Shown one piece after another: positions 1 through 64,000 of a stretch of DNA of 64,000 nt. Every line of letters begins with the position of its first letter. The first letter of the stretch is position 1. The notes beneath the pieces were generated by a model. The model made no database searches. It was given only the letters and a program-made list of their open reading frames with translations, and was not told the DNA's origin. Made by a program: the position numbers and the translations under genes. Source of the DNA: Geosiphon pyriformis uo1 (Eukaryota; Fungi; Glomeromycota); NCBI GenBank assembly GCA_016748015.1, contig JAAOMT010000261.1:451883-515882 (forward strand), written 5' to 3'.

Positions 1-561
1 AAATTTTAAAAATTTTTTTATTTGTAAAAAGTTTTTTAAATATTGTTGTTAATAATAATATTTGTTATTAATTAATATTTAATTAAGTTATTATAATTGT
101 TTTTAACTATTATTATTTAATAATACTACAGATTTAAACATTATTATTAAATAATATAATTATGTTACTGGTTATATAAATTTATTTTATAATATACAAA
201 AAGAAAAAAAAGATAAAAATTATAAAAAAATTATATAAAATAATAAAATTATAATATTATTAATATTTGTTTTTAAATAAAAATTAGCTTAAAATTATTT
301 TATTTTATTTTATTTTAATGAATAAAGTCTAAATATTATTTAATATAATATATTATATCAAATAATTTAAACCAAATATAAATTACATCTTTTTATATGT
401 AACCAGTTATTTATATTGATTAAGATAATATAAATCTTTTTTTTTTTTACATTCTAAATTTCTCAAAAAGCATATTTTTTCAGAAAAAAAATTTTTTTAA
501 CTAATAATTCTTTTATTATAAACTTAGAATCTGTTTTAAATAATAGTATGTTATTACCTAT
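1..561. other. Extremely AT-rich low-complexity DNA
   Basis: Almost no G/C, with homopolymer A/T runs and no ORFs. Confidence 0.7.
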
Positions 562-1383
562 TGTTACAGGTAATTATTTGGGGTCTTGAAACAAATAACA
601 AATCTGTAACTTGGTGCTTAATTAATATAATGATGGGTGTTGGTTTCTGAAAGTTTTCATGATCTAAAGGTTTTAGTTGGTCTGAAGATTTTGTTGTAGA
701 GTTTTTTATATAATAAACAGAGATTCAATAATAATTGTAATAGTTTTTTGGAATTGCAATTCTGTTCAATTTTTTTCTTAGCTTGACAGCCAGATTTATT
801 CTGGCAGTTGTGTCCTTTTGGTAAACTATCTGTTAATATATATGTAATTCTACTCTTATTTCTGGGTCTTTTATTAGGCTATCCTTAACATCAGTAATTC
901 AGTGCTTAATCCTCAATCAATTAGTAAAACCAAAAAAAATAACAAAAAAAATAAAAGAAAAATAAAAGAAGATAAAGAAATAAGCAAAGACAATTGCAAG
1001 TTAGTATCCCATCAATAGCCATGATCAAGAGTTATTGTTTCAGTGTAGTTAAGTATCAATTACTATCAACATTTTATGTTGATAGTGGAGAGTAGATTTG
1101 ATATATTGAATAATTATTTATTGATATTTGTGATGTAAAAGATTGCTTAGATTAAATCTAAACTGAAAGATCTGTCTTTTTTTCTTCTAATACTACCACT
1201 ATATATACATAATTAATGTTCTATGAGATTGCTCACATTTTCGAGCAAGTGTTATAATTTTTTAAACAATATGCCATGATTTCTAATATTGCTCTATATT
1301 GCTAAGCAATGTGTTCTCGTGCTAATCCTTACTCCTTTATTGGTCTATTATTTTCTATATCTGTTTTTCTTTTATGAGTAATA
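562..1383 (-). repeat. LTR, family B (U3 variant B2); orphan, probably the 3' LTR of a deleted element
   Basis: Starts TGTTACAGGTAATTATTTGGGG and ends ATGAGTAATA like the other B LTRs. Its U3 matches 34726-35530. There is no PBS on its left side. Confidence 0.85.
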
Positions 1384-1384
1384 T

Positions 1385-2368
1385 TGTTATCGGAGGTTTT
1401 TGGTCTCTTTTCTGTAATGTTGTTGATACCTGTTTGCTGTGAATTCACGTTTTCTGGATGTAGTTGAATCTCCAGTAACTGAATTTTTTCTTCAAATTAT
1501 TTTCTATAATTTGAACTGCTGGGCTTATAAGTGGAATGGCCAATTCCATGCCAGTTACTTTGTATAGTTATGTTGTAGTAAACGTCAACTTTTTCCCAGA
1601 AATTGCTCATCTGGAAGCTCATTAAAAAATGTGTAGTTACTTTGCTGTGAAAGTCAACTCTTCTACAGAAATCTTGTCTGTAGGCTACCCTAATGATTGT
1701 AATAAGAAAAGAAAAGAAAAATAAAAGAAATATAAAAGAAATAGGATTTTATCAAGGGAAACATTTTCTATCCAGACCTGGAGTCACAAACAGTTTACTA
1801 AAATTGGTAGCTAATCAATTTCAAAACTGTTTAGTAGGAATTGGTTAATTTCTAAAAGGAAAATAATTAAGAATTTGATTTTTCGAATTATTTGATATTT
1901 ATTTTGTTTTTGTATATAAAGAATGATTTTAATTGTTAAATCTGAAATAAAATACATTTTCTCGAAGAGAAAAGTTCTTCTTTTATACAACTTGTCATAA
2001 CACTATTCTATGAACTTAAACTTTGCTCTTTTCTACAATTTTGCTAAACTAAAGATACATTTCGGTAAACTACAAGTTATTTCTGCAAACTATTAGATAT
2101 TTCGGTGAACTATTAATTATTTCTACAAATTTCTACAAATTTCAGTGAACTTTTGAATGTTATATATTTCAGAGTATTGCATGATTAATCATTGCACTTA
2201 AGTTACATTTGTGTTATGTACAAATTGGGTTATTAATTGATTGGTGATATTCAATAATTTGATTGAATAATAATTGATGATTTTGAAATGATAATATGTG
2301 CTAATTAATGATAGGAATTATAAGAGTAATTTCATGTTAATTAATATCTCAAATTTTGGTTGGTAACA
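1385..2368 (-). repeat. 3' LTR of element 1 (family A)
   Basis: TGTTA...TAACA termini; direct repeat of 10299-11284. Confidence 0.95.
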
Positions 2369-3056
2369 TAACTTTCTCTTCAAGACTGAGCTCTATTGAA
2401 GTCCAAGTACTGTCTGTAATTTCCAGATAGTAATCCAAGATTATTGAAAAAATTTGGTCAGAAAATTTTTGAAATTCCAGTTCTGTGAGCTTTCCAATAT
2501 ATTGAATCTTCAAGGGTTGTAAAATTGGGTTTTGTAGGACATTTTCACAAGTGTAAAATAGGTCATAAAGTCTAAGAGCAGCTCTTAGTTTATAGCAACT
2601 GTTTGTAGGTCCAGCTGTTGTTTTGAATTCGTTGTGGATTTGTTTCTGAATAGCTTTTTTTGTGAGGTTTGCTGCTATAAGCTCCCATTTTTGTTTGTGA
2701 AGTGTTTTTCCAATGTAAAAATATCTATATATTGGGGGGTATTTGCTGTTTTCTTCATTAAAACACAGTTGAAGTTTTTGTTGAATAGTAGCATTTGGTA
2801 GAATATTAATAGAGGCAAGCAATAAGTTTTCCCTTAAAGCAAGCTTCAAAAGTTTTGGTAAATGAATTCCAGAATAACTTCTTGTTTTCTTTTTGTAGAG
2901 GTGATAATTTCGTGAATTTGGGGCTAAATTGGCAACTATTTCTGTTTGGGTATAATTAATATGTTTTTCTGTAATAGTAATAGATAATTCGGGTATTGTC
3001 TTTAAAGCTAGCATTAATTTTTGAGATATTTGTTGAATATTTTGAGGAATAGTCAT
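2349..3056 (-). CDS. ORF3: accessory 235-aa protein of unknown function between integrase and 3' LTR
   Basis: Uninterrupted ATG-started ORF. Motifs YFYIG, RAALRLY..F and IGKLT...F recur at the same position in six other elements here. Confidence 0.75.
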   Translation of the reverse strand: MTIPQNIQQISQKLMLALKTIPELSITITEKHINYTQTEIVANLAPNSRNYHLYKKKTRSYSGIHLPKLLKLALRENLLLASINILPNATIQQKLQLCFNEENSKYPPIYRYFYIGKTLHKQKWELIAANLTKKAIQKQIHNEFKTTAGPTNSCYKLRAALRLYDLFYTCENVLQNPILQPLKIQYIGKLTELEFQKFSDQIFSIILDYYLEITDSTWTSIELSLEEKVMLPTKI

Positions 3057-3194
3057 TATAAAAATTTAAGTGAGAGAAAATAGATTGAAAATATTTTTGG
3101 TATGTGGGTTTTTATGTTATTTTTGTCTTTTCAGTGTGTTTTGTTTTGTGAAATTATTTTTAATTTATAAGAGAATAACTATAGTAAATTTAAA

Positions 3195-4580
3195 TTAAGT
3201 GTTCAAGTTGGGAGGTTGTTCAATAACAACTCTTGGTTCTAAATTTTGGAGAATATTTTCAGGCTTAATTAAAGGGGAATATGTACCAATTTGTGGAATT
3301 AATGGTTCAGGATTGTTTCTGGAATGATAATGTTTCAGTCAATTTCTATGTGCAACTTTTGCTAGGATTTTGTCATCAAGTCTTAACTTGTATGATCCAT
3401 TTCCTAAGATTTTGTGAATGAAGAATGGTCCATTCCATTTATTTTCGAATTTTCCACTCCATTGTTTTTCAGCTTTAGTTTTGTGTAAGAGAACTTTGTT
3501 TCCGACTTTAAATTTATTGGTGACTGGTGGCAATTTGTTGTCATGCCATTCTTTTTGTTGAGCTTGGGAGTGTTCAATATGGGTGGCTGTTATTTATTGT
3601 TTTCCTTCCAATGTACTGAGAAAAGTGTAGGCTTTTTGTTGGAGTGTTTCCTGAAAGTTTTTTTTGTTAATTGGTTGTACTGGATATGGTTCCATAGTAA
3701 AATTAATTGGTAATATTGCTGTCCTTCCATAGGTTAAGTCAAATGATGTGTATTTTGTGGTATTTTGTTTTAGTGTTCTATATGCTAGTAACACTAATGG
3801 AATAAAGATATTCCATTCCTGTTCAAAATTGGTTGAAACTTTGGCTAATGATTCACACAGTGTCTTATTGAAATGTTCTACAAGTCCATTTGTTTGTGGA
3901 TAGTAGGGTGAAGACAAAGATCTTTTGACATTGAATCATTCACAAATTTCTTGTATTAGGTTGTTCACAAAATGTGTTCTTTGGTCAGACAAAAGTTTAA
4001 TTGGGCAACCATGTCTATAAATGATGTCTTCGTAAATGAAATTTGCTACTGATTTCGCATCTGCTCATTGAATGGCTCTGGCTTCAGGCCATTTGGTGAG
4101 ATAATCTATCACTACTGTGATATAACGGTTTCCTTGGTTTGTAATAGGTAGTGGTCTGACTAAATCGATACCAACTCAGTCAAAAGGCTGTCCAACTTTG
4201 ATTGGATTTAAAGATTCTATAGAGCAAGTTCCTCCTCTTTTTTGACAAATATCACAAGATTTAATGTATTCATGAATGTCTTTTATCATTTGTGGCCAAA
4301 AGTAGTGTTCTAATGTTCTTTGGGTGGTGCTATCTTTTTCTAGATGTGCTAATAAAGGATTTGAGTGCATGTTATATAAGATAGTTTTCTTTTTATTTTC
4401 CTGTATTAATCTGAGTGGTTTGTCTGGATTTCTGAAGTTTTGATAATAAATGGTGTTGTTGTGTAGAAAATATTGTTTGGCTTTTTGTTGTAATTGGTGT
4501 TTTTCATCTGAAGACCAATTTGTTGGGATTGTTAGTGTCTCCAAATATTGTTTGAGATTGTTGTAGTTTTCAGAGTTCAT
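3195..4580 (-). pseudogene. Integrase (zinc-binding region, DDE core, GPF motif), with stops
   Basis: H..H/CDIC, SSPYYPQTNGLVE and KWNGPF in ORFs 4176-4580, 3594-3917 and 3339-3533. Confidence 0.92.
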
Positions 4581-4629
4581 TGTTTGTTATTTTTGTTACT
4601 GCTAATTCAAATGGGTGTTGGTTTTGTGT

Positions 4630-5900
4630 TCTAATCTTGCCTTATTCTTAAGAGACAATCAACGTTGGTGTGAAGCTTTCCTGGTTTGTGATGTACAATG
4701 TATTGGTAGTTGGCTAAAAATTCTGTCCATTGGGTTTGTTTGGCATTCAGCTGAGTGTTTTTGTTCTGAAGCCATTTGAGTCTAATATTATCAATAATAA
4801 TATCGAATTCTTTAGGCCTGAGATAAAGGTTAAAGTAATGTAGGGCCCAAATTATGGCTGCTGTTTCTAGTTCTGTGGCAGGGTAGTTTTTTTTGGCTGG
4901 TTTTAATGTTCTGCTAGCATAAGCAATTACTCATTCATTTCCATTGTCATCTAATTGTGATAAGATAGCACCAAAAGCAGTATAAGAAGTGTCTGTAGCT
5001 AGTTGAAATCAGTTACTAAAGTCCGAGTAGGTGAGAATTGGAGCTGTTGTTAGCTTTTTCTTGAGAATTTCAAAAGCTTTTTGGTGTTCTTCCATCTATT
5101 TGTATTTGACGTTTTTAGTAGTAAGCTGGTTGAGGAGTTTTGCAATTTCTGAGAATCCTTTGATAAATTTTCGGTAATAGGAAGCTAATCCAATAAATCC
5201 TCTCAATTCTGTGGTATTTCGTGGAGTCTTGAAGTTTTTGACAGCACTGATTTTTCCTGGGTCTGGTTTGACTCTTTCTTTACTAACTATGTGGCCAAAA
5301 AAGGCCAAACTTGTTTTTCCAAAATGACATTTTTCGATGTTTAATTTTAATCCTGCTTTTTGTATTCATTGAAAAACTTCTTACAGGTGTTTTAAGTGTA
5401 ATTTGAATGATGGAGAATAAACATTAGTATCGTCAAGATAAACAACTACTGACTCCCAAAGGAGTCTTTTGTATACAATATCCATTAATCTCTAAAATGT
5501 TGCTGGTGCATTGCATAATCGAAAAGACATTACATTGAATTCATAGTTTCCTTCTTGGATTGTGAAAGCTGTTTTGGGACAATCTTTGGGATTTATGGCA
5601 ACTTGCTAGTATCCACTTTCTAAATCTAGTGTTGAAAAGTATTTGGACTTTCCAAGGGCATCCAACATGTCATCAATTTGGGAAAGAGGGTAGGCATCTC
5701 CAATGGTGACACTGTTGAGTTGTCGATAATCAACACAAAATCATATCTTTCTATTTTTCTTTTTAACCAGGACCACAAGTGAAGCCCATGGACTCATTGA
5801 TGGTTGAATAAGCTCATTGTTAAGCATCCGTTGTACTTCTTCTCTAATAAATTGGTGGCTTTCTGGAACAACTCAGTAGGCTTGTTGTCACCTTGGTTTG
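4630..5900 (-). pseudogene. Reverse transcriptase and RNase H, with stops
   Basis: YLDD at ~5430-5441 (reverse complement of atcgtcaagata) and FFGHIVS..PDPGK..FIGLASYYRKF; RNase H TDTS and AYAS motifs. Confidence 0.92.
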
Positions 5901-6241
5901 GCATCTCCTGTATAGATTTGGTGTTGACCCAAATTGGTTCTTCCTAAGTCATTGTTGTTTTTGGCAAAGATATTAGCAAATTCTGCAATTAGCTCTTTGA
6001 GCTAGTTCTGTTGTTGTGGTTCAAGTTGTCCCATGTTGATTCGAAATAGTTTTTCTATAACAACATGGTAGTTTTCAGAGCTGGGGTTTGGGTTGATTTT
6101 TGGTAGTGAATGTCCAATAATTTCAGAAAAATCGGAGACTGTTTGGGGTAATTCTTGTTAAAAGATATTACTGTAAATAATTCCAATTTCTAAGTTATTT
6201 AATAAAACTATGGGATAATTGTTGGGATTGTAAAAAGTAAC

Positions 6242-7087
6242 TCAGATTTTCTTTGTTTCTCCTGGAATATAAATGTTTGGAATCAAGATATTATGTTCCA
6301 AGCAGATTTGTTTATTGGACTCAAAAATTTGTTGTGTGGTCGTTGGTTTTAGGCAGGTGTAGATTTCCAGATGTTTTCCAAAGGGTGAAATAGTAATTGG
6401 TTGTGGAAGTCGTAGAATCTGGTGAAATTCACTTTGTTCATTAAGAGCTATGTTTACTGAGACTGTGAATCGTCCAGTTGAACCAAAACTATTGGTTCTT
6501 CTTTCACTTTTTCCCAATTGTTCTCTTTGACTAACTAATTGTAAATCCGAAATGTTGATTAAGGGTAAATAAATGGCTTGGGCAATTTTCTCAGCATGTT
6601 CAATATTAAATAGCTTGTCAGTTTTGTTTTGGAGTATTACTTTTATGTCACCAGTATATCCAGCATTGATTATTCCTTCTTTGACATTGATTTCTTTGCT
6701 TGCCAGAAAGGACCGGGAGGCAATTTGAACCATTGCTCCTGGCAGAATTTCAAGAGCAATTTTGAGGTTGATTTTTGTGAGAGATTTGGGTTTGAGAACA
6801 AGAGTATCCTTGTCTGGATATCTTAGGTCATATCCAGCATCAATTTCATGTGCTTTCTTGGGTTTTATTTCTTGTCTGTTGTTGTTGAAGTATTTGAATT
6901 GTAAGGCAGACTGATTTTTGATGAGATAGATGGGTGTTGCTCCAATTTCTTCTGTTGCTTCAGGTTCTCCAAATTCAATTTCATTTTCATCATTTTCACT
7001 GGGCAGAGGAATACTAAGAGCATAGCATTCAGAACACCACTTTTCATCACAAAACATAATGCATTCTTCACATAGCTTAATGTTCAT
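6242..7087 (-). pseudogene. pol segment: terminal CxxC cluster, dUTPase, and start of a dUTPase-like repeat
   Basis: All five trimeric dUTPase motifs are recognisable: DAGYDL, RSFLA, GIINAGYTG, KIAQAI and RRTNSFGSTG. Confidence 0.9.
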
Positions 7088-7640
7088 TTGCTCTAATCAT
7101 TGAATTTGAGCTTTTTGGGTTGGATAGGTGTGACTTGTAATTTGGTGGTAAACTTCTACTTTATCTTCGTAATCAAATCCAGCTAATTCTATGATGTAAT
7201 CAATGTATTCTGCTTCCTTCATTTGATGGACATCTTCTTTGGTAGCTCTATTAATTAATGCCATTGCTAGGTCAAAAATCATTTTAGCATCATGGGGGTA
7301 ATGATAAAGTTTGTTGAGAACACTGTTGTATGTTGTATTAAAAGGTGTTGCTCTTTTGACTTTTTCTGAAATTGATAAAGCATATTAACAGGTTTGATCA
7401 CAGACTCCTTCTCTCATTGCTATATCAATCCAATTGCATTCTTCTGGTAGCATATCTCTACAAGTCAAACAAGGGGTATTGTCCCATTTTTCACTTCTTT
7501 TTATTAAATGGCCCCATCGTTCTTTGTGGCAAGTTTTGCAGTAATAACAAGTATGATTTTTATATTCTTCTTCAGGTGAAATGCAAGCTCCCATTGATGA
7601 GAGTTTTTTGTGACAATCTTTGCATTTGAGTGGAATGTAA
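7020..7640 (-). pseudogene. Cys-rich putative zinc-binding insert between protease and dUTPase
   Basis: CKDC, CKTC, CLTC, CDQTC, HYPHD and CEECxxxC..CSEC; conserved in elements 2, 4 and 5. Confidence 0.7.
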
Positions 7641-7849
7641 GGGCATTGTTTTTGTGGTTCCGGTTTCAAATAGGGAACATTCCATCTGAGTGTTACTAGT
7701 TCTTCTGTTTCAAGAGAATTGTTTGTTGAAAAATACTGTTGTTCAGTTTTATCAGCCCAATTGGAGGTTGATTCAAGTGCCATAAATGTTTCAATGATGG
7801 GTTTTTCTTTTTTCAGTTCAAATTCAAAAGCCAGAGCTTTTTTAGAGCA

Positions 7850-8272
7850 TTTGTTGAATGTATTACAAGTGGCAGGTACTTGGGCATGTTGTTCTTGGTA
7901 AGAAATTTGTAGCTCTTGGATTTCCCAGTCTAATTTTGCATTGGCTTTTTGAAGCCAGTCATTTCTAACAAGAGCTTAATACTAGGGAGCATCCATTATA
8001 AGAACTTTGACTGGAATGGTGATTTCATCGAGAGTGAATGGAAAATTGTCAATTTCCCCTACTGGAGTCTTTTTCATGCCATTGGCAGTAATGATTACTG
8101 TTTGAGCTGGTCGGTCAACATTTCTTTTTAACTGTTGCATTAACTGGTAAGTGATAATACTCCCAGCAAATCCACTATCTAAGATTAATCGAATTGGTTT
8201 TTTTTCTACTTCAGCTTCTATGTATATTGCAGTTATGGCTTTTTGCTCATTAGCTGCTGCATTGCTAAGCAA
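7850..8272 (-). pseudogene. Retropepsin aspartic protease
   Basis: LILDSG active-site motif and IITANG flap. Confidence 0.9.
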
Positions 8273-8699
8273 GAATGGTGATTCATTTGCTTCAAATTTG
8301 AAAGGGAATATATCTAAAAGGTTGGCGTTTTCAGCAATTCTGGCTGATAGAAGTATAGGAAAGGTTTTGTTGTTGTGCTGCAGCTCTACCTTCTAAAAGT
8401 GCAGTATGGCAAAAATCCTGTTCTTCTGGCATCATAAGATAACTAGGTTGAGTATGATAGTGGTTGGGTCTTGGTTGAGCTGAATTTCGGGAAATCAATT
8501 GGTTGTTTGAATTGATTCTATTGTTGTTTATTTAGTATCAGCTTTGTGGTGTAAATTGATTTTGTGGAATTAATCTTCGAGCAGGCACTTGATAATATTG
8601 CATGGGTGGTTGTTGGTATTGCTGTTGAATTGGCTGTGAGGCAGGCTGATAATAGTTACTTTGATATTGGGGTCTTGGTGGATAGTAAGCTGGTGGTGG

Positions 8700-10280
8700 T
8701 GGTTGATAATAAAATTACTGTGGTAGAAGGTAACATTGATTACTCCTATTTTGTTGGTCTCATTGTAGCTTTCTGCAATTTCTTTTCCAATAACCAGAAA
8801 TTTCACAGTAATGGCAATTCTGAGGCTGGTTATTAGAGAGTGATGTAAAGTTGTTTTGATTCTGTCTTTGGGGTGGTTGATATCTTTGGGGTTGTTGTTG
8901 TTGTTGGTTGGTGAAATAGTTTTCAACTTTCTTTGTGAGTTGGTTAATTTTTTTTTCAACTGTTGAGCTGGTCTTTCTAATAGCTAAGTTCATGAGTTTT
9001 GTACAATTGGCTTTTTCCATGGCCATTTCATATCTCTTTGCATGCTGAATAGCAAAGTTTAAATCTTTTGGGGCATGTGGACAAATCTTTTTAATCAGTT
9101 TATCCTTTAAACCAGTGATAAATTGATCCAAGATTTGAGCATCAGAATAATAATCATTAGTTTCAAGTTGGCAAATTCGTCTGAGAAGTTTGTTGAATTT
9201 CCCAATATAAGTCATGACAAATTTAGAGGGTTCTTGTTTGATATTGTGAAAACGATTTCGAAGTGTGATTGAGGTGTTGTTATCAGTGAATTGTTCTAAG
9301 AAGGCAGTTTTGAAAGCTGTCCAGTCATTAAAAGAAATGGTCAAGTTTTTGAACCATTCACCTGTTGTTCCTTTGAGAAAGTAGGGAATTGTTCATAACA
9401 TTCTGGCAGCATTTTATCCATTTGCGTCTCCAGCTTTAGTAACTTGGTCGAGCCATTTTTGGAGACTGGTCTCAATGTCTTTTTCATAAAATTCAGAGAT
9501 TTTTGCAATGTATGCTATCATTTTGTCTTCTTTGTTTTCACTGTCTATTGATTTTTCTTTAGATATTTTAGAGTTGTTTTCTTTATTTGCTGCTGTCTCA
9601 GAGTGTTCACTTCGATTTTCAGCTAGAAAGTCAAGGAGATTGGAACTAATTTGAAGGGGTTCTTATTGTCTGGTGGGACTTCCAGGTGATGTAAAATTTT
9701 CTAGTCTTGCAAATTGATTTAAGGGTGAATTAGGTGTTTGTGCTTATGCAAGTGAAGCTGAAAAAGATGTGATAATAAGTGGAAGTTTTGAACTGGTTCC
9801 TTGTTTAGATGTTTGTTAGTGTTTGGCAGTTGTTTTTGGTAGTATTGGAGTATTTGGGGTGGTTTTTGAGTATTGCTTCAATTTTTGTTTGCTTTTGTTG
9901 CTTGTTTCTGTCTCTAATTCAAAATCAATAGAGTATTGAGACTGTACTGGATATGTTTCTTCACAGTACTTGATAATATTAAAATTAAGTTCTTGAAAGT
10001 AAGTGGCAAGTGTTTCACTGTTAAGGTCTTCAGTTCCCAACTGTGAATAGTATACTAAATTATTGTAAAGATTGCTTCTAACTTCTGAGATATTGTAATT
10101 TCCAAAAAGATAATTGTTGATACGGTTTTCAATATATTGGTATACTGATTTCTTTACAACTTCAATTCCGTCTGGAATGTTGAATCTTTGCTTGCAGTGG
10201 GTGTAAATTGACTGGTAATACTCTAGAGTTGTTGCATCTGGTGTGGTCACCACTTTGAAGTTGGTTTTGCTGTGTTGTTT
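8700..10280 (-). pseudogene. gag (N-terminal leader, capsid-like domain, CCHC knuckle)
   Basis: W..FK.AFLEQF...IKQ..YIGKF..QFITGL, plus CHYCEISGYWKRNC (decayed CX2CX4HX4C). The leader ORF is 9816-10343. Confidence 0.85.
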
Positions 10281-10296
10281 CCATGGGAGAGCACCA
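10281..10296 (-). promoter_or_regulatory. Primer-binding site TGGTGCTCTCCCATGG
   Basis: TGG lies 2 nt downstream of the 5' LTR. The primer tRNA is not identified. Confidence 0.75.
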
Positions 10297-10298
10297 AA

Positions 10299-11284
10299 TA
10301 TTACTGGAGGTTTTTGGTCTCTTTTTAGCTCTTGTATGTTCATTGTAATGCTGTTAATTCATGACTATAGGAAGTGTTTGAACCTCCAATAACTGAATTT
10401 TATCTTCAAATTATTTCCTATAATTTGAACTGCTGGACTTATAAGTGGAATGGCCAATTCCATGCCAATTGCTTTGTGTAGTTATGTTGTAGTAAACGTC
10501 AACTCTTTTCCAGGAATTGCTCGTCTGGAAGCTCACTAAAAATATGTAGTTACTTTGCTATGAAAGTCAACTCTTCTACAGGAATCTTGTCTGTAGGCTA
10601 CCCTAATGATTATAATAAGAAAATAAAAGAAAGAAAATAAAAGAAATGTAAAAGAAATAGAATTCTGTCAAGAGAAACGTTTTCTATCCAGGCCTGGAGT
10701 CACAAACAGTTTACTGAAATTGGTAGCTAATCAATTTCAAAACTGTTTAGTAGGAATTGGTTAATTTCCAAAAGGAAAATAATTAAGGATTTAATTTTTC
10801 GAATTATTTGATATTTATTTTGTTTTTGTGTGTAAAGAATGATTCTAATTGTTAAATCTGAAGTAAGATACATTTTCTTGAAGAGAGAAGTTTTTCTTTT
10901 ATACAACTTGTCGTAACACTATTCTATGAACTTGAACTTTGCTCTTTTCTACAATTTCGCTGAACTAAAAATACATTTTGATGAACTACAAGTTATTTCT
11001 GCAAACTATTAGATATTTTGGTGAACTATCAATTATTTCGGCAAATTTCTACAAATTTCAGTGAACTTTTGAATGTTACATATTTCAGGGTATTGCATAA
11101 TTGATTATTGCACTTAGATTACATTTGTGTTATGTACAAATTGGGTTATTAATTGATTGGTGATATTTGATAATTTGATTGAATAATAATTGATGATTTT
11201 AAAATGATAATATGTGCTAATTAATAATAAGAATTATAAGAGTAATTTTATGTTAATTAATATCTCAAATTTTGGTTGGTAACA
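10299..11284 (-). repeat. 5' LTR of element 1 (family A)
   Basis: Direct repeat of 1385-2368, adjacent to the PBS. Confidence 0.95.
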
Positions 11285-11922
11285 ACATTTACTACTATTA
11301 AACAAAAAGATGCCAAAGCAGTCACCACTTACTTGGAATGCTTCCACAGGAATCTGTACAAAATTCAAGCCATCAATGCCAATTATTTCACAATAGCCCA
11401 AATTTTGAATCAGTTTATTTACAGATTACACAACAGCATCTTGCAATACATATATCCATTATACCCAGCCAATCTTTAAGCAGCAGTCACTCATGCCAAA
11501 GATTTTAAAGCTGCTAAATTAGAAGTTAATCATATCCAAACTGTAAATCTAATAATAAATAAATCATCTAAATTGGATTCTAAATTGAAACAATTTAGTG
11601 ATTCAATTAATCAGAAACTAAAAGGGTACTTAATTAACAACAATTAGGCAATATATCAACTGCTCCAACATTAAAACAATTCCAGAATTATTAATTAGCA
11701 TCAGAGTTAGTCATGTCCAGCATCAACATGATCATTATGGCAGCAAAAAATGCATATCTGCCACTATTGTGATAAACAAATACATTTGCAATTTGAATGT
11801 TGTAAAAGGATAAGTAACCAACAATTGGGAAATTAGTATCAAAATTCTGATCACCAATTTTTAACTCAGAATTACAGCAATTATTAAACACATAAACAAT
11901 ACTAAACTTAACTATATTATGC

Positions 11923-12892
11923 TGTTACTGAAGGTTTTTGGTTTCTTTTCTTAAATGTTGTTAATGTTGATTTGCTGTGAATTCACATTCTTAGGAAGTA
12001 GTTGGATCTCCAATAACTGAATTTATCTTCAAATTATTTCCTATAATTTAAACTGCTGGACTTATAAATAGAATGGCCAATTCTATGCCAGTTATTTTGT
12101 GTAGTTACATTGTAGTAAATGTTAACTCTTTCTCAAGAATTGCTCATCTAAAAGCTTACTAAAAATGTGTAGTTACTTTGCTGTAAAAGTCAACTTTTCT
12201 ACAGGAATCTTGTTTGTAGGCTACTCTAATAATTATAATAAGAAAAGAATGAAAAAATAAAAGAAATGTAAAAGAAATAGAATTTTGTCAAGAGAAACGT
12301 TTTTTATTCAAGTTTGAAGTCACTAACAGATTACTGAAATTAGTAGCTAATCAATTTTAAAATGTTAGTTGTGTTGAGAGAATTTCAAGTATAATAATCA
12401 AAAGATTTGTTTTTTGAATATTTAATTTTTATTTAAAATGTGTAAAAGATAATTTGTTCTAATTAAGATATCTAAAGTGATACTATATTAAGATACTATG
12501 AGAAGATATATTTTCTTGAAGAGAAAAGCTTTTCTTTTATACAACTTGTTGTAGTACTAGTCTTTGAACTTGTACTTTTCTCTTTGCTATAATTTGGGTA
12601 AACTAAAGATACATTTTAGCAAACTACAAGTTATTTCACTAAACTATTGATTATTTCGGCCAATTTTTATCAATTTTGGCGAATTTTGACTATGTTAAAT
12701 GGTTCAGGGTATTGTGTAATTTGATCATCTTAATTTCTATGATACAAATCGAATTATTGATTGAGTAATAATATTTAATAATTTGATTAAATAATAAGTG
12801 ATTTTTGAGATAATAATAATATATGCTAATTAATAATAGAAATTATGAGGGTAATTTTATATTAATTAATAGCTAAAATTCTACTGGTAACA
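11923..12892 (-). repeat. Solo LTR, family A
   Basis: TGTTAC...GTAACA termini with TSD ATGC/ATGT; interrupts gag of element 2. Confidence 0.93.
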
Positions 12893-15800
12893 ATGTACAA
12901 ATGATGCAGCCAATTTATTAAACTCCAATTTATCAATTGGCACTATTTGTAATTTATTAATTATTACAGTTACCAATAATTTATTAAACATCAATGATTC
13001 TATTACCACCACTAAACTCAGCTCAGATGACATCAGGAAATTCCAGATCAAGAGTTACTCAAAACTGGAGATTGGCAATAATTGTCTACCAACTGATCTC
13101 CAGCTCTTCCAACTAACCATTAGAATTATAACAGCAGAGTTTAGAAACCAGTTATTCTCAAAACCTGAATTCTCAGAACTATTTGAGTTTTCTAGTGACC
13201 CCAGAAGATGTGCAATCCAACAACTCAGAATTCAAACCACAGCAACTACTTACCAACAATATTTTACTAGCAACCAGTACTGAAAATAAGACACTTGCCA
13301 CCATATTTTCTTTTGAGCTTGAGGAAACCACATTGGTCTCATTATTTAATAGAGCTGCTTTCAACACTAAACCCATTACAGCAATATATACTAATGCCAC
13401 AGTTGATGGCTATCTCATCAAACTTATTTTAGACAGTGATTTAGCAGACAGTATTATTACATGACAATTCATGAACCAATTAGGTTACCAAGTTGATCAC
13501 ACTACTAGCATCCAAATAATTATTGCTAATAAAGTGATGAAAACTCCAATTGGCAAGATTAATGACTTTTCCTTCAAAGTCAATGGCATCATAATATTAA
13601 TCAAAGTCTTAGTAATGGAAGCTATATAATATCAAGCACTAATTAGTAATAACTGGTTAGTTAAAATCAACACTGTACTTGATTGGACCACTCAAGAATT
13701 GCAACTTAGCCAAAATGGCCAGCACATACAAGTACCAGCCACTTGCAGCCACTTTAAACCCACAATAACACCAGCACCACTAATTGAGTTCAAAGAAAAA
13801 AAGAAAAAACCTATCTGAGAAGCTTATCAAGTTTCCTGGGCCAATAATGACTACAACAAACTACTGCCAATTTTAACTTGAGATAACAAAGAAAAAAGGA
13901 AAAAAGAGAATGAACCCAAAGAAACCATAGCTACAGAGGAGATAACTAGTGGCTGGAAAAGATCATATTTACATAAAACCATAAAAAAGCCACTATACAT
14001 ATCACTCAAATACAAAGACTACAAAAAAAAGCTGTCCTCTATGAGAGCATGGATCACATCTAATGAAGACTATTGGACATGCACTTATTACTACTGCAAA
14101 TTATGCCACAAGAAACACTATAAGTACTCCAAACAACAAGACAAGTAGGACAACAAATCATGTTTTACTTGTAAAGAACAGTTACTCAATGAAAGAATAT
14201 AGAACAACATTTCTGGTCAAGGAGAAACATGCAATGTCTTGTGCCAATACACAATCCTTATTAGCGACTGGATCAGTCACAAAACACCCTTTAATGCTGC
14301 ATAGAACTGTGCTTTGATATGTCTGAATGGCTATTCACACAATAAGAACAAAATCTAGAGAATGGCAAGTGCCAAAGTCGAAGGCACTTCATTTAGTGAA
14401 ATATTGGAGGTTAAAAATAACCCACCAGAACCAGTCAAAACTTTCCTTATTTCTAACTCAGACACTTTTCTCAACATTGAAGCTGGTTTAGAGAAATTCC
14501 ACAAGCATTACCAGAATCTGGCACCAACAAAAGAAGAGTAAGAACAGTGTTTGGAAAAAATAAACACCCAATTATGTAACCACTGTTTGATTCCATATGA
14601 TTTCTAATATTGTAATAAGTGTGATCTCAACTACAATCTACCATCATGCATGATCTACACAATCCCAGAAAAAAAAGAACCAATCAGTAGCTGTACATCA
14701 AAATTAGAATTGACATTCAATCCCAATTTAAACTCCAACAATGATGATGATGAAAATAACAGTTCTAGCTTCATTCAAAACAGCAATGAAAATAACAACA
14801 ATTCAGACTCTGATTCAAACCCAAAACAATATATTATGCTTTTTGACCTCTTTAAGAAACAGGAACTTAAATGGTTCAGCAATAATAATGAAGATATTAT
14901 GCCTAAATGTGCACATAATACTAATACAGAGTTTGATCTAAGATATCCCAAAAAAAAGCCATAAAATTAGAACCACATTTGTGCACCTATATTGATCTGA
15001 AAGTAGCCTTAAAAATTTCAGCAACAATTATAGTTTAATTAGCATTTAGAAGTAATTTAGTGAAAAAAAAAATCAATATTAGAGAAGGAATAATTAATGC
15101 AGAATATGTAGAAAATATCATTACAATGCTACAAAATGACTCAGAAAAGGCCTATATTATTGAGCCAAACAAAAAGATAGCACAGGCAATATTCTTGCCT
15201 CTGGTTAAAATAGCTCAGTTAGTATCAATAAGAAACCAGAAAGAATTAAGGATTACAGCTAAAAGGATTAGTGAATTTGGATCAACAAAAAGAATAGATG
15301 TACCAGTTAACATGGCAGAGAAAAAAATTGTTGACAAGAGAGAAATTATCTTCACTTGTTAAGCAATTTCTATTCCACTATATAACAGGTATATGTTAGT
15401 AATAGAAAGAAAAGTGAAAGATCAAGCACAAATTTTTGAAGTAGAACCAATCATTTGTGAATCAGGAAAAATTGAATTAATCAATCTACACATATCAGCC
15501 AAGAACCATAGTCACATCAAAATTTCTATTTACAACAATATGAGAGATATTATCAAGATACTAGAAGGAATTAACATTAAATATTTAACCATCAGAATTG
15601 AAAACCAACCACCAAACCATATTTCAAATTTTCTACAATTGTGTAGATATGTTGACATAACATCACAAACCATCTATAGACGAAATGAATATTATTTGCT
15701 TCAACTAGAACAATTGGAATAAATGAACATAAAAAACTTAGACCTATTTCAATATATATAACTCAAAATATTACTTAACAACTTTACTAACATTTTTGCA

Positions 15801-16131
15801 AGTAAAAACAAATTTGGCTGAACTGATATAATCCAGCACCAGATTAAGACTGGAGATACAATGCCAATCAAACAAAAAGCATATTGGGTACCACTAACCA
15901 GCCATAAAATTATTTGTCAAGAAATCAATTGGATGTTTAACAGCAGGTTAATTCAGTCATTAATGAGTCCATAATTGTCACCAGTAGTACTAGTCCATAA
16001 AAAAAATAAAAAAATTCACTTTTGTGTGGATTACAGAAAACTCAATGGCATAACTCATGGAAACAATTATCCAACTCCACAAATTCAGGAATTATTTGAC
16101 ACTTTTAGAAAAAAAAAATGGTTTTTAACAT

Positions 16132-16928
16132 TGTTACGAGATGGTTTTCTTGTTATATTTAATTGCTGATATCCTGCTTTAATTGCAATCAGTCTTTCGT
16201 GAGTTCCTCAATTCTATTTGTGTGATAATGTTACTTGTTACACTGAAGGCTTTCTTTTTACTGTTGTGATGTAAGTTATTCTTTAATTCTTGATTGTTGT
16301 GTGTGTTTATGTACTCCTTCTCAGAGGCTGAACTGAAATCTACCCACTGTCTGGGGTCTTCTCTGAGGCTATCCTTGCAATTGCCTGATGTGTTTCTCTA
16401 ATCTAGAAACACAGAATGTTAATGGTCTTTAGCGCTTTNNNNNNNNNNNNNNNNNNNNATCAAGGATTATTCTTCCAAGGGATTCAGTTGATGAATGATA
16501 GTTTCATTCAATAAATAATACAAGTAAGTTTCTTAATACTTTGGGTTGTGATAGTTCCGTTTTAAATATTCTTTTTCATTTCTTTTTGATTTTTAAAGGT
16601 TTCTTGGGATATTTAATTTGAAAGTATGATTTGATAAGTTATGATTTTTATTACTTGATTGATTCTTTCCCAATATTAAAACTACTGTATATATACATGT
16701 TTGTAGTTCTACGAGAAAATACTTTCTTTTTGATATTTCAACCTGGTGCTTGCTGCTATCACCAGTTGGTATTGGCTGCTATTGTGAACTGGTGCTTGCC
16801 ACTATCGCGAGATGGTGTTTGCTACTATGTTAATCATTACCTTTCTAAGATTATTACTGTGCTATATTATGATTGAATAGTTTGTATTATTTTTATGATT
16901 CTTTTTGCTAAATTCTTAAACCGTAACA
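16132..16928 (-). repeat. Solo LTR, family C (spans an N gap)
   Basis: TGTTACG...CGTAACA with perfect TSD ACAT; interrupts RT. Similar to 35846-36658. Confidence 0.88.
16439..16458. other. Assembly gap (20 N)
   Basis: Run of N. Confidence 1.
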
Positions 16929-19413
16929 ACATTAGATCTAAATAGTAATTACTAACAAGTAGCCATGAATTCAGAAGATAAGGAGAAGATGATATTTACT
17001 ACAAGAGAAGAAAATTTTGAATTTAAAGTAATGCCATTTGGCTTAACCAATGCACCAGCCACATTCCAATGGCTAATGGAAATTGTTTACATCAGACTGC
17101 TATGGAAATCAGTAGTTATGTATTTAGATGACATCAATGTGTTTTCAAAAACATTTGATGATCATTTTTAGCAAGTGTTTGAAAGACTGAGAAGAGCAGA
17201 ATTGAAACTAAATACAACCAAGTGTTTCTTTGGCAAGACAAAACTCAAGTTTTTGGAACATATTATAAGCAAGGAAAACATTAAAACAGATTCAAATAAA
17301 ATTGAAATAGTAAAGTTATTTCTAGTACCCACCAACTTGACCAAGTTACGAGCATTCTTAAGATTTGCAAGATACTATTGTTACTTCATCAAGAACTTTT
17401 CCAAACTGGCTCAACTACTATATTATCTACAAACCAAGAATATTAAATATGAATAGTCCAAAACACAACAAGAAGCTTTTAATACACTGAGAAGAAAACT
17501 CATTCAAGCTCTAGTACTAATCTATTCAGATTATAGTAAATCATTCATCATTACCACTGATGCATCAGATCAAGCATTAAAAGCCATACTATCACAAAAA
17601 AAACCAGATAGAAGAGAACATCCAGTAGCATACACCAATCAAAGCTTAATGCCAGCCGAAAAAAACTATGAAACACCAGCACTAGAATACTTAGCAATTT
17701 ATTGGGTTGTCATAAAATGGAAAGAATACTTAAGTCAGAAATTTGAAGTACATACTGATCACAAAAAATTGACTTTAATACAGAAACAAAAATTTGGAGA
17801 TGATTGACATGCGAGATGGAAAATAGCACTGTTACTATACACTTTTACAGTACACTATAAAAAGATAAAAGAAAACAGAAATACTGACAGTTTGTCATAA
17901 ATGAAACAAATCTGAACATTCTAATCCAAAAATATAACAAAATCCGAACATTGCAACACAAAAATATAATAAAAAGATAAATACACAAAAATACCAACAA
18001 CTCCAGTATTATATAAATACTCAACAGTTTAAGGAGAAATTATCTCAAAAAAAACAAAACAGCATAAAACAACAATCAAAATATTTTATTAATCATTAAA
18101 GTATACTTTATCAGAAGAATTGAAAAAATCCAGATTAACCAACCAAAATAATCACAGAGCCAGAAAATAAGACAATATTGTTTAACATACACTCAGATCC
18201 AACAACAGAACACTTTCACAAAGAAGTAACAATAAAAAGAATCAGAAAAAAATACTACTGGTTATCTATGTATTCAAACATCATCCAATATGTGCAAATT
18301 GTAATGTTTGTTAAAGAAGAGAGGAAACAAGATCCAGTAAACCATTAAGACCAATTAAAGTAGAACAACTATTCAATTGTATTGGAATTGACTTAGTTAA
18401 ATCATTAACAATAACCAGCCAAAGAAACAGATATATTATAGTAGCCATGGATTATTTTATGAAGTGGCCAGAAGCAAAAACCATTCAAAGAGCAGATACA
18501 GAATTTGTTGCTAAATTCGTTCATCAAGATCTAATTTGCCAGCACAGATGTCCAAAAAAATTGCTATCAGATCAAAAAACTTCACTTTATAAACAGAACA
18601 TTAGCAGAATTAAGTCAAAGATTTGGAATCAAAAAACCATTATTATTACCATACTATCTATAAACAAATGGTTTGGTTGAACAATTCAATAGAACATTGT
18701 GTAAAGCAATTGCCAAAATCAGCCAAAAAAATCAAGACAAATGAAATTTGTTTATACTATTAGTATTATTTGTTTATTAGACAATAAAGCAAGACACTAT
18801 ACAAGCAACACTATTTGAATTAGTATATAGTAGAACAGCAATATTATCAGTGGAGATAGACATCAGCACATATATAATTGAACCAATAACAAAAGACAAT
18901 TTCCAAAAAACATTGTTAAAAAGAACATATGAATTAATGGAAACACTAGAAAACAAATAGTAAAAAGCAGCTAATAACATCCAAAAATCACAAAAAAAAC
19001 AAAAAAAAAGACACAATAACCAACTATCAGATAAACCAGTTAAATTCAAGATAGGAGACAAAGTATTTTTATATCATACCAAAAAGGAAAAACAATAGAG
19101 TAGAAAATTTGACCCTAAATGAGACAAACCATTTCACATAGAAGAAAGTCTAGGAAATAAAGCTTATAAATTAAGATTGAACAACAAAATTTTAACCAAA
19201 GCAATACATGAAGATCAACTGAAATTATATTACAATATAGCATTATCATTCACCAGTAATATTCTACAATTGGAAGTATAGAAAATACTAGTCTGACCAG
19301 ATAAGATTCTATGAGATTTAGAACCAATCATTATTATCAATACAGACATATCAAATTGATTGACCAAAAAGAATATATAAAGACATGGTAGATGTAATAA
19401 AAGATATCAGAAA

Positions 19414-20055
19414 ATAGAAATTATTAATGAGATTCACTTGTTAGCACAACAACTCTTTTAATTAATTCAACAATAGAATATGAAAATTACTATCAACCAA
19501 CAAACTATTTAATACAGAGATACCAAAAAAATACCCTAATACAAAGTATAGAGAAAACCAGAAAACACCATTGACAAAATAATTTTAAAAGTAAAATTGA
19601 CAATAGAAGAGCCAACAAGTATTACTTCATATTAAAAATTGACCAAAGAAACTTAGAAGTGGTAAATACAAAAATTTCCAAGGAATTTTGTTATTTCTAC
19701 TTGAAACAACATCTAAATATCCAAAACTTATATACAAATAAGACAAAGCAATTATTCAATCCAGAAATATTACAACAATTTGAGCAATTTGTGAGAAAAA
19801 ACAATTTAATCACATAAGTACAAGTCATATATCAATTACAAATTGGATTTTAAAACTGACCAGAAATCTTACTCAATTCAGCAATGGACACTATTTCTGT
19901 TAACCAAATGAGAAAAATAACCAATGTCCAATTTGAAAAATTACAAAACAAAATAACACAAGTAATTCTTGAAAAAAAAGTTCAAGAAATACTCAAAGAC
20001 AGAGAATTAGAATTAGAAGATCTTGACAGAGCTTAATATTAAAAGAAGGGAATAA
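19414..20055 (+). pseudogene. ORF3 homolog of element 2, decayed
   Basis: Translates to LAQQLF..MKITINQ..CYFYLKQ..INQMRKITNVQF with stops. Confidence 0.7.
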
Positions 20056-20924
20056 TATTACTTATAGAATATATAGGAAGTATATTAGTATATAAAATAG
20101 CCAATTAGAAGTAGATATAGTAAATATAGAATTCCAGAATTCCTTTCAAAGAAATTGCAGAATTCCAAGAATTTCAGTATTCTTGTATAAAAAATTACAG
20201 AATTCCAGAATTCCAAGATTCCTCTTAAAAGAATTGCAAGATTCCAGAAATTCTAAGATTTCTAACATAAAAAATTAAGAAATTGAGAAATCTCAATTAT
20301 GTATATATAGTAATAGTATTAGAAGTAAAAAAGACAAATCTTTTAGTTTAGATTTTTATCTAAGCAACTTTCCTATTCACAAATATCAATAAATAATTAT
20401 TTGCTATATCAATCCACTTTTTACTATCAACATAAAGTGTTGATAGCAGCTAATACTTAATTATGCTAGAACAATAGCTCTTGATCATGGCTATTGATGG
20501 AATACTAACATTTATTGTCTTGGCTTATTTTTTTATTTTATTTTATTTTATTTTATTTTCTTTCTTTTATTATTTTTTGTTGCTTACTAATTGATTAAAG
20601 GATTAAGCACTAAATAATTGATGTCAAGAATAGCCTAATAAAAGACTCCAAAAGAAGGGTATAGAGTTTGAAAATTTAAGGATAGCTTACTAAAAGGGCA
20701 TCTTTGCTAGATTACTAGCCACCATGCTGAAAAAAAATTCAATAGAATTGCAATTCCAGAAGACTACTAAAACAACAACTGAATCTTTGTCTATTATACA
20801 AAAAACTTCAACCTAAAACCTTCAGATTATCAAAACCTTCAGATATTATCAATAATATTAGTTATTGAGCACCAAGTTACAGATTTGTTATTTAATTTGA
20901 GACCCCAAATAATCACCTGTAACA
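20056..20924 (+). repeat. 3' LTR of element 2 (family B)
   Basis: Follows the PPT and ends CACCTGTAACA; right flank ATGG. Confidence 0.92.
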
Positions 20925-23900
20925 ATGGATAGAATAGATATACTAGTCAATATGACAGAAGAAAAAATCATTAACAAGAGAAAAATTATCTCCATCTGTT
21001 AATCAATTTCTATTCCATCATATAACCAGTACATATTAGCCATAGAAAGAAAAATAAAGAATCAAACTCAAATGTTTGAAACAGAAGCTGCAATTTGTAA
21101 ATCAGAAAAGATTGAATTCACCAATTTTTACATACTAGCCAAAAGTCCTAAACACATCAAAATCCTTATCTACAATACAATAGAAAATGTTCTTGAGATA
21201 CCAAAAGAAACTACTATTGAATATTTAAGTACTAAAGTTGATGACCAATTACCAAGTGCCATTCTGGATTTTTCACAACTTTGTGAATATGTAGATATCA
21301 TATCACAAACAATATATGAACAAAAAAAATGTTATTTACTCCAACCAAAACAATTAGAACAAATGAATTTGGGAAATCTAGATCTATTATAACAAATGCA
21401 ACTAAATATGTTACTTATTAACTTCATTAACATCTTTGCTAGTGAAAATAAATTTGGCAGAACTAAAATCATTTAACATCAGATCAAAACTGGAAATGCA
21501 ATGCCAATTAAGCAAAGAGCATACCAAGTACCACTAGTAAACCATAAAAATTATTCAACAAAAAATCAATTGAATATTAGACAATAGATTAATTCAACTA
21601 TTAATGAGTTCATAGTTTTTACCAGTTATATTAGTTTGAAAAAAAAATGAGAAAATTCGGTTTTGTATGAATTACTGAAAACTTAATAAAGTGATAAAGA
21701 GAAATAGCTACCCAACTCCAAAAATTCAAGAACTTTTTAATACATTTGGAGAAAAGAAATGGTTTTTAATACTAGATTTGGATAGCAGTTATTGGCAAGT
21801 AGCCATGAATCCAGCTGATAAAGAGAAGACCATATTCACAACAAGAGAGAGAAATTTTAAGTTTGAAGTAAGGCCATTTGGCTTAATGAATGCTTCAACA
21901 ACATTCCAATAGCTCATAAAAATTGTCTATACTGGACTGTTATAGAAATTAGTAGTCATATATTTAGATAATACCAATGTGTTCTCAAAGACATTTAATG
22001 ACCATTTTTATTATCTACAGCAAGTATTCAAAAGATTAAAAAGAGCAAAACTAAAGCTAAATACCAACAAATGTTTCTTTGAAAAAACAGAGTTGAAGTT
22101 TTTGGGACATATCATAAGCAAAAATGATATTAAAACAGATTTAAACAAAATTAAAATAGTTAAAAACTTTCCAATATCTACCAACTTGACCAAACTATAA
22201 GCATTTTTGGAATTTGCAGGTTACTATTGCCACTTTATCAAAGACTTTTTCAAACTGGCTCAGCCATTATACTAGCTTCAAATAAAAAACACCAAATATG
22301 AATAAACAGAAAACCAGCAAAAAGCTTTTAATACATTAAGAAGAAAGCTTATTTAAGCTTTAGTACTGATCTATTCAGATTATAGCAAGCCATTTATAAT
22401 TACAACTGATATGTTGAGTCAAATATTAAAAACTGTACTATCTCAAAAAGAACCAAATAGAAGAGAACACCCAGTAGCATATATTAATTACAGCTTAAGT
22501 CTAATTGAAAAAAATTATGGAACTTTAGCACTAAAACACTTAGCAATCTATTAAACAGTTATGAAATAGAAGAAATACTTAAACCAAAAATTTGACATAT
22601 ACATTGACCATAAAGGATTGCCTTTAATCCAGAAGCAAGAATTTGAAAATGATTGTCATGCTAGATAAAAAATAGAACTTTTACCATTTAATTATACAGT
22701 ACATTACAAAAAAGAAAAAAAAATGGAAATGCTGATGGTTTGTTGCAGATAAAACAAATCTAAAAAACATTCTAATCAAAAAATATAACAAAAGATAAAT
22801 ACACAAAAATATTAACAACTTCAACATTTTATAAATACTTAACAGTTCAAGGAGAAATTATTTCAAAAGAAACAAAACCATATCAAACAACAGTCCAAAT
22901 ATTTTATCATTCATTAAGACATATTTTATTAGAAAAACAGAAAGAATTCAGATCAACCAACCAAAGTAATCACAAAACCAGAGAAAGAAACAATATTATT
23001 TAACATGCATTTTGATCCAACAGTAGAATATTTTCACAAAGAAACAATCATAGAAAGAACCAGAAAAAGATATTATTGGCCATCAATGTATTCAGACATT
23101 ATTTAATATGTGTGAAATTGTAATGCTTGTCAGAGAAGAGGAAAAACAAAATCCAATGAACCACTGAGACCAATCAAAATAGGACAACTATTTAATTGCA
23201 TTGAGATTGACTTAGTTAGACCATTAACAATAACCAGCAAAGGAAACAGATATATTACAGTAGCTATAGATTATCTTACTAAGTGGCCAGAAGCAAAAGC
23301 CATTTAAAGAGCAGATACAAAATCTGTTACTGAATTTGTTCATCAAAATTTGATTTTTCAACATGAATGCCTAAAAGAATTACTATCTGACCAAAGAACT
23401 TACTTTGTGAATAAAACATTAGCAGAATTAAGTCAAAAATTTGGAATAAAAAGACCATTATTATTACCATATTATCCACAAACCAACAGCTTAGTCAAAA
23501 GATTCAATAGAACATTGTGTAAAGCAATTGCCAAAATCAGCCAAAAAAATCAAGACAAATAGAATTTGTTTATACTATCAGTATTATTTGCTTATCAGAC
23601 AATGAAGCAAGATACTATATAAACAACACTATTTGAATTAGTATACAGTAAAACAACAATATTAATAGTAGAGATAAAAGTCAGCACATATCTAAATGAA
23701 TCAATAACAAAAGATAATTTCCAAGAAACATTGTTGAAAAAAACATATGACTTAATAAAAACATTAGAAAACAAAAAGCAAAGAGCAGCTTATAATATTC
23801 AAAAGTCACAAAAAAAACAAAAAGAAAGACATGATAACCAACTACTAGATAAACCAATTGAATTCAGAATTGAAAACAAAGTACTTTTACATCATACTAA

Positions 23901-24766
23901 AGTGAAAAAACAATGGAGTGGAAAATTTGACTCCAAATAAAATAGATCATTTCACATAGAAAAAATTCTAGGAAATGGAGCTTATAAATTAAGATGAGAC
24001 AACAAAATTTTAGCCAAAACAGCACATGGTAATTGATTGAAACCATATTACCATATAGTATTATCATCCACCAATAATATTCCACAACTGGAAGTACAAC
24101 AAATACTAATCCAACCAGATGAAATTCCACGAGATTTGGAACCAATCATAATCATTGAACCAAACATGTCAAATTAAATAATCAAAAGAGTATATAAAAA
24201 CACAGTATACACAACAAAAGCAACAAAGAAAATGGAAATACCAAATTATATTCATATCTTAGCTCAACAATTGTTTCAAGTCTTAAGTCAACAGCAATTA
24301 AACATGGAAATTGTCATCAATCACCAAAAAATCTATTATTGAAACACTAAACAAAAAAAAAGTACACCATATTAGCAATCACAAAAACAATCAAGAAACT
24401 GGTCAGATAAAATAGTAGAGAAAGTAAAGAACACTTTTGAAAAAATATCCATCATAATTCCAACAGAAAAACTTTCAAAAAAAAATTGGAAACAATAAAC
24501 AGAACAACTTTTAATACCATACTGCTACTATCAGTTGAAACAAAAGTTGAACATTTAGAAACTATATCTTGATAAAGCCAAAAGAATATTCAATCAAAAA
24601 ATAATACAGAATATTGAAAATATTATCAGAAAGAAGACAAATTTAATACTGTACATTAGAACAATCTATCAACTACACATGATATTTCAAAATTACCCAA
24701 AAATATTATTACATTCCAATATGGAGACAATCACTATTAACCAATAAGAAAGAATGAACAATGTGC

Positions 24767-25598
24767 TATTATAAATAATTATTTGGATGGGTGAAATAAA
24801 TAACAAATCTATAACTTGGTATTCAATAGGTGATATGGTTGGTAATATCTGAAAGTTTTGGTTGTCTGAAGATTTTGGTTGACTCTTTTGTATAATGGAT
24901 AAAGATTCAATAGTTGTTTTTAGTAGTCTCTTGGAATTGCAATTCTGTCCAATTTCTTTTTTAACTTAGTGGCCAGTTTTATTTTAATATTTGTGCTCTT
25001 TTGGTAAGCTATTCATTAATATATATATAATGTTACCATTATTTTTGGGTCTTTTACCAGACTATTTGTGATGTTAATAACTTAGCACTTAATTTTTAAT
25101 CAGTTAATAACAATAAAAAATGACAAAAGAAGAAAAATAAAATAAAGAAAATAAAGAAATAAGCTAAGGCAATAAATATTAGTATTCTATCAATAGCCAT
25201 GATTAAGAGCTATTGTTCTAGTGTGGTTAAGTATTAGTTACTATCAACATGAAATGTTGATAGTAAAGAATAGATTAAAATAGTGAATAATTATTTATTA
25301 ATAATTTTGAATAGAGAAGTTGTTTAGATCAAATCTAAAACTAAGAGGTCTGTCTTTTTTACTTCTAATACTATTGCTATAAATACATAATTGAGATTCT
25401 TTAATTCTTTAATTTTTCAATTCTTCACACCAGGAATTCTGGAATTCCTGAAATCTTGCAATTTCTCATACAAAAATCTTGAAATTTCTGGAATCCTGCA
25501 ATTTTTCTAAAAAGAATCCTGGAATTCCACATTTACTACATTTACCTTTGATTGGCTAATTTATATACTAATATATCTACTATATTCTATGAATAATA
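24767..25598 (-). repeat. 3' LTR of element 4
   Basis: Direct repeat of 33846-34612; PPT adjacent. Confidence 0.92.
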
Positions 25599-25599
25599 T

Positions 25600-26241
25600 T
25601 ATTTTCCTCTTTTAATATTGAGTTCTATTGAGATTCTTTAATTTTAACTCTCTGTTTTTGAGTATTTCTTAAACTTTTTTTTTGAAAATTACTTGTGTTA
25701 TCTTGTTCTGTAATTCTTCAAATTGGGTATTAGTTATTTTTCCCATTTGGTTAATGGTAATGGTGTTCATTGCTGGATTGAGTAAAATTTCTGGTCAGTC
25801 TTGAAATCCAATTTGTAATTGATAGATGGCTCATGCTTATATGATTAGATTGTTCTTTTCCACAAATTGCTTAAGTTGTTGTAATATTTTTGAATTAAAT
25901 AATCACTTTGTCTTATCCATATATAAGTTTTAAATATTCAGATATTGTCCCAAGTGGAAATAACAAAAGTTCTTTGGAAATTCTTGTATTCACCACTTTT
26001 AAGTTTTTTTGGTCAATTTTTAATATGAGGTGACACTTGTTGGGTCTTCTATTGCCAATTTTATTTTTAGAATTATTTTGTCAATGGTGTTTTCTAGTTT
26101 TCTCTGTACTTTGTATTGGAATATTTTCCTGGTATTTTTGTATCAAATGGTTTATTGGTTGATAGTAATTTCCATATTTTGTTGTTGAATTAATTGAAAA
26201 AGTTGTTGTACTAGTGAGTAAATTTCATTAGTAATTTCCAT
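25600..26241 (-). pseudogene. ORF3 homolog of element 4
   Basis: MEITNEIYSLVQQLFQ..CYFHLGQ..AIYQLQIGF..NQMGKITNTQFEELQ with stops. Confidence 0.75.
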
Positions 26242-26297
26242 TTTTCTGATATCTTTTGTTGCATCTACTATGTTTTTATATATTTTTTTAGTCGATT

Positions 26298-29200
26298 AAT
26301 TTGATGTACTTGTGTTGATGATGATGATTGGTTCTAGATCTTGTAGAATTTCATCTGGTTAGACTAGTATTCTCTGTACTCCTAATTGTGGAATATTATT
26401 GGTAAATGATGATGCTATATTGTAATATGGTTTTAGTTGATCTCCATGTACTGCTTTGGTTAAAATTTTGTTGTTCAATCTTAATTTATAAGCTCTATTT
26501 CCTAGACTTTCTTCTATGTAAAATGGTCTGTCTTATTTGGAGTCAAATTTTCCACTCCATTGTTTTTCTGCTTTGGTACAATATAAAAGTACTTTGTCTC
26601 TAATCCTGAATTCGACTGGTTTATCTGGTAATTGGTTATTATGTTTTTCTTTTTGTTTTTCTTGTGACTTTTGAATATTATCAGTTGTTTTTCATTATTT
26701 GCTTTTTAGAGTTTCTATTAAGTCATATGTTCTTTTTAACAATGTTTTTTGGAAATTGTCTTCTATTATTGGTTCAGTTGAATATGTATTGATTTCTATC
26801 TTAACTGGTAATGTTGTTGTTCTATTATATACTAATTCAAATAGTGTTGTTTATGTAATATCTTGTTTCATTGTCTGATAAGCAAATAATATTAATGGTA
26901 TAAACAAATCTTATTCATTTTGATTTTCTTGACTGATTTTGGCAATTGCTTCACACAATATTCTGTTAAATCTTTTAATTAACCCATTTGTTTGTGAATG
27001 ATATGGTAATAATAATGGTTTTTTAATTCCAAATTTTTAACTTAATTCTGCTAGTGTTCTGTTTACAAAATAAGTTTCTTGATCTAATAGTAGTTTTTTT
27101 GGACATCTGTGTTGACAAATTAGATCTTGATAAATAAATTTGGCAATGAATTTTGCATCTGCTCTTTGAATAGCTTTTGCTTCTGGCCATTTAGTAAAAT
27201 AATCTATGGCTACTGCAATATATCTGTTTTCTCTGCTGGTTATTGTTAATGATATAACTAACACAATTTCAATATGATCAAATAGTTGTCTCACTTTGAT
27301 TGGTCTCAATGATTTACTAGGTCTTGTTTCTTTTCTTCTCTGACAAGCATTACAATTTTGAACATATTGGATGATATCTAAATATATTGATAGCCAATAG
27401 TATTTTTTCCTGGTTCTTTTCATGGTTGCTTCTTTATAAAAATATTCCACTGTTAAATCTGAATACATATTAAACAATATTGTTTTTTTTTCTGGCTCTG
27501 TAATTACTCTAGTTGGTTGATCTGGATTTTTTTTGTTCTTCTGGTAAAGTATATTTTGATGGTTGATAAAATATTTTGATTGTTGTTTTATGTTGTTTTG
27601 TTCTTTTTGAGATAATTTCTCCTTAAACTGTTGAGTATTTATATAATGCTGGAGTTGTTGATAATTTTGTGTGTTTATCTTTTGTTATATTTTTGTTTTC
27701 AACTGTTTGAATTTTGTTATATTTTTGGGTTATAATGTTTAAATTTGTTTTATTTGCGACAATCCATTAGCATTTCTATTTTCTTTTTTCTTTTTATAGT
27801 GTACTGTAAAAGTATATAATGAAAGTGCTATTTTTTATTTTGCATGTCAATCATCTTTAAATTCTTGCTTCTGTATTAAAGTCAATCCTTTGTGATCAGT
27901 GTGTATCTCAAATTTCTAGCTTAAGTATTTCTTCCATTTTATAACTGCCCAATAAATTGCTAAGTGTTTTAGTGCTGGTATTTTATAGTTTTTTTTGGCT
28001 GGCATTAAGCTTCAGCTGGTGTATACTACTGGATGTTTTCTTCTATTTGGTTTTTTTTGTGATAATACTGCTCTCAATGCTTGACCTGATGTATCAGTAG
28101 TGATGATAAATGGTTTACTATAATCTGAATAGATCAGTACTAGAGCTTAAATGAGCTTTTTTTTCAGTGTATTGAAAGCTTCTTGTTGTGTTTCCATCTA
28201 TTCATATTTAACATTCTTGGTTTGTAGATGATGCAGTGATTGAGCCAGTTTGGAAAAGTTTTTGATGAAGCAATAATAGTACTCTGTGAATTTCAAGAAT
28301 GCTCATAATTTGGTTAGATTGGTGGGTACTAAAAAAGACTTTACTACTTCAATTTTATCTGGATCTGTTTTAATGTTTTCTTTGCTTACAACATGTTCCA
28401 AAAACTTGAGTTCTGTCTTGTCAAAGAAACACTTGGTTGTGTTTAATTTCAATCTTGCTCTTCTTAGTCTTTCAAACACTTGCTGGAAATAATGAAAATA
28501 ATTATCAAATGTTTTTGAAAACACATTGATATTATCTAAATACATGACTACTGATTTCCATAGTAGTCCAGTATAAACAATTTCTATTAGCCATTGAAAT
28601 ATGGCTGGTGTGTTGATTAAGCCCAATGGTATTACTTCAAATTCAAAATTCTCTTCTCTTGTGGTAAATGTTGTCTTCTTCTTATCTTTTGGATTTATGG
28701 TTACTTGTCAGTAACTGCTATCTAGATCTAATATTGAAAACCATTTTTTTCCTCTAAAAATGTCAAATAATTTTTGAATTTGTAAAGTTGGATAACTGTC
28801 TCTACAAGTTATACTATTGAGTTTTCTATAATTTACACAAAAGTGGATTTTTCTATTTTTCTTATGGACTAGTATTACTGGTAATGACCATGGACTTATT
28901 GATGGCTAAATTAGTTCATTGTTAAGCATCTAATTGATTTCTTGATGAATAATCTCATGGCTGGCTGGTGGTACTTGATATGCTCTTTGTTTGATTGGCA
29001 TTGCATCTCCAGTCTTAATCTAATGCTAAATTATGTCAATTCTGCCAAACTCATTTTCACTTATAAAAATGTTAGTGAAGTTGTTAAGTAATATTTTGAG
29101 TTGTATATGTTAAAGTAAATCTAAGTTTCTTATATTCATTTGTTTTAATTGTTTTGATTGAAGCAAATAACATTCATTCCGTCTATAAATGGTTTGTAAT

Positions 29201-32200
29201 GTTATGTCAATATATTCACACAGTTGTGGAAAATCTGAAATAGGGTTTGGTGGTTGGTTTTCGATTCCAGTAGTTAAATATCCAATGTTGGTTCCTTTTG
29301 GTATCTTGATGACATCTTCTGTATTGTTGTAAATAGGAATTTTGATGTGACTGTGGTTCTTAGCTAGTATGTGTAAATTGACTAATTCAAATTTCCCTGC
29401 TTTACAAATAGTTGGTTCTGTTTCAAAAATTTGTGTTTGATCTTTCACTTTTCTTTCTACTGCTAATATATATCTGTCATATAGTGGAATAGAAATTGCT
29501 TAACAGGTAGAGATAATTTCTCTCTTGTCAACAATTTTTTTCTCTGCCATATTAACTGGTATTTCTATTCTACTCATGGATTCAAATTTACTAATCTCTC
29601 TAGCTGTAATCTTTAATTCTTCTCAGTTTTTTATTGATACTAACTGAATTATTTTAACTAAAGGCAAGAATATTGTCTGTGCTATTTTTTTGTTTGGCTC
29701 TATGATGTAGGCTTTTTTTAAATTATTTTGTAGCATTGCAATAATATTTCCTATATATTCTGCATCAATTATTTCTCTTCTTATATTAATCTCTTTTTTC
29801 ACTAGACTACTCCTTAATGTTAGTTGAACCATTGTTGTTGCTGGGATTTCTAGTGCTATTTTAAAATCAATGCTTGTGTGTAAGTGTAATTCCAATTTAA
29901 TGGCATCTTTTTCTGGATATCTTAGATCAAACCCAGCATTAGTATCATGTGCACATTCTGGCATAATATTTTCATTATTATCACTGAACCATTTCAGTTC
30001 CTGCTTCTTGGTAAGATTAAGGAGTACAATATATTGTTCAGGATTTGAATTGAAGTTTAAATCATTGTTATTTTGGTTGCCATATTAAATAGAACTGGAA
30101 CTGTTGTTATCGTCATTGTCATTGTTAAAGTTAGAATCAGGATTGAAATTTGATTCTGACTCTAATACACAGCTGCTGATTGGTTTCTTTTCTTTGAAGA
30201 TCATGTAAATCATGTGCATCAGTGATTGTAAATGAGGTCATATTTATTACAATATTAGAAATTACATGGAATTAAACAATAATCACATAGTTGAGTATTT
30301 AGTTGTGCTAAATGCTGCTCTTGTTCTTTTTTTGTAAGTGCTAAATTTTAATAATGTTTATAAAACTTTTTTGGGCCTGTTTTTATGTTGAGAAAAACAT
30401 TTGGATTAAGGATAAGGATGATGTTAACTGGTTCTGGAGGATTATTTTTAATTTCCAAGATTTTTCTAAGCATAGCTTTTTTGACTTTGGCATTTGCCAT
30501 TTGCCAGATCTTGTCTTTATTATGTGGGTAACCATCCAAGTAAAAGATTGCTTAGTGCCAGACTGCAATAATGGGTGTCCTATAACTCATCCAATTACTA
30601 ATAAGGATTGTGTATTGGCACAAAATATTGCATATTCCTCCTTGACCAGAAATATTGTTTCACATTTTTTTGTTAAGCAACTGTTCTCTACACACAAGAC
30701 ATAATTCATTGTCCCACTTTTCTTAACATTTGAGATAACCATAGTATTTACAGTGGCAAGACTTGCAATAATAATGGGTTCTTATTTAATGGTTTTTGTC
30801 AGATACAATTCATGCTTTCATAAAAGATAGTTTTTTTTTGCAGTATTTACACTTGAAAGATATATATAGTGATTCTGGTCTGGTGTTAGTAAAATATGAT
30901 CTTCTCTAGTCACTAGTTTCTTTGATGGCTATTTTTTCCTGTGGCTTTTTTTCAGATAGATTTTCTTCCTTTTTTTCTCTTTATCTTCCCAGGACAAAAT
31001 TGGTGGTAGCTTATTGTGGTTTTTATTGGCCCAGAAAACTTGATAGACTTCTCAAATAGGTTTTTTTTCTTCTTTTTCTAGCTTGATTAATAGTTGTTTT
31101 TTCTTTGAAGAAGCTCTAAAATGTCTATACATGGCCAGTGTTCGAACATGTTGCCTATTTTGACTGAGCTGAAGCTCTTGCATAGTCTAATCAAGTATAG
31201 CATTGGTCTTGAATAGCCAGTTATTACCAACAAGAACCTGGTATTGTGTGGCTTTCATTACCAAAACTTTAATTAGTACAATAATACTATTGATTTTGAT
31301 AGGTAAGTTGTTAATTTTACCAATAGGAGTTTTGGTTGCTCCATCAGCTGTAATAATTTTGGCATTAGCAGCATGATTAACTCAGTAACCTAATTGGTTC
31401 ATGAGTTGTTTTGTAATGATGCTATCAGCTAATCCATTGTCTAAGATTAATTTGATGAAGTGGTTATTAACTTTGGTATTAGTGTATATTGCAGTGATGG
31501 ATTTGGTATTAAGAGTGGCTCCACTAAATAAAAGTGTTGTTATTGGTGTCTTAAAGTTAAAGGAAAAAATTGCTGCTAATAATTTGTCATTGGTAACAGT
31601 GGCTGAAGGTATGTTGTTGTTAATTGATTTCTTTGAAGTTGTTTCCAAGTCATAGGTTGAAGTATCTTCTAGAGTAACCAAAAGACTTAAATAGTTCTGA
31701 GAGTTCAGGTTTTGAGTGTATCTGGTTTTTGAACTTTATTGACAAGATCCTGATTATTGGGTAGATGAACTGGGAATTGGTTAATAAACAACCATTATTG
31801 ATCTCCAGTTTTGTTGAATGGTTCTTGGTCTTTGGTTTCTAAGTAACATTGAAGTTAGAACTTGTGATGGTGTTTGAATTTGTTGGGGTTAATATATTAC
31901 TTGTAGCTGTGGTTGATAAATAACTAGTGCTGAATTCTGATAAATAAGTGGTTGATAAATTGGCAGCTACATTACTGATAAGTAATTTAGTTGATATAGT
32001 TTTGAATTGGGTTGATATCTTGGAGTTTGAAACCAGTGATCAGAGTTTTGATATTGGTTTCTTGATTGTTAGCTATTTAATCAATGGTGGCAGTTGATTT
32101 GCAAGTGGTCTTGTTTATTACAATAGTGACAAACATGTGTTTTCTGTTGCCACTGTTGATTGGTTGACAATGATAGGCATGATTGATTTTGGGAATGATT

Positions 32201-33830
32201 TGAATTTCTCTGATTATTGTGTCATTGTAAAGGTTAATAAATTGTTCAATTGTCAGCTAAATATCTTTCTAATTTCTGATTAATTGAGTTACTGAATTGT
32301 TTCAATTTTAAATCCAATTCAAATAATCCATTTATTACTAGATTTACAGTTTAGACATAGTTGGCTTCTAGTTTGACAGCTTTAAAATCTCTGGCATAAG
32401 TGACTGCTGCTTAGAGATCTGCTGGATGTATTGGATATATGTATTGGAGAATGCTACTGTGCAGGCCTTTGATGAATTGATTTAAGATTTGTGGTATGAT
32501 GAAATAATTAGCTTGTATTGCCTAAATTTGGTGCAGATTTCTATAGAAATGTTCTAGATATGTGATAACTGCTTCTGTATCTCTCTGTTTAATAGTGGTA
32601 AAGATATTGGCCAGTCAGTTGATGCTATTATTGTTATTAAAGTATTACAAAAATTCAAGCTTGAATGCATTAAAGTCTTAGGGTTTGTTGACCAAGCTTT
32701 AATACTATGAGTTGGTGATATCCTGAAGAAAGTATGGAATGACTTGTATGGCTCTGGTGTTATTCCATCCATTAATTGCGATGGCTTTTTTGATATTGTT
32801 TAGCCATACCTAAGTGTTATCCTCTTCACCAGTAAACTTTTTGATTTTTGCAATTGAAGTGTATACTATTAGAGCTATGAGCAATGATTGTTGAAGTGGC
32901 TGTTATAATTGTTGCTGAAGTGGTACTTATAACTATTGAATTGGTTTAGCAATTGGTTTAATTAGTGGCTGATTGATAATAATTATCAGAAGTAAGTTTT
33001 ATTGATTATTAATGTCAGGATTTGAATTGTTCTGATTTTGTGAAGTTTAAATATTCAGAGATTCAATTTCCTATTTTTCAAAATTGGGTTTTGGTAGTTA
33101 AATTCTTGATCCTTATCTTTTTTTTCTTCTGATTTTGTCACTTTTCAAGAATTTGTGGTTCCGAAATCTGGTTGAAGTAGTGGTGATTGAAATCCTAATA
33201 GCATTGGTAATTGGAATTTAAATCCTTCAAAATACTTACTGTATGTTTCTAATAGATCAGTTTTTGATTGTTTACTTTAGAATAGAATACAGGCCAATAG
33301 TGTTTTTGTATTTGATGTGGATGCGTCTGTTAATGAGATGTTGATGACACTTTCAGATGTATAGTAATATAATGGATTAGTTGGTAATTCAAGTCTTGTT
33401 TTCTTCCAAGTAGATGGTTGTATTTTTTGAGATGTTACTACTGGTATTTGTAGTTTTCTTTTGTCTTTGTTTACATAGGTGATTGAGTATCTTTGTTGAA
33501 TGTAATTTTCAATTTTTCTATTGATTTCCATGAAGATTGCAGTAAAGTTATAATTTACTGATAGGCTGGTGTTTTGAATTAATTTATTGTAGAAATTTTC
33601 TTTTGCTGAGTTGGTTTCTATTGGTACTCTTAGCAAATATGAAATTCTCTTATTAATATAAAAATTGAAGGCTGATTCTGCTAATAAGTAATTGCTAGTT
33701 AATCTTAAGTGTTGACAATAATGTTAAAATAAAAATTTGGCAAATCCTAAATGGTTTGTTCCTATTCTTTCTGGTTTTGTCACTTTTGAATGGTTGTTGT
33801 TGATGTTAGTTCTTTGTAGAATTATATCTT
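26298..33830 (-). pseudogene. gag-pol of element 4
   Basis: ORF fragments 27037-27477 (IN), 28303-28626 (RT), 29623-29964 (dUTPase), 31382-31681 (PR) and 33277-33636 (gag leader). Confidence 0.9.
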
Positions 33831-33845
33831 ACAGTAAGCACTAAA

Positions 33846-34612
33846 TATTACAGGTGATTATTTGGGTAGTTGAAATAAATAACAAATCTGTAACTTGGTG
33901 CTTAATAGCTGATATGGTTGGTAATATTTGAAGATTTTGGTTGTCTAAAGGTTTTGGTTAAGTCTTTTGTATAATGGACAAAGATTTAATAATTGTTTTC
34001 AATAGTCTTTTGAAATCACAATTTCATTTAATTTCTTTTTTAGCTTGGTAGCCAGTTTTATTCTGACATTTGTGCCCTTTTGGTAAGCTATTCATTAATA
34101 TATATATGATGTTACTCTTATTTCTAGGTTTTTTATCAAACTATTCATGATGTCAATAACTCAGTGCTTAATTTTTAATCAATTAGTAACAACAAAAAAT
34201 AACAAAAGAAGAAAAATAAAATAAAAAAAATAAAAAAATAAGCCAAGACAATGAATATTAGTATTTTATTAATAGCTGTAATCAAGAGCTATTGTTTCAG
34301 TGTGGTTAAATATCAGTTATTATCAACATGAAGTGTTAATAGTAGAGAATAGATTAAGATAGCAAATAATTATTTATTGATATTTTTGAATAAAGAGATT
34401 GCTTAGATCAAATCTAAAACTGAAAGATCTGTTTTTTCTATTTCTAATACTATTGCTATATATACATAATTGAGATTTTTCAATTTCTCAATTCTTCATA
34501 TCAGAAATCCTGCAATTTTTTTGAAAGAAATTCTGAAATTCCACATTTACTACATCTATCTCTGATTGGCTAATTTATATACTAATATACTTCCTATATT
34601 CTATAAATAACA
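33846..34612 (-). repeat. 5' LTR of element 4
   Basis: Adjacent to the PBS; its U3 repeat array is shorter than in the 3' copy. Confidence 0.92.
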
Positions 34613-34725
34613 ATGCAAATCAAAGATATAAGAAACAAAATTAAACAAACATATTAAAAAAAAAATATTAGACTTAATTTAAAGTGAAATTTTTGACAGA
34701 GCTTAATATTAAAAGGAGAAGATAA

Positions 34726-35530
34726 TGTTACTTATAAAAAAAAAATATAAAGAAAATAATAGGAAAACAGATAGACCAATAGGAGAATAGTAGTTAACAC
34801 ATAAGCATATTGCTCAACAATGTAAAACAATGTCAGAAATTATGGCACATTGCTTAGCAATATAAAGCAATATTAGAAAATTAGAGCACATTGCTTAAAA
34901 AATTATAGCACATTGCTTGGAAATGTGAGTGATTTTATAGAACCTAAATTATATATATATAGCAAGAGCATTAAAAGCAGAAGAAAAGGACAAAGACCTT
35001 CCTATTATTACATTTTTATTAGAATTATCAATATTAATAAATAATTATTACCATCTAAATCATTTTTCTCACTATTAATATTTTATGTTAATAGTATCAA
35101 ATACTTGATTATACTAGAACAATAGCTTTTAATTATGGCTATTGACAGGATACTAATGTTACTTGCCTTGGCTTAACTTCTTTATTTTCTTTTATTTTCT
35201 TTCTTTTCTTTGGTTTGTTTTGTTGTTTACTAATTGATTAAGGATCAACATATGGAGTTATCAGCATCAAAGTAATTGGTAAAAGACCCAGAAATAAGGA
35301 TAGAACATTCAATTGAGGATAGCTTACCAGGAAAATTACTGGTCATTATGCTGAAAAAAAAATTTGACAGAATTGCAATTCTGAAAAACTACAGATTACA
35401 ATTCTTGAATCTTTGTTTATTATACAAAAAACTCAACCAAACCTTCAGATACTACCAATCATAGCAGTTATTAAACACCAAGTTATGGATTTGTTATTTG
35501 ATTTGAGATTTCAAATAATTACCTGTAACA
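34726..35530 (+). repeat. 3' LTR of element 3 (family B, U3 variant B2)
   Basis: TGTTACT...CCTGTAACA after PPT AAAAGGAGAAGATAA. Confidence 0.92.
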
Positions 35531-35845
35531 ATATCTAAAAAAAGACACTCAAAAGAGTTTTTTATGATCTTGCTAATGGCTTTTTTTTCCAAAAAAAAAG
35601 GATCATTCTTAGTAATATTAAATATTTTAACAATGTAAAAAATATTTTTTTGGTCAAGCTTGATTTTGGTAATAATATGTATTTGGATATAAATAGTAAA
35701 TCTAATAATAGTAAAAACAGTAGATCTATAATTAGTATTAATAGTAGATTTCTTTTTGATTTAGTTGTTACTATTTTTAAGACCAAAAAAATGATTTTTA
35801 ATATAATTTGTGACTTTTTTCTTGGTTTTTTTAATTTCAATATGG

Positions 35846-36658
35846 TGTTATGGGAGTGTTTTTTTAGTATATTTTAATTGTTAATCTCCCATTTTAATTG
35901 CAATCAGTCTCTCATGAGTTTCTCTATTTTATGTATTGAATATTAATGATAATATACTGAAGATTTTCTCTTAATGTTGTGATGTAAGTCTTCTCTTTAA
36001 TTCTAGTTGTCCTTGTATGTTGTATACTCTTTCCCAAAGGCTAATCTGAAATTTACTCACTGTTTGGGGTCTTCTCTGAGGCTATCCTTGCAATTGCCTA
36101 ATGTGTTTTTCTAATCTAAAAACACGGAATGTTAATGGCTTTTTCATGATTTTCCTAAGTATATAATAAAGCTTTTTCAATTTAATTAGTAACTACATGA
36201 ATAATCTTAATCAGAAATTATTCTTCCAAAGGGTTCAAAAATAGAATAATAGTTTCATTCACTAGAGAGAATATGTGAATTCTATTGTTAATCTCGTAAT
36301 TGTGATGTTTATTCAATTTATTATTTTTATTAATTTTTTTTTTGAATAAAATTTTATTTAGATATTTGTTGCTTTTAGTTGAAGCTGTTTGTTTTTATTA
36401 TTAAAAACTATTATATATATATAATTATTGTTTTACAAAATAACATCTTGTAATACTCTATTTCTATTATTTTTAAATAGTGCTTGCTGCTATTGTAAAA
36501 TAGTGCTTGCTGCTTTTACACAATAGTGCTTGCTGCTATTGCACAATAATGCTTGCTGTTATTTGTAAATTATTTCTTTTTATAATTATTGCTGTGCTAT
36601 TTCATGATTGGCTAATTTATATTATTTATAATTTCTATTAAATTCTTGAACTATAACA
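35846..36658 (-). repeat. 3' LTR of element 5
   Basis: Direct repeat of 42747-43560. Confidence 0.95.
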
Positions 36659-36671
36659 TTATCCCCTCCTT

Positions 36672-36960
36672 TCAAGATTGAGCTCTATTGAAATTGAAGT
36701 TAATTTCTTCATTGAATTCTAAGTTGTTATAGTAGTCCAATACTGTATTATTAACTTGTTGTTGTAATTTTTGAAATTGTAAGTTGGTAAGTCGTCCAAT
36801 ATTATTAGTTGTTATTATGTTCATGGTTGGATTCAGTAATACTTTGTGACAATTTTCAAATGCTTTGAAAATTCCATAAACTGCTTTTTGAATAGAATGT
36901 AATATTGGTTTTTCCAATAAAACTTTCTAATTGTTGAATTGTTGCTTTGTCAAATATTTT
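36672..36960 (-). pseudogene. C-terminal half of an ORF3 homolog
   Basis: KAVYGIFKAF..VLLNP.MNIIT.NNIGRLTNLQFQKLQ. Confidence 0.75.
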
Positions 36961-36984
36961 AATTGATGGGTGGGTTCATGATTT

Positions 36985-39900
36985 TTACATGTGTCTCATT
37001 TTTGACAAACAGTCAGCATTGGCATTTTTGGTATCTTCTTTGTATTTGATAATATAATCATATGATGCTAATATTTGTGACCATTTGGCATATTTTCTTT
37101 TCAGTGCTTTCTTGTTATTTAACCAGACCAGACTTCTATGATCTGTGGTAATATTAAAGAGTTTGTACCATAAATATGTGTCAAAGTGAATGCAACTCCA
37201 GACTACTGCTAAGCATTCCAGTTCATGTGCTACATAGTTTTGTTCTGCCATACTGAGATTTCTACTGGCATAAACAATTACATATTCTCTTTTATTATTA
37301 TTTTTTTGTGAAAAAATGGCTTCAAGTCCAGTTTCAGAGGCATTTGTGACCAAAATGAATTTCTTGTTGAAATTTGAATAGATTATTATTGGTAATTTAA
37401 TAAGCTTTTGCCTAAGATACTCAAAAACTTTTTGCTGTGTTTTGGTCTATTCAAATTTTGCATTTTTGGATAGTAGATAATTAAGAGGTTTGGCAATGTT
37501 TGAAAAGTTTTCTACAAAGTGGCAGTAGTAAGATGTAAGTCCTAAAAAGCTTCTAACTTCTGAAATGTTTTGAGGTACTAGAAAATTTTTTACTTTGTCT
37601 ATTTTTGATGGATCTGGTTTTATTCCATCTTTTCCAACTATGTGTTCTAGAAATGCTAGCTCATTTTTCCCAAAGAAACATTTTTCTAAATTTAATTTAA
37701 GTTCAGTATGTCTTAATCTCTCAAAAACTTGTTGTAAATGTTGAAGATAATCTGCAAATTTTGGCGAGAAAACATTTGTATTATCCAAGTAGACAACAAC
37801 AGATTGCCACAGAATTCCAGAATAAATTATGTCCATTAGTCTTTGGAATGTTGCAAGAGTGTTTGTCAATCCAAATGACATTACATTGAACTTATAATTG
37901 CTATTTTGTGTTATGAATGCTATTTTATGCCTGTCTTTTGGGTCCATTTCTACTTGCCAGTATCCACTAGTCAAGTCAAGTGTAAAAAACCATTTTGCTC
38001 TTCCAAAAATGTTAAAGATTTCATCAATTAACAGTATTGGGTATGAGTCTTTGGTTGTTTTGCTATTTAGTTTGTGATAGTTAATGCAAAATCTAATTTT
38101 TCCATTCTTTTTCCTTACTAAAACAACTGGTAAGGACCATGGGCTCATTGATGGTTGAATTATTTCTTTTTCCAACATGCTTTAGACTTTTTCTCTGATA
38201 AAATTATGCTCCATTGGTGGGACATAGTAAATGTATTGTTTTTCAGATCTGGTGTCCCCAGTGAGAATTTGGTGTTGAACCAAGTTGGTTCTTTTAAATT
38301 TATCATTTCATGAAAATATATCAGAGTATTTTAAAATTAATGCTTTTAATTGTCACTGTTGGTCTGAATCCATTGTTCCAATGTTTAATTTGGCCAATTT
38401 TTCTGGCATAAATTGATAGCATTCCAACAGTTGTTGCTAATTTATTGAAGTGAGTTTACAGTAAAGGGTGATTTCTAAGAAATTTAGAATTTTTTGTGGT
38501 GTTGATGCATTTTCTAGCTCCATTTTAAGGTATCCTATGATGGTGTTTTTTGGAATGTATATAAGCTCTTCTGTAGTATTTATAATAGGAATTTTTATCC
38601 ATTGTGTTTTGTCAGCTGGAATAAAAAGATTAGTAAGTCCTATAGGAAACTGTTGGCAAGTTTCTGGGTGGGACTCGAATATTAGATTTATATCTTTTAT
38701 TGTCCTTTTTATTTTAATTTCTAATTTTTTATAAGGCGTAAGTGTGATTAACCGCTCATTTCTAATTAATTCATTTTTCTTCTCTGGCATTTCAATAAAA
38801 TTTGCTTCAATTCTTTTTCTTGTTGATCCAAAACCATAAATTCCTCTCATTGTTTGTGTTAATTTCTCTCAATTTTCTATTGGTACAAATTTTTCAACTT
38901 TTACTAATAGTAAAAAAATTGCTTATGTAATTTTCTCCTTAGATTCAATGATATAAAATTTTTCTGAATTGTTTTGTAGCAAAACCATTAAATTTCCAGT
39001 GTAGTCAGAATCAATTACTCCTTCTTGAACACTTATTCTTTTTTTTGCAAGGTTTGATTGTGATGCTATTTGAACCATTATTTTTGGCAAAATTTCAATT
39101 ACTATTTTTAAGTCAATTTTGGTGATGCTCCTGGGTGGTAATGTTATGGATTGGTCTTCTGGATAACATAGATCAAATTCAACATTAGTTGGATGGACTC
39201 TTTTGGGTATTATTCCTAAGTGCTCATTGTCAAAGTATCAGATATCAATCTCTTGTTCTAGATTGGTATAGACTACAAATTTTTTTGACTTAGAACCATT
39301 AGGTGAGTCTTATTGATTTATTGATTGATTTTGGTACTGCTAATTCTCAATTTCCATTTTTTTTGCCAAGTTTCTTTTATATTAACACTCTTCACAGCAC
39401 TGACTTTGGCATAGAATAAGACAGTCTTTACAAAGATAAGTATTAATCTGAACAAGATACTGTTCCTGTTTTTGGTGAGTAGGACACAGCTGTTGATAAT
39501 TTTCCTGGAATTCGTCTACTGGGTTGAACATGTTATAGTTGGCAACTTTGTCAGCTATTTCAGCTGACACTTTCCAACGTCATATTTCTTTGGTAGTTTT
39601 TTCTCTTACTTTGGCTTGTGTGGTGTTGTATAATTCATTCTTGTCATGTGAATAGTGCTGCAGTCTTTTTAATACTCTGTTAAACACTGCTTCAAACAGC
39701 ATTTTTTTTCTTATCCAGTCACAAATGAGGATTATGTATTGGCAAATTGCATCACACATTCTTTCTCTGCCTGGCATGTTGATCTAGTCGCATCTTTTTG
39801 GCAACAGTTCTCTACAAGTGAGACATGGTTTTTTGTCACATTTTCCGTGTCTTTCTGGGTAATCATATTTTTCTTTGTTATAATGGTTACAATAGTAGTG

Positions 39901-42733
39901 GATGGGGTTTCTTGGGTCTTTGTCCAGTGCATTGCACACAGTTATGAACGAGAGTTTCTTATTGTAAACTGAATATTCTAGTTTTGATTTGTGTTGCTGG
40001 CGGTTTTTTCATGAACTTGCCTGGTTCTATTCGGATCTTCCTTTGCTTCTCCAAATTGGTATGGCCAGTAGTCCTGTTCTTTGGTCATCAGCCCATGAAA
40101 ACTGATAAGTTTTAATGGCTAATAAGACTAGATTTTCCTTAAATTCAAAAATAGGTCTTTGGTTGGTGCTGGGTTTTTGGAAGTGGCCACATGTGGCTAG
40201 AATTCTGGCATGGTGGCTATTATATCTGATAAGAAGTTCTTGGGTGGTCCAGTCTAATGTGGTGTTGACTTTTGTTAACCAGTTATTTTCTACTAACACT
40301 TGATATTGTATAGCGTCTATTACTAATACTTTTGTAGGTATTATTATGCCATTAATTTCAAAAAAAAATGAGTCGATTTCACTATAAGGCAGCTTGGTAC
40401 TTCCATTGGCTGTTATAATTTGGGATGTTATAGCACGATTAACTTTAAAACCCAGTTGGTTTACTAGTTAAAGCATTACAATACTTCTGGCAAATCTACT
40501 GTCTAAGATGAGTTTGATTGACATGTTGTTTACTTTTGCTTCTATGTACATAGCAGTGATTGGGCATTCCTCGTCCAATGCTGCTTCACTAAACATAGCC
40601 TTTTTTTCCTCTAATTCAAAAAAAAAAATAACTGTGAGACTGCTATCTTCTGTGACAATGGCTGGTGGTATTGTTTGGATCAAGTTCTGGCTATTGGTGA
40701 TATTTTCGGTTCCAGGTATGTTACCATTAATATTTCCGAGATTTAAGTTTTCCAATATATTAAGATAAGTTGGCTAGAAATTTGGGTAGTTTGGGTAGTT
40801 TGCATTTGTTTGCTGATTAAGTCCTATGCAATTAGAATTTCTAGTAATAATCACATTTTGACTTAATACTGACTGGCTTCGAAATTCTGGACGCCAGTTT
40901 GGGTTTGAAATTGCTGGTCGTTGCTGGTAAGTTTCTTGATTTTGGTATGTAATGAGATATTGACATGATATTGGCATGTATTGATTTCTGAGCATTTGGG
41001 GTGGCGTGTAATAATTATTTTCACACGCTTCATGCATTATTCGCATTCAACATTGACTAATCAAATGTTCTACATGTTTGCAAAAATGGCAGATGTGCAT
41101 TTTTGTTCTGAAGTCCTGGTGTGACGAGCAATTATTTTGTATCTTTGTGGTGTTTGATATGTGTTATTTCTTCCTGGGTCTGAAATGAAATAACTTTCTA
41201 TTTTTTTAGAGAGTTCCTTTCCTAATTGTGTTACTCTCTTTTCGTCTTGTTTTTTTCCATTATCATGTTAACTATTTAACTATGGTTAGCTTTTTTCTCA
41301 GCCAATTCAAGAGCTCTGGTGAGCATAACAGCTTCTGGTAAGGAATTAGAGTGGGCAGGACATACTCTTCCTAAAATGCTGCTTTTTAATCCTTTAATAA
41401 ATTGATTTAAAACCTAAGGCTCAGTGTAGTATTCTTGCTTAATCACTTTAATCTAACAGCAAATTTGATTAAATCGAGCAAGGTATTGGGTGACAGTTTC
41501 ATCTGTACCTTGCTTGATAGTATTGAATTTGTTCTGCAGTTGGATCATAACATTTGAGTCACTAAAATACTCCAAAAATGCATCTTTGAATTTGGCAAAG
41601 CTCATGAGTTTTGTTTCTAAGCTTTGATACCATAAGTCAGCAGTGCCTTTCAGAAAGAAAGATAACATTTGGATTGCTCTTTGATCATTCCAGTTATTTG
41701 CCTGGATGGCTTTTTGTGCTTCTCTGAGCCACATGTGCATGTCCATTTCTTTTTTCTCTTCTGAGAAATCTGTTAATCGTGTGATATATGGTGTAGCCAT
41801 TTTGTTATTGTTTCTTGCTAGTGGGTTTATTGGTCTAAAAAGAGATGGAATGATATTTCCTTGAGTGTCCCTAAAGATGGTTTCTCTTATATCTGGTTCT
41901 TTTTCTTAATCATAAGTTTTTTGGTTTCTGAACTAGCTGCTTGTTTCAGTGACCAGTCTTGTGCTTGTTTTTTCACTGGTTTCTTCGGATTCCAATTCTG
42001 ACTCCACTTCATGGTTTTCAAACTCCGCTTTGAATTTTGGTTGAAAAAGAGGTTTTTGAAATAGTGATAAATATCCTTTTGTAATTGGTATATCTTCCCA
42101 ATTGTGTTGTTTAAGCTTCTCAGTGTAATTAAGAGTTCTCGGCATTTGTAGAGTTGATGTGGATGATGATACAGCTTCTAATGGGAGTTGGATTTTATTA
42201 TTTGGGAAAAAATGGTAAGATCTTTCTTCTGGCAAATAAAGGCATTGTTTCTTTACTGATTGCATGACATTTTTCTTGGGCATTTGTGTGGGTGTTCCTA
42301 ATTTTTGCTAATTTTCTTTGTGATTAATTTCTGGATTGTGGATGTATTCTCTGGTGTTTTTTGTAGATATTGGGTAATTTTTGTTAACATATTGCTCAAT
42401 TTCACAATGAATTTGAACAATAGTCATGACTAATACTGTTGTTTCTTTTGTAGTAAATTGAGATAATTCCCTATATAATTGATGTTTTGCGTTATTTGGT
42501 TCTTCTTCTCTTCCTATGTGATAATTTATTCTGGCATTAATGTAATAAGTGAGGGCATTTTCAGCTGAACAACACTCTTCTGGTAATCCAAAATCACTTT
42601 GATGTTGTAAATAAAGAGCACAGCAGAATTCAACAACAGTGAGGTTAGGAGTTTTTGTCACCACTTTTGTTTCTTCTTTTTTAGCAATAAATTATTGCTA
42701 ATTATTATTTTCTTTTTGATTTTCTTTTTTCAT
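36985..42733 (-). pseudogene. gag-pol (gag to RNase H) of element 5
   Basis: RT motifs LDLTSGYWQ, FGLTN and YLDN; RH TNAS and ELECLAV; dUTPase GFGST; PR LILDS. Confidence 0.92.
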
Positions 42734-42746
42734 AGGATTCACCAAA

Positions 42747-43560
42747 TGTTATGGGAGTGTTTTTTTAGTATATTTTAATTGTTGATCTCCTATTTTAATT
42801 GCAATTAGTCTCTCATGAGTTCCTCTATTTTATGTGTTAGATATTAATGATAATGTACTAAAAGTTTTCTCTTAATGTTGTGATGTAAGGCTTCTCTTTA
42901 ATTCTAGTTGTCTTTGTATGTTGTGTACTCCTTCCTAAAGGCTAATCTAAAATTTACTCATTGTCTGGGGTCTTCTCTGAGACTATTCTTGCAATTGCCT
43001 GATGTGTTTCTCTAATCTAGAAACACAGAATATTAATAGTCTTTTTGCAATTTTTCTAAGTATATAATAAAGCTTTTTCAATTTAATTAGTAATCACATG
43101 AATAATCTTGATCAGAGATTATTCTTTCAAAGAGTTCAAAGATGGAATAATAGTTTTATTCACTAGAAAGGGTATGTGAATTTTATTGTTAATCTCATAA
43201 TTGTGATGTTCATTCAATTTATTATTTTTATTAATTTTTTTTTGAATAAAATTTTATTTAGATATTTGTTGCTTCTAGTTGAAGCTGTTTGTCTTTATCA
43301 TTGAAAACTATTGTATATATATATAATTATTGTTTTACAAAATAACGTCTTGTAATACTCTATTTCCGTTATTTCTAAATAGTGCTTGCTGCTTTTGCAT
43401 GATAGTGTTTGCTGCTATTGTATGATAGTGCTTACTGCTATTGTAAAATAGTGCTTGCTGTTATTTGTAAATTATTTTTTTTTATAATTGTTGCTGTGCT
43501 ATTTCATGATTGACTAATTTATATTATTTATAATTCTTATTAAATTTTTGAACTGTAACA
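42747..43560 (-). repeat. 5' LTR of element 5
   Basis: TGTTA...TAACA, adjacent to the PBS. Confidence 0.95.
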
Positions 43561-43720
43561 ATAGAAAAAAAAGTTGGATTTTTTCTACTTTCTCTTAATA
43601 TTTTATTAAACAGAAAATAAATTAATTTTAAAATAGTAAAAACTCCAATAGAAGTATCTATTAAGAAATTTTTTGTCTTAAATATTAATTTTTCAGCTAT
43701 GAAAAACAAATTAATAACAG

Positions 43721-43853
43721 TATTATAGATTATTATTTAGAGTATTAAAATAAATAACAAACCTATAATTTGGTGCTCAATAATTATTAATGATAGTAAT
43801 TTCTAAAGGTTTTGTGATCTAAAAGTTTTGGTTGAGTTTTTTGTATAATAAAC
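43721..43853 (-). repeat. Truncated family B LTR (U5 end only)
   Basis: Matches the first ~130 bp of 24767 and 55882, then joins LINE sequence abruptly. Confidence 0.75.
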
Positions 43854-43854
43854 A

Positions 43855-46800
43855 ACTGTAAAACTTTCCATCTATTTATCAATAACAAACCTAATGCTTA
43901 ACTTCTTAGCTCTTAATAACTCAGCAAATTTGTATATACAATATAACTTTTTTATGCCAAACAAAGCAGAATGCACATAAACAATATTTGTATCAGAATT
44001 CACAAGATCTTAAATAATTAATGCCTTGTCACTGTCCAAAAAGCAAACCTATCAACACTTTCCTCACAAAAAGCCTTAACAATTCTTGAAACCAAAATTT
44101 TCAAATTATGAAACCTAGAAGATCTTTTGATAAAAACACTATTAAAGTTTTTAAATTATAATTTCTTGAATGTTCCATCAGCCAAAAAAATCACAATCTT
44201 GTGAATAATATCTCATATTGTATCCAAATCTGAAAACTTCTTAGAAGTAACAAACTCATCAGAAAACATTGTAGTATTGGCTGTTATAGCATTCTTAAAA
44301 ACATTTTATTTTATTAGTATTTTTAATATTAAACTTCCAATAATTTTTGTTTGCCTGTTTGCACACAGAGTTTAATTGCATGTTTAATAAGCTTTTTAAG
44401 CCTACAGAAACAAAAACAGCTTGGTGATCAGTGTCAAAATATTCTCCAATGCCTATTATACTACAATCTACTATTGTATTAATCAAGTTTAAAGAAATAA
44501 ACACATAATCAATTGTTTTCACAATATCTTTCAAATTTTCTTATATTGATGTGTTTGTAGCTAAACTTTTAACCAATGAATTGACTAATCCCAAACTAAG
44601 GCACTTCTTAAAACTAGCACATCTGCAAAATCTATTTTTATTGAAATTCTCATCTAAAATTACAAAAAAAGATTCATTGACAGTCTTTGCAATTAAAGAG
44701 TTAATAATATCAGCTTAAAAAAATTAGGCTGCCAATAAAACACTAGCATACAGCCCCAAAATTGAAACAAAAAGTTTATTTTTAAATAATAACTTGATAG
44801 ATAACAGCCAGCCAGGAATTTCTGAAATCTTATACACATGTCTTGTCAAGGCTGTATTTATAATAATTGTAACACCAAAATCCAAATGACCAGAATTCAA
44901 AACCAGAAGTAAATATTTAAACATCATCAAATTTGTTTTTAATCCATGAATAAATCTTCCTTTTTAACTTGGTTTCTATAACAACAAAAATCAAATTGTT
45001 TATATCCTTGTGTTAATAAATAATATTTTTTTGCTTGGCAAAATTGTTTATTTTTCTGACATTGCATATGACAATTTTTCATACAAAACTACTCATTAAG
45101 AAGGAGTTTGAAAAAGCATATCACCAGCTAAAGCCAAACTATCAAAATAAACTGACAAACTTAATACTAAAGTTAAGAGATCTTTCAATATGTTTTTTAA
45201 CTTAACCATATTAAAGAAGGCAGACAGAACCAAAATCACAGCAGCTTTACTACCAGTAGTCTTACTCAAGCTTTTTCCTATTATTATATTACCTACTTAA
45301 TTCTGTAATAAGGAAGTTATTAACAGCTAACATTCAGAACTAAGCTAGGAAACTATCAGTATGAGTGAATCCAACCTCTTAGCCAATTCACCAATTTGTT
45401 CTGTAAGGCTAATAAGACTGCTTTTAATTTTGACCAATCATATTTCCAATTTATTTATAATAGATAGAAGAGGTTTATTATTATTAATAGAACCAAAACA
45501 TGATTTAACACCATAAAATACATGTGTAAAAGAAGTACCAATTACTAATGTCCAAGTTTTATCACCAAAAACTAAAGAACAAAATTTTTCTTATAAATCT
45601 TTGTCAATCTAAACTGATCTTAAGCTAAAAAGAGAACTTTTTGCTCTTTAAAGCTGATAATATCTTTGATGATCTATAAGTGAAAGATGTATAACCTGAA
45701 ATCCTACAGACAAAACACAAAGCAAGAAACAGACATGACCAATAGAGACCAACTTTTTTTATAATTGGAGTTACAGTTATTGCATTAACCAACTCCAACT
45801 TAGAACCAAAACATACAATAGCACAGTAAACATGGGTATAATTAAAGGAATTACAATCAATAATGCAAGTTTTTTATCAATAGAACCAATAAATTCCTAT
45901 ATATTGAAAACAGTTATTTTCATAGAAAGTATATAAAACAAAGCCTTATACTTATCTTTAAATTCTCACATTTGTTTATTGAGATCAGTCTTGGCTACAC
46001 AAACTGCATTTTTTTCAATGAAGATAGACCACTCAGAAACCAAAAAATTAGTCTAATTTTGATTTTCCAATTTGATGACTGTCTTTTGTTAGAGACTTAC
46101 TAGTTGTATTTTAATTGACTTAATGTTATCAAACTCAACTATAGTGGCATACACAGTCTCAATAGATGTTTTCACAGAAATTTTTTTTAACACAATTGCT
46201 CAATTTATATGATTGTTGACAGAACATTTAAGATTGGTGTTTACTATAATATCTTAATTATTTGCCAATTTGCTGCAGCCATTATTGTCTTTTTAGAAAT
46301 AAAAGAAGCCAAATAATTCTACCAAATTTTGAAAGGGTAGAGGCTCCTCTAAAACCATTTACACCAGAGAAAATTTTCTTGACAACATTTAACTTATTTT
46401 AAGAGGATTTATTAGTTACTACTGCAAAATTAATATTAAGAGCAAAAAATTTTCTAATTGAAACTTGAACAATAAGTTTAAGAAAAAAAAAAGATAAAAA
46501 TAAGAGCAATTCATCCAATACATTATTATTACTATCACTGCTCATGTTAAAATCAATCATACCCAAAAGCTTTCTAAGAACACATTTTGTAATTATTTTT
46601 TTAGGTTCTTTAGACATTATTTCAGTATTATTTCCACCAGATTTTTCTCTACTCTTCTGCTGAAAACTTGTTTCTTCTATTAAATACTCTTTTTTTATAT
46701 CTATACTCTTTAATTTAGTAGTATTATTATTCATATATCCAGCCAAATTACCAAAAACACCACTAACAGAAACATCAACTATAGCAATAGATTTCTTTAA

Positions 46801-46950
46801 TAAACCACTTTTGTGTTTTTTTTTAGCAGAGAAGTTAATAACAACAAGATTAGAAAGTAACTTTTTTTTGGACTTTTTTATAATAAAATTGCTATCATTA
46901 CTGGCAGTCTTGTATTTAAATAGAAAAGGTTTGGAAGTATTTAGTTGAAT
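43855..46950 (-). mobile_element. LINE fragment: ORF1 plus the APE endonuclease part of ORF2, 3' part lost
   Basis: APE motifs CNV, GV.III, KTIDYVF and TDH. ORF2 ATG at 45096 overlaps a TAA (TAATG). Homologous to 52600-55880. Confidence 0.8.
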
Positions 46951-48918
46951 AGTAATATAAAATAAACAGCAAAAACTTCTTTTAAAATTTGTACCTTTTT
47001 AAGAATTTTAGAACATAAGAAAAAGTTTTTTTTTATTTAAATGTTTTAATATTATTTTAATTATTAATAATAATGGTTTTTTTTATATTATTAAGTTAAA
47101 TCTAAACATTATTTTTTTTGATAGTAAATTTTTTAAATTTAACAATTAGTATATATATTATTAATATAATTAATAAGAAAAATATATATAAAAAATAAAA
47201 TTAACAGTAAATAAGCTTTAAAAATTAATAGTATTAGTAATAAATTTATTAACATAACTGAATTATTAAGTATTAATAAAGTGAAGTTTAGAAAAATTGA
47301 ATTTTAAATAATTTAATTTAAAATAATTTTCAAAGTTTAAATAATAATAGATTTTAAGATTAGTGTTTTTTTAAAATTTTTTGATTTTTGTATTTTTTTT
47401 TAAATTGTTTTAAAACAAAAACCAAATGTTTTTTGATTTTATAATAAATAATAATACAGTTTTTAATAAGATTTAAATTGTATTTTTAAGTATATAATAA
47501 TATAATAAGTTAATAAAATATTCTGCAATTTTTTTAAATAAGGAATTAAATTTTTTTTAAAATAACTATTAAAATTTATAGCTTTTTTTTTGTTTCTAAA
47601 TATTATTAGAAAAATTTTTTAGATATATAATTCAATTTATAGTTTATTTTTACAATTATTAATGCAAAATTATAGTTTTATAAAAAAACTAATTAAAATC
47701 TGATTTAATTAAAAAGTTATTATTGTTTAATTTTAAATATACTTAGTAAATACAAAATAAGATAAATATTAATTTATAAATTTAAATAAATAATTATTTA
47801 TAATTTTTATTAAAATTTTACTTTATGTATTAAATTATTAATTTTTAATAAATATAATTAAATTAAGAAAATTATTTTTTTATTTTTTAATAATATTATT
47901 ATATATATATATAAATCTTTATAATATAAAAATTTTGGAATTATTAATATTTTTACATTTTTTTGAATTATTACTAGAATTTTTGGCATTGTTACTCATA
48001 GAACATAGAAAGTATATTAGTATATAAATTAGCCAATCAGAAGTAGCCATAGTAAATATGGAATTCTAGGATTCCTTTCAAGAAGAATTGCAGGATTCTA
48101 AGAATTTCAGGGTTCTCGTACAAGAAATCACAGGATTTTAGAATTTCAGGATTTCTGGTGTAAAGAATTAAGGAATTGAGAAATCTCAATTATGTATATA
48201 TAACAGTAGTACTAGAAATAGAAAAAGACAGAATCTTTTAGTTAGAGATCTCTCAGTTTAGATCTGATTTAAGCAACCTTCTATTCACAAGTATTAATAA
48301 ATAATTATTCACTATCTTAATCCACTCTCCACTATTAACACTTTATGTTGATAGTAATTAATACTTAACTACACTAGAACAATAGCTTTTAATCATGGCT
48401 ATTGATGGAATACTAACTTGCAATTGCTTTTACTTATTTCTTTATATTCTTTTATTTTTCTTTTATTTCTTTTGTATTTCTTTTGGTTGATTAATTGATT
48501 AAGAATTAAAGTGTTGAGTTACAGACATTATAGGAACTGATAAAAGACCTGTTAAACAAGGGTAAAACACTCATAGATTTGAGGATAGCTTATCAGGAAG
48601 ATTACTGGCCACCATGCTGAAAAAGAAATTTGATAAAACTGTAGTTTCAGGAAGCTATGAATAAAACCATCAATTAAATCTCTGTCTATTATACAAAAAA
48701 CTCTATAACAAAATCTTCAGATATCAACACCAGAATATTAGCCAAGCACCAAGTTATGGATTTGTTATTTGATTTAAAACCCCAAATAATTACCTGTAAC
48801 AGCATTTTTAAAATTTTTAATATTATATTATTTGTTAATTTATTATATATAATTGGTTAATTTATGTTATATTTATTTTTTATTATTATTTAATAAGTAA
48901 TTATATTTTAAATATATA
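46950..48918. other. Extremely AT-rich low-complexity tract containing a solo LTR
   Basis: Almost pure A/T outside 47990-48801. Confidence 0.7.
47990..48801 (+). repeat. Solo LTR, family B
   Basis: TGTTACTC...CTGTAACA with perfect TSD GCAT. Confidence 0.95.
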
Positions 48919-49041
48919 TTTTTTTTTTATGAGTAAAGTCCAAACACTACCTAGTACTATACAATAAAAAAATAATATAAACTAAACATAAATCATGCAT
49001 TTTTCACACATGACCAACCACTTAGGCCAATTAAAACAACA

Positions 49042-52000
49042 CTATGCAGTTATATAAACAGAGACTGAGTTACTAACACCTAAAAAAAATACATAAAATT
49101 TGCAAAAACCAAAATATATGCCAAAGACCTTAGTGATGCTAAACAATTTGATCATACCAGCAGAAAATTTTGAAGCCAGGCCAGACACTGAAATAAAAGC
49201 TGAACTATTTGAAGAAATTAGTTTGTTCTTTTTCATATAGACATGATGTTTAGCACAAACTAACCAAATGTCATTTCTAAAAGCAAAACCAAGAAAGTGC
49301 ACAAATTTAACAATCTTCAAACTAGTGATTTTGGAATTGCAGAAAATGGAAACAGTCTCACTAAGCCAACCATTAAAAACAAAACTCTAACAGAAAGCTG
49401 TAGACACAAATGAATTAGAAGCACAGGATGACAACAGTTGTAGTACACTAAAAGAGGAACAAAAGAGACCAGAAAGCACCCTTTAGGAAACCATATGGGA
49501 GTCTATTATATGGTGATAAACAGAAATGTTTACTTCACAAGAGAAAATATGATCCAATACCTCCATACTACCACAATATAGATACAACACATTGGGATAA
49601 CATCTATCATAAAGACACTTCTGAATGGCCATAAGCAGCCAACAATGCAAAACTTTCATGAAATAAGTGCATGTACTAGCTGAAAACTCACTAGTAAAAC
49701 CAGTGACCATGTGCAAATCAGAATGCCACACCAAAAAAAAACTAAGCCAATTAATATCTGAAAGCAAACTATCTGCCAAAAACTTAAAACCAGAACCAAC
49801 TTCTCAATGTGCATGACAAATAGAATAATAAATATTATGAACAAACTATTTAGAATTGCCAGAAACAGCAATGTCATCAGCCACTATAAAGTGTTCATCC
49901 AAATGAAGAAGAAAGTACCAACCAGAAAGAGAAGCAGCACCAGCTAACACATCAGCATGTTCATTCCCCAAGACACCAGAGTAACTCTTTACTTTGTGCC
50001 AACTGACATTCAAATTCTTACCACAAATAATGTTCACAATATGCCAATGCTTAACCCAACACTAATTACAAAAATTAGGATCCAACAGACTTAATTCCGA
50101 CTTACAAGCATCCAAGACAGATTGGCTATCTGAAAATATACAAACAAAACTAGAAGAGAGAACACACTCTAAAACTAATACAATAGCCTGTATTTTTGCC
50201 AAAATAGACAACATCAAATCCAACACATTAATCCCCAAACCCAAATTAACATCCTTAAAGAAAGCTGCAGCACCAGCCCTTTTGGTAACTGTGTCCAGAT
50301 TCTTTAGAGACTCATCTGTGTATACAGATAAATTACCAGTAACAAATCTAGAAAGATGGTTACAAACTGATACAAAATTATGAGATCCAAGAATGCTCAA
50401 AAGACCAATATTATTTAAATCAGAGAAACGAGAAAAAGAAGACATTACATCATTGAAAAACACAGTAAAAAGTTTAAACCAATTAGAAATGAGGCCACAG
50501 AGGTCCAATTTCCTCTACTACTTAAAAGTGTACCAATTAAACACAGCACCATAATGATTATGAAACTGATTCACAAAGGCAATGCCATATTTTCAGAGTG
50601 AAGAGAAAAACTTGGAAAATTTTGACTTACCAAGAACTGCAGACATGGGCACCCCACCAGGAAACAAAAAAAAATTGGCTAAAGAGCCACTCAGGGACAG
50701 CTTGTACTCAAAAAAAATATGAACCATGTCTGCCAAAAAGTTGTTTAAAGAACTGACTTGAATATGAACAGGAAAACTCAAAGAATAAATAGAACACCAA
50801 TACAAAATTTGTAGGTCATAAGACCTGTAAGAAAATAAGTGACCCAAAATCCCACCAGAGTTCACAAAACTGATAAGAGAGGCCACCTTACTCTCAGACT
50901 GGACTTAAATGAAAGACTTCAAACCATAAAAGGAAGGGTAATAAATTATATCACCAGAAAAATCAAAAGATAGACCAGTTTTAAGTTTCAAGTCTTTATA
51001 AATCAGAGCATCTTACTTGTTGTACACATCAACAAAAACAAAGCTAAACTGTGTCCTATAGTTGACAATAAGGTGTAGAACAGTTGACACTAAATACAAG
51101 AACTGCTTATCAGAAACAGTCTTTTTCAGAACCAGGTTAGTGAAAAAGTGAATGTCCAAATGCACTTTAGCCAAGCTAAGCTTTGAAAGACTCTTAGTAG
51201 ATAGAAAGATATACAGATATCTGTAAGATTCCTCTTTTTTGGAAATAGAGATGGGCATTTTGCTAATATAAAGAAAAGATTTGTCAATCCTGTTATTGAT
51301 AAGAATGGCCACTATTTTGTCATTATTAATAGAGATATCATTGATCTGAAAGAATTCACTGACAATATTGAGAATATGTTGAGTAGCATTCTGACTGCTA
51401 TCAATCCAAATTGTATTATCAACAAAGGCACCAGCAGCAAGAAAGAAAGAAAAACCAGCCCTAGATTTAACATGACCATTTTTGATGATAAAATGAGAAT
51501 TCAGTCTATACTTATACATATTCTCTTGATGCTTAACTTTACACAACAGGAAATCATAAAATATGCATCACAGAAGAGAGGAGAAAATCTCTCCTTGGTC
51601 TAAACTATTGTGCACATGATAACCATTGATAAGTTCGAAATCAGTCATAATCTGATTGGTACAATCCCTATAAATACTACCAAAAAACCTAATAAATTTG
51701 CCACACATTTTAATTCTGACCAAGCTCTTTTCAAGATGCTTCCATCTAATTAAGTTATATGCTTTCTGCATATTCTGCAAGACTAGCCATAGCTCTTGAT
51801 TTTTTTCTAGAGCATCCTCAACCACAGACCCAATTGCAAAAATATGAGATTGGGTTGTTGTACCTTTTAGAACCAAAAAATTGTCATCACAAAGAATATT
51901 AAAAGTGCTGTATGCCAAAGAAATCCTATCAGAAAGAATCTTGTGAGCTGTCTTAATCAAAACAATGGGACAAGTATTTATAAGAACATCTTTCTACTCA

Positions 52001-54690
52001 TATGGTTTGGAAATCATTGAGACCCAAGCCTCCTTCCAAGACTCAGACACTGATTCACTAGATAAACAAGAGTTTAAAAGCACTAAAAGCATATTTAGGA
52101 CCAACTTGTTACAATACTTCCAAAGTTCATTTGAGACATCTAAGAGACTAGCAGTTTTGCCATTAGGCAGGTCAAAAACCACACTAAACAATTCATCAAA
52201 TTTCACTGAACATATTACACCAAAAAAAGTTTCATCAAAAACATGCTCCAAAGATTGATACTGATGATACCAATTATTAGAAACAACAGCCACCACTTTG
52301 CACTTTCTAGTCCAACTCTTTATAATAGTATCCACTTTAGACTTAACCAAATCAGGCTCCAGAATCAACTTATTATTGACAACTAAGTAATCTAGCACCA
52401 CTTTATAAAAAGGATGCTCCATCATACTTCTAATAGTATGATCTTTATTTGTCTCAAAACTTTCTATCCTTTTGTCTATAGCCGACCTGATGTTCACTTC
52501 ATTAGCCTTTAAAGACTCAGCAAGCTTGGAAGCATGATAAAATTTTCTTGCACAAGAAAGAGCTAAATGAACATGATCAAAGCTCATATTAGAGTTCATG
52601 AAATCCTGAACAATCAAGGCCTTGACATTGTTCAAAGAAACCCATTGCTTTATAAGGAAGGTAAAACTGACATTACTCTCCTTATGAGAAGTCTTAACAA
52701 TTTTCGAAACCAAAAGTTCCAGCTTATAGAACCTTGAAAAATTCTTGGTGAAGATACCATTAAAGTCCCTAAACCATTTTTTTTTGAATATTTTACTTGC
52801 TAAAAGAGTTACTATCTTACAAACTATATTTCATATAGCATCCAAATCCAATAACCATACAGAGGCAGCAAATTTGTTCAAAAACAATAAAGCATTGGCT
52901 GATGTAACACTTCGAAAACATTCTCATTTACTCTTATTAGCACTCTTGAAATCAAACTTTCATTGATCCCTATTAGCTTGCTTGCAAAAAAAAATCAACT
53001 GTGTATTCAGAAGGCCACCCAAACCTATAGATATAGAAACAGCTTTGTAATAGTATTAAAGTATTCCCCAACATTAGCCACACAGTAATTCACCACCATG
53101 TTAACCAAATTTGAGAAGATAAACACATAGTCAATTGTCTTAGCTACACCTTGAGAATTGTTCTAAGTTGGCACCTTTGCAAACAAGCTTACACTTAAAA
53201 AGTTTACCAAACCCAAATTAAGGCATCTTTTGAAACTGGTACACTTGGTAGAATTATCTTTATTGAAATTCCCATCCAAGACAACAAAAAAAGACTCATT
53301 GACTGCCTTTGCAATCATAGAATTAATATTATTAGCCTAAGAAAAACAAACAGCCAGAGATGTCTCAATATAAAGTCCCAAAATCAACACTAAAAGTTTG
53401 TTTTTGAAAAGCAGTTTAATGGATAGGAGCCAACCAGGTATCTCAAAAACTTTGCACACATGTCTCACTAAAGAGGAGTTCATAATGATCACAACACCAG
53501 TACTCAGATAACCAGATTACAAACCAGAAGTAAACATTCACACATCATCAAATTTGTTGACAATCCAGAGACAAACTTTTTCTTTTAGCTTTGATTCTGT
53601 AAAAATAGAAATTAAATTGTCCTTGTCTTTGTGTCAACAAATGATATTATCCTGTTTTGCAGTGTTACCAGTAGAATTTTAGCTATTAATTAGCATAAAA
53701 TTACTCTTATAATTCCTATTATTAATTAGCATATATTATTATTATTTTGATTATTACTTATTATTTAATCAAATTATCAAATATCATTACTCAATCAATA
53801 ATCCGATTTGTACTATAGAAATTAAGATAATCAAATTACACAATACCCTGAACCATTTAACATAGTCAAAATTCGCCGAAATTAATGAAAATTGGCCGAA
53901 ATAATCAATAGTTTAGTGAAATAACTTGTAGTTCACCAAAATGTATCTTTAGTTTCCCAAATTGTAGCAAAGAGAAAAGTGCAAGTTCAAAGACTAGTAC
54001 TACAACAAGTTGTATAAAAAAAGAGCTTCTCTTTTCAAGAAAATGTATTTTCTTATAATATTTTAACATAGTATCTTATTTTAAATATCTTAACTAAAAC
54101 AAATCACCTTTTATATATTCAAATAAAAATTAAATATTCGAAAAACAAATTCTTAAAATTATTATATTTGAAATTCTCTCAACACAACTAATGTTTTGAA
54201 ATTAATTAGCTACCAATTTCAATAAACTGTTAGTGACTCCAGGCCTGAATAGAAAACGTTTCTCTTGATAAAATTCTATTTCTTCTATATTTCTTTTATT
54301 TTTATTTTTTTTTTATTACAATTATTAGGGTAGTCTACAGATGAGATTCCTGTAGAAAAGTTGACTTTTACAATAAAGTAACTACACATTTTTAGTGAGC
54401 TTCCAGATGAGCAATTCTTGAGAAAGAGTTAATATTTGCTACAATGTAACTACACAAAGTAACTGGCACAAAATTGGCCATTCTACTTATAAGCCCAGCA
54501 GTTCAAATTATAGGAGATAATTTAAAGATAAATTCAGTTACTAGAGGTCCAACTACTTCCTGAGAACATAAATTTACAGCAAATCAACATTAACAACATT
54601 CAAGAAAAGAGACCAAAAACTTCCAGTAACAGCAGGATTGTTTATTTCTTTAACATTACACATAGCAATTTTCCATATCAGACCACTTAT
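49042..54690 (-). pseudogene. LINE ORF2
   Basis: Consecutive ORF fragments 49042-52713 plus the APE region, interrupted by solo LTR 53663-54631. Confidence 0.88.
53663..54631 (+). repeat. Solo LTR, family A
   Basis: TGTTACC...AGTAACA with perfect TSD GCAG; reverse complement of 11923-12892. Confidence 0.95.
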
Positions 54691-55881
54691 TGGAATAAAG
54701 AAAGCAATAAAGCACCCGAAACAGAGCACAAACAATCTAATCTAACCAGCACTGAACTGATTGAAGCTTCCAAAGACACCAACTTTGACTCTAAGCCACC
54801 CACTTTGGTAGTTAGAACCTTGGAGCTATTTGAACTAAAACCAGAAACATTATCATCAACAGCAGAGAAAAAGAGAACAGAAGACACTAACACACCATCC
54901 AAGACCATGTCTGAGATCAAACCCAAAGCTGAAGATACAAAAATAGCTAAAGAGAGTACTTGAAAGACAAATAGCAAAGGCACCAGTTCCACAAAACTGA
55001 ATTTTTTCATAACACTAAAAACTTGATTGGCTAAAAGTTCCAAAGAGCATTTCAAAGATGCCAAATGATTATATAAACCAGAGATGCCAAGAGGAGCAGA
55101 AATATATGAGGAAGATATAGCACCAGGAGAAAACTTAGCACCAAAAGATGAACCAGTACCTAAAGAAAATAAAGAGACCATTAGAGAAGAAGAACCACTG
55201 GCAACTTGGGCCTAAGTTTTGTCACTGAAAGAAACTGGGCAAATGATAGATGTCTGCTTTTTTTTATAAATGTTGGCCAGGCAAGCCCAGTTCTAAGAAT
55301 TAACCACCTGCTTACTATGACCACCACAATTCTCACCCACTGCATAATCAACAGAAACATGACCAAATTGTTTGTACTGAGCACAACAAGCCAAAAATAG
55401 ACCAGCCCAGTGCAAATTCACACTCTTAAAAACTGAAGTAGAATCAATAGCAGCCACTCTAAATGTCTCATTTTCAAAACAAATCACTGCACATTTGTTA
55501 CAGATATATGAACTTGGATTGCGACCAATAAAGCATGTTTTTCTACCATAAGAATTTAACAAGTCAGAAAGATTATGAGCAGTAGTTCTAACTGGTAATG
55601 TATACAATAATACCCGATATTGGTCTCTTAAGGTCCATGATTGCTTATCATTAATAGCCAAAGCCACATATACAGAATTTTTTCCCATGAAAACAAACCA
55701 TTTAGAAGCAACTGAACTAGCCACTTCAAATGATTCAAACTTTACCAAAGCCTTTTGTCATAAACCAATTAATTGTATTTTAATTGACACAATCTTATCA
55801 AATTTAGAAAAGACTGATTTTACTGCCAATCTGGGAAGATCAACTGGGATTTTCTTAACAATTATTTCCCAATCTATATGG
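54687..55881 (-). pseudogene. LINE ORF1, C-terminal part
   Basis: ORFs 54687-55181 and 55293-55748; decayed knuckle CAQYKQFGHVSVDY and a coiled-coil-like C-terminus. Confidence 0.75.
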
Positions 55882-58683
55882 TGTTGCAGGTGATTATTTG
55901 GGATCTTAAATCAAATAACAAAACCCATAACTTAGTGCTCAAAAGCTTATTTACAATGATGTGGATCTGAAGATATTGTTTTTTGAAAAGTTTGATTGAG
56001 TTTTTTGTATAATAGACAGAAATTCAATAGTTGTTTATCTGTAGCTTTCCAAAATCGCAATTCTGTCAATTTCTTTCTTCAACTTGATGGCTGGTATTTC
56101 TCTGATAAGTAATCCGTATTTTTTATATGCTCTACCCATTCACAGGGGTCTTTTACCAGGCAATTCTTGATGTCAATAATTCTGTGCTTAATCTTCAATC
56201 AATTAGTAAAACAAAAGAAATAACAAAAATAAAAAAAAATAAAAAAAAAATAAAAAAAAAATAAGCCAAGGCAATAAAGGTTAGTATTTCATCAATAGCC
56301 ATAATTAAGAGCTATTGTTCCAATGGTGTTAAGTATCAATTACTATTAACATGAAGTGTTAATAGTGAGAGTAAATTAAGATAGTAAATAATTATTTATT
56401 TGATATTTTGTGATATAAAAGGTTGTTTAAATCAAATCTAAACTGAGAGGTCTGTTTTTTCTACTTCTAATACTACCACTATATATACATAATTGAGATT
56501 CCTCAATTTCTCAATTCTTCACACCAGAAATCCTAAAATTTCTGGAATTCTGCAATTCCTTTGAGAGGAATCCTGGAATTCTGGAATCCTGTGATTTCTT
56601 GTACAAGAATTCTGAAATTCCTGGAATCCTGCAATTCCTCTAAGAAAAATTTTGGAATTCCACATTTTACTATAGTTACTTCTAATTGGCTAATTTATGC
56701 TAATATATATTTTTTATATTCTATGAGTAATATTATTCTCTCCTTTTTAATATTAAGCTCTGTCAAGATCTCCTAATTCTAATTCTTCATCTTTGAGTAT
56801 TTTTTGGACTTATTTTTTAAGAATTACTTGTGCTATCTTGTTTTGTAAGTCTTTAAATTAGGCATTAGTTATTTTTCCATTTGGTTAATGGTAATGGAGT
56901 TCATTTCTGAATTAAGTAAGATTTCTGGTCGATCTTGAAATCTGATATGTAGCCAATAAATGGCTCTTACTTGTGTGGTCAAATTGTTTTTCCCCACAAA
57001 TTGTTTCAGTTGTTGTAGTATTGTTGTGTTAAATGATCGTTTTGTTTTATCTGTGTACAAGCCCTGAATGTTTAAGTATTGTTCCAAATAAAAATAACAA
57101 AAGTTTCTTGGAAATTATTGTATCTACTGTTACTGGAGGTTTTTGGTCTCTTTTCTGTAATGTTGTTGATACCTGTTTGCTGTGAATTCACATTTTCTGG
57201 ATGTGGTTGAACCTCCAGTAACTGAATTTTCTCTTCAAATTATAGGAGATAATTTGAACTGCTGGGCTTATAAGTGGAATGGTCAATTCCATGCCAGTTA
57301 CTTTATATAGTTACATTGTAGTAAACATCAACTCTTTCCCAGGAATTACTTATCTGGAAGCTTACTAAAAAATGTGTAGTTACTTTGCTGTGAAAGTCAA
57401 CTCTTTTACAGGAATCTCATCTGTAGGCTACTTTAATAATTGTAATAAGAAAAGAAAAGAAAAATAAAAGAAATGTAAAAGAAATAGGATTTTATCAAGG
57501 GAAACGTTTTCTATCCAGGCCTGGAGTCACTAACAGTTTACTGAAATTGGTAGCTAATCAATTTCAAAACGTTAGTTGGGTTTTGAGGATTTTCCAAGTG
57601 CAATAATTAAAGAATTTGGTTTTTCGAATTATTTGATATTTATTTCTTTTTGTGTGTGTAGAAATGGTTCTAAGTGATAAATCTAAAGTAAGATACATTT
57701 TCCAGAAGAGAAAAGCTCTTCTTTTATACAACTTGTTGTAGTACTAATCTATGAACTTGCACTTTTTCTCTTTGCTCAAATTTCGGTGAACTAAAAATAC
57801 ATTTTGATAAACTACAAGTTATTTCACTGAACTATTGATTAATTTGGGTGAACTATTCATAATTTCGGCGAATTTCTGTAAATTTCGGTGAATTTTTTAT
57901 AAATTTCGGCGAATTTCTGTAAATTTCGGCAAATTTTTGAATGTTACAAAGTTCAGGGTATTGTGTAATTTGATAATCCTACTTTCTGTTATACTAATTA
58001 GATTATTTTAATTGAATCGTGATATGTGATAATTGATTAAATAATAAATGATAATTTGAAATGATATTAATATATTAATTAATTATAGGAATTATAAGGG
58101 TAATTTTATGCTAATTAATAGCTAAAATTCTACTGGTAACACCACCAATTCCAAGTTTCTATAGTCAACTCTTGATAGTGAGTAACTTTTGGTTGTGTTT
58201 CTATTGCCAGTTTCACTTTTGCAATTATTTTGTCAACAGTGTTTTCTGTTTTTCTCTGTGTTTTATCTTATGTTCTTTTTCTGGTGTTTGTGTATCTAAT
58301 AGTTTGTTGATTGATTGTAATTTCTATTTTTTGTTGTTGTATTAGTTAAAAGAGTTGTTGTGCTAGTGAGTGAATGCTGTCAGTAATCACCATTTTCTGC
58401 TGTCTTTTTGTTGGATATACTGTGTGTTTATATACTCTTTTGATTGTTTAATTTTATGTGTTTGGTTCAATAATTATGATTGGTTTTAGATCTTATAAAA
58501 TCTCATCTGGTTTGACTAGTATTCTCTGTACTTCTAATTGTAGAATATTGTTGGTGGATAACAATGCTATATGGTAATATGGTTTCAGTCAATCACCATG
58601 TGCTGTTTTGGTTAAGATTTTGTTGTTCAATCTTAATTTATAAGCTCCATTTTCAAGAATTTCTTTTATGTGAAATAGTCTAT
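55882..58683 (-). mobile_element. Ty3/Gypsy element 6 (family B): 3' LTR 55882-56732, PPT, ORF3 and integrase C-terminus
   Basis: PPT 56733-56748; ORF3 from ATG 58393 to ~56750, split by a solo LTR; IN tail GAYKL..AHGD. Confidence 0.9.
57128..58141 (-). repeat. Solo LTR, family A
   Basis: TGTTAC...GTAACA with TSD CTAC/CCAC; expanded U3 repeat array. Confidence 0.95.
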
Positions 58684-60061
58684 TGTTACTCATAAAATAT
58701 AAGAAATATATTAGCATATAAATTAGCCAATCAAAAGTAGCTGTAGTCAATGTGGAATTCCAGGATTCTCATATAAAAAATTGCAGGATTCCAGAATTCC
58801 AGGATTCCTCTCAAAAAGAATTGCAAAATTTCTGGTGTAAAGAATTGAAGAATTGAGGAATCTTAATTATGTATATATATTGGTAGTGTTAAAAGTAAAA
58901 AAAAACAGACCTTCTAATTTAGATTTAATCTAAACAACTTTCCATTCACAAATATCAATAAATAATTATTCTTTATCTCCAATCTATTCTCTACTATCAA
59001 CATGAAGTGTTGATAGTAATTGATATTTAATCATACTGGAACAATAGCTCTTGATCATGGCTATTGATGGAATACTAACTTGCAATTGCTTTTGTTTAAA
59101 TTCTTAATCTTCTTTATTTTCTTTTATTTTCTTTTATTTTTTTTTTATTGCTGTTGTATTTCTTTTTGGTTGACTAATTAATTAAGAATTAAAGTACTGA
59201 ATTATAGACATCATAGTGACTGGTAAAAGACCTGTGAAACAAGGGTAGAACACTTATAGATTTGAGGATAGCTTACCAGAAGGATTATTAGCCACCATGC
59301 TGAAAAAGAAATTTGACAGAATTGCAATTCCAGGAGGCTACTAAAACAACTATTGAATCTCTGTTCATTATATAAAGAACTCAACAAAAACTTTCAGATA
59401 CAAACAACTTTCAGATTACTAATACCACCATCGCAAATAGCTTCTGAGCACCAAGTTATGGGTTTTGTTATTTGATTTAAAACCCCAAATAATCATCTGT
59501 AACATTTAGTGCTCCTTGTGAGATATAACTCTACAGAGAACTAGTACCAACAACAAGCATCCAAAAGTGGCAGAATTAGAAATCATAGAAGCAAACCATT
59601 TAGGATTTGCCAAATCCTTGTTTCAATAATACAGCCAACAATTAGAATTAAGCAATAATTATTTCCCAGCAGAATCAGTCTTTAACTTTTACATCAATAA
59701 TAAAATCACAGACTGCTTAGGGAAAACAGTTAACATTGAATCCGCAAGAAAAAATTTCTATACAGAATTGTTTCAACATACCAGTTTACTAAGAAACTAC
59801 AGTTCCATACCAATCATCAGGAAAATCAATTAAACTATCAAAAAGTACACTCAACAATAATTCCCTATTACTTATGCAAACAAAAACAAGGGAAGACTGC
59901 AAACACCAGTAGTAATACCAAAACAGATACAACCACCCACTTAGAAGAAAACCAGAGTTGAATTACTAACCAAACCATCATACTATTATACACCAGAAAG
60001 TGCCATCAATATTTTCTCAACAGACACATCCACATCAAATGCGACATTAACCTTTGAATAA
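58684..60061 (+). mobile_element. Ty3/Gypsy element 7 (family B): 5' LTR 58684-59504, PBS 59507-59524, gag leader
   Basis: The LTR is followed by TT-TAGTGCTCCTTGTGAGAT (decayed TGG). The gag leader is homologous to 33277-33830. Confidence 0.9.
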
Positions 60062-61099
60062 TGTTATGAATAAACTTGGTGGGGTATGATGGTAATGTTT
60101 GGTGCTTTAATTTGGAGTTCTGGATTGGTCAGCTTTTGTCATATCAGTGTTATTAGTCTTTGAAAGTCTATTCCTGCACGTGAATTTACCCGTTGAGTTC
60201 TTTGGTTATAAGACACAGAGTTGGTATCTTGTCAATTGCAACATTTTTCTTTAAAGGTGAGCTTTTTTTTCCGAGCTAATGAGTATGGTCATTAGGGTCT
60301 GGTATTGTCTTTTTGCCCTTCTGGTAAGCTAACAAGATAAAGTTAATATCCAAAAACCTAAGGGGAGCTTCCCTCTTTTACCAGGCTATCACAAAGTCTA
60401 TTCCCAGACAGTCAATTTTACTATGTTGCTGCTCCACAAAAGAAAAAAAAAATAAAGAAAAAAAAAAAAAGAAAATAAAAGAGAATAAAAAGGGAAAGAG
60501 TAAAAGAAATTAGTATCGTCAATTACCATGATCAAGAGTGATTGGTCCAAGTCATTAATGATTTAAGGTAGTTTATGCTAAGAGCATCTGTTCTGGAATG
60601 AGGTTAGGAAGTAATAAATCAATTGAAACATAGAAGTTGGAAAACTCTAGGTTTGTAATTTGGAATATTTGATTTATTTTGAAATCTATGTACAGACTAA
60701 GATATAAGAGAGTAAAGGAAATTTATTCTTGTCTAGCTGTTTGTTCTTTTAACTTCTATGACTACTCATTTTTATACATTCTTTTGGTTTTACAGGATTG
60801 CTTACAATTGTTATATTATCACTAGCTATTGTTTCATTATTTCTATTATTGCTTCGTTATTTCTGTTATTGCTTTGTTATTCTATATTATTGCTAGTTAT
60901 CTTATGTTATAACACATTATCTGGTATTATTACATGCTATTCTGTGTTATTCTATGTTATAACATGTTATCCTGTGTTATCCTAAGTTATAACGCATTAT
61001 TCCACATTATTGCACATTATCCTGTGTTATGTCATGTTTTGTTCATGTTTTGGTCACATTTCTCTCCTAACTTGAATTGGTTTTTTTACTTGGGTAATA
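60062..61099 (-). repeat. 3' LTR, family D
   Basis: TGTTA...GGTAATA next to a PPT; shares U5 motifs with family B. Only one copy is present in the window. Confidence 0.8.
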
Positions 61100-61104
61100 T
61101 TATC

Positions 61105-61848
61105 CCTCTCTTTTTAAAATTGAGCTCCTGCAAAACCATATGTATCTGTTGTTATGGCTTCATTCGTGTAATGTTAAATGGTTGCCTCGAATATTGCCTC
61201 TTGTAGATCTTTGAACTGTTGATTGGTTATTCGTCCTATGTTGTTAATCATTATGGTTTTCATAGATCTGTTTAGTAGTACATTTGGACAATGTTGAAAG
61301 GTGGTGTATAGTCGGTATGCTGCTTTGTAATATAGGGTTAAGTTGTTTTTTCCTATGAATTTTTCTACTTGTTGCATTGTTTTTTTGTTGAACATTCTCT
61401 GGTTAAGGTTTTCATATGGTGTTTTCAAGTCAAGCTGCTTTCCAATTTTGTAGAACCAATAGGCTGGCAGAAGTTTTTTTTTCTATTTCTGGGCATTGTC
61501 TAGTGTCTATTCCTCTGTTTCGGGGAGTTTGGTCCTCTAAGCCAAAGCTTGTTTTATTTCTTCAAGCTCAGGGACCAAGTATCTTCTTTTATAAAATAAT
61601 TCCCATTCTTTCACTCTTTCTTCTCCACCTCCCATCTGAAGGCAATTTTTCTTCCAATATTGCCTTTCGGATGGTATGTAGGAGAGAGAATGTTTAGTTC
61701 TTTTTGAACTTTCATCTTCTCCTCTCCTGCTTTTATCCTTGTACCATATCTCTTTTTTATCAATTGTTATTTTTATTTTAGCAGGAGATTGTTAAATTGC
61801 ATCAAACAGTTGTTTCGAGAGTTGTAAAATTTGATCTAAAAGGTCCAT
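61105..61848 (-). pseudogene. ORF3 homolog of element 8
   Basis: MDLLDQILQLSKQLF..KAAYRLYTTF..NNIGRITNQQFKDLQ. Confidence 0.75.
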
Positions 61849-64000
61849 GTTAAACTTTTGTTGACTTATTTTTGTTGTTTCAATGGTTATATATACTTGA
61901 ATTTTCCAATTAAATAGTTGCATATTACTTTTATGTTTCAATGATGATGATTGGTTCCAGATCTCATGGTATATTTTCTGGTCTGATTAATGGAATTTGT
62001 GTTCCTAACTGAGGTATTAATGACAATGACTGCTGTTTTGCATGATAAATTTTCAATCAGTTTCCATAAGCTACTTTCTTTAGAATCTTGTCTTCCAATC
62101 ATAATTTGTAAGCTCTATTTCCTAAAGCTTTGTGTATATGGAATAGACCGTCCCACTTTAGGTTGAACTTTCCACTCCACTGTTTTTCAGCTTTTGTACA
62201 GTGTAACAGTACTTGGTCTCTAATCTTGAATTTCATTGGTTGTTCAGACAGACAATCATCATGTCTTTCCTTTTGCCATTTTTGAGCATTACTAATATTA
62301 TCAGCTGCTGTTTTTCGGTTGTTTTCTAATGTTTCCATTAGCTGGTACATTCTTTGGTATAAGGTAGCTTCAAAATTCTTTTCGGTGATTGTTTCTGTTG
62401 GGTAGGACAATATTTTTTATTCTATAGGTAATGTAGCTTTTCTTCTATAGACTAGTTCAAATGGTGTAAATTGTGTCATATTTTGCTTTAGTATTTGGTA
62501 TGCAAAGAGTACTGAAGGTATGAATAAGTCCCATTTTTGTTCATTTTTTTGACTTATTTTTGCTAGTGCTTCACACAGTGTTCGGTTAAACCTTTTTACC
62601 AGTCTGTTTGTTTGTGGGTGGTATAGTGACAATAAAGGATGTTTTATACCAAACCGTTGGCTTAGTTCAATTAGTGTATTATTAACAAAATGTGTTTCCT
62701 GATCAGATAATAATTCTTTTGGGCATTTATGTTGGCAAATTAGGTCTTGATGCACAAATTCGGCTACTGTTTTGGTGTTAGCCACTTGGATTGCTCTGGC
62801 TTCTGGCCATTTTGTAAGATAGTCTACTGCTATTGTGATGTAACAATTTTCTTTGGATGTTATGGAGAAAGGACCAACCAAATCGATCTCAATTCTATTA
62901 AATAGATTTCTAACTGGAATGGGTCAAAGTGGTTCTGTTATTCTGGCTCTTCCTCTTCACTGACATAAGTTACAATTGAGAACATATTCAAAGATATTCT
63001 TATATATTATAGGCCAATAGTATAGATTTGTTGTTCTTTCCAAAGTCGTATCTTTGTTGAAGTGTTTTGAAGTTGAGTCAGAATGCATACTATATAATAT
63101 AGCTTCTTTTTCACTGTCTTTGATTAATCATTGTGGGGTGGGGTGGTTTTGTTGTTTTTGATGATAGAGTTGGTCATTTTGAATAAAGTAATTTCGTGCT
63201 TGTTTCTATATGATATTTTGTTTCTGTTAAGATAAAATCTCCTTAAAACATAGTGTCAATAGGTACTGATGTAATCGCTGATAAGTAAGTGTGTCCATGG
63301 GTCCGAGATTAGGTTTGTGGCATCCTCGACAAACTGTCGGCATTGGTGTTCTTGGATCTTTCCTTGTAATGGACTTTGAATGGGAATTGTTGCAGATAAG
63401 TACTCCATCTTGCATATTTCCCTTCTAGCTGTAGATTGTTGAGTAATCAAATAAGTCTTTTGTGGTCAGTATATAAGTCAAATGGTTGACTAAGGTAATG
63501 TTTCCATGTCTGTACTGTCAAATAGATGGCGAGGCATTTCAAATTGGTTGTGCTGTAATTTTTTTCTACTGAACTAGTGCTGTGGCTGGCATAAGCAATT
63601 AGATGTTCTCTATTGTCCAGTCCTATCTGTGATAAGACTGCTCCTAGAGCATTTTCGAGGTGTCTGTAGTGACAATAAATCATTTAGTGAAGTCTGAATA
63701 GATCAATATGGGGGAGGTAATTAATCATTGCTTGAGATAGTCAAATGTTTTCTGTTGATTTTCCTTCCACAGGTATGGTACATATTTGGACAACAAGTGA
63801 TGGAATGGTTTTGCAATAGTTGAGAAACCTTTGACAAATTGACAATAGTATCTTGCCAATTCTAAAAATTCTCATAATTCTCTGAGGTTGATTGGGGCTG
63901 AAAAATTTCTAACTTTCTGGACTTTGTCTGAGTTGGGTTTGATTCTGTCTTTGCTAATCACGTGTCTTAGGAATTTCAATTTGGTTTTTCCAAAAAAACA

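What the first reader, a model, noticed from the sequence alone, without database searches (positions are those of the whole stretch)
59220..59282. Covarying RNA motif AGC-[P1]-AAG-[P2], present in U5 of all four LTR families and usually twice
Seen, on the element-sense strand. Family B (59220-59282): CTGGTAA-AAG-ACC..GGT-A..GATAGC-TTACCAG-AAG; the copy at 48537-48596 has the compensatory pair CTGATAA/TTATCAG. Family C (16311-16375): GGATAGC-CTCAGAG-AAG-ACCC..GGGT-A..AGC-CTCTGAG-AAG; at ~36030-36085 the partner strand is CTTTGGG, which pairs only through G-U and so indicates sense-strand RNA. Family D (60315-60392): GATAGC-CTGGTAA-AAG-AGGG..CCCT..AGC-TTACCAG-AAG, with P2 flipped relative to B. 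Family A (10476-10605): two tandem units, TAGC-CTACAG..CTGTAG-AAG-AGTT..AACT-ACA and GAGC-TTCCAG..CTGGAA-AAG-AGTT..AACT-ACA. Helix sequences change while pairing and the AGC/AAG linkers stay constant. In C, D and some B copies (e.g. 20620-20702) the two units face each other across one 7-bp helix, a two-fold symmetric layout reminiscent of the MPMV constitutive transport element. Inference: an undescribed cis-acting leader RNA, such as an export element, packaging signal, IRES, ORF3-binding site or ribozyme.
Basis: partly seen in the sequence, partly recalled or inferred. Interest (0 to 1): 0.8.

Follow-up and report, generated by a model that had tools for sequence, protein, structure and literature searches.

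The report
Shared RNA junction in fungal LTRs
Four distantly related jumping-gene families in a Geosiphon-type soil fungus keep the same small paired-sequence pattern in their end repeats, predicted to fold as an RNA junction that likely helps control how the element's RNA is used to make its capsid protein.

Summary
The motif is real. All 17 LTR copies in the window (families A 5, B 8, C 3, D 1) carry AGC-[P1]/[P1']-AAG-[P2]-A. Helix sequences differ between families while the linkers stay fixed, family A uses a permuted layout, and a model built from B and C finds held-out D (E 8e-4). The elements are decayed Ty3/gypsy retrotransposons with dUTPase; their Gag N-termini match only Geosiphon pyriformis proteins. 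The 48537 'compensatory' pair is two ordinary decay changes, G-U and A-C cells are equally common (16 vs 18), folding energies are no better than shuffles, and the copy at 59220 has only one junction. U5 placement is inferred from TATA-like and AATAAA landmarks; no transcript was examined. New context: upstream lie a palindrome-loop hairpin, a branch-point-like heptamer and a U tract. A reading frame opens 14-17 nt after the structure in A and B, at ATG, AAG or decayed ACG-type codons. No Rfam family matches; the CTE and k-junction membership tests fail. Best guess: a protein-binding leader element for Gag translation (0.35); packaging and splice/export control are close rivals.

The parts
58684..59504 (+). 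Family B 5' LTR holding the cited copy (TGTTAC...TGTAACA)
   Evidence: Self-alignment and LTR alignment; loose ends of 32 and 59 contigs at 59502 and 59504
58870..58879 (+). TATA-like TGTATATATA after the U3 tandem repeats (inferred promoter)
   Evidence: TGTAT[AT] in 14 of 17 LTRs
58957..58962 (+). AATAAA, inferred poly(A) signal near the R/U5 border
   Evidence: layout as in PMC3601003 (passages)
59042..59066 (+). Conserved hairpin with palindromic TGATCA loop (dimer-initiation-like, inferred); counterparts in C 43101-43123(-) and D 60520-60544(-); palindrome in A 10684-10701(-)
   Evidence: lies in the least changed block of the B LTR
59073..59079 (+). Branch-point-like TACTAAC
   Evidence: TACTAAY 122-145 nt before P1 in 8 of 8 B copies, also in D and 2 of 3 C; background 0.28 per kb
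59110..59150 (+). U-rich tract
   Evidence: present in 14 of 17 LTRs, absent in C
59220..59226 (+). P1 5' strand CTGGTAA
59227..59229 (+). AAG linker; its G is predicted to cap P2 opposite A59247
   Evidence: AAG in 10 of 11 B/C and 7 of 10 A units, the rest AAA
59230..59247 (+). P2 hairpin ACCT/GGGT plus invariant closing A
   Evidence: closing A in 21 of 21 A/B/C units
59253..59266 (+). P3, variable third helix (CTTA/TGAG here; other sequences in other B copies)
   Evidence: read by eye, not counted
59267..59282 (+). GATAGC linker, P1 3' strand TTACCAG, second AAG
   Evidence: AGC in 9 of 11 B/C and 9 of 10 A units
59297..59299 (+). Candidate start codon in GCCACC context (ATG here; AAG in 4 of 8 B copies)
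59319..59330 (+). 12-nt palindrome GAATTGCAATTC
59506..59523 (+). Primer-binding-site-like stretch
   Evidence: most contig depth reads G at 59508, giving TGG; tRNA-Ile identity recalled, not tested
59522..59830 (+). Gag N-terminal frame, broken, no Met in these 103 codons
60303..60392 (-). Family D two-junction copy (3' LTR inserted in the B gag)
10473..10604 (-). Family A tandem hairpin-type units; also 1559-1691(-), 12096-12227(-), 54327-54458(+), 57302-57434(-)
10461..10463 (-). Family A candidate start codon, 15 nt after the last unit; in the Gag frame in 3 of 5 copies
16302..16375 (-). Family C two-junction copy; also 36015-36088(-), 42916-42989(-)
20627..20711 (+). Family B two-junction copy; also 800-885(-), 24983-25068(-), 34062-34147(-)
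48529..48614 (+). Family B one-junction copy; also 35268-35348(+); partial 56084-56167(-)

Best explanation
The motif is a conserved paired pattern in the distal LTR of four Ty3/gypsy families, predicted to fold as a three-way RNA junction in the inferred U5 leader, where it likely binds a conserved protein and helps start or regulate translation of the frame that leads into Gag. Shown: presence in 17 of 17 LTRs, fixed AGC/AAG/A linkers with changing helices, and a reading frame opening 14-17 nt after the end of the structure in all 13 A and B copies. Inferred: transcription from the TATA-like box through the motif; folding with a G-A pair capping P2; a host factor (initiation factor or helicase) as partner, because the linkers outlast Gag N-termini that are only about 25% alike; initiation at that codon, probably ACG-type before decay. 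One junction suffices for a copy to have spread; a second is optional.
For: Pairing 88.6% of 132 cells in B/C/D and 95.8% of 120 in A, covariation scores above 500 of 500 shuffles, slid controls 24-48%. Core columns carry fewer gaps or transversions than U5 flanks: B 3 of 32 vs 131 of 459, p 0.011; A 0 of 56 vs 60 of 467, p 0.0007. Spacing from structure to codon stays 14-17 nt whether B has one junction or two, and is 15 nt in A. In 3 of 5 A copies that codon is in frame with Gag through the LTR end and PBS, with 1-2 stops; one public gene model reads Arg at the shared stop position (P0128), and an in-frame TAA inside the invariant P2 strand closes the frame upstream. The B Gag frame has an in-frame stop in the PBS and no Met for about 100 codons. 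Retroviral RU5 elements with redundant stem-loops do this job (PMC2657110, passages).
Against: No transcript, structure probing or binding data. The codon is AAG in 4 of 8 B copies and Lys in 12 of 20 public B models, a poor initiator (own knowledge). In B the frame stops before Gag in 5 of 8 copies at a TAA 12 nt inside the LTR end, and the other 3 lie in other frames. In A the commoner variant (19 of 20 informative models, 2 of 5 window copies) ends at the LTR-terminal TAA and joins Gag only through a predicted 35-nt intron. Spacing is looser in C and D (6-11 nt, by eye). Sense-strand z-scores are -0.91 to +0.53. The A flanks next to the motif are equally conserved. Four families give few independent changes, and the shuffle control ignores relatedness.
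Confidence: 0.35

Rival explanations
1. Packaging and dimerization signal: Gag's zinc knuckle binds the purine-rich junctions, and the palindrome-loop hairpin upstream starts RNA dimerization.
For: CCHC knuckle in the Gag of A, B and C; TGATCA-loop hairpin in B, C, D and a palindrome in A 110-180 nt upstream; second palindrome downstream; purine loops and palindromes drive MMTV and MPMV packaging (PMC8096270 listing and passages; PMC5035971 passages).
Against: Linkers are shared by families whose Gag N-termini are about 25% alike, whereas packaging signals usually drift with their own Gag (own knowledge). If the upstream intron-like stretch is spliced, the motif would be in both RNA pools.
Confidence: 0.25
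2. Splice-site switch or export element for unspliced RNA: the junction masks or sits beside a leader 3' splice site, or recruits Mex67/NXF1 as a CTE does.
For: Branch-point-like heptamer, U tract and AG precede the motif; in A the AG is 3 nt before the first unit. Donor-like GTAA(T/C/A) lies about 180-200 nt upstream in 5 of 8 B and 115-118 nt upstream in 4 of 5 A. Two-fold layout in C, D and half of B. BARE separates translated and packaged RNA pools (PMC3735527 abstract).
Against: No splicing evidence; none of the 17 LTRs has lost the stretch; C lacks the U tract; CTE sequence features are absent; one-junction B copies exist.
Confidence: 0.2
3. Self-cleaving ribozyme of a new class that makes an uncapped Gag mRNA pool.
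For: Fixed single-stranded linkers, free helices and a permuted layout are typical of small ribozymes (own knowledge); cleavage in 5' UTRs of fungal viruses promotes cap-independent translation (PMC13725137 abstract).
Against: No Rfam ribozyme hit; only about 7-9 fixed bases; cutting U5 would separate R from the PBS in genomic RNA; not found in viral contigs.
Confidence: 0.08
4. Inherited sequence or DNA-level feature without an RNA role: common ancestry, duplication of a near-palindrome, or coding overlap.
For: A's two units are a plain tandem duplicate (82% column identity); C's P1 strands are near-repeats; folds are not unusually stable; a 5' G lowers decay of C (0.21 vs 0.28-0.36), which helps AGC persist; the motif is an open frame in C and B gene models.
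Against: Two-sided changes between families and between A's units; permuted topology; AGC lies in different frames and the frames hold stops in A and D; fewer transversions than flanks.
Confidence: 0.12

Closest known systems
Retroviral RU5 post-transcriptional control element (SNV, MPMV, HTLV-1; PMC2657110, passages)
   Same: Structured, redundant element in the LTR-derived 5' leader; proposed role in Gag translation
   Different: No shared sequence known; here a defined AGC/AAG junction in fungal Ty3/gypsy elements; helicase binding untested
MPMV/SRV constitutive transport element (PMC7551171, passages)
   Same: Two like motifs facing across a helix in C, D and half of B
   Different: No AAGACA, no 150-175 nt two-loop stem, junctions rather than internal loops, located in the LTR leader rather than the 3' UTR
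k-junction / k-turn (PMC4005666, passages)
   Same: Three-way junction with purine loop then G-A capping a helix (R-A-A-G-A opposite U-A)
   Different: 2b-2n is a Watson-Crick A-U or G-C, not A-G or A-A; 2b is G in outer units; extra fixed AGC strand
Retroviral packaging signals with DIS palindrome (MMTV, MPMV, RSV; PMC8096270, PMC5035971, passages)
   Same: Leader position, palindromic loop nearby, unpaired purines, CCHC Gag
   Different: Lies before the PBS, inside the LTR, and is shared across divergent families
Hairpin ribozyme loop A; U6/group II AGC triad (features recalled; Rfam models searched)
   Same: AGC and AAG strings; weak U6 model hits over A and C
   Different: 3x3 rather than 4x4 loop, the 'G8' base is a covarying pair, no loop B; U6 hits are far below cut-off and fall on different structural parts

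Membership tests
Any Rfam 15 family | Covariance-model hit at gathering score | tested here: not met
   0 hits at E<=1 in 64 kb; sub-window scans give at most 22 bits, all far below cut-off
Constitutive transport element | AAGACA in the loops | tested here: not met
   AAGAC(C/T) in B/C, AAGAG in A/D; feature from PMC7551171 passage
Constitutive transport element | 150-175 nt stem-loop with two internal loops | tested here: not met
   60-90 nt junctions, 130 nt tandem hairpins in A
Constitutive transport element | NXF1/Mex67 binding and export activity | not testable with these tools
   needs binding and export assays
k-junction | Three-way junction with G1b-A1n | tested here: inconclusive
   G of AAG opposite an invariant A after P2 in 21 of 21 A/B/C units; geometry is inferred, P3 weak in C and unclear in A
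k-junction | Conserved A2b in a non-canonical pair with G or A at 2n | tested here: not met
   A-U in inner units, G-C in outer B/D units; definition from PMC4005666 passages
Hairpin ribozyme | Loop A N-GUC / AGAA with invariant G8, plus loop B (recalled) | tested here: not met
   base before AAG is A or G and pairs with the base after AGC; no Rfam hit
Post-transcriptional control element (PCE) | RU5 location and redundant stem-loops | tested here: inconclusive
   downstream of TATA-like box and AATAAA, duplicated in 13 of 17 LTRs; RNA ends unmapped
Post-transcriptional control element (PCE) | RNA helicase A dependence, cap-dependent enhancement | not testable with these tools
   needs reporter and pull-down assays
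Retroelement packaging signal | Palindromic dimer-initiation loop nearby | tested here: met
   TGATCA-loop hairpin in B, C, D and palindrome in A; its function is inferred
Retroelement packaging signal | Specific Gag/NC binding | not testable with these tools
   CCHC knuckle present; binding untested
U6 snRNA-derived sequence | ACAGAGA box followed by AGC triad and ISL | tested here: not met
   13.5 and 14.5 bits against cut-off 44; 12-mer with up to 2 mismatches 24 matches vs 12 expected, 5 of them the A loop; hits map to different parts in A and C
Ty3/gypsy (Metaviridae) host element | LTRs, gag-protease-RT-RNaseH-integrase order | tested here: met
   Pfam and tblastn map; dUTPase between protease and RT

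The most novel reading that the evidence does not exclude
A new class of small self-cleaving RNA in the LTR leader of autonomous Ty3/gypsy elements: cleavage at the AGC/AAG junction creates an uncapped RNA pool that starts Gag at a non-AUG codon about 15 nt downstream, while uncut RNA serves as genome.
Probability: 0.08. Interest if true: 0.9.

Novelty: new variant of a known kind. Interest (0 to 1): 0.5.

Why it matters
Cis-acting leader RNAs of fungal LTR retrotransposons are barely mapped, and an element that survives across families with otherwise unalignable LTRs points to a conserved partner or to catalysis. The unit is 60-130 nt and comes in natural one-junction, two-junction and permuted forms, so folding, cleavage, binding and reporter tests are cheap. 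It bears on how one retroelement RNA is split between translation and packaging. Limits: seen only in one fungus, in decayed copies, with no RNA evidence.

Tried and rejected
No whole genome is held for this window, so no genome-wide LTR collection was possible. Sequencing-run search: no RNA holder listed; both read-laying runs used DNA contigs and cannot show RNA ends or splicing. Pattern scans: viral contigs 0 hits; metagenome contigs 18 hits, 0 of 18 with 7 of 7 P1 pairs; a looser viral pattern 19 hits, 0 of 19 with 7 of 7; one search used a P1 one base too long and was set aside (25 hits). RT-based locus searches gave 0, 5 and 79 loci, all distant gypsy elements; the model found nothing in these 84 loci (best E 2.6), of which 22 hold a long direct repeat. 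The B+C model does not find the permuted A units (best 13.8 bits). Rejected: the 48537 pair as proof of compensation; bulk G-U excess; k-junction, hairpin ribozyme, CTE and U6 membership; ENE (single U tract, features recalled, judged by eye); coding as sole cause. The 'intron tail copies exon 1' layout of earlier notes was not seen (longest shared repeat 6-9 nt in 5 copies). A first idea that a strong AUG follows the motif was weakened: ATG, ACA, ATA, AAG and Thr variants point to ACG decay. Ten paper searches listed no description of this motif; the library lacks most subscription papers, the Geosiphon genome paper was not among the listings, and no supplements were read.

Full report
What the window is. 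It is a nest of decayed Ty3/gypsy retrotransposons: Gag with a CCHC knuckle, protease, dUTPase, RT, RNase H and integrase. Self-comparison and alignment give four LTR families: A 5 copies, B 8, C 3, D 1. The RT's best named fungal relative is from Rhizophagus clarus. The Gag N-termini match Geosiphon pyriformis gene models in 120 of 120 listed hits in each of two searches, 78-97% identical for family A. That species has 41.2% of its genome in LTR sequence (PMC11952901, passages). One DNA run laid 9114 contigs on 1381 bases of B and D, so these families are abundant.

The observation. The shared unit is AGC-Y-T...[P1] facing [P1']...A-R-AAG, then P2, then an A. The AAG linker is exact in 10 of 11 B/C and 7 of 10 A units, the AGC in 9 of 11 and 9 of 10, and the closing A in 21 of 21; all departures but one (B 56084) are decay-type changes. 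In B, C and D the two strands of one 7-bp P1 each carry AGC before and AAG after. In A each unit has its own hairpin P1. Three B copies, including the cited one, keep only the inner junction.

Is it structure? For: 88.6% of 132 cells pair in B/C/D, with 5 pairs changed on both sides (D is misaligned in P2 there, which lowers the figure). In A, 95.8% of 120 cells pair and 2 pairs switch between the duplicated units. Both covariation scores exceed all 500 shuffles, and slid controls pair 24-48%; that control ignores relatedness and only four families contribute. A model from B and C finds held-out D at E 8e-4. Core columns hold fewer gaps or transversions than flanks (B p 0.011, A p 0.0007), although A's immediate flanks are as conserved. 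Among D-like contigs the three listed non-decay variants, apart from those reverting the window copy's own changes, fall in P3, a linker or a loop. Against: sense-strand z-scores are -0.91 to +0.53, and the antisense strand of the cited copy folds better (z -1.95). G-U and A-C cells number 16 and 18. Sense polarity rests on two A>G changes at the second P1 pair, one in A unit 2 (4 of 5 copies) and one shared by both LTRs of a C element. I judge an RNA structure likely, not proven.

Where it sits. Along the LTR the order is tandem repeats, TGTAT[AT] (14 of 17), AATAAA about 500-620 nt from the LTR end (17 of 17), a palindrome-loop hairpin, a branch-point-like heptamer, a U tract (14 of 17), the motif, then 160-230 nt to TAACA and a PBS-like stretch. 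By the LTR layout in PMC3601003 (passages) this is U5, but that paper also says the borders need RNA data. A second TATA-like run lies after the motif in B, so U3 is not excluded.

What follows it. A frame opens 15 nt after the last A unit and 14-17 nt after the end of the B structure, whether B has one junction or two. In 3 of 5 A copies it is the Gag frame, crossing the LTR end and PBS with 1-2 stops; a public model has Arg at the shared stop position. The codon is ATG, ATA or ACA in A, and ATG or AAG in B; public B models show K 12, M 3, T 3, other 2 of 20. This suggests an ACG-type ancestor and, in one B lineage, AAG. In the commoner A variant the frame ends at the LTR-terminal TAA; 14 of 120 gene models join it to Gag through a 35-nt intron over the PBS, 9 B models skip the PBS stop and none reads through it, and 20 C models enter Gag at one acceptor. 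These are annotation predictions on decayed copies, not RNA evidence.

How it most likely works. I favour a protein-binding leader junction that sets or regulates initiation on this frame (0.35). Conservation across families with about 25% Gag N-terminal identity points to a conserved partner, and the spacing is held. The AAG codon and the broken link to Gag in B count against it. Packaging (0.25) draws on the palindrome-loop hairpin and CCHC Gag. Splice or export control (0.2) draws on the acceptor-like stretch just upstream. A ribozyme (0.08) and no RNA role (0.12) remain.

Comparison with known systems. Rfam gives nothing at E<=1 over the window; weak U6 hits over A and C (E 1.7, 0.42 in small windows) map to different structural parts and are treated as chance. 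It lacks the CTE's AAGACA and long two-loop stem (PMC7551171, passages). It resembles a k-junction in the G-A cap but fails the A2b non-canonical pair (PMC4005666, passages). By place and redundancy it is closest to retroviral RU5 control elements (PMC2657110, passages). Also read: PMC3735527 and PMC13725137 (abstracts and outlines), PMC5035971 and PMC8096270 (passages). No copy was found outside this genome's elements, but those searches are exact-match or reach only distant gypsy lineages, so the range within Glomeromycotina is open.

Verdict. A real, apparently undescribed leader motif of Geosiphon-type Ty3/gypsy LTRs; a new variant of a known kind; function inferred only; interest 0.5.

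Noticed in passing
window 59499-59537 (+), 10266-10307 (-), and C 42690-42753 (-): Donor-like GTAACA at the LTR end and an acceptor just before the conserved Gag start; public gene models often splice out the PBS. If real, Gag mRNA would lack the primer site.
   Followed up: partly
window 59042-59066 (+), 43101-43123 (-), 60520-60544 (-), 10684-10701 (-): Second shared element: hairpin with palindromic TGATCA loop in B, C, D with different stems, and a palindrome in A.
   Followed up: partly
window 59016-59200 (+), 10602-10717 (-): Intron-like stretch in the leader (donor-like GTAA, branch-point-like heptamer, U tract, AG), retained in all LTRs that have it; no exon-1 copy at its tail.
   Followed up: partly
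window 58993-59017 (+): Perfect 10-bp inverted repeat with 5-nt loop conserved in B LTRs; a donor-like GT sits at its 3' foot.
   Followed up: no
window 10538-10626 (-), 16357-16410 (-): Weak U6 snRNA model hits over the motif in two families; probably chance.
   Followed up: yes
window 2349-3065 (-), 25590-26200 (-), 61060-61900 (-), 36660-37000 (-): Extra ORF after integrase in A, B, D and a related remnant before the C 3' LTR; no Pfam hit for the A copy. Any link to the motif is untested.
   Followed up: partly
window 36661-36988 (-): The C element goes from RNase H almost directly to the 3' ORF remnant and LTR, with no integrase.
   Followed up: no
window 43860-47990, 48810-53660, 54630-55880: Non-gypsy repeat sequence matching Geosiphon gene models, one with a weak RT hit; probably a LINE-type element.
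   Followed up: partly
LTR alignments A and B: C>T/G>A decay in all contexts, highest before G (0.47) and lowest after G (0.21).
   Followed up: partly
L024-L102: Intact-looking eukaryotic gypsy elements, several with near-identical LTR pairs, sit in contigs labelled as prokaryotic genomes; likely bin contamination.
   Followed up: no
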